This document shows positions 1-64,000 of a stretch of 64,000 nt of DNA, piece after piece. A program made the position numbers and the translations under genes. The stretch covers positions 8,435 to 72,434 of the forward strand of contig CAZWZC010000001.1 in the NCBI GenBank assembly GCA_964638755.1. Reading direction: 5' to 3'. The DNA comes from an uncultured Aeromicrobium sp. GTDB lineage: Bacteria > Actinomycetota > Actinomycetes > Propionibacteriales > Nocardioidaceae. The notes beneath the pieces are model-generated. The model did no database searches. It saw only the letters and a program-made list of their open reading frames with translations, and had not been told where the DNA came from. Every line of letters starts with the position of its first letter. The stretch's first letter is position 1.

Positions 1-423
1 GACCAGCTCGGCGTGCTCGGCGGCGAGGCGGCCGAGGCGCGCGAGCGAGGCAACTCCGCGATCGCGGATCAGCTCGAGCGAGGCGCGAATCTGCAGCTGC
101 TCGACATTCTCGGTGAGGTCGCGCGACGTCATGCCCTTGTGGATGTGCTCGGTGCCCGCCAGCGCCGCGAACTCCTCGATGCGTGCCTTGACGTCGTGGC
201 GAGTGACTTTTTCGCGCTCGGCGATGGACCCGAGGTCGACGTGGTCGATGACCGACTCGTACGCCTCGATGACGCCGTCGGGAGTCTCGACACCGAGGTC
301 CTTCTGCGCGGAGAGCACGGCGATCCACAGTCGGCGTTCGAGGACGATCTTGTGCTCCGGCGACCAGATGCGGGCAAGCTCCTTTGATGCATATCGGTTG
401 GCAAGAACGTTGGGCGTGGTCAC
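1..423 (-). CDS. purB: adenylosuccinate lyase (5' part; gene runs off window start)
   Basis: Manual translation from GTG 423 gives MTTPNVLANRYAS...TRHDVKARIEEF...EHIHKGMTSRDLTENVEQL, the actinobacterial PurB N-terminus. The start overlaps the purD stop (GTGA). Not in the ORF track. Confidence 0.93.
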   Translation of the reverse strand, partial: MTTPNVLANRYASKELARIWSPEHKIVLERRLWIAVLSAQKDLGVETPDGVIEAYESVIDHVDLGSIAEREKVTRHDVKARIEEFAALAGTEHIHKGMTSRDLTENVEQLQIRASLELIRDRGVASLARLGRLAAEHAELV

Positions 424-1676
424 GCTTCAAGTGTCCCATCAGCAGCAGCGCGGGCGATATCCATACGGGCATGTGCGCCGTCGAAGCTGATCTCGGCGAC
501 TCCGGCGTACGCGCGATCGCGGGCTTCGATGAGGTCGCTCCCGATTGCGGTCACCGAGAGCACCCGGCCGCCCGCCGTGACGAGCTGACCGTCGACGAGC
601 GCCGTGCCGGCATGGATGACGTCGACGCCCTCGAGTGCGTCGGCGGCGTCGATGCCGCTGATCGCGTCACCCTTGCGGGGCGCCTCCGGATAACCCTCAG
701 CTGACATCACGACGGTGACCGCCGACTCGTTGCGCCACTGCGGCATGCCGACCTCGCCGAGGACACCGGTCGCGGCGCCGTTCAGCAGAGCCGAAAGTGG
801 CGTGCGGAGAACGGCCAGCAATGCCTGTGTCTCAGGGTCGCCGAAGCGGGCGTTGAACTCGATCACGCGCGTCCCCCTGCTGGTGAGCGCAAGCCCGGCA
901 TAGAGCAGACCCTGGAACGGGGTGCCGCGACGAGCCATCTCCTGCACGGTCGGCACGAGCACCCGGCGGCACACCTCGGCGACCAAGCCGTCGGGAGCCC
1001 AGTCCAACGGTGTGTAGGCGCCCATGCCGCCGGTGTTGGGTCCACCATCTCCGTCGAGTGCTCGCTTGAAGTCCTGCGCCGCCTGCAGCGGCAGGACGGT
1101 CTCACCGTCGGTGATGGCGAACAGGGAGACTTCGGGCCCGTCAAGGTATTCCTCGATGACGACACGTCCGCACGCCGCCGCGTGGTCGAGCGCCGCCTGG
1201 CGATCTTCGGTGACGACGACGCCCTTGCCTGCTGCCAGCGCGTCGTCCTTGACAACGTACGGCGGGCCGAACGCGTCGAGCGCGGCCTCGGCCTGTTCGG
1301 CGGTGTCGCACACGTGTGCCATCGCCGTCGGAACCTCGGCCGCAGCCATGATCTGCTTGGCAAACGCCTTGGAGCCTTCGAGCTGCGCTGCTGCTGCGCT
1401 GGGGCCGAAGCAGGCGATCCCGACCGCGCGAACGGCATCGGCGACACCGGCGACCAGAGGTGCTTCAGGTCCGACGACGACGAGATCGGCGCCGAGCGAC
1501 AGAGCAAGAGCGGCCACCGCATCGCCGTCGAGCTGATCCACGTCGTGGAGCTTCGCGACCGTGGCGATGCCGGGGTTGCCAGGGGCCGCGTGCACCTCGG
1601 TGACGTGCGGATCGCGCGACAGCGCAAGCGCCAGCGCGTGCTCACGGCCGCCCGTACCGATGACCAGTGTCTTCAC
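420..1676 (-). CDS. purD: phosphoribosylamine--glycine ligase
   Basis: GxGGREHAL, APGNPG, LEGSKAFAK, GPNTGGMGAY and EFNARFGDPE motifs. Confidence 0.97.
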   Translation of the reverse strand: MKTLVIGTGGREHALALALSRDPHVTEVHAAPGNPGIATVAKLHDVDQLDGDAVAALALSLGADLVVVGPEAPLVAGVADAVRAVGIACFGPSAAAAQLEGSKAFAKQIMAAAEVPTAMAHVCDTAEQAEAALDAFGPPYVVKDDALAAGKGVVVTEDRQAALDHAAACGRVVIEEYLDGPEVSLFAITDGETVLPLQAAQDFKRALDGDGGPNTGGMGAYTPLDWAPDGLVAEVCRRVLVPTVQEMARRGTPFQGLLYAGLALTSRGTRVIEFNARFGDPETQALLAVLRTPLSALLNGAATGVLGEVGMPQWRNESAVTVVMSAEGYPEAPRKGDAISGIDAADALEGVDVIHAGTALVDGQLVTAGGRVLSVTAIGSDLIEARDRAYAGVAEISFDGAHARMDIARAAADGTLEA

Positions 1677-1688
1677 AGTGATGCCCTC

Positions 1689-2972
1689 TCAGAGCAGGTC
1701 ATGGAGCACGATGGTCTGTTCGCGATCAGGACCAACGCCGATCGTGGAGAACCGGGCACCCGACATCTTCTCAAGCGTCCTGACATAGTCCTGCGCGGCT
1801 TGCGGGAGGTCGGCGAACGTACGCGCCGCTGAGATGTCCTCGGTCCACCCGGGGAAATATTCGTAGATCGGCTTGGCGTGGTGGAAGCCCGTCTGCGTCA
1901 TCGGCATCTCGTCGACCCGCTGCCCATCCACCTCGTACGCGACGCACACCGGGATCTGCTCCCAGCCAGTGAGCACGTCCAGCTTGGTGAGCACGAAGTC
2001 GGTGACGCCGTTGATGCGAGCCGCGTAACGGGCGATCGGTGCGTCATACCAACCGCATCGTCGCGGGCGACCGGTCGTCGTGCCGAACTCGGCGCCGTTC
2101 TGGCGCAACCGCTCGCCATCGTCGTCGAACAGCTCCGTCGGAAAGGGGCCTTCGCCGACGCGGGTCGCATAGGCCTTGATGATCGCGATGACCCGGGTGA
2201 TCTCGGTCGGCGCGATGCCCGATCCGGTGCACGCGCCACCAGTCGTCGCCGATGAGGAGGTCACGAACGGATAGGTGCCGTGGTCGACGTCCAGCAGCGT
2301 TGCCTGTCCGGCCTCGAGCAACACCGTCTTGTTGTCAGCCAACGCCTCGTGCAGCAGCAGCGCGGTGTCGGCAACCATCGGTCGGAGCCGGTCGACGTAC
2401 GACAACAATTCCTCGACGATCTCATCGACACTGGCGGCGCGTCGGTTGTAGACCTTGGTGAGGATCTGGTTCTTGAGCTCGAGCGCGCCCTCGACCTTCT
2501 GCCGCAGGATCTTCTCGTCGAACAGGTCCTGGATGCGGATGCCGAGGCGGTTCATCTTGTCGGCGTATGTCGGGCCGATGCCGCGGCCCGTCGTACCGAT
2601 CTTGCGGCTGCCTAGGAAGCGTTCGTTGACCTTGTCGAGCGTGCGGTTGTAGTCGGCGATCACGTGCGCGTTGGCGCTGACGACCAGCTGGGAGGTGTCG
2701 ATCCCGCGCTCCTCAAGACCGTCGATCTCGTGGAAGAGAACCTCGAGGTCGACGACCACGCCATTGCCGATCACGGGCACGCAACCGGGACTGAGGATGC
2801 CGGACGGCAGGAGGTGGAGCGCGTACTTCTGGTCACCGATGACGACGGTGTGCCCGGCGTTGTTGCCGCCGTTGAACTTCACGACGTAGTCGACGCGGCT
2901 ACCGAGCAGATCAGTGGCCTTGCCTTTGCCCTCGTCACCCCACTGGGCTCCGACGATCACAACAGCAGGCAT
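1689..2972 (-). CDS. purA: adenylosuccinate synthetase
   Basis: [19 protein letters not shown] and [12 protein letters not shown] motifs. Start moved to MPAVV (2972). Confidence 0.97.
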
Positions 2973-3048
2973 GGGATGCACCACCCTCACATGCGACAAG
3001 CCCCGGTCTTAGGGGGCTCTTACCGGCGCAGTCTATCCGATTGCGACG

Positions 3049-3582
3049 TCAGCTGGACTGGCGCGCACGGTACGCGGCGACTGCGCCGCGATTGCCGCAC
3101 GCGGTGCTGCAGAACCGTCGTGACCGGTTGCGTGACAGGTCGAGAACGATGCCCTCGCAGTCATCCGCGGCGCAGATGCCAAAGCGTGAGAGCTCGTCGG
3201 CTCGGACCGCATCGATCATCGCCATGGCTGTCTCAACGACGATCCGTGTGTGCAACGGCTGATCATCTGCGGTTGCGTGCAGATGCCAGTCGGTGTCGCC
3301 GTGCCGTACGAGGCGGGGCACCGCTCGTGCATCGGCGAGTATTCCGTTGACGATCTCAACCACGTCGTCGCGCGTGCCGGTCAGCAGAGCCCGCAACTGG
3401 GGGCGAAGCGTCTGGACGGCGTTGAGCTCTGCCTCGTCACCCACGAGTGTGCCGGTGTAGCCGTGCTTGTCGACGAACGCAGTCAGTTCATCGGTGGAGT
3501 TCAGCGTCTCCGGTGGTTGGGCGGAGTTGGCCAGCTCGACCGCTGACAGCAACGCCGCCTCGGTGTCATGGGTGAACGCCAT
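3049..3582 (-). CDS. CGNR zinc finger / ABATE domain protein
   Basis: C-terminal CAADDC...DLSRNRSRRFCSTACGNR motif. Confidence 0.88.
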   Translation of the reverse strand: MAFTHDTEAALLSAVELANSAQPPETLNSTDELTAFVDKHGYTGTLVGDEAELNAVQTLRPQLRALLTGTRDDVVEIVNGILADARAVPRLVRHGDTDWHLHATADDQPLHTRIVVETAMAMIDAVRADELSRFGICAADDCEGIVLDLSRNRSRRFCSTACGNRGAVAAYRARQSS

Positions 3583-3583
3583 G

Positions 3584-3613
3584 TTGACACCTTACATTGT
3601 CTACTCGTAGTGT
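3584..3613 (+). promoter_or_regulatory. putative sigma70-type promoter for the EamA gene
   Basis: TTGACA (3584-3589), 18-nt spacer, TAGTGT (3608-3613), 8 nt upstream of ATG 3622. Confidence 0.5.
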
Positions 3614-3621
3614 CATGTGCC

Positions 3622-4578
3622 ATGGCAGCGTTGACTCATGACATCGCGGCGGTCCCCGCATCGCGGCTGCGCTCCGGACTCACGCTGGCGGTGCTGTCAG
3701 CGATGTCGTTTGCACTGTCCGGCCCGCTGGCCAAAGGTCTCATCATCTCGGGATGGACTGCTGGAGCCGCGGTGACCGCACGGGTACTGATCGCAGCAAC
3801 CGTGCTCCTGCTGCCCGCAGCGATCTCACTGCGCGGTCGTTGGGGCCTGTTGCGCCAGAACGTCGGGCTGCTCATCGCCTATGGCGTCATCGCCGTGGCC
3901 GGATGCCAACTGGCGTACTTCAACGCCGTCGACCGCATGGAGGTCGGCGTTGCGATCCTCATCGAGTTCACCTCACCTGTCGCGGTGATCGGCTGGCTGT
4001 GGCTCCGGCACGCGCAGCGGCCAACCCGTCTGACAGTCACTGGTGCACTCACCGCACTGGCCGGGCTGGTGCTGGTCCTGGACCTCATCTCCGGTGCCGA
4101 TGCCGACGCGCTCGGAGTGATGTGGGCTCTGCTCGCGATGGCCGGAGCAGCGTTCTACTGGATTATCTCCGCCGACGAGGACAACGGCCTGCCCGGACTG
4201 GTCCTCGCGGCAGGGGGGCTGGTGGTGGGCGGCGTAGTCCTGCTCCTTGCGGGTCTGCTCGGCATCGTTCCCCTTGCGACGAGTCGCACCGACGTCATCC
4301 TTGCGAACACCGCGCTCGCCTGGTGGGTCCCGATCCTCGGGCTGGGCGTGGTCACCGCTGCGCTGGCGTACGTCCTCGGAATCGCTGCCACCAGACGCCT
4401 GGGCTCACGCCTCGCGGCGTTCGTAGGGCTCGGCGAGGCAGTCGCCAGCGTCGTACTCGCCTGGCTACTGCTCGACGAGGCGCCGCGCGCGATCCAGCTG
4501 CTGGGCGGTGTACTGATCCTGTTGGGCGTCGTCTTCGTCAAGCTTGGCGAACCCAGGCAAGCACCACTGCCTGTCTAG
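3622..4578 (+). CDS. EamA/DMT family transporter
   Basis: About 10 hydrophobic segments in two repeats; divergent from the CGNR regulator. Start estimated at MAALTH. Confidence 0.85.
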   Translation: MAALTHDIAAVPASRLRSGLTLAVLSAMSFALSGPLAKGLIISGWTAGAAVTARVLIAATVLLLPAAISLRGRWGLLRQNVGLLIAYGVIAVAGCQLAYFNAVDRMEVGVAILIEFTSPVAVIGWLWLRHAQRPTRLTVTGALTALAGLVLVLDLISGADADALGVMWALLAMAGAAFYWIISADEDNGLPGLVLAAGGLVVGGVVLLLAGLLGIVPLATSRTDVILANTALAWWVPILGLGVVTAALAYVLGIAATRRLGSRLAAFVGLGEAVASVVLAWLLLDEAPRAIQLLGGVLILLGVVFVKLGEPRQAPLPV

Positions 4579-4590
4579 GCTGGCCGTGTC

Positions 4591-5475
4591 ATGGAGTCCC
4601 TGCTCGCGATCGCCAACGCCTCGGCCGGTTCAACTGACGACGCGTCAGTCGAGCTCGCGTTGGCGATCCTGCGCAAGGGATACGAGGTCGGGGTCGCCAT
4701 CACTTCGACGCCTGATGAGCTCGACGAGGCACTGGCTGGGCACCCGGATGTCGATGGTGTCGTGGTGCTCGGCGGGGACGGGAGCCTGCACGCGGTCGTC
4801 GCGGCGCTCCGCAAGGCGGACAGGCTCGACGGGGTCATCGTGGGGCTCATACCGCTCGGCACCGGCAACGACTTCGCGGCCGCACTTGGACTTCCCGACG
4901 ACCCAGCGCTGGCGGCCGACCTCATCGGGGGTGAGCCCGAAGCAATCGATCTGATCATCGACGGCTCGGACCACGTTGTCGTCAACGTCGCGCACATCGG
5001 CATCGGGGCCGAGGCCGCGATCGCGGCAAAGCCGCTCAAGAAGTTCCTCGGACCACTTGGTTATGTCGCCGGAGCGCTGATCGCCAGCGTCAAGGGCATC
5101 GCGACCCCCGGCGCAAAGCTGACGGTCACCGTCGACGGCTATCCGCTCCGCCCTCGCGGCTCAGTGATCCAGCTGGCAGTTGGCAATGGACGATTCGTCG
5201 GCGGTGGCGCTGCGCTGCTGCCCGAAGCCGATCCGTCGGACGGCCGACTCGACCTGATGGTCACCTACGCAGGGCGACGGCACCGGCGCTTCGTCTACGC
5301 GTGGAAACTCAGCAAGGGGGTGCATCACGAGCACGTCGACGTGATCTATCGCCAGGGCACACGCGTCGCGGTCCAAGGCGATCCGCTCCCCTGCACCAGC
5401 GACGGCGAGCTCACCGAGGCAGCGCCAGTGCACTCCTGGCGGATCGAGCCCGGGGTCCTGCAGATGTGGCGCTAG
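4591..5475 (+). CDS. diacylglycerol kinase family lipid kinase
   Basis: GGDGSL, PLGTGNDFA and GNGRFVGGG motifs. Confidence 0.88.
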   Translation: MESLLAIANASAGSTDDASVELALAILRKGYEVGVAITSTPDELDEALAGHPDVDGVVVLGGDGSLHAVVAALRKADRLDGVIVGLIPLGTGNDFAAALGLPDDPALAADLIGGEPEAIDLIIDGSDHVVVNVAHIGIGAEAAIAAKPLKKFLGPLGYVAGALIASVKGIATPGAKLTVTVDGYPLRPRGSVIQLAVGNGRFVGGGAALLPEADPSDGRLDLMVTYAGRRHRRFVYAWKLSKGVHHEHVDVIYRQGTRVAVQGDPLPCTSDGELTEAAPVHSWRIEPGVLQMWR

Positions 5476-5885
5476 CTTTTCGGGACGACCAGCTCTTCGT
5501 ACGCCTCTTTGCTCGACTCGTGCATGAACTCGCGACAGCGTTGAGCCTCGCCAGCGTCGCCGAACCTCTCCGACGCGTCGGCCAGTGCAGCGAGAGCTCG
5601 AAGGAACGGGCGGTTGGGCTCGTGCGACCACGGCAACGGGCCGTGGCCCTTCCAACCGTTGCGGCGGAGCAGGTCGAGCGAGCGGTGGTAGCCCGTACGT
5701 GCGAACGCGTAGCCCTCGAGGTCGAGGCCGTCGGCGAGGGCCAGCTCGGCCAGCGTGACCCAGGCCTGTGCCGAATCCGGATGCAGCGCGGCCACATTCT
5801 TCGGGTCGTCGCCCGCCGCAAGCGAGTCCGCGCCCGGGTCCTCAGGGAGCAGGGTCTCGGGCGGTTCACCGAACAGGTTCGTCAT
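5472..5885 (-). CDS. DUF3151 family protein
   Basis: AYAFARTGYHRSLDLLRRNGWKGHGPLPWSHEPNRPFLR is the typical family signature. The longer ORF start reads through the inverted repeat and is an artefact. Confidence 0.85.
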   Translation of the reverse strand: MTNLFGEPPETLLPEDPGADSLAAGDDPKNVAALHPDSAQAWVTLAELALADGLDLEGYAFARTGYHRSLDLLRRNGWKGHGPLPWSHEPNRPFLRALAALADASERFGDAGEAQRCREFMHESSKEAYEELVVPKS

Positions 5886-5903
5886 GCGCCCATCCTCGCA
5901 CCC

Positions 5904-5982
5904 GTCCCAAGATTCCCAGCAGGTCCCCGGAAGCTGGCACCTCACCACTGTTGCAACGTGGCAGGAGTGTCAGTTCCCTGTC
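5904..5982 (+). repeat. left 79-bp inverted repeat
   Basis: 69/79 identical to the reverse complement of 7048-7126; the outer 55 bp match at 52/55. Confidence 0.95.
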
Positions 5983-6080
5983 CGCACAGGGGTTGTCCAC
6001 GGGCGCGGTTAAGGTTGGGATGATCCACAGCGCGTCAGGGCGGGCCAACAAACCCCTCGCGGTCGACCGACCATGTCGGC

Positions 6081-7049
6081 ATGGACCACAACCTCATCAC
6101 CCTCGCCGCGACGCGCGGATTCATCACTCGGCCAGAGATCCTCGACAGCGGCTACGACGATCGCGACATACGCGAAGCAAGGTCCATCGGACTGCTGACA
6201 CGCATCGGCGCAGGGCTCTACGCGCTCACCACCACATACGCACCGCTCACGCCGGAGGAAAAGCATTTGATCAAGTGCCGGGCCGTCGCTCAGCGACTCG
6301 GTGACGGCGTCGTGCTGACGCACCAGTCGGCCGCGCTCTTGCACGGCATGCCAGTGTGGGGGCTTGCCCTGGACGAGGTCCAGCTCACCCGCCGCGATGG
6401 CAAGCGCGGACGCCACGAAGCTGGCGTACACCATCACATTGGCCGCATCAACGACTCGCAGATCGTTGAGATCGACGGTGTTCTTGCGGCGCCACCGGCA
6501 CGTGCTGTGTGGGAGGTTGCGTGCGCCGGATCGTCCGAGGCCGGTCTCGTCACCGTGGACGGCGCCCTCCACACCGAGATCGTGAGTCATGACTCGCTTC
6601 GTGAAGTCGCCCAACACTTCGCACACTGGCAGGGCTCGCGATCGGCACGCCTCGCACTCAGCCTCGCGGACGGGCGCTCGGAATCCCCGGGCGAGTCACG
6701 CGCGCGACATCTGTTCTGGCGATTCAACGTCCCTGGTCCCGACCTGCAGTTCCGAGTCGTCGGCAGAGACGGCCGCATCATCGCGCGTACCGACTTTGCG
6801 TGGGAGTTCTATCGTCACCTGGCGGAGTTTGACGGGCGGATCAAGTACGACGGTACTTTCGGGGATCCGGGCTTTGCCACCGTCTTCGACGAGAAGAACC
6901 GCGAAGACCTCATACGCGCCGAGATGTGGGGACTGAGCCGGCTGATCTGGGCCCACCTGGACGCCAGAGTCGCGGCAGCAAGCGCGAATCGACTTAAGGC
7001 TGCACTCGAACGATCACGGTCAACGTACGGGCGAACGATCATCGCCTGA
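6081..7049 (+). CDS. AbiEi-antitoxin-type wHTH protein with a C-terminal Vsr/DUF559-like nuclease fold
   Basis: N-terminal GFITR...L.RIGAGLY, THQSAALLHG, SESPGES, and RTDFAW...EFDGRIKY...EKNRED...RLIW motifs of this widespread actinobacterial family. Confidence 0.75.
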   Translation: MDHNLITLAATRGFITRPEILDSGYDDRDIREARSIGLLTRIGAGLYALTTTYAPLTPEEKHLIKCRAVAQRLGDGVVLTHQSAALLHGMPVWGLALDEVQLTRRDGKRGRHEAGVHHHIGRINDSQIVEIDGVLAAPPARAVWEVACAGSSEAGLVTVDGALHTEIVSHDSLREVAQHFAHWQGSRSARLALSLADGRSESPGESRARHLFWRFNVPGPDLQFRVVGRDGRIIARTDFAWEFYRHLAEFDGRIKYDGTFGDPGFATVFDEKNREDLIRAEMWGLSRLIWAHLDARVAAASANRLKAALERSRSTYGRTIIA

Positions 7050-7126
7050 CAGAAAACTGGCACGCCACCCTCGTTGCAACAGTGGTGAGGTGCCGGTTTC
7101 CAGGGACCTGCTGGGAATCTTGGGAC
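7048..7126 (-). repeat. right 79-bp inverted repeat
   Basis: Reverse complement of 5904-5982 with 10 mismatches. It overlaps the cargo stop codon and is flush with the fbaA TGA at 7127-7129. Confidence 0.95.
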
Positions 7127-8146
7127 TCAGAGCTTGGTGCCGGCGGAGCGCAGGTTTTCGCAGGCCTCGGCGACGCGCGCAGCCATGCCAGCCTCGGCAG
7201 CCTTGCCCCACGCGCGCGGGTCATAGAGCTTCTTGTTGCCGACTTCACCATCGACCTTGAGCACACCGTCGTAGTTGGTGAACATGTGCGCCACGACCGG
7301 GCGGGTGAACGCATACTGCGTGTCAGTGTCGACGTTCATCTTGATGACGCCGTAGTCCACCGCAGCCGAGATCTCTTCGGCCGTCGAGCCCGAGCCGCCG
7401 TGGAACACCAGGTCGAACGGCTTGTCGACGCCATACTTCTTGCCGACGACTTCCTGGGCCGCCTTGAGAATCTCCGGGCGGAGCTTGACGTTGCCAGGCT
7501 TGTAGGCCCCATGCACGTTGCCAAAGGTGAGCGCCGTCATGTAGCGACCGTTCTCCCCGAGGCCCAGCGCCTCAGCGGTTGCGAGGGCGTCCTCGGGCGT
7601 CGTGTAGAGCGTCTCATCGATGGCGCCAGAGACACCGTCCTCCTCGCCGCCCACGGCACCGATCTCAACTTCGAGGATGATGTGCGCAGCGGTCGCCTTG
7701 GCCAGGAGCTCCTGGGCGATCTCGAGGTTTTCAGCCATCTCGATCGCCGAGCCGTCCCACATGTGTGACTGGAAGTACGGCAGCCCGCCCGACTTCACCC
7801 GCTCGGTGGAGAGCTCGAGCAACGGCCTTACGAATCCGTCGAGCTTGTCCTTGGGGCAGTGGTCGGTGTGCAGTGCAATGTTGATCGGATAGTTGGCTGC
7901 GACCTCTTCGGCAAACTTCGCAAAGGCGATCGAACCGGTGACCATGTTCTTGATCGTCGGGCCGGAGATGTACTCGGCGCCACCGGTGGAGACCTGGACG
8001 ATCCCGTCGCTGCCGGCCTCGGTGAATCCCTGGAGCGCGGCGTGCAGCGTCTGCGACGACGAGACGTTGATGGCGGGGTACGCGAACGACTCGCGCTTGG
8101 CCTTGTCCAGCATCTCGGCGTAGATCTCGGGGGTCGCGACGGGCAT
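7127..8146 (-). CDS. fbaA: class II fructose-bisphosphate aldolase
   Basis: ALHTDHC, HMWDGS, GNVHGAY, FHGGSG and KMNVDTD motifs. Confidence 0.96.
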   Translation of the reverse strand: MPVATPEIYAEMLDKAKRESFAYPAINVSSSQTLHAALQGFTEAGSDGIVQVSTGGAEYISGPTIKNMVTGSIAFAKFAEEVAANYPINIALHTDHCPKDKLDGFVRPLLELSTERVKSGGLPYFQSHMWDGSAIEMAENLEIAQELLAKATAAHIILEVEIGAVGGEEDGVSGAIDETLYTTPEDALATAEALGLGENGRYMTALTFGNVHGAYKPGNVKLRPEILKAAQEVVGKKYGVDKPFDLVFHGGSGSTAEEISAAVDYGVIKMNVDTDTQYAFTRPVVAHMFTNYDGVLKVDGEVGNKKLYDPRAWGKAAEAGMAARVAEACENLRSAGTKL

Positions 8147-8203
8147 TCGTACTCCTGGTGAATGGCGGTTGAGTCACCAGTATCCCAGTCGCCGGTTCAG
8201 GGT

Positions 8204-8812
8204 CTAGACCGCGTGCGTGCGGATCCAGGCATGCATCGCAATCGCGGCGGCCGCGCCGGCGTTGATGGAGCGGGTTGAGCCGAACTGGGCGATCGACAAC
8301 GTACGTTCGCACGCGCTGCGGGCCTCGTCGCTCAGACCCGGACCCTCCTGCCCGAACACCAGCACGCATGCACGCGGCAGCTCCGTCGTCTCGATCGGCT
8401 CGGAGTCGTCGACGTTGTCGATGCCGATCACCGAGAGCCCCGCGTCGCCGGCCCAGGAGCTGAACGCCTCGACGCTGTCGTGATGACGTACGTGCTGATA
8501 TCGATCTGTCACCATCGCACCGCGTCGGTTCCAACGCTTCTTGCCGATGATGTGCACCTCTGCGGCGGCAAACGCATTGGCCGTGCGCACGATCGAGCCG
8601 ATGTTGAAGTCGTGCTGCCAGTTCTCGATCGCGACATGGAATGGGTGTCGGTGCAGGTCGAGGTCGGCGATGATCGCGTCGAGGTTCCAGTAGCGATAGC
8701 GGTCGACGACGTTGCGTCGATCGCCTTCGCGCAGCAGTTCCGCGTCGTAGTGATCGTCGACGGGCCATTCGCCCTGCCACGGTCCGACACCCGGCTGGTC
8801 GGACTCCGTCAC
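8204..8812 (-). CDS. TrmH/SpoU family RNA methyltransferase
   Basis: [21 protein letters not shown] and RSINAGAA motifs. Confidence 0.9.
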
Positions 8813-9453
8813 GCGACGCCGTACTCGTCGCGGTAGGCACGGATCGAGTCGAGGTGCTCGCCGTACCGGCCGGTCTCCTCGACGTACTCGGCGATCTGGC
8901 CCAGGCTGACGATCGCTGTGACGGTCACGCCGAAGTCGCGTTCGATCTCCTGGATCGCTGACAGGTCGCCCGTGCCGCGCTCCTGCCGATCGACGGCTAC
9001 GACGATCCCGGCGACCCGCGCACCGGCTGTGCCCACGAGCTCCATGACCTCTCGGATCGCGGTGCCGGCGGTGATGACGTCGTCGACCAGCAGCACCCGG
9101 CCCTCAAGCGGCGAACCGACGACCAGGCCCCCCTCGCCGTGATCCTTCGCTTCCTTGCGGTTGAAGCACCACGGCACATCACGCCCGTGCTGCAACGCAA
9201 GTTGCACAGCCGCGGCGGACGCAATCGGGATGCCCTTGTATGCGGGACCGAGCAGCAGATCGAACTCGATGCCGCTGTCGACGATGGCCGCCGCATAGAA
9301 ACGACCGAGCTCGGCAAGCCGCTCGCCGGTGTTGAAAAGCCCCGCATTGAAAAAGTACGGGGAGGCGCGCCCCGACTTCAAGGTGAACTCGCCGAACTGC
9401 AGCACATCATGCTCAATGGAGAACTCGATGAACTCGCGCTGGTAGTCGCGCAT
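8809..9453 (-). CDS. pyrE: orotate phosphoribosyltransferase (long, E. coli-like form)
   Basis: [38 protein letters not shown] and [10 protein letters not shown] motifs. Confidence 0.96.
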
Positions 9454-9456
9454 ACT

Positions 9457-10137
9457 TCAGCCGGCCGCCGGAGCCGGTGCGGGGCTTTCCTTGTGCTCTG
9501 ACTCGATCAGGTCGCCGATCACCACATTTCGGTTGCGCGTGTGGAAAAGCTCTGAGCAGGTCAACATGGTCAGCACCGCCTTGGTCGGACTCTCCCCGGC
9601 GGCCTTGGGATCGGGCACGCGTTGCAGCGGCCAGCCGACAGTGAAGTCGACGGTGATGCTCTTGCCGCCGTTGCGCAACCTGTAGGTGTAGATGTCGGTG
9701 CGCGTCTCGACGTACACGAGATCACCCTTCTTGAGGCTGGGGAACTTCGCGAACGGTTCGCCATGCGTCACCCGGTGACCCGCGATGGCGAAGTTGCCGA
9801 TCTGCCCGGGCTTGGCGCTCTTGACGTCCCAGCCGACTCCACGCGCCAGTGCGTCCTTGCTGAAACCTTTGACGATGGGCTGCTCGTACGTATCGCCGAA
9901 ACGGGGAACTCGCAGCAGGCCGATCGCGTCGCTGTCGAGGCCCTTGCCCCAGTCCTCGGCGATATTTTGCTTGACCTCTTCCTGCTTGTGCTTGGAGACG
10001 ACGCTGGTGCCGAAGTACTGCCAGGCGATGTAGGCGAGCATGCCGAGACCGGCAAGAATCAGAAGGATTCCGAACGCCGTCATGAGCTTTCGACCGGTGG
10101 ATTTTCGGGGTCTCTGCGGGGCCAGAGTCGTAGTCAT
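9457..10137 (-). CDS. class E sortase
   Basis: N-terminal TM helix, AIAGHRVTHGEPF and LTMLTC...R catalytic motifs. Start estimated at MTTTL. Confidence 0.88.
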   Translation of the reverse strand: MTTTLAPQRPRKSTGRKLMTAFGILLILAGLGMLAYIAWQYFGTSVVSKHKQEEVKQNIAEDWGKGLDSDAIGLLRVPRFGDTYEQPIVKGFSKDALARGVGWDVKSAKPGQIGNFAIAGHRVTHGEPFAKFPSLKKGDLVYVETRTDIYTYRLRNGGKSITVDFTVGWPLQRVPDPKAAGESPTKAVLTMLTCSELFHTRNRNVVIGDLIESEHKESPAPAPAAG

Positions 10138-10261
10138 GCCGATGATTCTCGCACCCCCATTCGAATCGCCGACAATTTCGGCAAAACCTCCAACGCGGTT
10201 GGCCGAGTCGCGTAGCATTTATCCAGCAGGGTCAATGCGCTTCTGGCCGTTGGCGCCTGTT

Positions 10262-10301
10262 GTCGCCCCACCGTTTCACCCCCCGAGAACGGTGGGGCGA
10301 C
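10262..10301. terminator. perfect 14-bp stem-loop, probable terminator
   Basis: gtcgccccaccgtt / aacggtggggcgac with a 12-nt loop, downstream of the MFS gene. Confidence 0.6.
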
Positions 10302-10344
10302 TTTGTGCGCCGACGAGGCCGCCCGCAGCCGAGCTGCGCGTGCG

Positions 10345-10386
10345 GGTTGAGTGGAACGCAGCGAAGCCGCCGGAACTATCGAAACC
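10345..10386 (-). repeat. REP-like palindromic element
   Basis: Minus strand reads GGT-TTCGA-tagttccggcggcttcgctgcgttcca-CTCA-ACC, with an internal gcggc/gctgc hairpin. Confidence 0.55.
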
Positions 10387-10421
10387 TCGTGAGCCAGAGC
10401 GCCGAGGCGACCCGGCAGGAC

Positions 10422-11588
10422 TCAGACCGCCTCTACGGTGTCGGGATCGGCGGTACGGAACGACCGCGCCGTGAGCAGCACGATCGGGATAAGCACAAGC
10501 GGGATCACGAACGCCCAGCGCAGGTGATCCGCCGTCGCTGCTGCGCCGATCAACCCCCCGCCGAGGATTGCGCCAACGTAGTTGGCGATGTTCATGCGCG
10601 CGATGGCAACATCCAGCGCTGCAGCGGGGACGGCGCCGGCAAGTGCCGCGAATGCGAGCGGCGCCAAGATTGCGAGCCCGAGGCCGGCGATGAAGAACCC
10701 ACCGATCGCCATGAACGGTGCAGCGGCCGCCACGACAGTGACCAGGCCGACGATGCCGATCGTGGTACCGACGGCGACCACAGCGGGGGCACCGATGCGG
10801 CGCACGAGGAAGTCGCCGCCGAACCGCGACACGAGCGCACCTGCCTGGTAGGCCCCGTATGCGAGCGGCGCCACTGTCTTGGTCGCATCGAGCGCATCCT
10901 CGAGATAGACGCTGCTCCACGTCAGGATGCCGGTGTCAGCGGCAAAGAAGAGGAGAACCACGAGCCCGAAAATGAGGATCGGGCGCCACGGAAGGTCGAG
11001 ACCTTTGGCCGAGAGCCCCGCATCGTGCTCCTGCGCCTTGATGAAAGCAGGAGCGGCCCACGCGACCACGAGCCACGTCGCGACTGCCACGAACACCAGC
11101 GACAAGGCGATCGGCAGGTCGATCGCGGCGGCACCTGACGCATACAGCGCACCAGTGATTCCGCCGACCGACCACATGCCGTGGAAGTTGGCCATGATGC
11201 TTCGTCCGTATGCCTTCTGCACGCGTACGCCCTGCATGTTCATGCCCGCGTCGACTCCACCCACGCCGAGCCCATAGATCACGAATGCGGCGATCAACAG
11301 TCCAAGGTTCGGGGCAAGCCCGATCAGCAGAGACCCCAGCCCGATCGTCGCCAAGGCCAGCTTGAAGGCGACAGCACTCGTGCGCCTTTCGGCGCTCATG
11401 CCAGCGATGACCGAGCCGACACCTGACACCACGGCGACCAGCACGAGAATCCCAGTGAGGCCGCCATCGCCGATGTCGAACTTGTCCTTGATCCGCGGGG
11501 CTTGTGTCACGATCGAGGCGAACACCAGCCCCTGAAGGAAGAAGCCCGCGGCAACAGCGATACGGGTACGTGTCAGGTCTTGAGTCAC
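10422..11588 (-). CDS. MFS transporter
   Basis: About 12 TM segments; GGVDAGMN...NFHGMWSVG pattern. Confidence 0.85.
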   Translation of the reverse strand: MTQDLTRTRIAVAAGFFLQGLVFASIVTQAPRIKDKFDIGDGGLTGILVLVAVVSGVGSVIAGMSAERRTSAVAFKLALATIGLGSLLIGLAPNLGLLIAAFVIYGLGVGGVDAGMNMQGVRVQKAYGRSIMANFHGMWSVGGITGALYASGAAAIDLPIALSLVFVAVATWLVVAWAAPAFIKAQEHDAGLSAKGLDLPWRPILIFGLVVLLFFAADTGILTWSSVYLEDALDATKTVAPLAYGAYQAGALVSRFGGDFLVRRIGAPAVVAVGTTIGIVGLVTVVAAAAPFMAIGGFFIAGLGLAILAPLAFAALAGAVPAAALDVAIARMNIANYVGAILGGGLIGAAATADHLRWAFVIPLVLIPIVLLTARSFRTADPDTVEAV

Positions 11589-11622
11589 CGCGTCATCGTA
11601 GGCGCTGCCCTAGTGTCGTGGT

Positions 11623-12780
11623 GTGAAGACCTCCAGCGCACGCATCGCAGGACTCGGCACGACGATCTTCGCCGAGATGAGCGAGCTTGCCGCGCGGACG
11701 GGCTCGATCAACCTTGGCCAGGGGTTCCCTGACACCGACGGTCCGGCGTCGATCATCGATGCTGCCACCGACGCGATGCGAAGTGGCCGCAACCAGTACG
11801 CGCCTGGAATCGGTGTGCCTGAGCTGCGCGCGGCGATCGCCGCACATCAGCAACGGTTCTACGGACTCACGATCGATCCTGACACCGAGGTCGCGGTCAG
11901 CACCGGCGCCACCGAGGCCATCGCCGGGGCGATCCTCGGACTCGTCGACCCCGGCGATGAGGTCATCGTGCTGGAGCCCTACTACGACTCGTACGTCGCG
12001 GTGATCCAGATGGCTGGTGGTGTGCGGAAACCCGTCACGCTGCGGGCCCCGGACTTTCGTCTGCCGATCGACGAGCTGCGGGCGGCTGTGTCACCCCGTA
12101 CGACGGCGATCCTGCTGAACTCGCCGCACAATCCGACCGGCACGGTGCTCACCCGCGAAGAGCTCGAGGCTGTTGCGGCGGTCGCGCAGGAGCATGACCT
12201 CGTGGTGATCAGCGACGAGGTCTACGAGCACCTCACGTTCGCCGTCCCACACATACCGATCTCGACACTGCCCGGCATGGACGAACGCACCCTGACGATC
12301 TCGAGTGGGGGCAAGAGCTTCTCGTTCACGGGGTGGAAGGTCGGCTGGGCCACCGGTCCGGCGGCGCTCATCGCAGCGCTGATCGGCGTGAAGCAGTTCC
12401 TCACCTACACATCAGGCTCGCCGCTCCAGCCCGCGATCGCGCAGGCACTTGGTTTTGACGATGCCTACTTCTCCTCCTTCGTCGCACAGATGCAGACACA
12501 GCGTGACCAGCTCTGCGACGGCTTGGCTGCGCTCGGGTTCGAGGTCTTCGTGCCGGAGGGTACGTACTTCGCCACCACCGACATCCGGCCGATGGGCTTC
12601 GCCGACGGCCTGGAGTTCTGCCGCGCTCTGCCCGAGGCAGCCGGTGTGGTCGCAATCCCGCACCAGGTGTTCTACGACGACCTCGAGGCAGGAGCACCCC
12701 TCGTTCGGTGGGCGTTCTGCAAGAAGCCTGAGGTCATCGCCGAGGCGCTCGAACGGCTGGTCAAGCTCAGCCAGAGATGA
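11623..12780 (+). CDS. PLP-dependent class I/II aminotransferase (DapC/YbdL-like)
   Basis: INLGQGFPD, NSPHNPTG, SDEVYEHL and SGGKSFSFTGWKVGW motifs. Confidence 0.9.
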   Translation: MKTSSARIAGLGTTIFAEMSELAARTGSINLGQGFPDTDGPASIIDAATDAMRSGRNQYAPGIGVPELRAAIAAHQQRFYGLTIDPDTEVAVSTGATEAIAGAILGLVDPGDEVIVLEPYYDSYVAVIQMAGGVRKPVTLRAPDFRLPIDELRAAVSPRTTAILLNSPHNPTGTVLTREELEAVAAVAQEHDLVVISDEVYEHLTFAVPHIPISTLPGMDERTLTISSGGKSFSFTGWKVGWATGPAALIAALIGVKQFLTYTSGSPLQPAIAQALGFDDAYFSSFVAQMQTQRDQLCDGLAALGFEVFVPEGTYFATTDIRPMGFADGLEFCRALPEAAGVVAIPHQVFYDDLEAGAPLVRWAFCKKPEVIAEALERLVKLSQR

Positions 12781-12867
12781 CGCGCATCACATTGGTTGCA
12801 TCACGCAACTAATTCGATAGAATGGCGAAGCACGCACTCGTGCCGAAGACCTTTGAAGGACCCACCC

Positions 12868-14484
12868 GTGACGACCGAAGTCGAATCAGCACGCCAACCC
12901 ACCCCAGCTCCCATGACCCATCGGGAAGTGCTGCTGGCACTTTCGGGGCTGCTCCTGGCCATGTTCGTGGCGATGCTGTCCTCGACCGTCGTCTCGACTG
13001 CGCTGCCCAAGATCGTCGCCGACCTCGGCGGCAGCGAGTCGGGCTACACCTGGGTGGTCGTGGCAACCCTGCTGACCATGGCTGCAACGACCCCGATCTG
13101 GGGCAAGCTCGCCGACCTCTTCAGCAAGAAGCTCCTGACGCAGCTCGCTCTGCTGATCTACGTGATCGGCTCGATCATCGCCGGACTCGCGCCAAGCATG
13201 AGCGTGTTGATCAGTGCCAGACTGCTGCAGGGCGTCGGTATGGGCGGCCTGACCGCACTCGTACAGATCGTGATCGCCAGCATGGTGTCGCCGCGCGAGC
13301 GAGGCCGATACTTCGGACTGCTCGGCGGCGTCTTCGCCGTCGCAACGGTCAGCGGCCCGCTGATCGGCGGTGTTCTGGTCGACTCGAACTGGCTCGGCAG
13401 CATCCTCCCGGGATTCATGGAGGGCGACTCCTGGCGCTGGTGCTTCTACGTCGGGATCCCGTTCGCCGCAGCCGCGTTCGTCGTCCTGCAGAAAACTCTG
13501 CACCTGCCGACGATCAAGCGCGACGTGACGATCGACTATGTCGGTGCCCTGCTGATCAGCGCGGGCGTCTCGGTGCTGCTGATCTGGGTCTCACTGGCCG
13601 GCAGCCAGTTTGAGTGGGCGTCTGTCACCACGGCATGGATGGTGCCGCTCGGCCTGCTGCTCCTGGCCGGGTTCGTCGTCGTCGAGACCCAGGTCAGGGA
13701 ACCGATCGTCCCGCTGCGGCTCTTCAAGGACCGCACCACCAGCCTCGGCGTGTTCGCGTCGATCATGGTCGGTGTCGCGATGTTTGGATCCACGGTGTTC
13801 CTGGTGCAGTACTTCCAGATCTCGCGCGGTATGACCCCGACTCACGCCGGGCTGATGACCCTCGCCCTGGTGGGTGGGTTGCTGGTCTCCAGCATCACGT
13901 CCGGACGCCTCATCGCATCCACCGGCAAGTGGAAGCGCTATCTGGTGGGTGGCGGCATCCTCATGGTGGTCGGCATCGCTTTGCTCAGCACGATTGATCC
14001 GAGCATCAGCCTGTTCACGGTCGGCGTCTACATGGCGATCCTCGGCATCGGTATGGGCTCGGTCAACCAGAACCTCGTCCTCGCCGTTCAGAACAACGCC
14101 GCACAGGCCGACATCGGCGCCGCGAGCTCACTCGTCGCGTTTTTCCGTACGATGGGCGGCTCCATCGGCGTCTCCGCACTTGGGACGGCGCTGGGCCACA
14201 AGGTCAGCTCCGGCATCAACGACGGATTCGACCGCATCGGCGTGACGGCACCCCAGGGCACCGGAAGCGCCGACATTCCCGACATGTCCACCCTTCCGGA
14301 CCGGATCCGCCCCATCGTGGAATCGGCCTTCGCGGATGCGACCGGACATGTCTTCCTGCTCGCGACACCCTTCGCGTTTCTTGCACTGATCGCCATCCTG
14401 CTGATTCGTGAGGTTCCGCTCCGCGACACGATTCAGCGAGAAGATGAGCTGACCGTCTCGCCGGGCGAAGCGCTGTCGAGCTGA
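12868..14484 (+). CDS. DHA2-family 14-TM MFS efflux transporter
   Basis: WGKLADLFSKK, RLLQGVG and GPLIGG motifs. GTG 12868 is preceded by GAAGGA. Confidence 0.88.
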   Translation: MTTEVESARQPTPAPMTHREVLLALSGLLLAMFVAMLSSTVVSTALPKIVADLGGSESGYTWVVVATLLTMAATTPIWGKLADLFSKKLLTQLALLIYVIGSIIAGLAPSMSVLISARLLQGVGMGGLTALVQIVIASMVSPRERGRYFGLLGGVFAVATVSGPLIGGVLVDSNWLGSILPGFMEGDSWRWCFYVGIPFAAAAFVVLQKTLHLPTIKRDVTIDYVGALLISAGVSVLLIWVSLAGSQFEWASVTTAWMVPLGLLLLAGFVVVETQVREPIVPLRLFKDRTTSLGVFASIMVGVAMFGSTVFLVQYFQISRGMTPTHAGLMTLALVGGLLVSSITSGRLIASTGKWKRYLVGGGILMVVGIALLSTIDPSISLFTVGVYMAILGIGMGSVNQNLVLAVQNNAAQADIGAASSLVAFFRTMGGSIGVSALGTALGHKVSSGINDGFDRIGVTAPQGTGSADIPDMSTLPDRIRPIVESAFADATGHVFLLATPFAFLALIAILLIREVPLRDTIQREDELTVSPGEALSS

Positions 14485-14494
14485 AAGGTCAGCC

Positions 14495-14971
14495 ATGACG
14501 AAGCAAGACTCGCTGTGGGACATCGAGCGTGAAGTCCGTACGGTGGTGCACCGCGTACGCCGCACGTCGATCGAGAACGCCCGGCTGATCGATGCTGATC
14601 TACCAGTGACCGCCTATCCGGTCCTGCTCTACATCTACGACAACGAAACGGTCCGCGCACACGAAGTGGTGGAGGCGATCGGAGTCGACAAGGCAACGGT
14701 CAGCCGTCAGATCGCCCAGCTGCAAGATCTCGGGTTGGTCACTCGCACCTCCGACCCGTCGGATCGTCGGGCGCAGTCGGTGGCGCTGACCGATGTGGGC
14801 CAGTCCAAGGTCGGTGACCTCACGAAGCGGCGACGCGCCGAGTTCATGGAGCGACTCGACGACTGGTCGGCCGCCGACCTCGAACTGCTCGCCGACTACC
14901 TCGCCCGCTACAACGCATCGCTCGCCCCACGAAGAGGCGGTGAGCGAGTCGCGTATCACCCGGTCGAATAG
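14495..14971 (+). CDS. MarR family transcriptional regulator
   Basis: DKATVSRQIAQL...LV.R..DPSDRR wHTH motif. Confidence 0.9.
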   Translation: MTKQDSLWDIEREVRTVVHRVRRTSIENARLIDADLPVTAYPVLLYIYDNETVRAHEVVEAIGVDKATVSRQIAQLQDLGLVTRTSDPSDRRAQSVALTDVGQSKVGDLTKRRRAEFMERLDDWSAADLELLADYLARYNASLAPRRGGERVAYHPVE

Positions 14972-15025
14972 GCGACTAGCCCACCGCCGCTAGGTGCATT
15001 GGGAGTCTGCGGGCTGGCTCAGTCG

Positions 15026-15520
15026 CTAGCCGCGATAGGCCGGAGCTCTTGATGAGGTTGCCACCGCGCCCTTGCGGAGCAGCGGAAGGACGCGCGGACG
15101 CACGAGCTCGGACAGCACGATCACACTCGTCGATCGGACGACGGTGCCGGACTGGCTGATGTGGAGCAGCACGGCCTGCAGATCCTCATGAGACGTGGCG
15201 CCGATCCGGCAGACGACATCGGCAGCGCCGCTGGTGACATACGCATCGAGCACGTTGGGCAACGACTCGAGCTCTTCGGTCACCGCATCCAACGAGCCCT
15301 GCGCGATCTCGAGCGTCACGAAGGCGACGACCGGATGCCCCGCAGCGATCAGGTCGATGTCGGGTCCATATCCGGTGATGATGCCGGCCACCTCCATCTT
15401 GGCGAGCCGCGACTGGACGGTGGCGCGCGCGACCCGGGTGATCCGCGAGAGCTCGAGATCACCCACGCGCGGGTTCTCACGCATCGCCTCAACAAGCGCT
15501 ACATCGAGCTGATCCACCAT
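15026..15520 (-). CDS. Lrp/AsnC family regulator
   Basis: VARATVQSRLAKME...GII HTH plus AsnC domain; divergent from hppD. Start estimated. Confidence 0.85.
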   Translation of the reverse strand: MVDQLDVALVEAMRENPRVGDLELSRITRVARATVQSRLAKMEVAGIITGYGPDIDLIAAGHPVVAFVTLEIAQGSLDAVTEELESLPNVLDAYVTSGAADVVCRIGATSHEDLQAVLLHISQSGTVVRSTSVIVLSELVRPRVLPLLRKGAVATSSRAPAYRG

Positions 15521-15590
15521 GCGCGCTCCTAGCCAGATTGCATACCTGAGCATAAGTTTACTCCGCTCAGGTGTCATGAATGACCATTAG

Positions 15591-16838
<1,248 letters not shown>

Positions 16839-16864
16839 AGAAGTCAACTTCTAGGAGGGTTCAC

Positions 16865-18043
16865 ATGGCCCACTACCGAAGTGCGGGCAACATCCCGCCC
16901 AAGCGCCACACGCAGCACCGCGATCCCGACGGCAACCTCTATCGCGAAGAGCTCATGGGCGAGGAAGGCTTCTCGTCTGACTCGTCGTTGCTCTATCACG
17001 TGGGTGTCCCCTCGGCGATCACCGAAGCACGTACGTGGGACCTCCCTGACCAGTCGACAACGCCGAACGAGCCGCTGCTCGCCAGGCACCTCAAGCTGCA
17101 CAGCCTCTTCGATGACGGCGCCGGCAACGACATGGTGACCCATCGCAGACTTGTTCTGGGAAATGCTGACGTCCGCATCTCATACGTCATGGCCGCCGAA
17201 ACGTCGCCTCTCTATCGCAATGCCACCGGCGATGAATGCGTGTTCATCGAGTCCGGCAGTGGGTCGCTTGAGACGGTGTTCGGGCACATCCCGTTCAGCG
17301 ACGGTGACTACTTGATCATCCCGCGGGCAACGACGCATAGATGGGTGCCGACGGGTGACGTCCGCGCATACGCCATCGAGGCCAACAGCCACATCGGTCC
17401 GGCCCGTCGCTACCTCTCGAAGTTCGGCCAACTGCTGGAGCACGCGCCGTACTGCGAGCGTGACCTCCGCGGGCCTGGCGAGCCCGAGGTGCGCCACGAG
17501 ACAGATGTCGAGGTGTTCATCAAGCACCGCGGTTCAGGCCCTGGTGGCCTCAGCGGCAGCGTCCACGTCGTGCCGCAGCACCCGTTCGACGTCGTCGGCT
17601 GGGACGGCTGCCTCTATCCGTATGCGTTCAACGTCGCCGACTTCGAACCCATCACCGGGCGCGTGCACCAGCCCCCGCCGGTCCACCAGGTGTTCGAGGG
17701 CAGCAACTTCGTGATCTGCAACTTCGTCCCCCGCAAGGTCGACTACCACCCGCTGGCGATCCCGGTGCCGTACTACCACTCCAACGTCGACTCCGACGAA
17801 GTCATGTTCTACGTCGCCGGCGACTACGAGGCACGCAAAGGCTCCGACATCGGCAAAGGGTCGATCTCGCTCCACCCCGGAGGACACTCGCACGGCCCAC
17901 AGCCTTCGGCGATCGAGGCGAGCCTCGGCGCGGAGTACTTCGATGAGCTTGCCGTCATGGTCGACACTTTCCGCCCGCTTGAGCTCGGCGAGGGCGGCAC
18001 CGCTTCCGACAACGGCGAATACGCGCTTTCATGGATCAAATGA
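16865..18043 (+). CDS. hmgA: homogentisate 1,2-dioxygenase
   Basis: HPFDVVGWDG, PYYHSNVDSDE, LHPGGHSHGP and ELAVMVDTFRPL motifs. Confidence 0.93.
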   Translation: MAHYRSAGNIPPKRHTQHRDPDGNLYREELMGEEGFSSDSSLLYHVGVPSAITEARTWDLPDQSTTPNEPLLARHLKLHSLFDDGAGNDMVTHRRLVLGNADVRISYVMAAETSPLYRNATGDECVFIESGSGSLETVFGHIPFSDGDYLIIPRATTHRWVPTGDVRAYAIEANSHIGPARRYLSKFGQLLEHAPYCERDLRGPGEPEVRHETDVEVFIKHRGSGPGGLSGSVHVVPQHPFDVVGWDGCLYPYAFNVADFEPITGRVHQPPPVHQVFEGSNFVICNFVPRKVDYHPLAIPVPYYHSNVDSDEVMFYVAGDYEARKGSDIGKGSISLHPGGHSHGPQPSAIEASLGAEYFDELAVMVDTFRPLELGEGGTASDNGEYALSWIK

Positions 18044-18756
18044 TGTTTCATCAATTCTTCGATGACGCGGCGATCTTCCCGCCTGGCAACATGGCGATGG
18101 ATCAAGCCGTGCAAGCGCACCTTGCTCGCCGCGGCACCCCCGACGGCGAGTACGTCGGGCCCTTCATCTGCGGCGCCGCACGGGTCGGCGAGCTGCGTGA
18201 GACGCTTGGCCACGGGCACCTCGAGCTGGCACTCGTCGCGACGGTCGAGGAGTTCACCGATCTTGCCCACGAGCTGGAAGCACAGCAGAACCTCACACTT
18301 GTCGCCGTCGAGCTCAAGGGCCCGGTCGGCGAGCTGCCGACCATGCCCACTGACGTGAAGGTGTTCGTCGAGCGCACCTGGCACGAGACGTACGAGGTCC
18401 CCGACGGCGCCACGCTCAAACTGCGATGCGGTGGACCCGACACCCGCGACACTCCGTCGGCGTGCCAGCTTGGCGGGGCGATCCAGCACTGCGTCGAGAA
18501 CGACCAGCCGTTCAAGCTGACCGCAGGTCTGCACCATGCCTTGCGGACCGAGAACGAACACGGATTCATCAACGTCATGGCCGCCGTCAATGCGGCGATC
18601 GATGGCAGCGATCCGGTGCCGGCCCTGCTGGAGAGTGATGCAGCGGAACTCAAGATCTCGAACCCCGAAGCCGTACGTCGGCTGTTCCGCTCCATCGGCA
18701 CATGCAGCATCGACGAGCCGCTCGACGATCTTCGGGCACTCGAGCTGATCGCGTGA
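18040..18756 (+). CDS. conserved hypothetical protein in the hmgA-fahA operon
   Basis: Overlaps both the hmgA stop (ATGA) and the fahA start (GTGA). Contains DDAAIFPPG, KLRCGG and FKLTAGLHHA motifs. Confidence 0.8.
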   Translation: MMFHQFFDDAAIFPPGNMAMDQAVQAHLARRGTPDGEYVGPFICGAARVGELRETLGHGHLELALVATVEEFTDLAHELEAQQNLTLVAVELKGPVGELPTMPTDVKVFVERTWHETYEVPDGATLKLRCGGPDTRDTPSACQLGGAIQHCVENDQPFKLTAGLHHALRTENEHGFINVMAAVNAAIDGSDPVPALLESDAAELKISNPEAVRRLFRSIGTCSIDEPLDDLRALELIA

Positions 18757-19928
18757 CCGAGCGCACTCGAGCTGATCGCGCAACTGACTTCGGGCAGACC
18801 ACGCTGCCGTACTGCTCCTTCGTGATCGATGGAGAGCAGCATGTCGGCGTGGGGATCGGAACGCAGGTTCTCGACCTCACGTCAGCCTCCGTGGAGATCG
18901 TCCCCGACCACGCTGCACTGTTCGCCGACGGCAGGCTTGACGCCCTCCTCGCCGCCGGACCAGACGTGTGGCACCTGGTACGCGAGTCACTGCTTGCTCA
19001 CACGCCGACCGATCACCTTCACGACGACGTCGAACTCGTGCTGCCGTTCACTGTTGCCGACTACGTCGACTTCTATGCCTCTGAGCACCACGCGACCAAT
19101 GTCGGCAAGATCTTCCGCCCGGACGGAGATGCCCTGACCCCCAACTGGAAACACCTGCCGATCGGATATCACGGCCGCGCTGGCACCGTTGTCGTCTCCG
19201 GCACCTCGATCGTGCGACCGTCGGGGCAGCGCCGAACAACGGACGGTGAGATCACGTTCGGGCCCAGCGTGAAGCTCGACATCGAGGCCGAGCTGGGCTT
19301 CGTCGTCGGAGCACCTTCAGCCCTCGCCACCCCTGTGCCGATCGGCCAGTTCGCCCAGCACGTGTTCGGCGTCTGTCTTGTCAACGACTGGTCTGCGCGC
19401 GACATCCAGGCATGGGAGTACGTCCCGCTTGGCCCGTTCCTCGGCAAGTCGTTCGCCACGTCGATCTCACCGTGGATCATTCCGCTCGCCGCTCTCGACG
19501 GTGCCCGCGTCGATCAGCCGGTGCAGTCGCCCGAGCCGCTTCCCTACCTGCAGGCCGACGAGCCATGGGGGCTGGACATCGAATTCACGGTGACGATCAA
19601 CGGTACCGAGGTCTCGCGGCCACCGTTCGCGTCGATGTATTGGACCGGCGCGCAGATGCTTGCCCACATGACGGTGAACGGAGCATCCCTGCGTACGGGC
19701 GATCTGTTCGCCTCCGGCACGATCAGTGGCGACCAGCCTGACCAGCGCGGGTCGCTGCTTGAGCTGTCATGGAATGGGACTGAGCCGATCATCCTCGCGG
19801 ATGGCTCGACACGCTCGTTCCTCGAGGACGGCGACATCGTCACGATCTCCGCGGCTGCGAATCTGGCGGACGGGCAGCGGATGGAGCTCGGCGACGTGAG
19901 TGGCACGATCGTCGGCCGGCCCGCTTGA
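18753..19928 (+). CDS. fahA: fumarylacetoacetase
   Basis: DYVDFYASEHHA, YHGRAGTVVVSG, LDIEAELG, NDWSARDIQ.WEY.PLGPF and GDLFASGTISG motifs. Confidence 0.94.
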   Translation: MTERTRADRATDFGQTTLPYCSFVIDGEQHVGVGIGTQVLDLTSASVEIVPDHAALFADGRLDALLAAGPDVWHLVRESLLAHTPTDHLHDDVELVLPFTVADYVDFYASEHHATNVGKIFRPDGDALTPNWKHLPIGYHGRAGTVVVSGTSIVRPSGQRRTTDGEITFGPSVKLDIEAELGFVVGAPSALATPVPIGQFAQHVFGVCLVNDWSARDIQAWEYVPLGPFLGKSFATSISPWIIPLAALDGARVDQPVQSPEPLPYLQADEPWGLDIEFTVTINGTEVSRPPFASMYWTGAQMLAHMTVNGASLRTGDLFASGTISGDQPDQRGSLLELSWNGTEPIILADGSTRSFLEDGDIVTISAAANLADGQRMELGDVSGTIVGRPA

Positions 19929-20126
19929 TCTACCAGCCCGTGACTACCCATCGCTGATCTCTCGGCAATGCTTGCGCCAACCCGCGTGGGTGCGAGAACT
20001 ACCTGAGCACGCTTGGCTGCAGGCGTTGCTGCAGGCCTCCTGGATCAGCGGCCGAATCGGCGAACAGGAGTTCCTTGTCGCGCCCGCACCAATTTGCGGT
20101 CGATCCGAGCCTGAACCTGCTCACAA

Positions 20127-21101
20127 TTGACTAGCGTGTCTCTCGTGAACGCCGAGATCTTAGAGCCGCGCCGCAAGCCACGTTGGCGGTGGACCGACGT
20201 CGTCATGGTGATCTTGGTGGTCGTCGGGCTGGTCATCTTGATACGCCTGCTGGGTGACGTCGGTTTCGGCACGATCTGGAAGCAGCTTCGCTCGGCCGAC
20301 CCGAAGTGGCTGATCTTGGGCCTGGTCGCTGCGCAGCTGATGTTCCTGACCCAGGCTGTCGTCCTGCGCGGAGCCTCGGCGGTGCACATCCCGTGGCGGC
20401 CGGCGATCGCGCTTCAAGCGGCGCTCAAGGTCTTCGGGCTCACGCTCCCCGGCTCAACGAGTCGGGTGGCGACCGACGTGCAATTCCTCGAGAACTTCGA
20501 CGTCAAACCGCCTGAAGCGATCCTGACGGCGTCGATTGAAGAAGCCGCCCGCGGTATCTCACGCATCCTCCTGCTCCTGCTCGTGCTCCCGTTCGTCGAC
20601 ATCAAGCTCGAAGGACTGAGCGCGCCATCGATGCGTACCGTCCTGCTCGCAATCGGCGGTGTCGTGGTCGCCGCCGGGTTAGTCTCGTTCATCCCTCGCG
20701 CGCGCCAGAAGGTCATGGACATCGCCGCCCGGATCTGGAAGAGCCTCGTCGTCCTCGGCGGTCAGCAGAAGCGCCAGATCGGCATCCTCGGTGGAGCGCT
20801 CGCCACCGAGCTCGTGTACGCGTTGGCGCTCGGCTGCTTCGCCCAGGCGTACGACATCGGACTCTCGCCGATCGAGCTCGTCGCGGTCAACACTGCCGGA
20901 TCGATGCTGGCCAGCGTCGTCCCGTCACCCGGCGGAATCGGCAGTGCAGAGGCGGCACTCACGGGTGTTCTCGTGGCGCTCGGTGTACCAGCAGAAACTG
21001 CGTTCCCGATCGCGCTGACTCAGCGTCTGGGAACGCAGTACCTGCCTCCGCTGTGGGGTTTGCTCTGTCTTCATTGGTTGCGCGGCAAGTCCTACCTCTA
21101 G
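20127..21101 (+). CDS. UPF0104 / lysylphosphatidylglycerol synthase TM (flippase-like) protein
   Basis: Multi-TM protein with a PSPGGIG..E motif. Confidence 0.78.
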   Translation: MTSVSLVNAEILEPRRKPRWRWTDVVMVILVVVGLVILIRLLGDVGFGTIWKQLRSADPKWLILGLVAAQLMFLTQAVVLRGASAVHIPWRPAIALQAALKVFGLTLPGSTSRVATDVQFLENFDVKPPEAILTASIEEAARGISRILLLLLVLPFVDIKLEGLSAPSMRTVLLAIGGVVVAAGLVSFIPRARQKVMDIAARIWKSLVVLGGQQKRQIGILGGALATELVYALALGCFAQAYDIGLSPIELVAVNTAGSMLASVVPSPGGIGSAEAALTGVLVALGVPAETAFPIALTQRLGTQYLPPLWGLLCLHWLRGKSYL

Positions 21102-21102
21102 C

Positions 21103-21702
21103 TCATTCCCAGCTGAATCCGTCGGGGTCGGTGAACGTGCCGGCGTCGCTGGTGATGGCGATGCGGTGCGAACCGCTTCCGTCGACGTCGACTCCGGCAT
21201 CATGGGCGAGCGCCTTGCGGCCGTACAACGCGAGCTTGACCGGTGCGGTCTCGAACTCGACGTACTTGCTGCCGAAGCTCTTGGCGACGCTCAGGCCCTG
21301 ATCGACGTAGAACTGTTTGGTCGCCTTGACGTCCTCGACGCCAAGCAGCAGCACGATGTCGTCGATCTCTCGGGTCGCCGGACCCGATTCCTTCTTCGAC
21401 GATGAGGCGATCTTCCAGATGGCACCGTCGGGGGCTCGCAGCGAGCCGCCATACCCCCAGAAACTCTTGCTCACCGGCTTGATCGCCGAAGCGCCGGCCT
21501 CCAGCGCGGATGCAAACAGGTTGTCGACGGTGGAGGGCTGGCTCACAACGAGAGACAGGGTGTAACCGCGGAACCCGTCAGCGGACTCGTCGGATCCGGC
21601 ACGAACGTCAAGCTCGCTACCGAGACCGAACGCGGCTTCATAGAACGCGCGTGCGGCCGTGGTGTCGGGGACTTCGAGGGTGATCTTCTTGATGGTTGTC
21701 AT
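21103..21702 (-). CDS. glyoxalase/VOC family protein
   Basis: Two VOC repeats, FWGYGG...PDG.IWK and FTDPDGF.WE. Confidence 0.85.
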   Translation of the reverse strand: MTTIKKITLEVPDTTAARAFYEAAFGLGSELDVRAGSDESADGFRGYTLSLVVSQPSTVDNLFASALEAGASAIKPVSKSFWGYGGSLRAPDGAIWKIASSSKKESGPATREIDDIVLLLGVEDVKATKQFYVDQGLSVAKSFGSKYVEFETAPVKLALYGRKALAHDAGVDVDGSGSHRIAITSDAGTFTDPDGFSWE

Positions 21703-21755
21703 GCCATCAACGCTAGGCGCGGTGGGCGGCCGGTTGCTTCTCCATTACTGATCGT

Positions 21756-22135
21756 TCAGGAGACAGGCTCCAGCTCGGCGGTCTCCTTCTCGGTGAAGAT
21801 GCGCGAGCGGATGATGAAGCGGTTGCCGGTCGGCCCCTCGATCGAGAATCCAGCACCGCGGCCGGGTACGACGTCGATCGTGATGTGAGTGTGCGACCAG
21901 TAGTTGAACTGCTCGCGGGATATCCACACCGGGGCAACCTCGCTGGCCCCGTACTCCAGATCACCAAGATGAACATCCTGGTGCCCCGTGAGAAACGTGC
22001 CCTGCGTGAAGCACATGGGTGCCGAGCCGTCGCAGCAGCCGCCCGACTGGTGAAACATCAGCGGCAAGGCATGCGAAGCCCGGAGGCTGCGGAGAAGTTC
22101 CGCAGCCTCCGGGGTGATCGCGACACGATCTACCA

Positions 22136-22136
<1 letters not shown>
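21756..22136 (-). CDS. DUF779 family protein
   Basis: FHQSGGCCDGSAPMC motif. The real start ATG 22136 overlaps the aldehyde dehydrogenase stop. Confidence 0.88.
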
Positions 22137-23659
<1,523 letters not shown>

Positions 23660-23721
23660 GGGGTGCTCCTTTGTGGTCAGTTACCGTGACCGTAGTCACA
23701 GCGACGTTGCACAAAGGTTGC

Positions 23722-25008
23722 TCAGCCGAGCTCCTCGTCGAGGTGTGCGACGTGGGCAGCCACCTGGTTGAAACGAGGTGAAGTGGGCGGCAGCACCTCG
23801 AGGGTGCGCTCCCAGATCTCGAAGTCGTCGCGGCCGTAGGCGGTGTCGGCGAACGACAGCAAAGCGTCTGCGTTGTCGCTGGTCAACAGGCACGAGCGGA
23901 CATACATGTGAAGCTCCTCGCGCAGGCGCTCGATCGCCGGCGCGGTCGACGCAGGCAGGATTGGGCCGCGGTATGAGGCGACCGCGCGACGCAGGTGACC
24001 GCCCGCGAGATCCTCGCGCACCCGCAAGACATCAGTCTTGATCGCGCTCTTCAGCCGGTACGGACGCGAGGCCAGCTCAACGGATCCCAGCACCGACCGC
24101 AAGCGGGACATCTCCGCCCGGATGGTGACGGTCGCCTGCTCATCGTCGCTCAGTGCCACACCGAGCTCAGCAGTGGTCAACCCGTCAGATGATTCGGCGA
24201 TCAGCAGCAGCAGCTCGCTGTGCCGCAGGCTGAGTCGCGTGGTCGTCGACCCATTCCTCAGGGTTGCCCCATGACCGCCCAGCACGTCGAGACCAGGCAG
24301 CGACCATCCAGGTGAGACGACAGATGCCGGTTTTGACGGGCTGAGCCGCTCGATGCGCAGCTCTGCTTCGACCGCAGCAACCGTTGCCCGTACGAGGGTG
24401 AGGCTCTGTGGCGTTGCCACCTCGGCGCCGCCGGTGAGGTCGAGCACGCCGAGCACCGCCCCCGTGTCGGGATCGTGGATCGGAGCCGCCGAACAGCTCC
24501 ACGGTGCCACCTGCCTGGCGAGATGCTCAGCGCCGAAGATCTGGACCGGACGATCGAGTGCCAGGGCGGTGCCGGGTGCGTTTGTGCCGGCGCTGATCTC
24601 GCTCCAGTCGGCGCCGGGAACGAAGTGCATTGCCTCGGCGCGCGATCGCATCGACGGTGATCCCTCGACCCACAACAGCTGGCCGACGGCATCGCTCACC
24701 GCAACGAGCAGGCCTGCGTCCGCAGCGCTCTCGACCAACAGCCGCCGGATCACCGGCATACCTGCAGCCAGCGGGTGCGTGTCCCGAATCTCTGCGAGGG
24801 CAGCGTCATCAAGCCTGATGGCGGCCATCGCCTGCTCGGGATCGAGTCCGCCCTCAACACTGCGTTGCCATGAATCCAGCACCAATTGCCGGAGGGCGGG
24901 GTCTGCATGACCCGTGCTCACGAACTCGTCGTGTGCCTCGTTGAGATACTTCGACAGCGACGCCGCATCTACTCCAGGTGGCATCGCGAAATCGTTCTTC
25001 CCCACCAT
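23722..25008 (-). CDS. GAF-domain transcriptional activator of the aldehyde dehydrogenase operon
   Basis: SWQRS...L, GTNAPGTAL and WSCSAAPIHDP motifs, plus a C-terminal HTH. TACACT lies 6 nt upstream of the ATG. Confidence 0.83.
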   Translation of the reverse strand: MVGKNDFAMPPGVDAASLSKYLNEAHDEFVSTGHADPALRQLVLDSWQRSVEGGLDPEQAMAAIRLDDAALAEIRDTHPLAAGMPVIRRLLVESAADAGLLVAVSDAVGQLLWVEGSPSMRSRAEAMHFVPGADWSEISAGTNAPGTALALDRPVQIFGAEHLARQVAPWSCSAAPIHDPDTGAVLGVLDLTGGAEVATPQSLTLVRATVAAVEAELRIERLSPSKPASVVSPGWSLPGLDVLGGHGATLRNGSTTTRLSLRHSELLLLIAESSDGLTTAELGVALSDDEQATVTIRAEMSRLRSVLGSVELASRPYRLKSAIKTDVLRVREDLAGGHLRRAVASYRGPILPASTAPAIERLREELHMYVRSCLLTSDNADALLSFADTAYGRDDFEIWERTLEVLPPTSPRFNQVAAHVAHLDEELG

Positions 25009-25089
25009 CTTTGGAGTGTACGTCGGGGCCTGTCAGTCGTCCCGGGCCAAAAGGCCTTTCCCCAGCCGTCGAGGAGCGCGTTGCGAGCG

Positions 25090-25497
25090 TCAGCTGCAGC
25101 GCGACAGCACGTCTATGTCGGAGCAAAAACCCGTCTGTCGACGCTTGAGGCACATCAGTCCGATCAACGCCCCGTCCAGGCCGATCACGGCCACCCGACG
25201 GACACCGTCATCGATCATCGAGCGCTGCACATCTGACGCCGAGGCCCCTGGCGACACGGTTCGACCCTCGAGGGTCGACCATGACAATGCTGGGCCAGTT
25301 GCGCCTGGCGCCGGGAGGTCGTCTCGGGTCAGGGTCCCAACAAGCTTCGCGCCCTCTGTGAGCAGCACCATGTGCACGTGCTCGTTGGCCAACGTCTCGC
25401 GTGCCTCGTCGATCGAGGCCTCGGCGGGCAAGGTCTTGGGATGCTGGAGCATGACCGCGCCCACTCGTGCATCCGCGACGTCTGGAAGAGCGTTCAT
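25090..25497 (-). CDS. CBS domain protein
   Basis: Tandem CBS pattern. ATG 25497 overlaps the narI stop (ATGA). Confidence 0.78.
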   Translation of the reverse strand: MNALPDVADARVGAVMLQHPKTLPAEASIDEARETLANEHVHMVLLTEGAKLVGTLTRDDLPAPGATGPALSWSTLEGRTVSPGASASDVQRSMIDDGVRRVAVIGLDGALIGLMCLKRRQTGFCSDIDVLSRCS

Positions 25498-26222
25498 TGT
25501 GAGATGTTGTCCCACCCGCGGCGAGGACGGTGGCTTCCCAGATGGTCATCGCGGCTGCGGTAGACGATGTAGGGACGGGTCACATAGCCAACGGGTGCAC
25601 TGAACACATGAACGAGCCGGGTGAACGGCCACAGCGCGAAGAGGCCGAACGCGACGAGGGCATGGAGCTGGAAGCCCAATGGCGCATCTGCCATCAGCGA
25701 TGCATCCGGGTTGAACGCCAGGAATGAGCGGTACCAGACCGAGACACCTTCTCGATAGTTGTATTCCCCGCCGATCGTCATGATCGAGCCCGCGATGGTG
25801 TTCCACATCCCAAGGAAGATCACGACGGCCAGGAAGGCATACATCACCTTGTCCATGACCGTCGTCGCCGAGAACACCGGACCAACGGTGCGTCGTCGGT
25901 AGATCAGGATCGCCATGCCCACCACGGTCATCACCCCGGCCGCGAGACCGCCCGTGACGGCCACCACGTGGTACGCCGTGTGACTGATACCCACGGCGTC
26001 GGTCCAAGATTGCGGGACCAGCAGACCGACGATGTGACCCCCAACCACTCCGAGCATCCCGAAGTGGAAGAGCGGGCTGCCGATCCGCAACATCCGGTTC
26101 TCATAGAGTTGGGACGAACGGGTGGTCCAGCCGAACTTGTCATAGCGGTAACGCCACCAGTGCCCGACGATGAACGTGGTCAGGCAGATGTAGGGAAACA
26201 CCACGAAAAGGAAGTCATTCAT
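25494..26222 (-). CDS. narI: respiratory nitrate reductase gamma subunit
   Basis: RYRYDKFGWTTRSSQLYE, LFHFG and LWPFTRLVHV motifs. Start ATG 26222. Confidence 0.94.
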   Translation of the reverse strand: MNDFLFVVFPYICLTTFIVGHWWRYRYDKFGWTTRSSQLYENRMLRIGSPLFHFGMLGVVGGHIVGLLVPQSWTDAVGISHTAYHVVAVTGGLAAGVMTVVGMAILIYRRRTVGPVFSATTVMDKVMYAFLAVVIFLGMWNTIAGSIMTIGGEYNYREGVSVWYRSFLAFNPDASLMADAPLGFQLHALVAFGLFALWPFTRLVHVFSAPVGYVTRPYIVYRSRDDHLGSHRPRRGWDNISQ

Positions 26223-26914
26223 CAGCGAGCTCCTGGGAAGGACGGCATCGGCAACAGGGTTTTCTCGGGCGCAGCGCCCGGACTGAACTGGGGAGCAGCA
26301 AACGGCGCCAACCCGACCTCTTCCTCCGGCGGCCCTACTGCGGCGAGTCGGCTCACTGCGTCGCGCTCTTCTCCGCGCAGCGGCGGCAAGGTCGCGGTGA
26401 CCGCGTCGATCACTCTGGCCCACGGCGAGTCAAGATCCTGCAGCGAGAGCCTCAGCAGCTCCAGACCCGCACGGTGATCAAGCATCAGCTGCCGACCGGC
26501 GTCCTGATCGACAGTGGCCGCGAACTCCAGCACCACACAGAGGTGGTCTGGCAGCTCGGCATCGTCGAGTTCGAAACCCGCCTGCATGTAGGTCTGCTTA
26601 AACCGCAACAGCGCCATTCCCCGTTTGCGAGTGTCCCCGTGGGCGAAATAGGTCAGGAAAAGGTTGCAACGACGCCTGTTGTCGAATGTCTCCACATACT
26701 CGGCCTGAAGGTCGTCCAACGGCACGGACCCCAGCCTCGCAACAGCAGCGCGGATGGGCTCGGCCACATGCTTTGGCAATTCTTCGGCGGCCATCCGCGC
26801 AAGTTCAAGGCGCTGCGGGAGGTCCGGCCCGGGATAGTCGATCAGCAGCGATGCCGATTGCCACGTCGCGAGAAGCTGCGCTGTGCTCAACGCCGATCTC
26901 ACCCTGGTGCTCAT
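26222..26914 (-). CDS. narJ: nitrate reductase molybdenum cofactor assembly chaperone
   Basis: YVETFD...LFLTY...GDTRKRG...ELPDHL..VLEF motif. Confidence 0.93.
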   Translation of the reverse strand: MSTRVRSALSTAQLLATWQSASLLIDYPGPDLPQRLELARMAAEELPKHVAEPIRAAVARLGSVPLDDLQAEYVETFDNRRRCNLFLTYFAHGDTRKRGMALLRFKQTYMQAGFELDDAELPDHLCVVLEFAATVDQDAGRQLMLDHRAGLELLRLSLQDLDSPWARVIDAVTATLPPLRGEERDAVSRLAAVGPPEEEVGLAPFAAPQFSPGAAPEKTLLPMPSFPGAR

Positions 26915-28656
26915 CTGAAGTCAGCTCCGCCGGTGAGCCCGCCAGTGCCGCCGGGTCCGGTCGCCCCATCGTCAACATTTTCGGGAGTGGTGCCAGCCGA
27001 ATCGGGATTCGGACCATCTGGGGCAGGTGGGAACAGCCCGGTGGGTGCTCCCCGCCCGTCCCAGTTGAGCAGGTTGACCCGTTTGCTCGCGTCCTCCGGA
27101 GCAGCCAAGGTGTCGGAGAGTTGCCGGTTCTGCAGCATCCGGAAGTTCTCCACGGCGATGGGCGTCGGGGTTCCAGAACCCTCCCCGAAGATCTCCGGGT
27201 TGCCGCCGCCGTACTCCGAGACCGAGCATTCGGTGGACAACTCCTCCAAGGAGTGTGCCTGCTCGGCATGCGAGGTCGGAATGACGTACCGCTCGTCATA
27301 CTTCGCGATCGCCAGGAGTCGGTACATGTCGTACATCTCCTGCTCGGTCATCCCGACCGCCGCGGGGATGGAGGCATCCGGTTCGCGACCCATGTTGATG
27401 TCGCGCATGTAGCAGCGCATTGCGGCGAGTTTCTTGAGCACGGCGTCGACCGGCTCGACCTCGCCGGCGGTGAAGAGCTCAGCGAGGTACTCGATCGGGA
27501 TCCGTAGCGCGTCGATGGCAGCGAACAGGTTGCCCTTGTCCTCAGCATCCTCACCTGTCTCAGCAACGACATCCACGACTGGCGACAGCGGCGGTATGTA
27601 CCAGACCATCGGCATCGTGCGGTATTCCGGATGCAGCGGAAGTGCCACCTTGAACGTGTTGATCAACGCATAGATCGGGGATCGCTGAGCGGCATCCACC
27701 CAGTCACGCGCAATGCCCGCCTTCTCGGCCTCACGGATCACCTGCGGGTCGAACGGATCGAGGAACACCTCACGCTGAGCTTCGTAGAGCCCCTGATCGT
27801 CCGTGGTCGACGCGGCCTCGAGCACCTTGTCAGCGTCGTAGAGCATCAGACCGATATAGCGCAACCGACCCACGCAGGTCTCCGCGCAGACGGTCGGCAG
27901 GCCAACCTCGATGCGCGGGAAGCAGAACGTGCACTTCTCGGCCTTGCCCGTGCGGTGATTGAAGTAGACCTTCTTGTAGGGACAACCCGAGACGCACTTG
28001 CGCCATCCGCGGCACCTGTCCTGGTCGACCAGGACGATGCCGTCCTCTTCGCGTTTGTAAATCGCGCCGCTGGGGCAGGAGGCGGCACAAGACGGGTTGA
28101 GGCAGTGCTCGCAGATTCGTGGCAGATAGAACATGAAGGTCTGCTCGAACTCAAACTTCACCTTGTCGGCAATCTTCGCCAGCATCGGATCGCGGTGCGC
28201 CGTCTCGGTGGAACCACCGAGATCGTCGTCCCAGTTGGCCGACCACTCGATCTTCATGTCCTTGCCCGAGATCAGCGACTTCGGCCGAGCCACCGGGGTG
28301 TGCTCCTGGGCTGGAGCGTCGGTGAGGGTGGAGTAGTCGTACGTCCACGGCTCGTAGTACTCATCCATCGAGGGAAGCTTGGGGTTGGAGAAGATGGTGA
28401 GCAGATTCTTGAGCCGTCCACCGCCCTTGAGCTGGAGCCGTCCCCGCTTGTTGAGCGCCCACCCTCCTTGCCACTTCTCCTGGTCCTCATAGGTTCGCGG
28501 GTAGCCAAGGCCTGGACGGGTCTCGACGTTGTTGAACCACACGTACTCAGTGCCTGATCGGTTGGTCCACGCCTGCTTGCAGGTCACCGAACAGGTATGA
28601 CACCCGATGCACTTGTCGAGATTCATGACCATCGCCATCTGCGCCATGACCTTCAT
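26911..28656 (-). CDS. narH: respiratory nitrate reductase beta subunit
   Basis: NLDKCIGCHTCSVTCK and further Fe-S cysteine clusters. Confidence 0.97.
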   Translation of the reverse strand: MKVMAQMAMVMNLDKCIGCHTCSVTCKQAWTNRSGTEYVWFNNVETRPGLGYPRTYEDQEKWQGGWALNKRGRLQLKGGGRLKNLLTIFSNPKLPSMDEYYEPWTYDYSTLTDAPAQEHTPVARPKSLISGKDMKIEWSANWDDDLGGSTETAHRDPMLAKIADKVKFEFEQTFMFYLPRICEHCLNPSCAASCPSGAIYKREEDGIVLVDQDRCRGWRKCVSGCPYKKVYFNHRTGKAEKCTFCFPRIEVGLPTVCAETCVGRLRYIGLMLYDADKVLEAASTTDDQGLYEAQREVFLDPFDPQVIREAEKAGIARDWVDAAQRSPIYALINTFKVALPLHPEYRTMPMVWYIPPLSPVVDVVAETGEDAEDKGNLFAAIDALRIPIEYLAELFTAGEVEPVDAVLKKLAAMRCYMRDINMGREPDASIPAAVGMTEQEMYDMYRLLAIAKYDERYVIPTSHAEQAHSLEELSTECSVSEYGGGNPEIFGEGSGTPTPIAVENFRMLQNRQLSDTLAAPEDASKRVNLLNWDGRGAPTGLFPPAPDGPNPDSAGTTPENVDDGATGPGGTGGLTGGADFR

Positions 28657-31600
28657 CAGTACGTCACCTCCTGGCTGCGCTTGCGAATGATGGTGACCTC
28701 GTCACGTTGGTTCCCGGTCGGGCCGAGGTAGTTGAAGGCGAATGTCAGCTGTCCATAACCGCCGATGAGATGCGACGGCTTCACCAAGAGCCTGGTCAGC
28801 GAGTTGTGGATGCCACCCCGTTTCCCGGAGGTCTCTGCCAGCGGCACGTCGATCAGCCGATCCTGGGCGTGGTACATGTACACCGTTCCCTCCGGCATGC
28901 GGTGCGAGACGATCGCTCGGGCAACCACGACGCCATTGCGGTTGACCGCCTCGATCCAGTCGTTGTCCTTGATGCCGACCTTGACGGCGTCGCGGTCGCT
29001 CATCCAGATGTTCTGGCCCCCGCGCGACAGCGACAACATGAACAGGTTGTCCTGATATTCAGAATGGATTGACCACTTGTTGTGCGGGGTCAGATAACGC
29101 ACCGTCAGTCCCTCGACCTCAGCATTTCCCGAGCCGTCCGAGCCCCGCGCGCCGTCGGACAGAGTGCCCAGTGCCGGTTCGGCAAACAACGCCGCCATGT
29201 TCAGCGGTGGTCGGTAGATCGGAAGACCCTCTCCGAGCTCGGTCATCCAGTCGTGATCCAGGTAGAAGTGCATCCGTCCGGTCAGGGTGTGCCACGGCTT
29301 CTTGCGCTCCACATTGATGGTGAAGGGCGAGTAGCGCCGCCCCCCGGTCTCTGAGCCCGACCACTCCGGCGAGGTGATGACCGGCACTGGCGGACCCTGG
29401 GTGTCGGCGAAGGTGATCTGCTTGCCCTGGTTCTCCTCGGCAAGGTCAGCCAGCCGTACACCGGTGCGCTTCTCCAAGGTCTTGAAACCCTGGGTGGCAA
29501 GGTGCCCGTTGGTGGTGCCAGACAGCGCGAGGATCGCTTCGCAGACATGCGTGTCTCGCTTCAATGAGGGCCGACCATCGGCAGGCCCCCCGCGTACGGA
29601 ACCGTTCTTGGCCCGCAGGTAGTCGACCTGCGCGCCAAGCTCGAACGTCACACCCTTGGTCGTCGCGCCCAGTGTGTCGACCAACGGTCCCAGCGCGTTC
29701 ATCTTTTCCGCGACCGCGCCATAGTCACGCTCGACCTCGACCAGCTTGGGCATGGTGACCCCTGGGATCGGCTCACACTCCCCCTTCTTCCAGTCGCGTA
29801 CGACGCCGTGAGGGTTGGCCATGGCATCGGGGGTGTCGTGGGTGAGCGGCACCGCCACCACGTCCTTGCGCACTCCCAGGTGGATTGCGGCCAGCTCGCT
29901 GAACCTGGCGGCAATCGTCTGCCAGGCATCCCAGTCGGTGCGGGTCTGCCAGGGCGGCGCGATCGCTGGGTTGAAGGAATGGATGAAGGGGTGCATGTCG
30001 GTGGTGTTGAGATCATGCTTCTCATACCAGGTCGCGGCAGGAAGGACCACGTCCGAAAACACCGTCGTGCTGGTCTGTCGAAAGTCGATCGACATCAGCA
30101 GGTCGAGCTTGCCCTCAGGCGCGGTGTCGCGCCACTTCACGTCACGGGGCCGCAGCTCCTCGGGTGTCTCGGTGGCTCGTACCGACGAGTCGGTGCCGAG
30201 GAGGTGTTTGAGGAAGTACTCGTTGCCCTTGCCAGATGAGCCGAGCAGATTGGCCCGCCAGATCGACAGGATGCGTGGATAGTTCTGCGGCGCATCCGGG
30301 TCCTCGCCGGCAAAGACCAGCTCACCGGACTTGAGCTGGTCAACGACGTATTCGCCGACCGGCTTGCCAGCAGCCGCCGCGTCGTCACTGAGGTCGAGCG
30401 GGTTGCGATCGAACGTGGGGTAGGACGGCATCCATCCCATCCGGGCGCTCTGCGCGATCACGTCTGCGGTCGACTTGCCGGCCAGCTGGCCCTTGCCTGT
30501 CGTGGCCGAAAGTGTGTCGGCGCCGAACTGGTCGTACCGGAACTGGTTGGTGTGCAGGTACCAATAGGCGGTCTGGATCATGTTGCGCGGTGGGCGGTTC
30601 CAGTCGAGCGCGTTGGCGATCTGCGTGTAACCGGTGATCGGCCGCACCTTCTCCTGACCGACGTAGTGCGCCCAGCCACCGCCGTTGACACCTTGGCATC
30701 CCGTCAGATTCGTCAGCGTGAGGAAGGCGCGGTAGATCGTGTCGGAGTGGAACCAGTGGTTGGTGCCGGCGCCCATCACGATCATCGATCGGCCTTTGGA
30801 CTCCTCGGCATTTGCGGCGAATTCTCGCCCGATGCGCGCAGCGGTGGCGGCCGGAACACCGGTGATCGCCTCCTGCCAGGCCGGGGTGTAGGGCGACTCG
30901 GCGTCGTCGTAGCCCTTGGCCCACTCTCCGGGCAGCCCGTCTCGGCCCACACCGTACTGGGCCAGCAGCAGGTCGAAGACCGTGGTGACGAGATGTCCGT
31001 CAATGCGTCGTGCCGGGACACCTCGTGGCAGGTCTGCGGCGGCCCCGTCGGGGGTGTCGAAGCGCGGCATCTTGACCAACACGGTCTCCGTCGCCCCGTC
31101 GAGCAACGAAAGCTGGGGATCGACGTCGCCCAACTCGAGGTTCCACTTGCCGACTCCGGCATCGCCGTACCGGTGGCCGAGCGAGCCGTTCGGCACGACC
31201 GGGTCGCCCGTACGCGCGTCGATGAGCACGGTCTTGAACGCCGCGTTCTCCTCACTTGCATGGTCGGTGAGATCGGATGCGGTCAAGAACTTTCCGGCGG
31301 TGAGCTGGCCGTCCACACCCTCGTCGAGCTTCACCAGGTGCGGCAGGTCGGTATAGGTCTTGACGTACTCGGTGAAGTAGGGCGTCTGCCGATCGATGAA
31401 GAACTCCTTGAGCACCACATGACCCATCGCCATGGCCAGCGCGGCATCGGTTCCGGGCTTGGCCGGCAACCACTCGTCGGCGAACTTCACGTTGTCGGCG
31501 TAGTCGGGCGCGACGGCGATGACCTTCTGGCCGCGATAGCGCGCCTCCGTCATCCAGTGCGCATCCGGGGTCCTGGTGACCGGGAGGTTCGACCCCCACA

Positions 31601-32420
31601 TGATCAGGTAGCCGGCGTTCCACCAGTCGCCGGACTCGGGCACGTCAGTCTGGTCACCGAACACCTGAGGCGAGGCGACCGGCAGATCCGCATACCAGTC
31701 GTAGAAGCTCAGCATCGAGCCGCCGATGAGGTTCACGAAACGAGCACCTGATGCGTGCGAGACCATCGACATCGCCGGGATCGGGGAGAATCCGGCCACC
31801 CGGTCGGGCCCGTACTTCTTGATCGTGTGCACGTGAGCCGCAGCGACGATCTCCGCAGCCTCTTCCCATGTGGCGCGAACCAGCCCCCCTTTGCCGCGTG
31901 CCGACTTGTATGCCTTGGCGCGCAGCGGGTTCTCGACGATGTGCTCCCAGGCACGCACCGGATCGCCGTCGTGCTGCGACTTGGCTTCGCGGTACATCTG
32001 CAACAGGACACCTCGAACATACGGATAGCGCACCCTGGTGGGCGAATAGGTGTACCAGGAGAACGCGGCACCTCGCGGGCATCCTCGGGGCTCGTACTCC
32101 GGCGAGTCTGGCCCCGCCGACGGATAGTCGGTCTGCTGCGTCTCCCAGGTGATGATCCCGTCCTTGACATAGACCTTCCACGAGCACGATCCCGTGCAGT
32201 TGACGCCATGGGTCGAACGCACCACCTTGTCGTGGCTCCAGCGGTCTCGATAGAAGTCGTCCGCCTCGCGACCACCCAGCTTGTGCATCGTCCGCAGGTC
32301 TGGAGACACCTCGGCCTTCGTGAAGAAGCGTCGGGACTTGACCAAGGCGTCGCTCAGTGGTCCATCCATCCCGATGTCACGTTCTGTGGTGGGCTGTTCG
32401 GGCTGAATGTCGGTTGTCAC
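28656..32420 (-). CDS. narG: respiratory nitrate reductase alpha subunit
   Basis: HGVNCTGSCSWK, PRGCPRGA and SFYDWYADLP motifs; 1254 aa. Confidence 0.97.
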   Translation of the reverse strand: MTTDIQPEQPTTERDIGMDGPLSDALVKSRRFFTKAEVSPDLRTMHKLGGREADDFYRDRWSHDKVVRSTHGVNCTGSCSWKVYVKDGIITWETQQTDYPSAGPDSPEYEPRGCPRGAAFSWYTYSPTRVRYPYVRGVLLQMYREAKSQHDGDPVRAWEHIVENPLRAKAYKSARGKGGLVRATWEEAAEIVAAAHVHTIKKYGPDRVAGFSPIPAMSMVSHASGARFVNLIGGSMLSFYDWYADLPVASPQVFGDQTDVPESGDWWNAGYLIMWGSNLPVTRTPDAHWMTEARYRGQKVIAVAPDYADNVKFADEWLPAKPGTDAALAMAMGHVVLKEFFIDRQTPYFTEYVKTYTDLPHLVKLDEGVDGQLTAGKFLTASDLTDHASEENAAFKTVLIDARTGDPVVPNGSLGHRYGDAGVGKWNLELGDVDPQLSLLDGATETVLVKMPRFDTPDGAAADLPRGVPARRIDGHLVTTVFDLLLAQYGVGRDGLPGEWAKGYDDAESPYTPAWQEAITGVPAATAARIGREFAANAEESKGRSMIVMGAGTNHWFHSDTIYRAFLTLTNLTGCQGVNGGGWAHYVGQEKVRPITGYTQIANALDWNRPPRNMIQTAYWYLHTNQFRYDQFGADTLSATTGKGQLAGKSTADVIAQSARMGWMPSYPTFDRNPLDLSDDAAAAGKPVGEYVVDQLKSGELVFAGEDPDAPQNYPRILSIWRANLLGSSGKGNEYFLKHLLGTDSSVRATETPEELRPRDVKWRDTAPEGKLDLLMSIDFRQTSTTVFSDVVLPAATWYEKHDLNTTDMHPFIHSFNPAIAPPWQTRTDWDAWQTIAARFSELAAIHLGVRKDVVAVPLTHDTPDAMANPHGVVRDWKKGECEPIPGVTMPKLVEVERDYGAVAEKMNALGPLVDTLGATTKGVTFELGAQVDYLRAKNGSVRGGPADGRPSLKRDTHVCEAILALSGTTNGHLATQGFKTLEKRTGVRLADLAEENQGKQITFADTQGPPVPVITSPEWSGSETGGRRYSPFTINVERKKPWHTLTGRMHFYLDHDWMTELGEGLPIYRPPLNMAALFAEPALGTLSDGARGSDGSGNAEVEGLTVRYLTPHNKWSIHSEYQDNLFMLSLSRGGQNIWMSDRDAVKVGIKDNDWIEAVNRNGVVVARAIVSHRMPEGTVYMYHAQDRLIDVPLAETSGKRGGIHNSLTRLLVKPSHLIGGYGQLTFAFNYLGPTGNQRDEVTIIRKRSQEVTY

Positions 32421-32524
32421 GAGGAGTGCCTCCCTGTTGTGTTGCCTGCTTGTTGACCGTACCCCCGCTGAAGGGGCGTGCGCTCTTGCCCTCCCGTGCG
32501 ACTGCCCATCGGTAGGGTGCGAGG

Positions 32525-33577
32525 GTGGCTGAGACAGGCATGAGTCGCGTACGTCGGGCGGTTGAGGGACTGACGCCTGGCTATTTCGCGCTGGTGATGG
32601 CCAGCGGAATCATCTCGGTGGGGATGAAGCTCAAGGGCTTCGACGCCATCTCGATGACCTTGCTGATCATCTGTGCGGCTGGATTCGTGATCTTGCTCGG
32701 CCTGACCGTGTGGAGGTTCATCGCCTATCGCAGCGCGATCAACCATGACTTCCTGCGCCCCGATCGGGCCTTCGGCTTCTTCACCTTCGTGGCGGGCACC
32801 AATGTGCTCGGCGTGCGGCTGGGCATGGAGGGCGCCTACCTGGCCACCGGCGTCCTGTTGGGGTTGGCCGGCACGGTCTGGTTGCTGCTCGGCTACGTAG
32901 TGCCCTGGACTGCAGTTCTCGGTCGGGTTGAACGACCGGTCGTGGCCACCGCGAACGGCACGTGGTTCATCTGGGTGGTCGCCAGCCAGTCCGTCGCGAT
33001 TGCCGCCGCCACCATTGAGCCCATCGTCACCACCGGACGCCGCGAGCTCGCGGTTCTGGCGGTGATGTCGTGGTCCGTCGGCATCTTCCTGTACGCCGCC
33101 ACCGCGATGATCGTCTCGCTGCGACTGATGCTCTACAAATTCGGACCCGAGGAGCTCACCCCGCCCTACTGGGTGGCGATGGGAGCCTTGGCCATCACGG
33201 TCCTGGCCGGCGCCCGGATCGTGGAGATGGCCGACGCCCCGATGGTGGACGTGACCCGCGACCTGATCGCTGGCCTCGCGGTGGTGTTCTGGGCCTTCGC
33301 GACCTGGCTGATCCCCGTTCTGGTCGCAGCCGGGTGGTGGCGCCATGTCCGCCGGGTTCCGCTGCGGTACGAAGCCACCCTGTGGAGTGTGATCTTCCCA
33401 CTCGGCATGTATGCCGTGGCCGGGATCTATCTCGGTGAAGCAGACCGCCTGCCAGTCGTTGCCGCCATCGGCAGCGCCGAGCTGTGGGTCGCGTTGGGTG
33501 CCTTCGCAGTGGTCATGGCGGCCATGCTCGATCACCTCGTTCGCACCGTCGTACTGCCTTCCAGAGCTAGTCACTGA
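32525..33577 (+). CDS. TDT/SLAC1 (tellurite resistance / C4-dicarboxylate) anion channel
   Basis: PGYFALVMASGI, PYWVAMGA and W..IFPLGMY motifs; about 10 TM segments. Confidence 0.83.
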   Translation: MAETGMSRVRRAVEGLTPGYFALVMASGIISVGMKLKGFDAISMTLLIICAAGFVILLGLTVWRFIAYRSAINHDFLRPDRAFGFFTFVAGTNVLGVRLGMEGAYLATGVLLGLAGTVWLLLGYVVPWTAVLGRVERPVVATANGTWFIWVVASQSVAIAAATIEPIVTTGRRELAVLAVMSWSVGIFLYAATAMIVSLRLMLYKFGPEELTPPYWVAMGALAITVLAGARIVEMADAPMVDVTRDLIAGLAVVFWAFATWLIPVLVAAGWWRHVRRVPLRYEATLWSVIFPLGMYAVAGIYLGEADRLPVVAAIGSAELWVALGAFAVVMAAMLDHLVRTVVLPSRASH

Positions 33578-34037
33578 TCAGGCTCTTCCCTGGATGGGCG
33601 GCATGCCACGCAGCGATCGCCGCGTCCCAGTCACTGCCAGTCAAGGCGGTCAGAGACGCGGGAAACAGTCCGTCCTCCTCCTTGCTGATGTGCTCTCGGA
33701 GCTCGGGCACGGCATCGCGAATCCGTTGCTGGTCGACCGGATCGCTCACATCAGCGCTGGCCAGCAGCTCGGCGAGCTCACGGTGCTCCGACACCAACGG
33801 CACGATGTGATCGGCGTACTCGGCCTGACTCGCCATGACCGCGAAGATGCCGTTCTCCTCACCCTGCCAGTGGCTCTCCAGCTCCCCCGCCATCCTCGAC
33901 ATCGCGATCCGCGCCTGTTCCAGGTCGTCCCTGTCGATCGCCCGGACGATGTCATCAGCCAGACCGGTGACACGCTCGTGCTCGGCAACGTAGTCGCGAA
34001 TCAAAGGCATGTCGCGGCAACCGCAGTAGTGGCACAT
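33567..34037 (-). CDS. hemerythrin domain protein
   Basis: MCHYCGC N-terminus; EH, HWQGEE, EH and HISKEEDGLF ligand pattern. Confidence 0.85.
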   Translation of the reverse strand: MCHYCGCRDMPLIRDYVAEHERVTGLADDIVRAIDRDDLEQARIAMSRMAGELESHWQGEENGIFAVMASQAEYADHIVPLVSEHRELAELLASADVSDPVDQQRIRDAVPELREHISKEEDGLFPASLTALTGSDWDAAIAAWHAAHPGKSLISD

Positions 34038-34045
34038 CGGAATGC

Positions 34046-35305
34046 TCAGCCCTTCGTCGCACCAGTACGAGCAGCCTCGACATGAGCCTGCTCCGTTCGA
34101 CGGACAACCGTGATCGTGAGCAGCGCGGTCAGGGCAGCCGTTGCCGAGAGCATCCAGAGACCGATCGCGTAGGAGTCCGTGCGCCCGTAGACGTAGCCCA
34201 TGATCAGCGGCGGAACGAATCCGCCGAGGCCGCCCGCTGCACCGACCATCCCGGTGACACCACCCACGCGAGATGGGTCAGTGACCTTGGCGATCAGCGC
34301 GAATGTGGCACCGGTACCCGATCCGAGTGCCATCGCCATGATCAGGAATGCCGCAGTACCGGCGTGTTCGAGAATCGGATGGGTGGCCGCGAAACCGGCG
34401 CACACGACAACCACCACGTACCCGCTGGCCAGTACCGGGATCGGCCCGATTCGGTCGGAGAGCCAACCGCCTACTGGCCGCATGATCACTGCCACGATGA
34501 CAAATCCTGCCATCCGGTTGGCGGCGTCTGCCGGAGTCAGCCCGTAGTCAGTCTTGAGAAAGGCGGGAAGGTAGACCGAGAACGCCACATACCCACCGAA
34601 GGCGACCGCATAGAGGATGCTCGCCTGCCACGTGATCGGCAGCCGTGCATTGGCCTTCAGGCGCGCCGCAAGCGAGGTGGTCGGAGCCTGACGGCCCGGC
34701 GCGTCCTCCAAGAGCATCCATGCGATCAGGGCGAACACCAGGAGTCCAGCCGCGGCGAACAGGAATGGGGCCTTCTCGCCCAGGTTCGTATAGAGCTTCA
34801 CGGTGGTCAGCGCACTGATCGCAGTGCCGCCCATACCGGCGCCGAAGATCCCCACCGCAAGCCCCCGACGTTCGGGCGGGAACCACGCGTTGACAAACGG
34901 AACTCCGACGGCAAACGCCGTCCCTGCGATTCCGAGGAAGAAGCCGCCGATCAGCAACGCCGGATAGCTGGTCTGCCCGAAGAACCCGAGGAACAGGACC
35001 GGAACGATCGTCGTCAGTGAGACGAGTACGAACATCTCCCGACCACCATATTTGTCAGTCAGCGCGCCGACAGCGATGCGGCCCAGGGAGCCGACGATCA
35101 CCGGGACGGCCACAATGAGCGAGACCTGCCACTCGCTGAGCTTGCCGACCACGCCGCTGTCGCGAAACACCGGACCCAGCGGGCTGAGCAGCGCCCACGC
35201 CCAGAAGTTCACCGCGAACCCGACGGTGGCCAAGATCAACATCAGCCACGGCGATCGGCCGACGGCCGGGGTGTCGTTTGCGGTTACTTCAACGTCGTGC
35301 TCCAT
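34046..35305 (-). CDS. narK: NarK/NasA nitrate/nitrite MFS transporter
   Basis: NFWAW, GALTDKYGGR, G.AGTAFAVG and GAAGGLGGF nitrate-signature motifs. Start estimated. Confidence 0.9.
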   Translation of the reverse strand: MEHDVEVTANDTPAVGRSPWLMLILATVGFAVNFWAWALLSPLGPVFRDSGVVGKLSEWQVSLIVAVPVIVGSLGRIAVGALTDKYGGREMFVLVSLTTIVPVLFLGFFGQTSYPALLIGGFFLGIAGTAFAVGVPFVNAWFPPERRGLAVGIFGAGMGGTAISALTTVKLYTNLGEKAPFLFAAAGLLVFALIAWMLLEDAPGRQAPTTSLAARLKANARLPITWQASILYAVAFGGYVAFSVYLPAFLKTDYGLTPADAANRMAGFVIVAVIMRPVGGWLSDRIGPIPVLASGYVVVVVCAGFAATHPILEHAGTAAFLIMAMALGSGTGATFALIAKVTDPSRVGGVTGMVGAAGGLGGFVPPLIMGYVYGRTDSYAIGLWMLSATAALTALLTITVVRRTEQAHVEAARTGATKG

Positions 35306-35340
35306 CACAGTTGTTACCTTTCGATTTGGGTGCCGACGAC

Positions 35341-36171
35341 TCACGTACGAGTCTCGGTCAACAATGTATTCACGACCTGTGCAGACGTGGGTGCTCTGGT
35401 CAGCGGCACGACGGCCACCGGCGCGCTGGCTTCCCGCAGGATGCGAGAGGCAAATGATCGGGTGTCGGACCGCAGATGTGAGCGGGCGGGCTGGCCCACC
35501 ACGAGGATCGAGGCATGCAGCCCCCAGTCCAGGCACGCACGCACGCGGTCGCCTCCTTCAACGACACAACGGGCCCGCGCCGCTGGATGGTGCCTCTGCA
35601 AATGGCTGACACGACCTTCGAGGTGGGTGAGATGCGCCTGGCGTTCCTTGTAGTCACAGAGCATGCCAGCAGCGTAGACAACCTCGAGCCGCTCACCTCG
35701 TCTGACGGCTTCATCGAATGCAAAGTGAAGCTGCGGGTCGATCTCCTGGGCTATGTCAACCACGGCAACCACGGCGCGCGTCTGCCTCGCCGCCAGATCC
35801 GTACGAGGAACCACCACGACCGGCGCCGTCGATATCATCGCCACGGCTTGGGCGATTTCCAGCCCGCTCGCCCTCGCGATCCACGGCAGCTCGTCAGCGC
35901 CCAGCACCACAACCCTTGCGCGGCACGCTTCGGCGGCAAGCGCCTCGACAACGTCGCCTCCCAACACGACTGTTGTCACGGGAACATCGGCGGCCAGATA
36001 TCTGGCCAGGTCCCTGAGTCCTTCGAACAGGGGAGCCGCTGTCGCGAGGTCGGGGGTGACATGTACCGCACGAAGACCTGACCTGCGTCGACCGGCTTCT
36101 GCGAGCGCATATTTCACCACGTCGGGATGCTGATTGACTCGCAGTCCAATCACGGTGGGGTGCTCATTCAT
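35341..36171 (-). CDS. universal stress protein (tandem USP)
   Basis: Two USP repeats (VVLG...PVVVVP; LVVG...PVAVVP). RBS CAGGAG before ATG 36171. Confidence 0.75.
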   Translation of the reverse strand: MNEHPTVIGLRVNQHPDVVKYALAEAGRRRSGLRAVHVTPDLATAAPLFEGLRDLARYLAADVPVTTVVLGGDVVEALAAEACRARVVVLGADELPWIARASGLEIAQAVAMISTAPVVVVPRTDLAARQTRAVVAVVDIAQEIDPQLHFAFDEAVRRGERLEVVYAAGMLCDYKERQAHLTHLEGRVSHLQRHHPAARARCVVEGGDRVRACLDWGLHASILVVGQPARSHLRSDTRSFASRILREASAPVAVVPLTRAPTSAQVVNTLLTETRT

Positions 36172-36200
36172 GGCGTGCTCCTGTCGCACTCACCGCGCGC

Positions 36201-36231
36201 ACCTTCCCCGAATCGATGATTCGGGGAAGGT
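36201..36231. repeat. perfect 14-bp inverted repeat (terminator or operator)
   Basis: accttccccgaatc-gat-gattcggggaaggt between DoxX and USP. Confidence 0.7.
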
Positions 36232-36238
36232 ACCGGCG

Positions 36239-36769
36239 TCACTTGAGGATGGGGTTCTGCTTCACGAAGGAGAACTTCTCCCACATCTTGCCGAGACCCA
36301 GTGTGTGACCGGCGGCCGTCATCGCGAGGATTGCGAGCAACAGGGCGTAGATCAGGTGATCATCCAGGAACGGGTTGTTGTCTGGAGGCAACACGGCGGT
36401 CCACATCAGCACCAGAAGCAGAGCTCCGGCCGCAGCGGCGAGACGAGTCGCGACGCCGAGGATGAGTGCCACACCGATGCCCAGCAGTCCGATCATGAAC
36501 AGCCAGTCGGCCCAGGCATCGCCTGCAATGCCTTGGTAGAAGTCGGCAAACGGTCCCTTGGTTGCGTGACCGAGGAAGCCTGCCGTGGGGCTTCCGCCAT
36601 TGACCCACGCGTCGGCCTTGGCCGTCTCGTGGCCGAGGCCGAAGGTCTTGTCGAGGAAGGGCCACAGGAACGTCCATCCCATGGCCAGTCGGGTGATACC
36701 CAAGACCAGCGACAACGAGCCGCTGTGGGTGGCAGCATCTGTGCTGCGATCGTCGAGTGGTGTACTCAT
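36239..36769 (-). CDS. DoxX family membrane protein
   Basis: R.AMGWTFLW.FLDK.FGLG...GGSPT.GFL motif. Start at MSTPL. Confidence 0.82.
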   Translation of the reverse strand: MSTPLDDRSTDAATHSGSLSLVLGITRLAMGWTFLWPFLDKTFGLGHETAKADAWVNGGSPTAGFLGHATKGPFADFYQGIAGDAWADWLFMIGLLGIGVALILGVATRLAAAAGALLLVLMWTAVLPPDNNPFLDDHLIYALLLAILAMTAAGHTLGLGKMWEKFSFVKQNPILK

Positions 36770-36828
36770 GTGAAACTCCTCAAGTCGGGTTACATGACAA
36801 CCATCGCGAAGATCAGCTGCGGGATTCA

Positions 36829-36864
36829 GGGCCACATGGTCACAATGCGTGTGACCAAGGTCCC
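36829..36864. promoter_or_regulatory. putative DosR/DevR-type binding sites
   Basis: GTGAC-CAAG-GTCCC (36851-36864) fits the GGGAC-N4-GTCCC core. A weaker inverted site, GGGCCACATGGTCAC, lies at 36829-36843. Confidence 0.5.
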
Positions 36865-36945
36865 CACCGCCGCGTGCTGAAAGGCTGTGGCGACTGGATC
36901 GACGAGTACGCGAGGATGACACCGAAAGCATCTGAAGGAGTCGAC

Positions 36946-37374
36946 ATGTCAGTCAACCCGGAGTACAAGGCAGGCAAGATCAGCGAACTGCCCGAAGCCG
37001 AGTGTCGCGTACTGCTCTCGACCACCACGGTGGGGCGCATCGCCTTCGTCGACGACGAAGGACAACAGCTTGTGCCGGTGAACTTTGCGTTCATTGACGA
37101 CGCCATCTACTTTCGGACCCGCCCGGACGGCTTCTTGGCTCGGCTCGCCCTCGGGCACGACGATGTGGCATTCGGCGTCGATCACCACGATGACACCTAT
37201 CGCCACGGCTGGAATGTGACCGTCCGCGGCGCCGTCGAACAGGTTGAGGACCGTGCGACCATCAGCATGGTGCTGAGCCATGGCCGACTGCGGCCGTGGG
37301 CAGGTGGCGTACGCCCGATGGTGATGCGGGTGGTCCCCGAGGACATCTCAGGTCGCAGAGTCGCAGGGCAATGA
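36946..37374 (+). CDS. pyridoxamine 5'-phosphate oxidase-like (split-barrel flavin-binding) protein
   Basis: EC..LL....VGRIAF...PVNF...IYFRT...GWNV.VRG pattern. RBS GAAGGAG. Confidence 0.83.
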   Translation: MSVNPEYKAGKISELPEAECRVLLSTTTVGRIAFVDDEGQQLVPVNFAFIDDAIYFRTRPDGFLARLALGHDDVAFGVDHHDDTYRHGWNVTVRGAVEQVEDRATISMVLSHGRLRPWAGGVRPMVMRVVPEDISGRRVAGQ

Positions 37375-37446
37375 CCACGTCTGGTCGGACGTCCGGGACG
37401 TTATGGTAAGTCCCAGAACCCTGCCAGCGAGACTCGGAGTGAACGT

Positions 37447-39108
37447 ATGGGCGAAGGCCCGAATCTAGACTTCGAGGCGTTGCTTGCGCAGCTTGAGCAG
37501 GCCGACCGCACGATCGCGTCGCAGTCGCGCTTGCGCGATCTGGTCCGCGTCAACCACGATCTGACGAGCAATCTCGATCTCCCCACCGTGTTGCGGCGAA
37601 TCGTCGAGATTGGTCTCGAGCTGATTCACGCCAGATACGGCGCGATGGGTGTGCTAGGTGACGAACGCCGCCTTGACCAGTTCATCCACGTGGGCATGGA
37701 ACCAGGCGTTGCAGCACGCATTGATCACCTGCCGGAGGGCAAAGGTCTCCTCGGCGCGATCATCGACGATCCACGGCCCGTCCGCCTGGCCGAGATCTCA
37801 TCAGATGCCAGATCCAGCGGCTTCCCCGCCAACCATCCACCGATGACGAGCTTCATCGGCGTGCCCATACGGGTACGCGGCGCTGTGTTTGGCAACCTCT
37901 ACCTGACCGACAGCCGCAACGGTGAGTTTTCGGCCGACGACGAAGAGCTCGCACAGTCTCTGGCCGCGACGGCGGCGATCGCGATCGAGAATGCTCGCCT
38001 GTTCGAGGACTCCGAATATCGCTCGCGCTGGTCGACGGCGCTGGTCGACATCTCACGGCGTCTCATGACGGCCGAGGACACCGATGACGTCGATGCCCTC
38101 ATCGAGCGGGTCCACCGTCTCGCCGAGGCAGATCTCGTGACGGTCGCCATGGTCGATGCAGCAGGCGATGAGCTTGTCATCGACCGAGTGGTCGGAGATC
38201 GTGGAAAGGACCTGCAGTCGCTCACCGTTGCGGTGGCGGATTCGATTGCCGCCACGGCGATGCGCATGGGCGAACCCGCGATCGTCGGTCGCGGGTTGAC
38301 TGTCCACGCTGGCAGCTTCGATGACCGGGTCATGCTGGCGCACGCGATGCTGATCCCGTTCACCTCTGCCGGCAGCGCGGGACTGATGACGGTTGCCCGC
38401 CAAGATGACCGACCGAGCTTCGTCGCTCGAGACCTCGACATGGGCGTGTCCTTCGCCGGTCACATCTCCGTTGCGCTGGATCGAGCGGATGCGAGAAGTG
38501 CCCGCCGGCGCGTGGAGCTGCTCGAGGACCGAAACAGGATCGCCCGGGACCTGCACGATCACGTCATCCAGCGGCTCTTCGCGGCGGGCCTCAACTTGCA
38601 GGCCGCGGCGTCGACGGCCAACGCTGGTCTGGCCACCCAGATCACTGCTCAGATCAAGGAGATCGACGGAGCGATCACCCAGATCAGGCAAAGCATCTTC
38701 GCAATCCACCGCGAGTCCGAAAGTACGTCAGCGAGCCTGCGAGCTCGCATCTTGGAGATTGTCGATAGATCGTCAGACCAGCTCCCTCAAAGGCCCCGTG
38801 TCACATTCATCGGGCCGGTCGACCTGATGGCCGATGCCGCGCTGACCGACGACATGTCTGCCGTGGTCACCGAAGCACTGGCCAACGCGATCCGTCACGC
38901 CCAGCCCGACAGTGTCGACATTGAAGTCGCCTCCTCGTCGGGTCAGGCCAGCGTCGAGGTCAAGGATGACGGTGTGGGACTCGGCCCCAGCCCCCAGCTG
39001 AGCGGTTTGAGCAACCTGCGTCAAAGGGCCGAGTCGCGCGGCGGCACATTCGAGATCGGCGCCCTGGCCAGCGGCGGCACACGAGTCTGGTGGTGCGTCC
39101 CGGTCTGA
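37447..39108 (+). CDS. DosS/DosT-like double-GAF sensor histidine kinase
   Basis: GFPANHPPMTSFIGVP GAF, RIARDLHDHVIQRLFA (HisKA_3) and NAIRHA...DDG.G motifs. Confidence 0.9.
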   Translation: MGEGPNLDFEALLAQLEQADRTIASQSRLRDLVRVNHDLTSNLDLPTVLRRIVEIGLELIHARYGAMGVLGDERRLDQFIHVGMEPGVAARIDHLPEGKGLLGAIIDDPRPVRLAEISSDARSSGFPANHPPMTSFIGVPIRVRGAVFGNLYLTDSRNGEFSADDEELAQSLAATAAIAIENARLFEDSEYRSRWSTALVDISRRLMTAEDTDDVDALIERVHRLAEADLVTVAMVDAAGDELVIDRVVGDRGKDLQSLTVAVADSIAATAMRMGEPAIVGRGLTVHAGSFDDRVMLAHAMLIPFTSAGSAGLMTVARQDDRPSFVARDLDMGVSFAGHISVALDRADARSARRRVELLEDRNRIARDLHDHVIQRLFAAGLNLQAAASTANAGLATQITAQIKEIDGAITQIRQSIFAIHRESESTSASLRARILEIVDRSSDQLPQRPRVTFIGPVDLMADAALTDDMSAVVTEALANAIRHAQPDSVDIEVASSSGQASVEVKDDGVGLGPSPQLSGLSNLRQRAESRGGTFEIGALASGGTRVWWCVPV

Positions 39109-39111
39109 GGC

Positions 39112-39753
39112 TCAGTGGTCGTGCAGCAGTCGGCTTGCCAACACGGCAGCCTGGGTGCGGCGCTCAAGTCCGAGCTTTGCCAAGACGTTGGACATGTAGT
39201 TCTTCACAGTCTTCTCAGCCAGAAAGAGTCGGTCACCAATCTGGCGGTTGGTCATTCCTTCTGCGACGAGCTCAAGGATCCGTCTTTCTTGGGCGGTGAG
39301 CGACTTCAGCTCATCGGGTTCGCTGGATGCACCCTCGCGAATGCGCTCCATCACCTTGGCCGTCACACCGGGGTCGATCAGCGATCCTCCTGCTGCGACG
39401 TGTCGCACCGCCGAGACCAGATCCTGTCCGGTCACCTGCTTGAGCACATACCCAGCAGCACCTGCCATGATCGCTGCGAACAGCGCTTCGTCATCGTCAA
39501 ATGACGTCAGGATGATGGCCTTGACCTCAGGGTTGGTCGAGCGGATCTGTCGACAGACCTCGATGCCGCTGCCGTCGGGCAACCGTGCGTCGAGAACCGC
39601 CACGTCCGGAATCAGTGCGGGTATGCGCGCCAGAGCCGCCGAAGCCGTACCGGCTTCGCCGACGACCTCTAGATCGCCTGCGCTCTCCAGCAGTTGCCTC
39701 AGTCCTGCGCGCACGACCTCGTGATCGTCAAGCAGAAAGACGCGGGTCGCCAT
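39112..39753 (-). CDS. DosR/DevR-like NarL-family response regulator
   Basis: DDHEVVR, LDARLPDGSG and LAEKTVKNY.S..L.KLG.ERRTQAA motifs. Confidence 0.9.
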   Translation of the reverse strand: MATRVFLLDDHEVVRAGLRQLLESAGDLEVVGEAGTASAALARIPALIPDVAVLDARLPDGSGIEVCRQIRSTNPEVKAIILTSFDDDEALFAAIMAGAAGYVLKQVTGQDLVSAVRHVAAGGSLIDPGVTAKVMERIREGASSEPDELKSLTAQERRILELVAEGMTNRQIGDRLFLAEKTVKNYMSNVLAKLGLERRTQAAVLASRLLHDH

Positions 39754-39795
39754 GAAACCTCCGACATACGAGTGGGGCGTTGCCAGTATGCACTC

Positions 39796-40128
39796 TCAGG
39801 CGAGCTTGGCCACGGTCAAGAGCACGGCGGAGTCCTCGACGGCCTCCAACGCGTGGCGGGAGTCAGGGATGGTCATCAGGTCGCCCGGTGATCCGTTCCA
39901 ACGGTTCTCTCCTGCCACGAGGGTGACCCGACCCTTCAACACCTGGAGTGTCGCCTCGCCGGGATTCTCGTGCTCGTCGAGGTTGGTGCCGGCACGCAAC
40001 GCGATGAGAGTTTGACGCAACACGTGTTCATGACCCCCGTAGATGGTGTGAGCGCTGCGACCGCTGGAGCTTGTGGCGGCCACCTCGAGGTGTTCACGGG
40101 CAAGTGCCTTCAGTGACTGCTTTTGCAT
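39796..40128 (-). CDS. cupin domain protein
   Basis: L.EHENPGEATLQVL.G...HAL cupin motif. Own RBS (GAAGGAA) before ATG 40128. Confidence 0.82.
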   Translation of the reverse strand: MQKQSLKALAREHLEVAATSSSGRSAHTIYGGHEHVLRQTLIALRAGTNLDEHENPGEATLQVLKGRVTLVAGENRWNGSPGDLMTIPDSRHALEAVEDSAVLLTVAKLA

Positions 40129-40174
40129 GAGGTTCCTTCGTTCGTTGGTCTCAGTGATCCGTGCGGGCGCACGC

Positions 40175-40572
40175 TCACAGTCTGAGGAGGAGCACGCCCG
40201 AGACGATGAGCGCTGCAACCTTGACGATCTCGAGCAGGACATACCAGTGGTGGCCACCGGATCGAGCCACGACTTCACGACCCGGGCGAGGCCGGGTCGT
40301 ATGAGGGCGACCTGGATCAGTAGTGCGGCGACGGCCACCAGCACGCTGACGACGACCCGACTCGGCGGCGGGGCGGCCGTCATCACGGTCAGCAGAACGG
40401 CCGCGAACACTGCCTCGGCAATGTTGAGGGCCCTGAAGACCAAGCGACCGATGCCAAGCCCGATCGGGACGGTCACGCCCGGTGCACGGAACTTCAACGG
40501 AGTTTCCAGGAACGAGATCGCCAGGACCATCCCGAGCCAGGTGAAAGTCATGGCCGTCCCCACCAAGATCAT
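40175..40572 (-). pseudogene. small membrane protein with an apparent frameshift near 40270-40295
   Basis: ATG 40572 overlaps the upstream stop. The hydrophobic C-terminus RSGGHHWYVLLEIVKVAALIVSGVLLLRL* lies in another frame ending at 40175. Confidence 0.6.
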
Positions 40573-41213
40573 GATGTCTCCGCGAGATTGCTCAGGTGAG
40601 CCAGGCATAGGTCTGGCTCCGCGAATGGCTCAAGTCGATCGACGGTCGAGATGTCGCCCATCGCGGTCATTGCTCCCTGCATGAGACCCAGATGCACGGG
40701 GCAGATCACGTGTTTGTGCTCAGGTATCAAGTCGAGAAACGGGCAGTGGTGCAGCTCAATCTCTCGCCGCCCGGATGAGTCGTCGATCTTGGGAGAGAAG
40801 CCGAGATCATCCAGGATCACCAGCAGTCGATCGACGGCAGGCAATCCATCGGCCCCGCCTTGCTCAGCTTGTCCATGGGCAAGGCGCTCGCCCCACGCCC
40901 GTCCCGCACGGATTCCTTCGTCCACCGGATCGGTCGTCGCTGACATTCTTGTCGCCAGCGCATCGGCCAGCGCCTGGTAGTTCCGAGGGCCACCCGGGTC
41001 CATGGCGCGTAGTGCGCGGAACATGAGTGGCGGTCGGCCTGGTGTCACTCGGGTTGGCGCGACTTTCTCCACTCGGCGGTCCCGGACGAGAACCCGGAGA
41101 TGGAATCGCACAGTGTTCGGGTGAACGTGCAGGTGGTTGGCGATGTCGACGATCGACATCGGCCCGGGTGCGGCGCTCAGCGCGTCGAGGACGGCTTGGC
41201 GACGCTCAACCAT
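40569..41213 (-). CDS. wHTH transcriptional regulator with a SufR-like cysteine motif
   Basis: HPNTVRFHL..L...V...GRP HTH; C-terminal HHCPF-x11-C motif. Start at MVERR. Confidence 0.75.
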   Translation of the reverse strand: MVERRQAVLDALSAAPGPMSIVDIANHLHVHPNTVRFHLRVLVRDRRVEKVAPTRVTPGRPPLMFRALRAMDPGGPRNYQALADALATRMSATTDPVDEGIRAGRAWGERLAHGQAEQGGADGLPAVDRLLVILDDLGFSPKIDDSSGRREIELHHCPFLDLIPEHKHVICPVHLGLMQGAMTAMGDISTVDRLEPFAEPDLCLAHLSNLAETS

Positions 41214-41217
41214 GCGT

Positions 41218-41562
41218 TCACTCCCCTTGTGGTGCGAGTCCCGCGACCAAGGGTGTGTCCACTCCGATGGCCCCGAGCTTGGCGGCGCCTCCGGGTGAGT
41301 CCAGCGGCGCGTCTCGTCCTTGGAGGGTAGCGCTGAAGAAGAGCGCGTTGTCGGCCAAGTAGGGCACTTGGCTCTCTGGAAGCTCGTCCTCATAGAAGAT
41401 TGCCTCGACCGGACACACCGGTTCGCAGGCGCCGCAGTCGACGCACTCGTCAGGTTGGATGTAGAGCATGCGATTGCCCTCGTAGATGCAGTCGACGGGG
41501 CATTCGTCCACGCACGCCCGATCGAGGATGTCTACGCAGGGTTCTGCGATCACATAGGTCAT
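41218..41562 (-). CDS. fdxA: 7Fe ferredoxin
   Basis: MTYVIAEPCVD...CVDECPVDCIY...DECVDCGACEPVCPVEAI. Confidence 0.92.
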   Translation of the reverse strand: MTYVIAEPCVDILDRACVDECPVDCIYEGNRMLYIQPDECVDCGACEPVCPVEAIFYEDELPESQVPYLADNALFFSATLQGRDAPLDSPGGAAKLGAIGVDTPLVAGLAPQGE

Positions 41563-41571
41563 GGACTAGAG

Positions 41572-41596
41572 TTTACACAACTACTAATTGTATAAA
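41572..41596. promoter_or_regulatory. AT-rich 9-7-9 imperfect palindrome, putative operator
   Basis: TTTACACAA-ctactaa-TTGTATAAA in the 54-bp divergent gap between fdxA and the DUF2249 gene. Confidence 0.55.
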
Positions 41597-41616
41597 TGTT
41601 GTGCGAAAGGAAACTC

Positions 41617-42204
41617 ATGGTTGACCTGCTCGATGTGCGGCCGCTGCGAAAGCCCGACAAGCACCCTGCCATCTTCTCGACCTACAACGCCCTCGGACCT
41701 GGCGACTCATTTGTGCTGGTGAACAATCACAATCCACTCCACCTTCGTGACGAGTTCGAGACCGAGCACCCCGGCAGCTACGGCTGGGACTATCTCGAGA
41801 GCGGTCCCACCGAGTGGCGCATCGAGATCCGCAAGCTGTCGGCCGACCCGTTGCCGCGCCTGCTGTGTGACACGACGCAACTCACGGCGGCCGATTCGGA
41901 TGCAACTGGAGCGGTATGGAAGCTCACGATGCGTGAGCGCGATCTGGACTCCAACATCATCCGTCTGCCGGCCAACGGCTCGATCGATCGCCACGTCGGT
42001 CCAGATCTCGACGTTCTGGTTCACGTCCTCGCCGGTAGCGGCGAAGTGACCACTGAGCTCAACACGATCACGTTGACCCCCGGCTCGCTGCTCTGGCTCC
42101 CTCGTCGCTCGGTTCGTCAGTTCACAGCGGGTCCGGACGGGCTCAGCTATCTGACGGTGCACAAACAGAGAGAGGCACTGACCCTCACTGCACGACCACA
42201 GTGA
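41617..42204 (+). CDS. DUF2249 plus cupin-domain protein
   Basis: LDVR.L....KH..IF.....L.PG.SF.L.N.H.P..L...W.Y.E.GP.EWR.EI motif followed by a cupin. RBS AAAGGA. Confidence 0.82.
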   Translation: MVDLLDVRPLRKPDKHPAIFSTYNALGPGDSFVLVNNHNPLHLRDEFETEHPGSYGWDYLESGPTEWRIEIRKLSADPLPRLLCDTTQLTAADSDATGAVWKLTMRERDLDSNIIRLPANGSIDRHVGPDLDVLVHVLAGSGEVTTELNTITLTPGSLLWLPRRSVRQFTAGPDGLSYLTVHKQREALTLTARPQ

Positions 42205-42386
42205 CCAACCTGGTCGGCCGCGGTCGTGGGCAGGGCCTGACCGTCGATCAACCTGTTGATTGGAATAGGCGACCGAAGAGAAAAGTGGCTCGCCCCTTTG
42301 GCGAGCCCTCCGGTGCGTACCGGCGGGGTTAGTTGGTCTGGGCCTGAGCTCATACATTTACATAGTACTTTTTGCTATACTTGAGT

Positions 42387-42908
42387 ATGTCCGAACGGCA
42401 CGAACTACTGCGTGAAGTGATGCAGACGACCGGAATGACACAGTCAGAGTTGTCACGCATCAGTGGCGTGCGCCAGCCCAGCGTCAGCCAGTATCTTTCC
42501 CGGCGGATTCAGATGAGTGACGACATGTTGGACAGGCTGTTGTCGTGCATGGGCTACCGACTTGAGGTTATCCGCCGCACAAAGCAACCCGATCTTGGCC
42601 GCTCGCCGAGCCGGTCGTGGCGGCTCCATCGACAACTCTCAACGCACTTGAGCCCCGAAACATTTCGCGAATGGAGATCCACCATTCTGCGCAACATTGA
42701 GCGCCTCAGGGGCAGCACCCAGGGCCAGCCGCACGTGCGGAACTTGGATCGGTGGCAGCAACTGGTCGAGGGCGAGGACCTGACGGGCCTTCGACGGATG
42801 ATGACCGGGCTCGACCCTGATTCGGTGCAGATGCGTGAGGTCTCACCCTTGGGCGGGCTACTCCCACAGGATGAGCGGTCCCAAATGCTGGAGCTGACGC
42901 AGCAATGA
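42387..42908 (+). CDS. XRE-family HTH protein, probable antitoxin
   Basis: MTQSELSRISGVRQPSVSQY HTH. An extended -10 (TGCTATACT) lies 5 nt upstream, suggesting a leaderless transcript. Confidence 0.7.
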   Translation: MSERHELLREVMQTTGMTQSELSRISGVRQPSVSQYLSRRIQMSDDMLDRLLSCMGYRLEVIRRTKQPDLGRSPSRSWRLHRQLSTHLSPETFREWRSTILRNIERLRGSTQGQPHVRNLDRWQQLVEGEDLTGLRRMMTGLDPDSVQMREVSPLGGLLPQDERSQMLELTQQ

Positions 42909-43020
42909 GGCGAGACCAACTCGAGCATGCAATCAGGACGGCGTGCCAAATCATTGACCAACCCGAGGTGATCGTGATCGGCTCCCGAGCCATCCTCGGA
43001 ACCTACAACGAAGACGACCG
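42905..43020 (+). pseudogene. truncated nucleotidyltransferase-like (DUF6036-type) toxin fragment
   Basis: MRRDQLEHAIRTACQII...VIVIGS.AILG resembles the N-terminus of this family. ATGA-coupled to the XRE gene; similarity ends after about 38 codons. Confidence 0.5.
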
Positions 43021-43145
43021 GTGCACTTGGACACCTACGTGCCCCGCGCTGAGGCAGGCGCAGAGACGGCAGCAGCGGCGTTCGGGCTCGTGCTCCGTGA
43101 GGCGCAGTAGGGCCGTTCAGGCGTGCGTGCTGTGACACATATGGA

Positions 43146-43184
43146 GAGGGGCACCGGATGAGTACAAGTCACCCAGTGCCCCTC
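43146..43184 (-). terminator. hairpin downstream of tRNA-Thr
   Basis: gaggggcac / gtgcccctc arms, 36 nt beyond the tRNA 3' end. Confidence 0.45.
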
Positions 43185-43220
43185 AGAACATCTCCGCAGG
43201 TCAGAGACCTGTCGGCGTTG

Positions 43221-43293
43221 AGCCGCTTATCGGAATCGAACCGATGACCTTTTCATTACGAGTGAAACGCTCTACCGACTGAGCTAAAGCGGC
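43221..43293 (-). tRNA. tRNA-Thr (anticodon CGT), CCA not encoded
   Basis: GCCGCTT acceptor stem, TAGCTCAGTCGGTAGAGC D-arm, TTTCA-CTCGTAA-TGAAA anticodon arm and ATCGG-TTCGATT-CCGAT T-arm. Confidence 0.96.
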
Positions 43294-43389
43294 CAGGGTT
43301 CGCCGGGGATCGCCCGCCGAACCGAAGCAAGAGTCTACCGGTTGGCCATACGCGGAACGAACCGACCTCAGCACCGTAGAATCGCATCC

Positions 43390-43677
43390 GTGACCGACCC
43401 GACGCAGGCCGAGCTCGAGGAGATCCGGGCGAGCATCGACAACATCGATGCTGCACTGATCCACGTTCTGGCGGAGCGATTCAAGTACACCAAGCGGGTC
43501 GGACGACTCAAGGCCGAGCACGACATGCCGCCGGCCGACACCGAGCGTGAGGCTCGCCAGATCACCCGGCTGCGGGCACTCGCCGCCGAGGCTGACCTGG
43601 ACCCTGCGTTCGCCGAGAAGTTCATCAACTTCATCATCGATGAAGTGATCCGGCACCACGAAGCCATCCGCAACTGA
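43390..43677 (+). CDS. chorismate mutase (AroQ type)
   Basis: R.SIDNIDAALI..LAERF...VG.LKA...P..D.ERE motif. Confidence 0.9.
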   Translation: MTDPTQAELEEIRASIDNIDAALIHVLAERFKYTKRVGRLKAEHDMPPADTEREARQITRLRALAAEADLDPAFAEKFINFIIDEVIRHHEAIRN

Positions 43678-43722
43678 CCGGTTGGGGTAGTCGCGCCCAT
43701 GCAGCAGGTCTAGGCTTCCAGC

Positions 43723-44241
43723 ATGGCTCTCGCAGACGACATCCTCTCCGGCATCGATTCCGACACACTCGACAACATCGCCAAGCAGCTCGGGCTCGAT
43801 CCTGGCAAGGTGGAGCAAGTCCTCAAGGACACCCTCCCTGCGCTGCTCGGCGGTCTCGACAAGAACGTCCAGAGCGGTGACGGTGCAGCATCGCTCGCCA
43901 ACGCCCTCGGCGATCATGCTGAGGCCAACCCGCTCGGCGACATCGGCGCGCTCATCAGCGGTGTCGCAGGCAGCGGAATACTCGAGAAGGTGCTGGGCGG
44001 CAACACCCCCGACGTGTCACAGGCGATCGGCGACAAGTCCGGTGTCTCGGGCATCGACGTGCAGAAGATCCTCAAGATCGCCGCGCCCATCGTGATGGCG
44101 TTCCTCGCATCGCGAGTCGCCAAGGGAGGCAAGGCTGATCCCGAGGTCGTCAAGAAGGAAGTTCAGAAGGCCAACTCCACGGCAAAGTCTGATGCTCCCG
44201 ATCTCGGCTCGATCCTCGGCAGCCTCCTCGGCGGCAAGTAG
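43723..44241 (+). CDS. DUF937 family protein
   Basis: LP.LLGGL..N...LA.AL.DH...IL.K.LG...AP.VM..L pattern. Confidence 0.75.
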   Translation: MALADDILSGIDSDTLDNIAKQLGLDPGKVEQVLKDTLPALLGGLDKNVQSGDGAASLANALGDHAEANPLGDIGALISGVAGSGILEKVLGGNTPDVSQAIGDKSGVSGIDVQKILKIAAPIVMAFLASRVAKGGKADPEVVKKEVQKANSTAKSDAPDLGSILGSLLGGK

Positions 44242-44258
44242 TCAGACAAGCCGCCGGG

Positions 44259-45782
44259 CTACTTGCAGAGCAGCCCGGCCTCCGGCACGGTCCCGTCGAC
44301 GAGGAATGCGTCGACGGCCTTGACGATGCAGGCGTTGCCTGACAGATATGCGGTGTGCCCGTCACCATCGCGTGAGATCAGCACACCCGACGACAGCTGC
44401 GACGCCAACGACTTGGCCCATTCGTAGGGCGTCGCCGGGTCACGGGTCGTGCCGATGACGACGATCGGTGGTGCCCCGTCACCTGAGATCTTGACTTGCG
44501 GATGGGTTGCCCTGATCCGCCAGTCGGTGCAGCCGAGAGCGCCCCAGCCAAGGGACCGACCGAAGACGGGCGAGATCTTCTCAAATCGCGGCAGCGCGGC
44601 CTCCACCTCCTGCTGTGAAAGCCGGTTGGTCACGTCGAGACAGTTGACGGCATAGATGACCTCGCCGATGTTGTCGCCATACGTACCGTCGGGGTTGCGG
44701 GTGAAGTATGCATCGGAGAGCAGCAGCAACGTTGTGCCGTCACCGGCGAACGCCTCGTTGAGCGCGTCCGTGAGGTAGTGCCAGGTCGCCTTGTCATACA
44801 ACGTGACCGCGATGCCGTAGAACGCCAGCCCTTCGGTGAGCTCACGATTGTTGACCTGCGTCTTCATCGGCGACGCGTCGAGCTGGTCCATCAAGTCCGA
44901 CAACTTCACGAGGCCCGCATCGACATTGGTGCCGAGCGGACAGATGGGCTTCTTGACGCACTCTGCGGCGAACGCCTCGAGCGCACGCTCGAAGCCGGTG
45001 GTCTGGCCGAGCGCCGAGTCGATGACGCCAAGCTCCGGATCGACGGCACCATCGAGGACCATGCGTCCCACTGTCTGGGGGAACAGGGTCGCGTAGGTCG
45101 CGCCGAGCTGGGTGCCGTATGAGGCGCCGAACCAGTCCATCTTCTTGCGGCCGAGAAGCGCTCGTACGACGTCCATGTCGCGGGCGGCCTCCTCGGTCGA
45201 CACATGCGCAGCCAGGTCGCCGCCGTTGCGCTCACAAGCCGTGCCGAGGTCGACGACGCTCTTGCGCAGCGCCGCGATCTCCTCGGGGGTGTCAGGATCG
45301 GGGTCGGTGTTGGTGAACGTGGAGAAGTCCTCGTCCGACATGCATTCCAGCGTCGAGCTGTTGCCGACGCCACGCGGGTCGACGCCGACGATGTCGTACA
45401 TCTTGCGAATGTCGCTGCCGAACTTGTCAGCCATGGTGTCGGCGAAGTCGGTGGCGTCGCCACCCGGACCGCCGGGGTTGACGAAGATGCTGTGCTTGGC
45501 TGTGCCGCCGGTGGAGGGGATGACCTTGACCGAGAGCTTTGTCGTCTCGCCGCCGGGATCGTCGTAGTCGACTGGGACCTTCACGGTTGCGCACTTCGCG
45601 TCACCGCATGAGCTCCAGGACACGTCTTGGGAGTAGAACTTCGCCAGACCGGACGGCGCATCCTCGGCCACCGGATCGGGCTTGGTCCACCCGTTGCGGG
45701 AGATGGCGTATGCCGCGACGCCGACGATCACGGCGATGGCGACGACGAGGACAAGGCCGACGGCCCAGACGCGTTTGTTCAT
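44259..45782 (-). CDS. exported alpha/beta hydrolase (TAP-like peptidase)
   Basis: N-terminal TM segment; NPGGPG, DPRGVG, GASYGT, T.DPATPY and GHTAY motifs. Confidence 0.88.
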   Translation of the reverse strand: MNKRVWAVGLVLVVAIAVIVGVAAYAISRNGWTKPDPVAEDAPSGLAKFYSQDVSWSSCGDAKCATVKVPVDYDDPGGETTKLSVKVIPSTGGTAKHSIFVNPGGPGGDATDFADTMADKFGSDIRKMYDIVGVDPRGVGNSSTLECMSDEDFSTFTNTDPDPDTPEEIAALRKSVVDLGTACERNGGDLAAHVSTEEAARDMDVVRALLGRKKMDWFGASYGTQLGATYATLFPQTVGRMVLDGAVDPELGVIDSALGQTTGFERALEAFAAECVKKPICPLGTNVDAGLVKLSDLMDQLDASPMKTQVNNRELTEGLAFYGIAVTLYDKATWHYLTDALNEAFAGDGTTLLLLSDAYFTRNPDGTYGDNIGEVIYAVNCLDVTNRLSQQEVEAALPRFEKISPVFGRSLGWGALGCTDWRIRATHPQVKISGDGAPPIVVIGTTRDPATPYEWAKSLASQLSSGVLISRDGDGHTAYLSGNACIVKAVDAFLVDGTVPEAGLLCK

Positions 45783-46924
45783 GTTTGGCGAAGTCCCATC
45801 ATCATGCGTTCGAGGGCGAGCAGCGGGGCGGCATTGGCCGTCAGCGATTCCCGGCACTCGACGATCGCATCGATCGTGCCGATCGTCGACTCAGGGGTCC
45901 ACATCTGTGCGACGGCATTGACGTCGTCGACGACATCGGCGTTGATCAGCGCCGTGCCGCTTGCGGTTTGGACTGCGAGCACGTCGCGGCAGAACGAGAG
46001 CAGGTCGAGGAGCACGCCGTCGATCGCATCACGGGCAAGGCGGGTGCGGCGGCGCTTCTGCTCCTTCTCCAGCGTCGACAAGGCACCGGCATACCCAGCA
46101 GGCCGGCGGCCGCGATCCTCCACGCCCCAGCCTTGACGCAGATCTGCCAGCTCGCGCTCATCAGCGGCGTCTCCGACCTCGGCTGCGCGAGCCGCAGCGG
46201 CGTCGTTGATCGTCTGGGCTGCGGTCAGGCAATCGCCGAGGTCGCGCAATGACACCGGCAGGCCCAGGATCGCCCTGCGCCTCTCTCGCGCAACGGGGTC
46301 AGACGCCAGTCCGCGGGCGCGCCCGATGTGGCCCTGGGATGCGGCCGCAGCAGCAGCCGCGAGCTCGGGCTCGATGCCGTCGCGTTCGACTAGCAACCCG
46401 GCGATCGCGGAAGCAGACGGCGTACGCAACAGCACCGGCCGACAGCGCGACCGGATCGTGATGATGACGTCTTCGACCGCCGGAGCGCAGAGCATCCAGA
46501 TCGTATGCTTCGACGGCTCTTCAATGGCCTTGAGGAGCGCATTGGCCGCCTGATCGGTGAGCCGGTCAGCATCCTCGACGATCAACACCTGCCAGCGGCC
46601 GAGTGCAGGTCGCAGCGCCGACTTGCGTACGTATTCGCGTGCCACGTCGGTGCCGATCGACAGGCCATCGGTGCGGATGACCGTGATGTCGGGGTGTGCA
46701 CCGGCCTTGGCCGTCGTGCACGAGTGGCACTCGCCGCAGCCGCCCTGCTCGCACTGCAACGCCGCGGCAAATGCGCCGGCAGCGTTGGAGCGGCCCGATC
46801 CCGGTGGACCGGTGAACAGCCAGGCGTGCGTCATCGAGCGACCATCGCCACCTGCCGAGGCGACCGCATCCTTGAGAATCTCGACCACCGGATCCTGGCC
46901 GACGAGATCACTCCAAATGGTCAT
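45779..46924 (-). CDS. holB: DNA polymerase III subunit delta'
   Basis: HAWLFTGPPGSGRS, zinc cysteines, ANALLKAIEEP and TIRSRC motifs. Confidence 0.93.
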   Translation of the reverse strand: MTIWSDLVGQDPVVEILKDAVASAGGDGRSMTHAWLFTGPPGSGRSNAAGAFAAALQCEQGGCGECHSCTTAKAGAHPDITVIRTDGLSIGTDVAREYVRKSALRPALGRWQVLIVEDADRLTDQAANALLKAIEEPSKHTIWMLCAPAVEDVIITIRSRCRPVLLRTPSASAIAGLLVERDGIEPELAAAAAAASQGHIGRARGLASDPVARERRRAILGLPVSLRDLGDCLTAAQTINDAAAARAAEVGDAADERELADLRQGWGVEDRGRRPAGYAGALSTLEKEQKRRRTRLARDAIDGVLLDLLSFCRDVLAVQTASGTALINADVVDDVNAVAQMWTPESTIGTIDAIVECRESLTANAAPLLALERMMMGLRQT

Positions 46925-47562
46925 GGGTGCGCCTGCCCGAGCCAGGGCTCGACTGCTGAACGGATCTGCGCGTGGATCTCCCCAGGTGCGCCGCCGGCGG
47001 CGACGATGAGGTAGTGCTCGGGATCGGCGGCCGCGAGCTCGATGAAGTGAGCGCGTACGCGCTCGTGGAACTCCAACGGCTCGGACTCAATGCGGTCAGC
47101 GCCTTCAAAGCGCGCGTGCCCGATTGCGGGGTCGATGTCGAGGAGGACCGTCAGGTGAGGTCGCAACGAGGACGTCGCCCAGCGGGCGATGTGCTCGACC
47201 TCAGAGATGTCGAGGTGTCGGCCGGCTCCTTGGTAGGCGAGCGTCGAGTCCACATAGCGATCGGTGAGCACAACCGCACCCTCGGCAAGGGCGGGCAGAA
47301 CGACCATGTCAACGTGCTCTGCCTTGTCGGCGGCATAGAGCAGGGCCTCGGTGCGCGGGGAAAGCTCGCCGGTGTCGTTGTCGAGCACGATGTGGCGCAG
47401 GATCTTGCCGACCTCGGTGCCACCCGGCTCCCGGGTCAGGAGCACATGGTGACCTTGCGACTCAAGCCACTCGACCAGCAGCACCGCCTGGGTCGACTTG
47501 CCAGACCCCTCGCCACCCTCGAGCGCGAGGAACACCCCGGTTTCGGTGAAGAGCGGATCCAT
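46921..47562 (-). CDS. tmk: thymidylate kinase
   Basis: EGGEGSGKSTQ, TREPGGT and DRYVDSTLAYQG motifs. Confidence 0.96.
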   Translation of the reverse strand: MDPLFTETGVFLALEGGEGSGKSTQAVLLVEWLESQGHHVLLTREPGGTEVGKILRHIVLDNDTGELSPRTEALLYAADKAEHVDMVVLPALAEGAVVLTDRYVDSTLAYQGAGRHLDISEVEHIARWATSSLRPHLTVLLDIDPAIGHARFEGADRIESEPLEFHERVRAHFIELAAADPEHYLIVAAGGAPGEIHAQIRSAVEPWLGQAHP

Positions 47563-47644
47563 GAGGGGAGCCTAGTCGGCTGGACCCACCCTTCGGGAGA
47601 CGCGTCAGCCGTGGCTCTGGACTGGATGCCACGACGGAGAAAAA

Positions 47645-48819
47645 TCAGGACTCGACGCCGACAGCCGTCTCGTGGTCAGCGCCGAGCCGGAGCAGCGACA
47701 CCAGCAGGGCGGCGACGATCAAGCCCACCCACAGCTCGGAGTAGGGCACGTACGTCATCGCGACGACGGCAACCACGGCAACAGTGAACAGTGACGCGGT
47801 GCGAATCGACGAGTCGTGCAGGCGTATCGAGACCAGCCACAGTGCGGCGAGGAACGTCGCCACCGGACCAGTTACGAACGCGCTGCTGACAAGGTCGCTG
47901 AGCTTCGCATGGTCGTCGTAGTACGCGATGCGCGCTGCCAACCCGGCGCCGATCGCTGCCGCTGACGCAAAGATCACGTAGTGGCCAATCCCCCAGACGT
48001 AACCGACGTCGTTGCCCGTCAGGACTTCGGATTCATCGCGAGAGAAGTAGAGCCACCAGGCGCAGAACGTGACAAGCACCCCGCCGGCGACGACGAACCA
48101 GAGCTCGGTCGGCGGGTGCTCCTCGTCGAACGCGACCCGAAGCGCCAGCGTGACTGACAGGATCGTCTCCCCGAGCACGATGATGAAGAACAAGCCATAG
48201 CGCTCAGCGATGTGCTGCGGATGCCACGGGGTCGTTCCGGCCAGCTCGGCGACCAATGGGATCGCGAAGTCGAGGGTGATGCCGACAATGAACAGCCACA
48301 ACGGAAGGTGTCCATTGGTCGCCACCAGCGCGACCACCCAGCCGGTCTGCACCAGGATCAGCCCGTACGCATAGCGCAGAGCAGTACGGCGCCGCTGCGG
48401 GTGACCTGCGACGACGCGCAGCCACATCAGGATAAGCCCGACCCGCATGATGACGTAGCCGATGATTCCGAGGGTGAAGTCTTCTTCGAAGATCTGCGGA
48501 ACGCCTGCCGCGAGCACCAGTGCACCAAATATCTGCAGCAGGGTCAGCAGCCGGTTGATCGTGTCATCGGAGTCGTATGCCGAGTTGAACCAGACGAAGT
48601 TGAGCCACGCCCAGAAGATGGCGAAGAACGAGACGCCGAACCAAACGAGACCGTGCGCAGGATGACCGGCGACGATCTGGTGCTCCAGCGTCAGCGCGGC
48701 CTGCGCAATGGCAACGACGTAGCAAAGATCGGTGAACAGCTCGAGCGGTGATGCGGATCGGTGCTCTTCCCGAGGGTCGCGCGGGCCGAGCGGCCTGACG
48801 AGTCGGATGGCCATGGTGG

Positions 48820-48823
<4 letters not shown>
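47645..48823 (-). CDS. low temperature requirement protein A family
   Basis: LELFTDL..V.AI and H..ERYGLF.IIVLGE motifs. Confidence 0.88.
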
Positions 48824-51498
<2,675 letters not shown>

Positions 51499-51604
51499 GG
51501 ATGCTCTCCCCGGTTCTCAATGTTGCAGTGAACAGACGAGGCACACCGTAGCGCGTACTGTCAACGATCTGCGAAACGGGACTGTCCCTACGGGGTGACA
51601 ATAT

Positions 51605-52822
51605 GTGTCGGTGGGATTTTCCGGATACGCCGAGCTGTGGGCTGACAAGCGGGTCAGGACCCTGTTCATCGCGGCGTTCTTCGCCCGCATCCCGGCCATG
51701 GCAGCGCCATTGGTGTTCACCCTTTTCGTGGTCGGACCTCTTGGCGGAACCTACGCTCAGGCCGGCATCGTCGCGGCAGCCTCGACGATCGGCGCGGGCG
51801 TCGGTTCACCATGGCGCGGCCGGCTGATCGACAAGCTCGGCATGCAGCGGGCCATCATCCCGTCGATCGTCGCGGTCGGAGTGCTGTATCCGGTCGCGGC
51901 ACTCTCCTCTTCATACGGGCTGCTCGTCCCGCTGGCGTTCCTGATGGGCCTGTTCCTGATCCCGATCTTCTCGATCGTGCGGTTGTCGCTTAGCGTCATG
52001 GTCGAGGAGCGCCTGCGCCGTACGGCCTTCTCGGCCGACAGTGTCGTCGCCGAGGCCAGCTTCATCATCGGTCCGGCCGCGGGTGTCGTGCTGGTCACCC
52101 AAGCCAGCGCGGCCTGGGCACTGTTCGCCATCGGCATGACCGAGGTCATCGCTGGCCTGATGTTCCTGCGCCTCAACCCGCCGACGCGTTCGGTCGTCGA
52201 TCCGGACAAGCCGGTCGTCGAGTCAGCCGAAGCCAATGGCCCGTGGATGTCGGTACCGCTCGCATTCCTCTTCCTCATCTCCGGCGGCACGCTCGCTGCG
52301 CTGATCGGCGCCGACCTCGGCATCGTCGCGCAGCTCCGCGAGATCGACCACGTCGGCTCGATCGGGTTCACGTACGGACTCTGGGGCCTGTCCTCGCTGC
52401 TCGGCGGATTGATCTACGGATCACTCAATCGCTCGATCCGTCCCACCTATCTGCTGCTTGCCCTCGGCCTGACCACGATCCCGGTCGGGCTGGGCACCGA
52501 GGTGTGGTCGCTGTCTCTGTGGGTGATCCCGACCGGCTTCCTGTGTGCTCCAACCATGACGGCGGCGGCGGAGTGGATCGCCAAGCTCGTCCCCGAGGAG
52601 CGGCGTGGGGAGGCGATGGGTTGGCAGGGCACGGCGTTCATGATCGGTGGTGCTGCCAGCTCGCCGGTCATCGGCGTGGCGATCGATGAGGTCGGGGCCT
52701 GGGGCGGATTCGTCGTCGGCGGCCTGATCGCATCGGCGATTGCCCTGCTGTGCTGGGGAGGTCAGCTGATCCCGGCCCTTCGACCCGACACCCATGCGAT
52801 CGAAGAAACGGCGGTCAATTGA
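51605..52822 (+). CDS. MFS transporter
   Basis: About 12 TM segments; GRLIDKLG motif A. Confidence 0.85.
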   Translation: MSVGFSGYAELWADKRVRTLFIAAFFARIPAMAAPLVFTLFVVGPLGGTYAQAGIVAAASTIGAGVGSPWRGRLIDKLGMQRAIIPSIVAVGVLYPVAALSSSYGLLVPLAFLMGLFLIPIFSIVRLSLSVMVEERLRRTAFSADSVVAEASFIIGPAAGVVLVTQASAAWALFAIGMTEVIAGLMFLRLNPPTRSVVDPDKPVVESAEANGPWMSVPLAFLFLISGGTLAALIGADLGIVAQLREIDHVGSIGFTYGLWGLSSLLGGLIYGSLNRSIRPTYLLLALGLTTIPVGLGTEVWSLSLWVIPTGFLCAPTMTAAAEWIAKLVPEERRGEAMGWQGTAFMIGGAASSPVIGVAIDEVGAWGGFVVGGLIASAIALLCWGGQLIPALRPDTHAIEETAVN

Positions 52823-54305
52823 GGAAGCCGCCGCCGACGAGATCTCGTACGGACGCTGCGTACGTCGAACGCAGTTCTTGCCCATCGCGCTCGAGCAGAA
52901 TCGCCAGCGCATCGAAGATCTGGCCAGCAGTCAGGTCACCGTCGCTGGCACTGACAAGTCCGGCCTCGACGGTGTCGACCTGACGAGCACGGCGTATGCC
53001 CTGCTGCAGACGCAGCACGATCGACTCGGGGTGCTCGGAGCCAACCGGACCCCGGGTCTCTTCGACCAGGTCGGGCGCATGTCGCCACGTCCGGTCGAGC
53101 AGCGCGGAGTCGTCAAGGTTGCGCAGCACGTCGACGCGATGGCCCCAGCCCGCGACGCTCGGCCCGATCGGCGGTGCGATCTCGCCGGTCCACTCCTCGA
53201 TGCGCAGCACCGGTGTGGCGCTCGTACGGCGCATGCTGAGCCACCCGAAGCCGACGGCGTCGATGCGCTCAGCGGCGAACCAGTCGAGCCAGGCGCCGTA
53301 GCGCCGCGAGTAGTCGGGCGTGCCCGCCAGCCCAGCATCGGCAAGCCACATCTCGACGTATGCCGCCGGATCGATCAGCTCACGTTGCAGGACCCACGCG
53401 TCGAGGGCGCTGCCGTCGAACCATTCCTCGAGATCGGCGCGCCAGTCGCGGCCGTCGTGGTGTGCCCAGTTGGCGAGGATCTGGCACCAACCACCGTCGT
53501 TCAGATGCGCCTCGGCGTTCTCCACGAGGTGCCGTACGACGCTGTCGCCGGGCATCCCCGAGTCGCGGTAGACCAGCACATCGGCGCCGGGCGGCGAGAT
53601 CACAAACGGCGGGTTGGTGGCGATCAGATCGAACGTGTCGCCGGCCACCGGATCGAACAGGCTGCCGTCGCGCACGTCGATGTCGAGCTCGTTGAGCGCA
53701 GCCGTGAGCCGCGCCATCGCCAGTGCACGCGGGTTGACGTCAGTGGCGACGACGATGTCTGCGTGCTGCGCGAGATGGAGCGCCTGGACCCCGCAGCCGG
53801 TGCCGAGGTCGAGCGCGCGTCCGACCGGCTCTCGGACGGTCAGCTGAGCAAGGGAGGACGACGCCTCGCTGATGCCCAGCACGTGCTCGGGGTTCATCAC
53901 GCAAACCCCGTTCCCTGAGCTTGTCGAAGGGTTGAGTCCCGGTGTCGGATCGCAGGCGATCCACCAGTCATGCGACTCGTCGCCGTAGGGCCTGATTTCG
54001 ACCAGTGCACGGACCTCGTCTCCTGACACCAGCATCATGTCGGCAGCAGCAAGGGGTTCGACGAGATCGGGGAGGGCCGCGTCGGCGCGACGTCGATCGA
54101 CCGGCACCTGCAACGCGAACAGGCGGACCAGAGTTGCGAGGTCACCCGTGCCCTGGGTCGCCCGCAGAGCCGGTACGACCTGGTTGCGGCCAAGCGCTCG
54201 ATGCGCCTCTTCGCCAAGCAGCGCATACACGGCATCGACGGTGAACCCCGCGCGGCCAAGGGCGGCACGGAGCTGAGGAACATACGCGTCGTCGATCACC
54301 TGCAC
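52815..54305 (-). CDS. class I SAM-dependent methyltransferase (MTS/HemK-like)
   Basis: LDLGTGCGVQ and NPPF motifs. Start uncertain (GTG 54305 or 54299). Confidence 0.85.
   Translation of the reverse strand: MQVIDDAYVPQLRAALGRAGFTVDAVYALLGEEAHRALGRNQVVPALRATQGTGDLATLVRLFALQVPVDRRRADAALPDLVEPLAAADMMLVSGDEVRALVEIRPYGDESHDWWIACDPTPGLNPSTSSGNGVCVMNPEHVLGISEASSSLAQLTVREPVGRALDLGTGCGVQALHLAQHADIVVATDVNPRALAMARLTAALNELDIDVRDGSLFDPVAGDTFDLIATNPPFVISPPGADVLVYRDSGMPGDSVVRHLVENAEAHLNDGGWCQILANWAHHDGRDWRADLEEWFDGSALDAWVLQRELIDPAAYVEMWLADAGLAGTPDYSRRYGAWLDWFAAERIDAVGFGWLSMRRTSATPVLRIEEWTGEIAPPIGPSVAGWGHRVDVLRNLDDSALLDRTWRHAPDLVEETRGPVGSEHPESIVLRLQQGIRRARQVDTVEAGLVSASDGDLTAGQIFDALAILLERDGQELRSTYAASVRDLVGGGFLN
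53909..53931 (-). repeat. REP-like motif inside the methyltransferase coding sequence
   Basis: CCC-TTCGA-CAAG-CTCA-GGG-AACG, read in frame as PSTSSGN. Confidence 0.55.
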
Positions 54306-54321
54306 ACCTTCGCAGATGACA

Positions 54322-54355
54322 CGAGCGGCGCCACCCTGTCGGGTGACGCCGCTCG
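54322..54355 (-). terminator. intrinsic terminator-like hairpin after hppA
   Basis: 15-bp stem with one G-U pair and a 4-nt loop, 14 nt past the hppA stop. Confidence 0.65.
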
Positions 54356-54369
54356 AAGCAATGCTGTGA

Positions 54370-56799
54370 CTACGCCTTCTTGGCGGGAGCCTTCTTCGCC
54401 GCCGTCGGCGCCTTCTTGGCCGGAGCCGGAGCAGCAACGATCTCCGACGGTCCTGCATCGAGGGCGATCGGGCGACGCTTGGAGACGTACACCGCGATGG
54501 CGATGATCAGTACGGAAGCGCCAGCGATGCTGTAACGCAGCAGATCGTCAGCATCCTTGCCGTAGCTGTACTTGATGATCAGCGGCGCCGCCAGCAGGGC
54601 GACGAGGTTCATCACCTTGAGCAGCGGGTTGATCGCCGGACCGGCAGTGTCCTTGAACGGGTCACCGACAGTGTCACCGATGATCGTCGCCTCATGTGCC
54701 GGCGACCCCTTGCCGCCGTGGTTGCCGTCCTCGACCAGCTTCTTGGCGTTGTCCCACGCACCACCGGAGTTGGCCAGGAAGACCGCCATCAGCAGACCGG
54801 TGGCAATGGCACCAGCGAGGTAGGCACCCAACGGGCCGATGCCAAGGCCGAAGCCGACAGCGATCGGAGCGAAGATCGCCAGGATTCCCGGCGTTGCCAG
54901 CTCACGCAATGAGTCGCGTGTGCAGATGTCGACGACCTTGCCGTACTCAGGACGACCGGTGCCTTCCATGATGCCCGGGATCTCCTTGAACTGGCGACGG
55001 ACTTCGTACACGACAGCGCCAGCTGCACGACCGACCGCGTTGATGGCCAGACCCGAGAAGAGGAACACGACCGCAGCACCGATGATCAGACCGACGAGGT
55101 TGCTCGGATCGGCGACGTTGAGGATGCCGCTGAACGCGTACGTCTCACCGACGTTGATGTCCTTGACGCTCTCGGCGGTGAAGCCGGCGTTTGCGATGGC
55201 CTTGCCGATCGAGTCGGTGAACGAGCCGAACAAGGCGGTTGCGGCGAGCACTGCCGTCGCGATCGCGATGCCCTTGGTGATGGCCTTCGTCGTGTTGCCG
55301 ACGGCGTCGAGCTCGGTGAGGATCTGTGCGCCCTCTTCATCGACGTCACCCGACATCTCAGCGATGCCCTGGGCGTTGTCGCTGACCGGACCAAACGTGT
55401 CCATCGCGACGATGACGCCGACCGTGGTCAGCAGACCACAACCCGCGAGCGCCACGGCGAACAGCGAGACGATGATCGAGCCGCTGCCGAGCAGGAAGGC
55501 GCCGAACACGGCCGCAGCGATGACCAGTGCCGTGTAGACAGCCGACTCGAAACCGACCGAGAGACCCGACAAGATGACGGTCGCGGCGCCGGTGAGCGAG
55601 GTCTTGCCGACATCCTTGACCGGACGGGTCTCGGTGCCGGTGAAGTAGCCCGTGAGGGCAAGGATCACAGCAGCGAGCACGATGCCGATGAGCACGGCGA
55701 TGATCGCGATGAGTCGCGGCGAACCGTCGAGGCCCGGAGCGTCGATGCCCTGCGCCTGACCGATGGTTGCGATCAGCGAGTTCGAGTCGAGCCCCTTGAG
55801 CTCCTTGAACGTGTCCGGCAGGTAGAACCACGCAGCAGCCGAGGCTCCGACAGCCGAGATCAGCGCCGAGATGTAGAACGAGCGGTTGATCGTGGTGAGT
55901 CCGCCCTCTCCCACACGGGGACGAGTGATGTAGACACCGATGATCGCCGTCAGTGCGCCGATCGCGGGGACGATCAGCGGGAACACGAGGCCCTTTTCGC
56001 CGAAGGCCACCGAACCGAGGATCAACGCGGCGACCAGCGTCACGGCGTACGACTCAAAGAGGTCAGCGGCCATACCGGCGCAGTCGCCAACGTTGTCGCC
56101 CACGTTGTCGGCGATCGTGGCGGCGTTGCGCGGGTCATCCTCAGGGATGTTCTGCTCGACCTTGCCGACCAGGTCGGCTCCGACGTCAGCGGCCTTGGTG
56201 AAGATGCCGCCTCCAACACGCATGAACATGGCAAGCAGGGCCGCACCGAACGCGAATCCCTCGAGCACCGAGGGGGCCTTGCCCTGGTAGTACAGGACGA
56301 TCGCGGATGCGCCGATCAGGCCGAGGCCGACCGTCAGCATGCCGACGTGACCGCCGGTGCGGAAGGCGATGCGCATGGCCCGCTCGCGGCCCTCGTTCTG
56401 GGCAGCTGCCGCGACGCGGATGTTCGATCGCGTGGCGAGCCACATACCGAGATAGCCGATCGATGCCGAGAAGCCGGCGCCGAGGAGGAAGAACGCCGAA
56501 CGTCCGATCCTGATCTCAGAGGTGCCGGGCAGCACGAACAGCAGTCCGAAGGCCAGCAGCGCGAAGACGGCAAGGGTCTTGAACATGCGTCCGAGGTATG
56601 CCGCAGCACCCTCCTGGACGGCCTGTCCGATCTCCTGCATCTTTTCGGTGCCTTCGGATGCCTTGAGCACTTCGGCGCGGAAAACCGCCGCCAGGATGAG
56701 AGCGAGGACGCCGACTCCGAGCACGCACCACACGATGATCGTGTTGTCGTTGGAGAGGTCGAGGTCCCCGGCTGCCGCAACGAGAGTCGCGTTCGCCAT
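54370..56799 (-). CDS. hppA: membrane-bound proton-translocating pyrophosphatase (K+-independent type)
   Basis: GGIFTKAADVGADLVGKVE, DNVGDNVGD, DAVGNTTKA and GDTVGDPFKDT motifs. Confidence 0.94.
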   Translation of the reverse strand: MANATLVAAAGDLDLSNDNTIIVWCVLGVGVLALILAAVFRAEVLKASEGTEKMQEIGQAVQEGAAAYLGRMFKTLAVFALLAFGLLFVLPGTSEIRIGRSAFFLLGAGFSASIGYLGMWLATRSNIRVAAAAQNEGRERAMRIAFRTGGHVGMLTVGLGLIGASAIVLYYQGKAPSVLEGFAFGAALLAMFMRVGGGIFTKAADVGADLVGKVEQNIPEDDPRNAATIADNVGDNVGDCAGMAADLFESYAVTLVAALILGSVAFGEKGLVFPLIVPAIGALTAIIGVYITRPRVGEGGLTTINRSFYISALISAVGASAAAWFYLPDTFKELKGLDSNSLIATIGQAQGIDAPGLDGSPRLIAIIAVLIGIVLAAVILALTGYFTGTETRPVKDVGKTSLTGAATVILSGLSVGFESAVYTALVIAAAVFGAFLLGSGSIIVSLFAVALAGCGLLTTVGVIVAMDTFGPVSDNAQGIAEMSGDVDEEGAQILTELDAVGNTTKAITKGIAIATAVLAATALFGSFTDSIGKAIANAGFTAESVKDINVGETYAFSGILNVADPSNLVGLIIGAAVVFLFSGLAINAVGRAAGAVVYEVRRQFKEIPGIMEGTGRPEYGKVVDICTRDSLRELATPGILAIFAPIAVGFGLGIGPLGAYLAGAIATGLLMAVFLANSGGAWDNAKKLVEDGNHGGKGSPAHEATIIGDTVGDPFKDTAGPAINPLLKVMNLVALLAAPLIIKYSYGKDADDLLRYSIAGASVLIIAIAVYVSKRRPIALDAGPSEIVAAPAPAKKAPTAAKKAPAKKA

Positions 56800-56889
56800 G
56801 AAAATCCTCCATGAGTAAGCAGAAAGAAGCGTTGGGCCAGACGTCCAGACCAACGTGACGGAGGTTACAGGCCCACTATTTGCTGCGGA

Positions 56890-57243
56890 TCAAGGGGTCT
56901 CGGGATGTGTCGCCGTACGGGCCTCGTCGACCGAGGCATACAAACCGAAGACCTTGTCCAGTCCGGTGATCCCAAAGATCTTCAGGATGCGCTCGTGGGT
57001 GCACACGATGTCGAGCGAACCGCCGTCGGCGCGTACGCGCTTGAGCGCACCGACCAGTACACCGAGGCCCGTGGAGTCGAGGAAGTCGACCTTCTCGACG
57101 TCGATGATGAGCCGTGTGTGGCCGGCATCGATTGCCGTGACGATTGCCTCGCGGAGCTTGGGCGCGGTGTAGACGTCGACTTCGCCGCCGACCTCGATGA
57201 TCTCGAAATCATCGACCGTGCGCGATGACAGTGCGAGCTCCAT
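56890..57243 (-). CDS. STAS anti-sigma-factor antagonist (BldG/RsbV-like)
   Basis: [13 protein letters not shown] and [12 protein letters not shown] motifs. Confidence 0.92.
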
Positions 57244-57320
57244 GTCATGCATCTAATCACGATCCGGCAGGGGTCGCCGCTCGCCTGAACCGGCGAGCAC
57301 GGTCTGGGACACTTCACCTC

Positions 57321-59633
57321 GTGGATCCTGCCGACATCGTCCTTCGCCACAGCGAACGGGTGACCCACGTCGAGCACGTCCCCGCCCGCCATGCCGTCAT
57401 CGAACCGTGGCCGGCGTGGGTGGATCCCGAGGTGCGCGCGATGTATGCGAGTGAGGGCATCACCGAGCTCTGGGGTCACCAGGGCGAGGCGTTGGGCCAC
57501 ATACATGCCGGGCGGCACACCGTGATCTCGACCGGCACCGCTTCGGGCAAGTCGCTGGCGTTCCAGGTGCCGGCGCTGACGACTCTTGCGTACGGCCGGG
57601 CTGGAAGTGGCTTGCAAGGCAACCGGATGCCGAGCGTCCTCTATCTGGCGCCGACCAAGGCGCTGGCCGCCGACCAGCTCCGGCGACTGTCCTCGGGGCC
57701 GTCGTTCGTACGGCCGGCGACGGTCGACGGCGACAACTCCCGCGAGGAGCGGGCGTGGGCTCGCGATCACGCCAACTATCTGCTCACCAATCCGGACACC
57801 CTGCACCACACGATCCTTCCCGGGCATGCGCGCTGGAGTCGGGTGCTGGGCGGGGTGAACCATGTCGTGATCGACGAGTGCCACCACTATCGCGGCGTGT
57901 TCGGTGCACACGTCGCCCATGTGCTGAGGCGGCTGCGGCGCATTTGTGCGCACTACGGCGCCGATCCGGTGTTCGTCCTCTCCTCTGCGACCGTCGCTGA
58001 GCCGGACGCCTTCGCCGCACGCTTGACCGGGCTCGACATCGTCGCGGTCACTGACGATGCGTCGCCGCACGCAGCCCAGACCATTGCACTGTGGGAGCCG
58101 CCGCTGCTGCCGGGTCACGATGTGGAGACGCAGACGCCGGTGCGCCGGGCCGCCAACACCGAGGCCGGCGAGCTGCTCACCGATCTGGTCATCGGGGGCG
58201 TACGCACGCTGGCCTTCGTACGCTCGCGGCGAGGCGCCGAGACTGTCGCGGCGACGGCCCAGCGGAACCTCGCCGAGGTCGACTCTTCGTTGGCTGCACG
58301 GGTCGCGACCTATCGAGGCGGCTACCTGCCCGAGGAGCGTCGAGAGCTCGAACGTCGGCTGCGAGACGGGGAGCTGCTGGGGTTGGCGAGCACCAATGCC
58401 CTTGAGCTCGGGATCGACATCGCCGGGTTGGACGCGATCATCAGTGTCGGCTTCCCGGGCACTCGTGCCGCGCTGCGTCAGCAGTTCGGGCGGGCGGGTC
58501 GGGCCGGCCGCGACTCCCTCGGGATCCTGATCGCACGCGACGAGCCGCTCGACACCTATCTCGTCCATCATCCTGAGGCGCTGCTCGGTGCTCCGGTCGA
58601 GTCGTCGGTGTTCGACCCCGACAACCCGTACGTGCTCGGCCCGCATCTGGCGGCTGCTGCGCACGAGCTTCCGCTGACTGAGGCGGACTTCGAGCTGTTC
58701 GGGCCGCGTGCCGCCGAAGGCATCAAGGCGCTCGAGGCGGCCGGGCTGTTGCGCAAGCGTCCGGCCGGGTGGTTCTGGACCAAGAGGGAGCGTGCCAGCG
58801 ACCTGGCCGACATACGTTCCAGCGGAGGGACACCCGTGCAGATCGTCGACGCCGCAACAGGTCGGTTGATCGGCACAGTGGACGCCGGGTCCGCCGACGC
58901 CGCAGTGCACGACGGCGCGGTGTACCTGCACCAGGGCGAGGTTCATGTGGTGGATGAATATGACGTTGAGGGCGGTGCCGCGATCGTGCATCGTGAAGAT
59001 CCGGAGTACTCGACGATGGCGCGTTCGGTCACCGAGATCACGATCACCGAGACGGAGCGGACCACCCGGTGGGGTGATGCGGCGATGTCGTTCGGCTCGG
59101 TCGACGTCGTCACCCAGGTCCTCTCCTATACGAAGCGGAGCACGACCGGCGGCGGCATGCTCGGCGAGGAGCTGCTCGACCTTCCTGAGCGCACGCTGCC
59201 GACCAAGGCAGTCTGGTGGACGCTCACCGACAAGGCTGTGGCCGAGGCGCTTTCGAGCGCCGACATCCCGGGAGCCGCCCATGCTGCCGAGCATGCCGCG
59301 ATCGGCCTGCTCCCCCTGCTGGCGACGTGCGATCGATGGGACATCGGTGGCGTGTCGACTGCGCGGCATGCTGACACCGGCACCCTTACCGTGTTCGTCT
59401 ACGACGGCTATCCGGGAGGAGCTGGATTTGCCGAACGCGGATATGAGGTGGCCGAGCGGTGGCTCACGATCACTCGCGATGCGATCATCGCGTGCGAGTG
59501 CCGCAGCGGCTGTCCTTCGTGCGTTTATTCGCCCAAGTGCGGCAACGGCAACGAACCGTTGGACAAGGCCGGAGCAGTACGCCTGCTGGACGCGATCCTT
59601 GCCGGTGCGCGGCCTCCGGCAACCTCCGGCTGA
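57321..59633 (+). CDS. DEAH-box helicase with DUF1998 (MrfA/Hrq1/SftH-like)
   Basis: TGTASGKS, DECH, STNALELGID and QQFGRAGR motifs; C-terminal CECRSGCPSC. Start estimated. Confidence 0.9.
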   Translation: MDPADIVLRHSERVTHVEHVPARHAVIEPWPAWVDPEVRAMYASEGITELWGHQGEALGHIHAGRHTVISTGTASGKSLAFQVPALTTLAYGRAGSGLQGNRMPSVLYLAPTKALAADQLRRLSSGPSFVRPATVDGDNSREERAWARDHANYLLTNPDTLHHTILPGHARWSRVLGGVNHVVIDECHHYRGVFGAHVAHVLRRLRRICAHYGADPVFVLSSATVAEPDAFAARLTGLDIVAVTDDASPHAAQTIALWEPPLLPGHDVETQTPVRRAANTEAGELLTDLVIGGVRTLAFVRSRRGAETVAATAQRNLAEVDSSLAARVATYRGGYLPEERRELERRLRDGELLGLASTNALELGIDIAGLDAIISVGFPGTRAALRQQFGRAGRAGRDSLGILIARDEPLDTYLVHHPEALLGAPVESSVFDPDNPYVLGPHLAAAAHELPLTEADFELFGPRAAEGIKALEAAGLLRKRPAGWFWTKRERASDLADIRSSGGTPVQIVDAATGRLIGTVDAGSADAAVHDGAVYLHQGEVHVVDEYDVEGGAAIVHREDPEYSTMARSVTEITITETERTTRWGDAAMSFGSVDVVTQVLSYTKRSTTGGGMLGEELLDLPERTLPTKAVWWTLTDKAVAEALSSADIPGAAHAAEHAAIGLLPLLATCDRWDIGGVSTARHADTGTLTVFVYDGYPGGAGFAERGYEVAERWLTITRDAIIACECRSGCPSCVYSPKCGNGNEPLDKAGAVRLLDAILAGARPPATSG

Positions 59634-59671
59634 GCCGACCCAAAAACTAGAACGTGTACTAGTTTGGCCCG

Positions 59672-60676
59672 ATGGACCTCTATCGGATCAAGACAGCAGC
59701 AACCGGGATCAAACGGCTGGCGACGTTGTCGGACGAGGACAAGCAGTCCGCCATCGACGCATTCCAGTTCTTCCAAGGCATGCAGGCCGGCGAACCCACC
59801 CAGACGGCAGATGAGACGAAGGCGGTGGCTGACTACTACAAGGTCCTCAACAACATGCTGTCGGTGTTCGATCTGGAGAAGCTCTACATTCCGCCGATGC
59901 TCGACACGACCAAGGGGCTCTACGACAACCAGATCCTGATCGAGAAGGCGATCCTCGCCGAGCTCAATCTGCAGGACCCGGCCGGCTCCCACCTGCTCGA
60001 CATGGGTTGTGGCCGCGGGCGGATCGCCCACCACTTCGCCACCCTGACCGGCGGTCAGGTCTCGGGCTACAACATCGACCCGAACCAGCTGGAGAACGCC
60101 GACGCTTGGGCGGAACAGACCGGTATGAGCGACCGGCTCCACTTCAAGCTCGGCGATCACCACAAACCACTCGACTATGAGTCTGAGTCCTTTGACGGCT
60201 GCTTCTCGTTCCAGGCGGTCTGGCCATTCTTCAAAAAGAATGAGCTCGATGCGCACGCGCAGGAGATGTATCGGGTGCTAAAGCCCGGAGCCCGCTACGC
60301 GTGCTCGGAATATCTGCTGACCCCGTACTTCGACTGGGGCAACGACGAACATGTCGCGTTGCACAAGAAGTTCCTGCCCACTTTGGCGGCGACGCAGTCG
60401 ATGTATCCCGCGGACGTGTGTGCCGCACTCGAACGGGCGGGCTTCACCATCGTGCTGTCGGCACCGTCGAAGAGCGAAGCCTGGCCACTGTGCGACCAGA
60501 AGGCCAATCTCATTCGCCGCGGCCGCAAGGTGGTGCGCGGGTTGGAGAGGGTGCGGGTCGCCCCGGCCTGGGTCGAGGAGTCGCTCGAGCTGCTCCAGAC
60601 CGGCGGCGAGGCGTGGAACCAGGCGGAGCGGGCAAAGATCGCCGATCTCAACTGGCGCATCGTGGCCGAGAAGTAG
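59672..60676 (+). CDS. SAM-dependent methyltransferase with sterol-C24-methyltransferase-like layout
   Basis: LDMGCGRG, YRVLKPG...SEY.LT..FD..N.EH and ALERAGF motifs, plus a helical C-terminus ending IVAEK. Confidence 0.7.
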   Translation: MDLYRIKTAATGIKRLATLSDEDKQSAIDAFQFFQGMQAGEPTQTADETKAVADYYKVLNNMLSVFDLEKLYIPPMLDTTKGLYDNQILIEKAILAELNLQDPAGSHLLDMGCGRGRIAHHFATLTGGQVSGYNIDPNQLENADAWAEQTGMSDRLHFKLGDHHKPLDYESESFDGCFSFQAVWPFFKKNELDAHAQEMYRVLKPGARYACSEYLLTPYFDWGNDEHVALHKKFLPTLAATQSMYPADVCAALERAGFTIVLSAPSKSEAWPLCDQKANLIRRGRKVVRGLERVRVAPAWVEESLELLQTGGEAWNQAERAKIADLNWRIVAEK

Positions 60677-60687
60677 CAGCTCCGAAG

Positions 60688-61038
60688 TCAGGGCAGGTAG
60701 AAGTCGGGCGCTGCTCGGGCCTTCTGCTCAAACGACCACGTGTGACCCCACCACGACTTGCTGGTGCCCCCGGCAGTCACCGTGGCGACGTCATAGTCCA
60801 TCCGGCATGACACGAGCCGTGCACCGTTGCGTTTGACCAGATCGGCCGCCGCATCGCAGCCATCGTCGCCGTTGACACTGGCCCGACTGGCTGCCAGCGC
60901 GGCTAGATCGGCGGCCGACGCGACCGAGTGCTTGAGTCGCACCAGCCCGGCCACCTGCGCCATCACCAGTGCGCCCAGCGTCAGCAGCAACGCGGCCGAC
61001 GCTGCGTAGACGGTGACGGCGCCACGCTCGCGGTTCAC
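60688..61038 (-). CDS. TadE-like (Rv3654c family) pilus accessory protein
   Basis: ERGAVTV...AADLAALAA...GCDAA...NGA.L..C motif. Confidence 0.83.
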   Translation of the reverse strand: MNRERGAVTVYAASAALLLTLGALVMAQVAGLVRLKHSVASAADLAALAASRASVNGDDGCDAAADLVKRNGARLVSCRMDYDVATVTAGGTSKSWWGHTWSFEQKARAAPDFYLP

Positions 61039-61397
61039 GGAGACTCCTGGGCCGCGACCGACGTCGACGTCATCGTACGAGCGCCGATGCCGGAGAAGAA
61101 CGGGATCGGCATCGCCGACTTCGCCTGGACTGTGACAGTCACCAACCCGTTGTCGGTCTTCACGGTGACGCGTGCGCCGTCGGGTGACAACCGCTGTGCC
61201 GCGTGCTTGGCGGTGCTGGTCGCCTCGCCCCGGGCGACGAGCCGTGCGGCTTCTCGGGACGCATCGGCAAGTCGCACCTGGGTGAAGCCGAGCGACACGA
61301 CCCAGAGCAACAGGAAGGCGAAGGCCACGCCGAACGGTGCGATCGTCGCCAGCTCGGCGGTGACCATACCTGGATCGCCGCGACGATGCGGGTTCAT
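61035..61397 (-). CDS. TadE family minor pilin
   Basis: GMVTAELA...ADASREAAR..ARG motif. Start at MNPHR. Confidence 0.83.
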   Translation of the reverse strand: MNPHRRGDPGMVTAELATIAPFGVAFAFLLLWVVSLGFTQVRLADASREAARLVARGEATSTAKHAAQRLSPDGARVTVKTDNGLVTVTVQAKSAMPIPFFSGIGARTMTSTSVAAQESP

Positions 61398-61600
61398 CGG
61401 AATCTCGGGATCAGGTTGGGATCGATGCCGAAGATGCTTCGCCAACCCAGCGCCCTTTGCAGGATGTCTCTGAAGGTGTCGAACCATGGGTTGTCATGGT
61501 CGAGGGCGCCAAGCTTGTAGAGGACCAGCGCAATGAACACCGCACCGAGGGTGCCGACGGTGTATTCGGCTGTTGCCATGCCGCGTTCGTCCTTGGTCAT
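61394..61600 (-). CDS. DUF4244 Flp-type pilin, copy 2
   Basis: DERGMATAEYTVGTL motif; RBS GAAAGGAG. The ORF track start is too far upstream. Confidence 0.8.
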   Translation of the reverse strand: MTKDERGMATAEYTVGTLGAVFIALVLYKLGALDHDNPWFDTFRDILQRALGWRSIFGIDPNLIPRFR

Positions 61601-61620
61601 GGTCGACTCCTTTCGAGGGT

Positions 61621-61648
61621 GCCGGGGCGGGCGGCGACCCGCCCCGGC
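61621..61648. other. 11-bp GC-rich stem-loop between the two pilin genes
   Basis: gccggggcggg-cggcga-cccgccccggc. Confidence 0.65.
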
Positions 61649-61655
61649 GATGGGC

Positions 61656-61847
61656 TCAGAACGGCAACATGTCCGGAATCTTGTTGAGGAGGTCCTTGAC
61701 CAGCTCGCCGAACCACTCGGACTGGCCGATCTTGACCAGCACGCCGCCGATCGTGCAGGCACCGAGAGTGCCGACGGTGTATTCGGCGGTCGTCATACCG
61801 GCTTCTGCGCGGCGCCGCATTGCCCTGAGCAGGTGCAGTGTCTTCAT
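61656..61847 (-). CDS. DUF4244 Flp-type pilin, copy 1
   Basis: EAGMTTAEYTVGTL motif with a prepilin-like G/hydrophobic/E signature. Confidence 0.87.
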   Translation of the reverse strand: MKTLHLLRAMRRRAEAGMTTAEYTVGTLGACTIGGVLVKIGQSEWFGELVKDLLNKIPDMLPF

Positions 61848-61985
61848 GTGGTGTCCCTTCGATGGGTGAATCTGTCGTAGGGAATATGTGTTCGGTGTGC
61901 TCGCGGCTGCGGACCCACTTCGCGGTCTGGGGACAGCCGCTGCGACGCCGCCTTGTGTGGAAACCGCCGGCGCTGTGGAAACGGG

Positions 61986-62684
61986 CTACCAGGTGAACGA
62001 GCTGAACGCGCCGATGATCGTGGGGACGATGCCGATCAGGAAGAACGCCGGCAGGAAGCACACGCCGAGCGGTGCCGCCGTCCTGACGGCCACCTTGCGA
62101 CTGTCATCTCGCCTTCGGGCTCGCCGTTCGCGCCGCAGCTCGTCGGCCACGCCGGAGATGACCTGCGCGACCGGCATACCTGACATCTCCGCACGACGAA
62201 ACGCTCGTCCGACCGGCGCGAGCGCTGCATCGCCGAGCACCGAGGTCCACACCGCGATCGGGTCGCCGGCGACGGTGAGGCGACTGGACAGCTGGGCGAG
62301 CTCGGGCCCGAGGGGTGCGACGGTCGCCTCGGCGGCCAGACTCAGCGCGACCGCCGGTGGTCGACCGACCTCCAGTGTCGCGACGATCAGATCGAGGGCT
62401 CCTGGCAGCTGGGCTGCGATCATGGTGCTGCGTTGGCGGCTCGCCGCCGATTCGAGTCGGCCGACCGCGCCGTGTGCGATCGGGCTGATCGCGATGCCGA
62501 TCAACGCGCCGGTGGGCCAGCCGAGAAGAAGGAGAGCGGCGAGCGGCGCGGCCACCGCGGCGACGACGGCCAGATCCGGGCGTCGGGCATGGCGGGGTGC
62601 GGCAAACAGCGCACGCTGCCGGGCAACCGGTGACGACGGAATGGCGCACCACACGGCGAGAGCCAACAGGGTTGCCGCGATCAT
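61986..62684 (-). CDS. tadC: TadC / type II secretion F family protein
   Basis: LP.ALDL..A.L..G and PLGVCFLPAFFLIG..P motifs. Confidence 0.83.
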   Translation of the reverse strand: MIAATLLALAVWCAIPSSPVARQRALFAAPRHARRPDLAVVAAVAAPLAALLLLGWPTGALIGIAISPIAHGAVGRLESAASRQRSTMIAAQLPGALDLIVATLEVGRPPAVALSLAAEATVAPLGPELAQLSSRLTVAGDPIAVWTSVLGDAALAPVGRAFRRAEMSGMPVAQVISGVADELRRERRARRRDDSRKVAVRTAAPLGVCFLPAFFLIGIVPTIIGAFSSFTW

Positions 62685-63478
62685 CTGGTCCGTTCGGCGG
62701 CAGCGGCGATGCGGTTGACCCAGGCGACGCCGGCACACGCACACGCCGTGCCGGCGGCGAGGCACAGCGCTCCCATCACGGTGCTGGTGAGGAGCGTGAT
62801 GGGATCTGCTCCCATGCCCGAGCCGAGCGTCAGCCCGACCACCGGGAGCACGGCCATCAGTCGCCCGGTCGCGCGGGCGGGTGCGACACCCGACTGCACC
62901 TCACGCTCGATCTCCCGATCATCGCGTGCCGATGACTCGAGCCGGTCCAGCACCCGGGCGAGCGGCGCTCCGGCACGTTCAGCCACCAGCCAGGCACTCG
63001 ACACGTCGGCGAGCTGTTCGCTGCCGGGCGCACTCGACGCGTGTCGCAACGCCGCCGAGACGTCGCCGCCCAGCTCGGCAGCTCGCGCCGCCGCAGCGAG
63101 GAACCTGAAGTCAGGAGCGAGCCCCGTCAGCACCCGCAGAGGCAGCACCCCCGCGCGGAGCTCGGCAGCCATCAGGGCAATGACCTCCGCGACGGCGCTC
63201 CTGCGTTGTTGGGCTGAGCGACGCGCACGTTCGGTGCGCACCTGTCGTACGGCGAACAGCGTGACGCCGCCGACCGTGAGCACGACGATCAGCCGCGCGA
63301 GCGGCAGGCCTGCCACCAGCACGGCCACGACACCGGCCACGGCAAGCGGCGTCACCAGTGATCGCGGACGCACCGTCCAATGCCGGGCGATGAGCAATCG
63401 TTCGTGGATGAGCCACGCACCGCTTGGTCGGGCCAGCACCATCGCGCACATCGTGGAGACTGCCGCGAGCAGTGTCAT
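62681..63478 (-). CDS. tadB: TadB / type II secretion F family protein
   Basis: AAELRAG, W.VAERAGAPLA and ATGRLMAVLP motifs. Confidence 0.83.
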   Translation of the reverse strand: MTLLAAVSTMCAMVLARPSGAWLIHERLLIARHWTVRPRSLVTPLAVAGVVAVLVAGLPLARLIVVLTVGGVTLFAVRQVRTERARRSAQQRRSAVAEVIALMAAELRAGVLPLRVLTGLAPDFRFLAAAARAAELGGDVSAALRHASSAPGSEQLADVSSAWLVAERAGAPLARVLDRLESSARDDREIEREVQSGVAPARATGRLMAVLPVVGLTLGSGMGADPITLLTSTVMGALCLAAGTACACAGVAWVNRIAAAAERTR

Positions 63479-64000
63479 CTGAGCACCGCCATGAGTCGTT
63501 GGTGGCCGGGGCCGCGCACCGATGTGCCGCCATCGAAGGTGAGCGCGGGCTCGCAGCAGACCATCCCGCGGGAGTCTTCGCCGAGCGCTGCGATCTGCTC
63601 GACCCGGCGCAACCCGTCCGCACCACGTGCCAGATGCACCACGAGGTCGAGGCTGGCTCGGAGCTGACTGTGCACGGCTTCACGCGGCATGCCGGCCGCA
63701 ACCCCCAGCGCCTCGAACCGGGCAGGTACGTCCGTGGCGGAGTTGGCGTGGATCGTGCCGCAGCCTCCTTCGTGCCCGGTGTTGAGCGCTGCGAGCAGGT
63801 CGACCACTTCGGCGCCGCGTACTTCGCCGACGACCAGACGATCGGGGCGCATCCGCAGCGCCTGACGTACGAGGTCGCGCACGGTCACCAGCCCTGCGCC
63901 CTCGATGTTGGCGGGGCGGGCCTCTAACCCGACGACGTGTGGGTGCGCCGGGCGGAGCTCGGTGGCGTCCTCGACGATGACAATCCGCTCTGCCGGGTCG
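63475..64000 (-). CDS. tadA: TadA/CpaF pilus assembly ATPase (3' part; gene starts beyond window)
   Basis: [25 protein letters not shown] and NTGHEGG..TIHANS motifs. The frame stays open to the window end. Confidence 0.92.

What the first reader, a model, noticed from the sequence alone, without database searches (positions are those of the whole stretch)
5904..7126. Transposase-free, inverted-repeat-bounded element carrying a single AbiEi-wHTH/Vsr-like nuclease gene
Seen in sequence: 79-bp inverted repeats (69/79 identical, outer 55 bp 52/55) enclose exactly one gene. The right repeat begins at the base after the fbaA stop codon and the left ends 18 nt before the DUF3151 start, so removing the unit leaves a tidy fbaA-DUF3151 operon. 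There is no target-site duplication and no DDE, HUH or tyrosine-recombinase motif. Established: fbaA and DUF3151 are commonly neighbours in actinobacteria (from memory), and this AbiEi/DUF559-like family occurs in multiple dispersed copies and is usually annotated as an orphan antitoxin. Inference: the protein may be the mobilising or repeat-processing enzyme of an undescribed class of REP-associated element, analogous to RAYT/REP systems but using a PD-(D/E)xK-type fold.
Basis: partly seen in the sequence, partly recalled or inferred. Interest (0 to 1): 0.88.

Follow-up and report, generated by a model that had tools for sequence, protein, structure and literature searches.

The report
Nuclease gene bracketed by cognate palindromic repeats
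A single gene for an AbiEi-type DNA-binding protein fused to a Vsr-like nuclease sits between two inverted 79-nt repeats in an Aeromicrobium genome, and comparison with relatives shows an apparently undescribed cassette that resembles the REP/RAYT "REPtron" arrangement but uses a different enzyme.

Summary
Arms 5904-5982 and 7048-7126 are 69/79 complementary. They enclose one 322-aa gene and fit exactly between the fbaA stop codon and the DUF3151 ribosome-binding region.

The protein is a complete AbiEi fused to a Vsr/DUF559-like nuclease with conserved acidic and lysine residues.

This architecture is general. Twenty-two homologues at 25-81% identity, in at least five genomic contexts, carry their own 58-129-nt arms in the same geometry.

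- **Arms follow the gene lineage.** One genome holds two paralogues with different arm types.
- **Arms are constrained.** Orthologous arms are 89-90% identical, against 44-69% at four-fold sites.
- **Arms evolve in concert** within a genome.
- **The locus varies among relatives.** There are empty sites with solo arm-like hairpins, replacement by other lineages, and one in-situ inversion bounded by the arms.
- **One sister arm type is a dispersed repeat.** It is a REP-like intergenic repeat in soil metagenomes, and about 90% of copies have no gene nearby.

The window's copy is an old resident whose dS matches its neighbours. No extra arm copy was found in the 64-kb window. No transposase and no target-site duplication are present.

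Best reading: a REPtron/TIRtron-like cassette with a non-HUH enzyme. The mechanism is inferred, not shown.

The parts
5904..5982 (.). Left (gene-upstream) arm of the inverted repeat. It ends 98 nt before the start codon.
   Evidence: It is 89% identical to the orthologous arm in L021, while the adjacent leader is 57% identical.
5904..5927 (.). Outer 24-nt block GTCCCAAGATTCCCAGCAGGTCCC. Its mirror copy is at 7103-7126.
   Evidence: It is identical in both arms here and in both arms of the L021 orthologue. The L041 empty-site hairpin is homologous to it.
5983..6080 (+). 98-nt leader between the left arm and the ATG. It presumably holds the promoter and 5' UTR.
   Evidence: A gap of 46-163 nt (mostly about 100-120) between arm and start codon recurs in the elements with arms. 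No sigma-70 consensus match was found, so the promoter is inferred, not shown.
6081..7049 (+). Gene for a 322-aa AbiEi-Vsr-like fusion protein. The stop codon overlaps the right arm by 2 nt.
   Evidence: dN/dS is 0.14 against the L021 orthologue. The AlphaFold model has pLDDT 90.5.
6096..6665 (+). AbiEi part (residues about 6-195): a winged-helix domain (6-50) plus the AbiEi C-terminal domain.
   Evidence: Pfam AbiEi_4, E 8e-7. PADLOC AbiEi, E 1.5e-15, covers nearly the whole model. Foldseek matches 1zel (Rv2827c) and 6y8q (AbiEi) with probability 1.0.
6666..7046 (+). Vsr/DUF559-like PD-(D/E)xK nuclease domain (residues about 196-322). Invariant residues are E205, D238, E249, D251, K255, E271, K272, R274 and E275.
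   Evidence: Foldseek matches 1cw0 and 1vsr with probability 0.96-0.98 and TM 0.51-0.56 by target, and 3hrl with TM 0.61. Family members give weak MTES_1575 and DUF559 hits.
7048..7126 (.). Right (gene-downstream) arm. It fills the whole space between the gene's stop codon and the fbaA stop codon.
   Evidence: It is 90% identical to the orthologous arm in L021.
7054..7099 (.). Inner dyad or hairpin of the right arm (GGCACGCCACCCTCGTTG|CAACAGTGGTGAGGTGCC). Its counterpart in the left arm is degraded.
   Evidence: the fold is only marginally better than shuffles in this copy. The same dyad is perfect or near-perfect in L022 and L034.
5472..5885 (-). Flanking gene DUF3151 (context; not part of the cassette here).
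   Evidence: Pfam DUF3151, E 3e-50.
7127..8146 (-). Flanking gene fbaA, class II fructose-bisphosphate aldolase (context). Most related cassettes abut its stop codon.
   Evidence: Pfam F_bP_aldolase, E 4e-78..

Best explanation
This is a resident, vertically inherited cassette of the REPtron/TIRtron kind. A single-copy gene is bracketed by two inverted copies of its own cognate repeat. The enzyme is an AbiEi-type DNA binder fused to a Vsr-like nuclease, not an HUH tyrosine transposase.

Proposed working (inferred):
- The AbiEi moiety, probably as a dimer, recognises the dyad-symmetric motifs in the arms.
- The Vsr-like domain nicks at or near them.
- Binding at the upstream arm would also autoregulate the gene.
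- Nicking of the repeats would promote recombination between them.

Shown by comparison:
- The arms are selected and evolve in concert.
- They follow the gene lineage.
- The segment between them can invert in place.
- The gene can be lost, leaving a solo arm-like hairpin.
- Different lineages replace one another at the fbaA 3' end.
- In a sister lineage the same kind of arm has spread as a REP-like intergenic repeat.

Not shown: binding, cleavage, any active movement, and any dispersed copies of the window's own arm type.
For: - Architecture: 22 homologues at 25-81% identity carry 58-129-nt arm pairs (z 12-48) in constant geometry, in at least five contexts. These contexts are fbaA/DUF3151, ABC transporter/ccsA, M13 peptidase/polyprenyl synthase, DUF402/short-chain dehydrogenase, and downstream of DUF3151.
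- Unrelated genes inserted in the same gap have no arms.
- Arm types A, B, C and E track the protein clades.
- Genome GCA_009661075.1 holds an A-type and a B-type copy, each with its own arms.
- Constraint: orthologous arms are 89-90% identical, against 44-69% at four-fold sites and 57% in the leader. Arms are 75% identical between species but 87-92% within a genome.
- The gene is under purifying selection (dN/dS 0.14). Its dS of 0.93 is close to its neighbours' 0.77-1.05.
- In-situ inversion bounded by the arms between L064 and L082.
- Empty sites and solo arms.
- Dispersal: at least 120 metagenomic stretches hold the 22-nt C-type motif. Of 80 loci read, about 9 have the gene nearby.
- The dispersed units are about 72 nt, 90 of 91 are distinct, and they are mostly intergenic at gene 3' ends. 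Several occur as doublets or as multiple copies per contig.
- Protein domains.
- These features match the described properties of RAYTs: single copy, flanked by REPINs, clade-specific repeats (PMC3337134). They also match TIRtrons (PMC3733652).
Against: - No additional window-type (A) arm was found in the 64-kb window. In about 450 kb of Aeromicrobium loci, A/B/E-type solo arms appear only beside fbaA/DUF3151. For this genome a dispersed family is therefore unproven.
- Co-occurrence of C-type repeats and the C-type gene in one genome could not be tested, because the dispersed copies come from metagenomes.
- About a third of the homologues examined lack detectable arm pairs, so the protein can persist without them. 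These are the Kribbella copies, L052, L071, L083 and L104; L040 keeps only one palindrome.
- An IS30-family transposase also sits between two inverted C units. Insertion into pre-existing repeats can therefore mimic the pattern.
- Vsr-type enzymes are hydrolytic nickases with no known strand-transfer activity.
- Allelic replacement at one hypervariable locus is also typical of defence or toxin-antitoxin loci.
Confidence: 0.45

Rival explanations
1. An autoregulated toxin or defence nuclease. This would be an AbiE derivative in which the AbiEii toxin is replaced by a fused nuclease. The arms are only operators or bidirectional terminators that insulate a dangerous gene. The nuclease acts on other DNA, for example phage DNA.
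For: - A full AbiEi moiety is present.
- By established knowledge, AbiEi antitoxins repress their own promoters through inverted repeats.
- The locus is hypervariable, with allelic replacement among close species.
- The closest relative, L028, has a different antisense ORF with faint AbiEii similarity at the same site.
- Homologues without arms exist.
Against: - No AbiEii or other partner gene is present.
- There are no matches in phages, and only 3 weak partial matches in plasmids.
- An operator role does not explain an identical site downstream of the gene.
- It does not explain arms of about 80 nt, solo arms, or the dispersal of C-type units between convergent genes.
Confidence: 0.22
2. An autonomous mobile element. 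The arms are terminal inverted repeats. The protein excises or copies the 1.2-kb unit and inserts it elsewhere, either by homing into a solo palindrome or by cut-and-paste with host repair.
For: - The same module occurs in at least five contexts.
- Presence/absence varies among relatives, and different lineages occupy the same site in both orientations.
- Vsr-like domains occur in homing endonucleases (PMC3424549).
- Solo arms could serve as landing sites.
Against: - The gene is single or low copy, and no near-identical copies were found at different sites.
- This copy has the same dS as its neighbours and occupies the same site in several species.
- There is no target-site duplication.
- Dispersed C-type units vastly outnumber gene-bearing ones.
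Confidence: 0.15
3. Passive association. The gene merely sits in, or once inserted into, pre-existing host palindromic repeats or terminator hairpins. The protein has no specific relation to the arms.
For: - Empty fbaA-DUF3151 sites carry a hairpin.
- A DDE transposase gene is likewise flanked by two inverted C units.
- REP-like units accumulate at gene 3' ends.
Against: - Arm type follows gene lineage within one genome and across clades.
- Each arm is a complete unit at a fixed distance from the start and stop codons.
- Arms are far more conserved than neutral sites.
- Other genes inserted at the same site have no arms.
Confidence: 0.1
4. The two arms pair in read-through RNA. This would give a long-range stem that loops out the antisense gene between fbaA and DUF3151, a processing site of the rRNA or intervening-sequence type.
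For: The arms abut the fbaA stop codon and the DUF3151 ribosome-binding region. The gene is antisense to both neighbours here and at two other loci.
Against: - Across 22 elements, arm-to-arm mismatches show no wobble bias: 67 sense-wobble, 62 antisense-wobble and 139 transversions.
- The arrangement occurs in both orientations and between convergent genes.
Confidence: 0.04

Closest known systems
REPtrons and TIRtrons: RAYT or TIRYT genes flanked by REP/REPIN or long double-palindromic TIRs (PMC3337134, PMC3116915, PMC3733652)
   Same: - A single-copy, vertically inherited gene is bracketed by inverted copies of a palindromic repeat.
- Each gene clade has its own repeat type.
- Genomes with two genes have two distinct types.
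- In one lineage the repeats are dispersed as solo units and doublets at gene 3' ends.
- As with TIRtrons, some genomes seem to have the flanked gene without an abundant repeat family.
   Different: - The protein is an AbiEi wHTH plus a Vsr-like PD-(D/E)xK nuclease, not an IS200/IS605-type HUH tyrosine transposase.
- The units are longer (about 72-100 nt, composite) and lack the GTAG tag.
- The host is Actinobacteria (Nocardioidaceae).
- No biochemical link between protein and repeat has been shown.
AbiE type IV toxin-antitoxin / abortive-infection system (AbiEi with AbiEii; PDB 6y8q, 1zel)
   Same: The N-terminal 195 residues are a complete AbiEi (wHTH plus C-terminal domain). An inverted repeat lies upstream of the gene, as in AbiEi autoregulation.
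   Different: There is no AbiEii nucleotidyltransferase gene. A nuclease domain is fused instead. A second copy of the repeat lies downstream of the gene.
Vsr/DUF559-fold enzymes, including Vsr repair nickase and Vsr-like homing endonucleases such as I-Bth0305I (PMC3424549; the latter from my own knowledge)
   Same: The C-terminal domain has this fold and conserved acidic residues. The gene varies in presence and absence at a fixed site beside a conserved gene, as free-standing homing endonuclease genes do.
   Different: There is no intron or intein and no partner cytosine methyltransferase. The flanking repeats are not a feature of homing endonuclease genes. A lysine (K255) stands where DUF559 proteins usually have histidine (from memory).
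Invertible DNA segments (Hin/Gin, Fim and similar switches)
   Same: The inverted repeats bound a segment that is found inverted in place between two related genomes (L064 and L082).
   Different: No serine or tyrosine recombinase is present. One inversion between species can be ordinary homologous recombination between about 100-nt repeats. PMC9881135 lists DUF559 proteins as enriched among predicted inversion targets, but does not analyse them.

Membership tests
REPtron / RAYT-REPIN system | Gene encodes an IS200/IS605-like HUH tyrosine transposase | tested here: not met
   Only AbiEi and Vsr-like domains were found.
REPtron / RAYT-REPIN system | Single-copy gene flanked by inverted copies of a palindromic repeat | tested here: met
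REPtron / RAYT-REPIN system | The flanking repeat is also dispersed in the genome as solo units or doublets | tested here: inconclusive
   Met for the C-type sister lineage in metagenomes. Not found for the window's A type in 64 kb or in the other Aeromicrobium loci. No complete genome could be scanned.
REPtron / RAYT-REPIN system | Each gene clade has its own repeat type; inheritance is vertical | tested here: met
   Lineage replacement at the locus shows inheritance is not purely vertical.
AbiE type IV toxin-antitoxin system | AbiEi antitoxin with wHTH and C-terminal domain | tested here: met
AbiE type IV toxin-antitoxin system | Adjacent AbiEii (DUF1814) nucleotidyltransferase toxin gene | tested here: not met
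   The neighbours are fbaA and DUF3151, and no other ORF has support.
AbiE type IV toxin-antitoxin system | Negative autoregulation through promoter inverted repeats | not testable with these tools
   An arm lies 98 nt upstream of the ATG. Binding is not shown.
Insertion sequence / transposon with terminal inverted repeats | Terminal inverted repeats | tested here: met
Insertion sequence / transposon with terminal inverted repeats | Transposase of a known class (DDE, HUH, serine or tyrosine) | tested here: not met
Insertion sequence / transposon with terminal inverted repeats | Target-site duplication and multiple near-identical copies | tested here: not met
   There is no direct repeat at the ends. 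The window holds one copy. All 23 contigs with the identical protein share one context.
Vsr/DUF559 PD-(D/E)xK nucleases | Vsr-like fold with conserved catalytic acidic residues | tested here: met
   Foldseek probability 0.96-0.98 to 1cw0 and 1vsr, but E-values are only 0.09-0.36. D238, E249, D251 and K255 are invariant. Pfam hits are weak: MTES_1575 at 0.0045 and DUF559 at 0.013.
Vsr/DUF559 PD-(D/E)xK nucleases | Nuclease activity | not testable with these tools
   Needs an enzyme assay.
Free-standing homing endonuclease gene | Presence/absence at one site beside a conserved gene | tested here: met
Free-standing homing endonuclease gene | Cleaves the empty allele | not testable with these tools
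   Needs an enzyme assay on empty-site DNA.
Recombinase-driven invertible switch | Adjacent serine or tyrosine invertase | tested here: not met
   None in the cassette or its flanks.

The most novel reading that the evidence does not exclude
AbiEi-Vsr fusion proteins may form a second, non-HUH class of repeat-associated enzymes. In this reading they create, maintain or move about 70-100-nt palindromic intergenic repeats in Actinobacteria by sequence-specific binding and nicking. Each protein lineage would co-evolve with its own repeat family, and the window holds one such gene with its two master copies.
Probability: 0.3. Interest if true: 0.9.

Novelty: new variant of a known kind. Interest (0 to 1): 0.76.

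Why it matters
REP-type repeats are among the commonest non-coding repeats in bacteria. Only one enzyme family (RAYT/TIRYT, HUH fold) has been linked to them, and some repeat families have no known enzyme (PMC3733652).

A large uncharacterised family is routinely annotated as 'orphan AbiEi antitoxin'. It has about 3,500 clusters at 50% identity with E <= 1e-10. Here it shows the same genomic signature with a restriction-endonuclease-fold enzyme.

If the link is functional, three things follow:
- It gives a second, independent origin of repeat-gene symbiosis.
- It explains a class of actinobacterial intergenic palindromes.
- It supplies sequence-specific DNA-binding nickases with known cognate sites.

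Even if the link is only regulatory, it would correct a widespread annotation. It would also describe a hypervariable site next to a core glycolytic gene.

Tried and rejected
1. A long-range RNA stem between the arms was rejected. Arm-to-arm mismatches show no wobble bias.
2. Known RNA families: Rfam gave nothing on the arms or on the dispersed units.
3. Plasmid or phage carriage:
   - The protein has no phage match and only 3 weak partial plasmid matches.
   - The arms have no plasmid matches.
   - The arm motifs have no viral-contig matches.
4. Consensus promoter and terminator scans found nothing in 5400-8300.
5. Single-arm hairpins in the window's own copy fold no better than shuffles, although relatives' arms are near-perfect palindromes.
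6. Sequence-only PDB searches found nothing, with the single protein or with the profile. NCBIfam also found nothing.
7. Whether L028, the closest relative, holds a decayed copy: only about 38 nt next to DUF3151 is homologous, and the interior is different.
8. The idea that the element is a fresh insertion into a tidy operon was rejected. The dS values and the orthologous positions argue against it.
9. Literature searches for DUF559 with AbiEi, and for AbiEi with REP, found no paper.
A whole-genome count of A-type arms was therefore not possible.
Full report
**1. The observation**

The window is from an Aeromicrobium (Nocardioidaceae); the closest named homologues are all from that genus.

The repeat finder gives arms 5904-5982 and 7048-7126, 79 nt long, 87% complementary and 1065 nt apart. 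The alignment shows 69/79 identical. The outer 55 nt are 52/55 identical.

No other inverted repeat in the 64 kb comes close; the next is 48 nt at 71%. The arm-to-arm score is 48 sd above shuffled flanks.

Between the arms lies one credible gene, 6081-7049 on the + strand, 322 aa. The right arm ends at the base next to the fbaA stop codon (7127-7129, - strand). The left arm starts 18 nt from the DUF3151 ATG at 5885. There is no direct repeat at the ends.

One refinement is needed: each arm is composite. It has an outer 24-nt block and an inner dyad centred on GTTG|CAAC. That dyad is partly degraded here and is perfect or nearly so in relatives.

**2. The protein**

- Pfam sees only AbiEi_4 at residues 6-50.
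- PADLOC AbiEi models cover residues 6-195 (E 1.5e-15).
- A high-confidence AlphaFold model (pLDDT 90.5) matches AbiEi structures 1zel and 6y8q with its first two domains.
- The last domain matches Vsr endonuclease (1cw0, 1vsr; probability 0.96-0.98, TM by target 0.51-0.56) and the DUF559-like NGO0050 (3hrl).
- E205, D238, E249, D251, K255, E271, K272, R274 and E275 are invariant across 33 homologues.
- A few family members give weak MTES_1575 or DUF559 hits.
- No transposase or recombinase domain and no AbiEii partner gene is present.
- The family is large. It has 3,490 clusters at 50% identity with E <= 1e-10, and most of the top hits are full length.

**3. The architecture is a property of the family**

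Orthologues sit at the same fbaA/DUF3151 site in these genomes:
- GCA_039537165 (81% identity)
- A. marinum DSM 15272 (64%)
- Aeromicrobium sp. SMF47-type genomes (63%)
- further MAGs

Each has its own arms.

Paralogues and distant homologues in other contexts also have arms of 78-103 nt. These contexts are ABC transporter/ccsA, M13 peptidase/polyprenyl synthase, DUF402/short-chain dehydrogenase, and downstream of DUF3151.

In all, 22 elements have arm pairs of 58-129 nt (z 12-48). The upstream arm ends 46-163 nt (mostly about 100-120) before the start codon. The downstream arm starts from 15 nt before to 46 nt after the end of the stop codon.

About a third of the homologues examined lack a detectable pair: Kribbella, L052, L071, L083, L104, and L040 with one palindrome only.

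Unrelated genes found in the same gap in other species have no arms. These are a nitroreductase, a universal stress protein, GAF-ANTAR proteins and MFS transporters.

**4. The arms belong to the gene, are selected, and evolve in concert**

Arm sequences fall into types that follow the protein clades:
- A: window, L021, L022, L034, L241
- B: L025, L032, L036, L045
- C: L054, L064, L082, L093, L100
- E: L108, L112

One genome (GCA_009661075.1) has an A-type copy at fbaA/DUF3151 and a B-type copy 0.8 Mb away. Each has its own arm type.

Between the window and L021:
- The gene has dN/dS 0.14.
- Its dS of 0.93 resembles its neighbours (0.77 and 1.05).
- Orthologous arms are 89-90% identical.
- Four-fold sites are 44-69% identical, and the leader next to the arm is 57% identical.

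Against A. marinum, arms are 75% identical between species but 87-92% within each genome.

Arm-to-arm mismatches show no wobble bias (67, 62 and 139). The constraint therefore looks like a DNA-level one (recognition or conversion), not RNA pairing.

**5. The locus is dynamic**

A scan of 80 species for DUF3151 shows several states of the fbaA-DUF3151 gap.

- **Empty sites.** Gaps of 28-126 nt occur in seven Aeromicrobium-type genomes, and most hold a hairpin.
  - The L041 hairpin is homologous to the outer block of the window's arms (nhmmer E 9e-5).
  - L033 has B-type solo arms on both sides of DUF3151.
  - L049 has an E-type solo arm.
  - L068, L093 and L100 have a third arm copy near DUF3151.
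- **Lineage replacement.** Close species (fbaA 88-92% identical) carry cassettes of different lineages at the same place: 70% against 41-46% protein identity.
- **Inversion.** L064 and L082 (fbaA 91%, cassette protein 86%) have collinear flanks. The segment between the arms is inverted, with breakpoints inside the arms.

The cassette is thus gained, lost, replaced and flipped over evolutionary time. The window's own copy is nonetheless an old resident.

**6. Link to dispersed repeats**

The C-type arm motif GTAACGCGGGGTTAYGGNCGCT was scanned in JGI metagenomes.

- Of 80 loci read, only about 9 have a family gene nearby.
- The rest are solo units, some on contigs of 12-15 kb.
- Seven loci (L142, L146, L156, L164, L172, L179, L194) hold fully palindromic units, with the motif on both strands 54 nt apart.
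- Some contigs hold several copies.
- The unit is about 72 nt with a conserved consensus. Ninety of 91 copies differ, and 22 of 90 are fully palindromic.
- Units are mostly intergenic. Many start 10-20 nt after a stop codon or fill the gap between convergent genes.
- The outer motif GTAAC-N5-GTTAY is itself a small dyad, as expected for a dimeric HTH site (sequence reading).
- No Rfam family matches.

This is the genomic signature described for REPtrons and TIRtrons (PMC3337134, PMC3733652).

For the window's A type, no copy beyond the two arms was found in the 64 kb. No A/B/E copy away from fbaA/DUF3151 was found in the Aeromicrobium loci held. A dispersed family in this genome remains untested, because no complete genome could be scanned.

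**7. Interpretation**

The best-supported reading (confidence 0.45) is a REPtron/TIRtron-like cassette with a new enzyme type.
- The AbiEi moiety binds the dyads in the arms.
- The Vsr-like domain nicks them.
- The consequences are autoregulation and recombination, conversion, inversion or loss at the repeats. In some lineages the repeats also spread.

All biochemical steps are inferred.

Rivals:
- An autoregulated toxin or defence nuclease whose arms are only operators or terminators (0.22). The hypervariable, allele-replacing locus and the arm-less homologues support it. The solo and dispersed units at gene 3' ends argue against it.
- An autonomous mobile element (0.15). Low copy number, dS equal to neighbours and the lack of a target-site duplication argue against it.
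- Passive insertion into host repeats (0.10). It is suggested by an IS30-family transposase between two C units. It is contradicted by arms tracking the gene lineage within one genome.
- An RNA processing stem (0.04).

**8. Novelty**

Full-text searches found no paper linking AbiEi or DUF559 proteins to flanking or dispersed palindromic repeats.

The only hint is a table entry listing DUF559 proteins as enriched among predicted inversion targets (PMC9881135).

I rate it a new variant of a known kind. It has the REPtron logic with a different enzyme, repeat and phylum. If the enzyme is shown to act on the repeats, it would be a new class.

Noticed in passing
L028:2765-4000 (closest GTDB relative; DUF3151 93% identical): The fbaA-DUF3151 gap is almost the same size as in the window (1236 against 1241 nt) but has different content. 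No homologue of the gene is present. An antisense 258-aa ORF has faint AbiEii similarity (E 0.04, below threshold). Only about 38 nt of arm-like sequence remains next to DUF3151.
   Followed up: partly
L029/L030, L043, L047/L050, L051/L065 (fbaA-DUF3151 gap): In other Nocardioidaceae the same gap holds unrelated genes: a nitroreductase, two GAF-ANTAR proteins, a universal stress protein and MFS transporters. None has flanking inverted repeats. The site is a general hotspot of gene turnover.
   Followed up: partly
L125:768-2152: An IS30-family transposase gene (HTH_38 plus rve, ORF 836-2119 on the - strand) lies between two inverted C-type repeat units. The repeats may be an insertion target for this IS, or its ends may be related to them.
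   Followed up: partly
L033:3887-3954 and 4422-4502; L093:3847-3908; L100:4451-4522; L068:3915-3973; L071:3867 and 5748: In several genomes DUF3151 itself is bracketed by arm copies. In L071 one arm pair encloses DUF3151 plus the nuclease gene. The repeat-bounded segment is therefore not always a single gene.
   Followed up: partly
Homologues P0002, P0005, P0010, P0011, P0016, P0018, P0031 and others; L027, L111: Many Logan contigs carrying homologues are 1.15-1.27 kb long, the length of the cassette. Assemblies apparently break in the arms. This could serve as a cheap screen for such cassettes.
   Followed up: no
window:10248-10315 and window:36194-36238: Two other strong local hairpins (28-nt and 21-nt stems), unrelated in sequence to the arms. 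They are possibly terminators.
   Followed up: no
L145:8416-8546: An FMN riboswitch (Rfam RF00050, 90.7 bits) on a metagenome contig that also carries a solo C-type unit. It is unrelated to the finding.
   Followed up: no
L061, L076, L080, L084, L086, L088, L090, L096, L105, L106 (Kribbella): Kribbella genomes also keep a homologue 0.7-1.4 kb upstream of DUF3151, but without a detectable arm pair. The linkage to this neighbourhood is older than the arms, or the arms were lost there.
   Followed up: partly

What the first reader, a model, noticed from the sequence alone, without database searches (positions are those of the whole stretch)
59672..60676. Orphan sterol-methyltransferase-like gene inserted between the DUF1998 helicase and the Tad locus
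The overall layout parallels eukaryotic ERG6/SMT from memory: N-terminal V..YY helix, LDxGCG, YRVLKPG...E..LT..FD..N.EH, AL..AGF and a C-terminal VR.LE..RVAP...VAEK segment resembling the Sterol_MT_C domain. However, the sterol-binding YE(Y/F/W)GWG motif is replaced by FDLEKLYIPP. It is a lone gene interrupting the usual helicase/TadE adjacency, and no sterol synthesis genes are in the window. Inference: a horizontally acquired lipid or terpenoid C-methyltransferase with a new substrate, possibly acting on scavenged sterols.
Basis: partly seen in the sequence, partly recalled or inferred. Interest (0 to 1): 0.68.

Follow-up and report, generated by a model that had tools for sequence, protein, structure and literature searches.

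The report
Steroid-regulon sterol-methyltransferase-like gene insertion
A single inserted gene encodes an uncharacterised, extraordinarily conserved cousin of sterol methyltransferases that has lost the classic sterol side-chain pocket and carries the DNA switch (KstR operator) that bacteria use to turn on cholesterol breakdown, so it probably methylates a steroid-derived compound in a way not yet described.

Summary
It is a ~1.05-kb single-gene insertion. In 80 relatives of the helicase the MTase is absent, and in the nearest Aeromicrobium genomes helicase and TadE abut. The protein is homologous end to end with Erg6-type sterol C-methyltransferases (hhalign 99.9%, E 5e-34) but fails the published SMT residue test (10 of 25 kept). 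Region I GWGxxFHF is replaced by an invariant EK(M/L)YIPP motif and E195 is Q. It belongs to a large uncharacterised sister clade found in bacteria, amoebae and fungi. The bacterial subfamily is 76-93% identical across at least six phyla although synonymous sites are saturated (dN/dS 0.06-0.12). The new finding is a 20-bp KstR-type operator overlapping the -10 hexamer, 6 nt before the ATG. It scores 27.9 bits, above the median of 47 published KstR sites, and travels with the gene in 9 unrelated loci. The same variant sits between cyp125 and fadA5 in at least 97 Streptomyces genomes. One homolog lies 1.8 kb from kstD-hsaA. Other copies pair with TetR repressors or P450s. Best reading: a KstR-controlled accessory methyltransferase acting on a steroid-derived substrate with chemistry other than C-24 methylation. 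Substrate and reaction are untested.

The parts
59672..60676 (+). 334-aa class-I SAM-dependent methyltransferase of the SMT superfamily, in the 'EKMYIPP' sister clade (stop codon included)
   Evidence: ORF. Pfam Methyltransf_25/31/11. hhalign to Erg6p 99.9%, E 5e-34. AF2 pLDDT 90.3. Fold neighbours AtmM, MitM, RebM, SpnF, TleD, GPPMT.
59867..59896 (+). Codons for F66-D-L-E-K-L-Y-I-P-P75, the clade-defining motif that replaces SMT Region I (Y81EYGWG..FHF91) together with a 5-residue deletion
   Evidence: E69, Y72 and P74 are invariant in 68 diverse sequences. None of the 150 best representatives has GWGxxFHF.
59996..60022 (+). Codons for motif I, L109-D-M-G-C-G-R-G-R117 (SAM-binding glycine loop). 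R115 is invariant and R117 nearly so, where SMTs have V..G-P
60212..60214 (+). Codon for Q181, the position of the essential E195 of Erg6p Region III
   Evidence: Q in 12 of 12 close and 53 of 56 distant family members.
60527..60673 (+). C-terminal helical segment (about residues 286-334) homologous to the Sterol_MT_C region but below Pfam detection
   Evidence: alignment reaches Erg6p residue 374. (no Pfam hit). (relative P0136 passes the cutoff and P0160 is marginal).
59646..59665 (.). KstR-type operator ACTAGAACGTGTACTAGTTT (core palindrome 59648-59661), with GTT changed to GTA in the right half-site
   Evidence: The only such site in the window, 0.09 expected. 27.9 bits against a median of 26.7 for 47 published sites. 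Conserved upstream of the gene in 9 independent loci. The same 18-mer lies between cyp125 and fadA5 in at least 97 Streptomyces loci.
59660..59665 (+). Putative -10 hexamer TAGTTT, 6 nt before the ATG (leaderless-type promoter, inferred) and inside the operator
   Evidence: Sequence read directly. The consensus sigma-70 scan found nothing, so this rests on the TANNNT pattern and spacing only.
59634..60687 (.). Inserted segment of about 1.05 kb (operator/promoter plus ORF plus 11 bp) between the helicase stop and the tadE stop
   Evidence: Absent in 80 helicase-bearing relatives. No IS or repeats were seen at the junctions.
57225..59633 (+). Left flank (context only): MrfA-type helicase (DEAD, Helicase_C, WHD_HRQ1, MZB)
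   Evidence: 88% identical to Aeromicrobium panaciterrae.
60688..61038 (-). Right flank (context only): TadE/G-like pilus protein, first gene of the convergent Tad locus

Best explanation
The gene encodes a probably soluble SAM-dependent small-molecule methyltransferase (no N-terminal membrane anchor is apparent). It belongs to a deep, uncharacterised sister clade of the sterol C-methyltransferases. Shown: it keeps the SMT scaffold (SAM site, N-terminal helical lid, C-terminal helices), while the sterol side-chain pocket (aromatic Region I, E195, W286) is replaced by clade-specific near-invariant residues (E69-K-L-Y72-I-P74-P75, N60, N86-Q87, E91, Q181, H227). Shown: in an Aeromicrobium-like host it arrived as a one-gene cassette with its own promoter. 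That promoter is overlapped by a KstR-type operator, and the cassette is most similar to Rhodococcus/Nocardia copies. Inferred: KstR represses the gene by occluding the -10 hexamer. The gene is switched on when sterol side-chain catabolites release KstR (from my own knowledge, 3-oxo-cholestenoyl-CoA-type ligands). The enzyme then methylates a steroid-derived intermediate or a closely related polycyclic or isoprenoid lipid. Inferred, weaker: the chemistry is not Delta24-olefin C-methylation. It is more like that of the other SMT-family enzymes that lack the aromatic Region I, the STRM-type 4-SMTs, which methylate an enolisable 3-oxosteroid nucleus. Methylation of a heteroatom nucleophile is also possible. 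In other lineages the same enzyme is controlled by dedicated local TetR repressors, sometimes together with a P450. That suggests a hydroxylate-and-methylate side branch for a hydrophobic substrate.
For: Superfamily membership: hhalign 99.9%, E 5e-34 over Erg6p 69-374; 27% identity over 229 aa by BLASTP; full-length hits to annotated putative SMTs from Mastigamoeba and fungi; confident model with the RebM/TleD/GPPMT-type fold. Altered pocket. KstR link: the operator scores 27.9 bits, above the median of 47 published sites. It is the only such site in 64 kb, with 0.09 expected. It is conserved with the gene in 9 loci whose flanks differ, and such sites are almost absent elsewhere in about 1 Mb scanned. 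The identical GTA variant lies between verified cyp125 and fadA5 orthologs in at least 97 Streptomyces genomes, the orthologous position of the EMSA-positive Rv3545c/Rv3546 site, and it also occurs in Nocardioides. Steroid context elsewhere: the L067 copy is 1.8 kb from kstD (E 1e-122) and hsaA (E 2.5e-146), which flank two canonical KstR boxes. The L057 copy is co-oriented 32 nt after a CYP125/142/124-like P450. Nocardioidaceae have KstR regulons and grow on cholesterol (PMC7593942, PMC7807495). STRM precedent: 334 aa, 21% identical to Erg6p, no aromatic Region I, 3-oxosterol substrates (PMC6997595, PMC9136925). Strong function: dN/dS 0.06-0.12 with saturated dS and host-adapted GC3 of 0.32-0.99.
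Against: No biochemical or expression data exist. KstR in mycobacteria also controls genes for other lipids (PMC1995591). The operator departs from GTT, which 46 of 47 published sites keep. KstR was not shown to be present in the window's host, and there are no steroid genes in the window. Most copies (Myxococcota, Binatia, SAR86, other Gammaproteobacteria) have no steroid gene nearby, and their local TetRs are generic TtgR/AcrR-like. Neighbouring P450s are mixed: CYP130, CYP107-like, CYP125/142-like. Orthology to STRM could not be tested. BmSTRM does not accept cholest-4-en-3-one, the main catabolic 3-ketosteroid.
Confidence: 0.5

Rival explanations
1. It is a methyltransferase for a non-steroid hydrophobic metabolite or xenobiotic, for example an isoprenoid or branched-chain lipid, a terpenoid, or an aromatic natural product. 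It is switched on by TetR-type sensors as a detoxification or scavenging step. The KstR box in one subclade reflects the broad lipid scope of that regulon or opportunistic promoter capture.
For: Divergent generic TetR regulators of three unrelated types sit beside the gene in at least 14 loci. Neighbouring P450s are heterogeneous. Other neighbours include an enoyl-CoA hydratase, an SRPBCC protein, a GST, an SDR and a carotenoid-cleavage oxygenase. The closest solved folds act on indolocarbazole sugars, mitomycin, teleocidin and geranyl diphosphate. The KstR regulon includes general lipid genes. The gene occurs in SAR86, which to my knowledge is not a known steroid degrader.
Against: The nearest named sequence family is SMT. 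The operator variant is the one used at cyp125/fadA5. L067 is linked to kstD-hsaA. 76-79% identity across phyla implies one ubiquitous, fixed substrate and not varied xenobiotics.
Confidence: 0.33
2. It is a true sterol C-24 (side-chain) methyltransferase of the ERG6/SMT1 type, as the automatic JGI name says.
For: JGI/KEGG-style annotation as 'sterol 24-C-methyltransferase'. End-to-end homology to Erg6p. Many copies are in Polyangiales/Myxococcota, a group that to my knowledge includes sterol producers.
Against: Only 10 of the 25 residues conserved in all functional SMTs are kept. Region I GWGxxFHF is deleted or replaced, E195 is Q, G132-P133 are R-I, W286 is absent, and 4 of 5 Sterol_MT_C residues differ (criteria from bioRxiv 10.64898/2025.12.19.695621). 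No Sterol_MT_C Pfam hit. The host context is catabolic and not biosynthetic.
Confidence: 0.03
3. It methylates a conserved macromolecule (protein or RNA), which would explain the housekeeping-like sequence conservation.
For: 76-93% identity over the whole length across at least six phyla, with dN/dS about 0.06-0.12.
Against: Patchy, accessory distribution and mobility. TetR/KstR-type inducible control and P450 partners. All structural neighbours are small-molecule MTases with a closed helical lid. Weak PrmA/RrnaAD Pfam hits cover only the generic SAM core.
Confidence: 0.05
4. It is a steroid-acid carboxyl O-methyltransferase that does the job of OPCMT (methyl-esterifying C22 or C26 steroid acids) from a different fold family.
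For: Sterol-degrading mycolicibacteria do methyl-esterify 3-oxo-4-pregnene-20-carboxylic acid (PMC10193983). R115 and R201 are invariant and R117 nearly so, and they could bind a carboxylate or CoA phosphate (inference only). KstR control fits side-chain acid intermediates.
Against: The known OPCMTs have the LCM fold (IPR007213), and this protein has no LCM match. No direct evidence. This is a sub-case of the best explanation with a specific chemistry.
Confidence: 0.08

Closest known systems
Sterol C-24 methyltransferases (Erg6p/SMT1/SMT2, and the bacterial SMTs of Brown et al. 2023)
   Same: Homologous over the whole catalytic core and the C-terminal Sterol_MT_C region (hhalign 99.9%). Shares Y74, the D-x-G-x-G motif, G147, Q154, D189, G217, G268 and L341. 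Similar length and domain order.
   Different: Lacks the aromatic Region I (GWGxxFHF) with a 5-residue deletion, and lacks E195, G132-P133, W286 and most Sterol_MT_C signature residues. No Pfam Sterol_MT_C hit. Sits in a catabolic regulon context and not in sterol synthesis.
STRM-type sterol C4-methyltransferases (C. elegans STRM-1/4-SMT; dinoflagellate and haptophyte STRMs)
   Same: SMT-superfamily enzymes of the same size (334 aa) that are about as far from Erg6p (21% against 27% here) and also lack the aromatic Region I. They act on 3-oxosteroids, the compound class generated at the start of bacterial sterol catabolism.
   Different: Orthology is untested, because no STRM sequence could be obtained and none was named among the hits. 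STRMs are eukaryotic and biosynthetic. BmSTRM rejects cholest-4-en-3-one.
RebM/AtmM, MitM, TleD, SpnF/SpnL, GPP C-methyltransferase and BezA structural clan
   Same: Best structural matches (Foldseek E 3e-17 to 1e-13, TM 0.6-0.87) and best PDB sequence hits. Class-I Rossmann core with an N-terminal helical lid over a hydrophobic small-molecule pocket.
   Different: Only 13-22% identity. These are secondary-metabolite tailoring enzymes embedded in biosynthetic clusters. Their E-x-x-H-type motif after strand 4 is Q-A-x-x-P/Y here.
KstR regulon of actinobacterial cholesterol catabolism
   Same: The promoter carries a 20-bp site that matches the KstR profile better than the median published site and overlaps the -10, as described for kstR itself. 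The same variant is at cyp125/fadA5 in Streptomyces.
   Different: No methyltransferase of this family has been reported in any KstR regulon. The gene is unlinked to steroid clusters in the window. The right half-site is GTA and not GTT.
OPCMT-like steroid-acid carboxyl methyltransferases (Mycolicibacterium MnMT4, ML2640c family)
   Same: SAM-dependent methylation of a steroid catabolic intermediate by sterol-degrading actinobacteria. A widely distributed family.
   Different: A different fold family (LCM, IPR007213). There is no sequence relationship to this protein.

Membership tests
Canonical sterol C-24 methyltransferase (ERG6/SMT) | Sterol-binding Region I: Y81EYGWG86 / 84GWGxxFHF91 aromatic box | tested here: not met
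   Replaced by L63-S-V-F66 plus a 5-residue deletion plus D67-L-E-K-L-Y-I-P-P75. None of the 150 best representatives has GWGxxFHF. Criterion.
Canonical sterol C-24 methyltransferase (ERG6/SMT) | Region II 125DxGxGxxGP133 | tested here: not met
   D110, G112 and G114 are kept, but G132 is R117 and P133 is I118, and these are near-invariant in the clade.
Canonical sterol C-24 methyltransferase (ERG6/SMT) | Region III glutamate E195 | tested here: not met
   Q181. Q in 65 of 68 family sequences.
Canonical sterol C-24 methyltransferase (ERG6/SMT) | Region IV G217 and scaffold residues Y74, G147, Q154, D189, G268 | tested here: met
   G206, Y56, G132, Q139, D175, G257.
Canonical sterol C-24 methyltransferase (ERG6/SMT) | Sterol_MT_C domain (Pfam PF08498) with G333, L341, G352, F357, P359 | tested here: not met
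   No Pfam hit at E<=1. Only L341 is kept (L308); the others are W300, E319, A324, L326. The segment is nevertheless homologous, and relative P0136 passes the Pfam cutoff.
Canonical sterol C-24 methyltransferase (ERG6/SMT) | All 25 residues conserved in functional SMTs | tested here: not met
   10 of 25 identical. The numbering ruler was Erg6p recalled from memory and validated on 30 of 30 published landmarks.
Canonical sterol C-24 methyltransferase (ERG6/SMT) | Methylation of Delta24 sterols in vitro | not testable with these tools
   Needs an enzyme assay.
SMT superfamily (broad sense) | End-to-end profile homology to SMTs, and class-I SAM-MTase core with N-terminal lid and C-terminal helical extension | tested here: met
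   hhalign 99.9%, E 5e-34, 281 columns. Pfam MTase domains. AF2 model pLDDT 90 and fold neighbours.
STRM-type sterol C4-methyltransferase | SMT homolog lacking the aromatic Region I | tested here: met
   (published property of 4-SMT).
STRM-type sterol C4-methyltransferase | Closer sequence relationship to STRM-1/BmSTRM than to 24-SMTs | not testable with these tools
   No STRM sequence was obtainable. Supplements lacked it and no hit is named STRM.
STRM-type sterol C4-methyltransferase | 3-oxosteroid-dependent methylation | not testable with these tools
   Needs an enzyme assay.
KstR regulon | KstR-type palindrome in the promoter region | tested here: met
   ACTAGAACGTGTACTAGTTT at 59646-59665 scores 27.9 bits against a published range of 16.4-34.5. 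It deviates at one near-invariant position (GTT to GTA).
KstR regulon | The same operator form is used at undisputed steroid-catabolic genes | tested here: met
   An identical 18-mer lies between cyp125 (E 1.4e-156) and fadA5 (E 4e-147) in at least 97 Streptomyces loci.
KstR regulon | KstR encoded in the same genome | not tested
Nocardioidaceae in general have KstR.
KstR regulon | KstR binding, and derepression by cholesterol or in a kstR deletion | not testable with these tools
   Needs EMSA and expression data.
OPCMT-like carboxyl methyltransferases | LCM fold (IPR007213 / PF04072), ML2640c-like | tested here: not met
   No LCM hit in Pfam at E<=1 and no ML2640c-type chain among the PDB hits.

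The most novel reading that the evidence does not exclude
This is the founding bacterial member of an ancient, extremely conserved family of steroid-nucleus (or otherwise non-C24) methyltransferases. Steroid-degrading and other heterotrophic bacteria switch the enzyme on with their sterol sensors. It would be a bacterial counterpart of eukaryotic STRM/4-SMT enzymes. That would add a previously unknown methylation branch to bacterial sterol catabolism. It would also provide a widespread bacterial source of nuclear-methylated steroids, with consequences for reading 4-methylsterane biomarkers.
Probability: 0.15. Interest if true: 0.85.

Novelty: new variant of a known kind. Interest (0 to 1): 0.62.

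Why it matters
Bacterial sterol catabolism is well mapped in a few model actinobacteria, and no SMT-like methyltransferase has been placed in it. A KstR-controlled SMT cousin with a rebuilt active site would point to an unrecognised reaction on steroid intermediates. The reaction could serve detoxification, export, signalling or routing. This is relevant to steroid biotechnology with mycolicibacteria, Rhodococcus and Nocardioides, where unexplained methylated by-products matter. It is also relevant to lipid biomarkers, where methylated steranes are assigned to eukaryotes. The family itself is remarkable. It is an accessory, mobile, single-gene enzyme held at 76-93% amino-acid identity from SAR86 to Nocardioides with saturated synonymous sites, and it has paralogous expansions in amoebae and fungi that are currently mis-annotated as sterol 24-C-methyltransferase. 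The gene is small and self-contained and occurs in cultured strains (Rhodococcus marinonascens NBRC 14363, Rhodococcus sp. H36-A4, Dietzia alimentaria 72, Nocardioides dokdonensis), so the hypothesis can be tested directly.

Tried and rejected
(1) The first AF2 model, from a shallow alignment of sequences at least 78% identical, was unusable (pLDDT 54). It was replaced by a model from a 68-sequence deep alignment. (2) The mafft --add placement of Erg6p was out of register at motif I and was discarded in favour of hhalign. (3) The conserved-neighbour search across about 92 loci found no universally linked gene, only recurrent TetR and P450 partners. (4) An SOS/LexA-box reading of the palindrome was rejected by inspection: the spacing and the right half do not fit GAAC-N4-GTTC. 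(5) I worried that the GTA variant belongs to a different regulator, because the genome scan returned mostly Streptomyces. That was resolved when those sites proved to lie between cyp125 and fadA5. (6) OPCMT was considered as the identity and rejected because it has a different fold. (7) I tried to obtain STRM-1 via paper supplements, primer-derived termini, a second homolog search seeded with a eukaryotic member, and cluster names. None yielded a STRM sequence. (8) The local TetRs were tested for similarity to KstR and are generic TtgR/AcrR-like. (9) The consensus sigma-70 promoter and terminator scan found nothing. (10) Literature searches for a methyltransferase in KstR regulons found none.
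Full report
OBSERVATION. The ORF at 59672-60676 (+) is real: ATG start, 334 aa. Downstream and convergent lies a Tad/Flp pilus locus (TadE/G-like, DUF4244, two T2SSF proteins). Pfam and NCBIfam see only generic class-I SAM-methyltransferase cores, with weak CMAS and UbiE hits and no Sterol_MT_C at E<=1. The best PDB sequence hits are MitM, TleD, RebM and SpnF.

IT IS AN INSERTION. I fetched 80 genomes that encode a relative of the helicase. The closest are Aeromicrobium (A. panaciterrae 88%), so the host is an Aeromicrobium-like Nocardioidaceae. None of the 80 has the methyltransferase at this position. In the nearest genomes (L098, L104, L106, L109) the helicase stop lies 0-100 bp from the convergent tadE. 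The order PPase-STAS-helicase, then convergent Tad, is kept out to Streptomyces. Junction alignments show a segment of about 1.05 kb (59634-60687) that holds only a 38-bp upstream spacer, the ORF and 11 bp, with no IS or repeat scars. Only two uncultured relatives (L001, L004) share the insertion. Another close relative (L007) has flanks 73-97% identical to window genes at 9.6-20 kb. It carries a different allele (85% identical) at a different locus, next to its own TetR regulator.

WHAT THE PROTEIN IS. The family is very large and very conserved. The 120 best database hits are all at least 78% identical. At least 370 species genomes carry a relative. The best 80 loci are 76-90% identical and span Mycobacteriales (Rhodococcus, Nocardia, Dietzia, Mycobacterium, Mycolicibacterium), Nocardioidaceae, Frankiaceae, Polyangiales/Myxococcota, Binatia, SAR86, Halieaceae, Cellvibrionales, Spirochaetales and Gemmatimonadota. 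This is not recent spread. GC3 ranges from 0.32 (SAR86) to 0.99 (Nocardioides). dS is 0.86 even against Rhodococcus and is saturated between phyla, and dN/dS is 0.06-0.12.

A search of 1.8 billion cluster representatives found 2756 relatives at E<=0.001. These include full-length proteins at 25-41% identity from Mastigamoeba (several paralogs), Paramoeba, Sordariomycete fungi, an archaeal MAG, Verrucomicrobia and freshwater Actinomycetota. Many of them are auto-named 'sterol 24-C-methyltransferase'. None of the 150 best representatives has the SMT Region I motif GWGxxFHF. Nearly all carry E(K/R)(M/L)Y(I/L)PP or a close variant. A 68-sequence alignment shows these residues to be invariant: Y56, N60, E69, Y72, P74, N86, Q87, E91, G112-C-G-R-G116, G132, N134, Q139, R201, G206, H227, G257 and P298. 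With this alignment AlphaFold gives a confident model (pLDDT 90.3, pTM 0.89). Its nearest solved folds are AtmM/RebM, MitM, SpnF, TleD, a sarcosine/dimethylglycine MTase, GPP C-methyltransferases, BezA and SpnL. No canonical SMT chain appeared in either PDB search, and a 2025 preprint states that no SMT structure has been reported.

MEMBERSHIP TEST AGAINST CANONICAL SMT. A 2025 preprint lists 25 residues conserved in all functional SMTs. As a numbering ruler I used yeast Erg6p recalled from memory. It reproduces 30 of 30 published landmark residues, but it is still a recalled sequence. Profile-profile alignment of the family to Erg6p gives 99.9% probability, E 5e-34, over 281 columns covering Erg6p residues 69-374. 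BLASTP of the window protein gives 27% identity over 229 residues. So the protein is a true homolog along the whole SMT core and the Sterol_MT_C segment. However, only 10 of the 25 residues are kept: Y74, D125, G127, G129, G147, Q154, D189, G217, G268 and L341. The whole Region I box is replaced together with a 5-residue deletion. G132-P133 are R-I. E195 is Q181. W286 is absent. Four of the five Sterol_MT_C residues differ. The replacements are near-invariant across the clade, so they are a fixed alternative active site and not decay. Verdict: a member of the SMT superfamily, but not a member of the canonical 24-SMT family.

THE REGULATORY FINDING. The 38-bp spacer contains AAACTAGAACGTGTACTAGTTT. 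The same element lies upstream of the gene in eight other independent loci: L001, L002, Rhodococcus marinonascens L003, L004, Nocardia L005, Rhodococcus L015, L025 and Rhodococcus L028. Their flanking genes are otherwise unrelated. The published KstR operator is the palindrome TAGAAC(N2)GTTCTA, and kstR's own site is ACTAGAACGTGTTCTAATAG (PMC1995591). A weight matrix built from the 47 published sites scores the window site at 27.9 bits. The published sites range from 16.4 to 34.5 bits with a median of 26.7. In about 1 Mb of scanned DNA, sites of that strength occur almost only directly upstream of this gene. The window has just this one site, where 0.09 are expected by chance.

The site differs from 46 of the 47 published ones at one core base (GTT to GTA). 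To test whether that variant is a true KstR-type operator I scanned genomes for ACTAGAACNNGTACTAGT. At least 120 loci were returned, mostly Streptomyces. In 97 of them the motif lies between a divergent pair of genes. I verified these as CYP125 steroid C26-monooxygenase (E 1.4e-156) and the steroid thiolase FadA5 (E 4e-147). This is the orthologous position of the EMSA-positive Rv3545c/Rv3546 site. Several Nocardioides genomes also carry the variant. In the window and in L004 the operator overlaps a TANNNT hexamer (TAGTTT) that ends 6 nt before the ATG, which suggests a leaderless transcript. In Rhodococcus-type loci a leader of about 35 nt with a GAAGGG Shine-Dalgarno sequence and a GTG start follows the operator. 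That KstR actually binds and represses is an inference.

OTHER CONTEXT. In L067 the gene lies 1.8 kb downstream of kstD (E 1.4e-122). kstD is divergent from hsaA (E 2.5e-146), with two canonical KstR boxes between them. In at least 14 loci the gene is divergent from a TetR-family gene, and these TetRs fall into three unrelated types. They are generic TtgR/AcrR-like and not KstR-like. Co-oriented, directly adjacent P450s occur in Dietzia L031 (CYP107-like), L057 (closest to CYP125/CYP142/CYP124, E 7e-65) and L043 (a CYP130 ortholog, E 4e-159, plus a second P450). Elsewhere the neighbours vary. An unbootstrapped NJ tree puts all KstR-box copies in one cluster. That cluster includes the Aeromicrobium-like window, L001 and L004 together with Rhodococcus/Nocardia, and it is apart from the TetR-linked copies of other Nocardioidaceae. 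This fits lateral transfer of the operator-plus-gene cassette. The window has no hsaA, kstD, cyp125 or fadA5 homolog.

HOW IT MOST LIKELY WORKS. Shown: an SMT-superfamily small-molecule methyltransferase with a rebuilt substrate pocket, a one-gene cassette insertion, a KstR-type operator on its promoter, and very strong purifying selection. Inferred: KstR represses the gene, sterol side-chain catabolites induce it, and the enzyme methylates a steroid-derived or closely related hydrophobic substrate. The loss of the cation-stabilising aromatic box and of E195 argues against Delta24-olefin C-methylation. The characterised SMT-family enzymes that also lack that box are the STRM/4-SMTs. C. elegans STRM-1 is 334 aa and 21% identical to Erg6p, and these enzymes methylate C-4 of 3-oxosteroids through enolisation (PMC6997595, PMC9136925). 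This is the best mechanistic analogy, but orthology could not be tested. I put 0.5 on the steroid-linked explanation. I put about 0.33 on a non-steroid hydrophobic substrate, 0.08 on steroid-acid esterification specifically, 0.05 on a macromolecular target and 0.03 on canonical C-24 methylation. OPCMT, the known steroid-acid carboxyl methyltransferase of mycolicibacteria, has the LCM fold and is unrelated.

NOVELTY AND VERDICT. No paper in the searchable library links an SMT-like methyltransferase to KstR or to bacterial steroid catabolism. The clade is uncharacterised and widely mis-annotated. I rate it a new variant of a known kind, with interest 0.62.

Noticed in passing
L007:1-17002 compared with window 9600-20400: A close relative of the window organism (flanking genes 73-97% identical to window genes at 9.6-20 kb) carries a different allele of the methyltransferase (85% identical). 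It sits inside that syntenic block, next to a divergent TetR gene and a different palindrome (ACTAAGGC-N4-GCCTTAGT). Related genomes therefore acquired the gene twice, at different sites and with different regulators.
   Followed up: partly
L178-L297 (e.g. L179:4579-4596): In at least 97 Streptomyces genomes the cyp125/fadA5 intergenic region holds an extended, highly conserved 26-bp palindrome, (C/G)AGAACTAGAACGCGTACTAGTTC(T/C)G. Its right half-site is GTA and not the mycobacterial GTT. This suggests a lineage-specific form of the KstR operator.
   Followed up: partly
L043:6009-8449: In a Nocardioides MAG the methyltransferase is followed 7 nt later by a clear ortholog of CYP130 (E 4e-159 to M. 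tuberculosis CYP130, to my knowledge an orphan P450) and then a second P450. This could be a lead to CYP130's natural substrate.
   Followed up: partly
L015:8001-9009 and L017:8001-9007: The copies in Rhodococcus sp. 1168 and in MAG MFD02581.bin.2.180 are split or N-terminally truncated in the ORF calls (a 296-aa ORF, and two overlapping ORFs). These are possible frameshifts, pseudogenes or assembly errors.
   Followed up: no
L064 and L066: A copy sits in a bin labelled Nitrosopumilus (an archaeon), which is probably a binning error. A deep-sea 'Myxococcota' MAG (L066) has a weaker KstR-like box (18.7 bits) about 100 nt upstream of its copy.
   Followed up: no
window 59634-59671 compared with L001-L003, L005, L015, L025, L028 upstream regions: The window and L004 lack the leader of about 35 nt (with a GAAGGG Shine-Dalgarno sequence and a GTG start) that follows the operator in Rhodococcus-type loci. 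Here the operator/-10 ends 6 nt from an ATG, which implies a switch to a leaderless transcript after transfer.
   Followed up: partly
window 52815-54458 (-): A second, unrelated methyltransferase gene (DUF7059 + MTS small-domain MTase, 547 aa as called) lies next to the H+-pyrophosphatase. It is conserved in L001 and L004.
   Followed up: no
P0160, P0307, P0309, P0310, P0232 (Mastigamoeba balamuthi): At least five paralogs of the EKMYIPP clade occur in one anaerobic amoeba. The clade is also expanded in Xylariales and Nectriaceae fungi, with N-terminal membrane anchors. All are auto-annotated as sterol C-methyltransferases although they lack Region I.
   Followed up: partly
L211, L249, L289, L295 (Nocardioides spp.): The same GTA-variant operator lies 14-30 nt upstream of a lipoprotein of about 500 aa (possibly an ABC substrate-binding protein) in several Nocardioides genomes. 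This could be another unrecognised KstR-regulon member.
   Followed up: no
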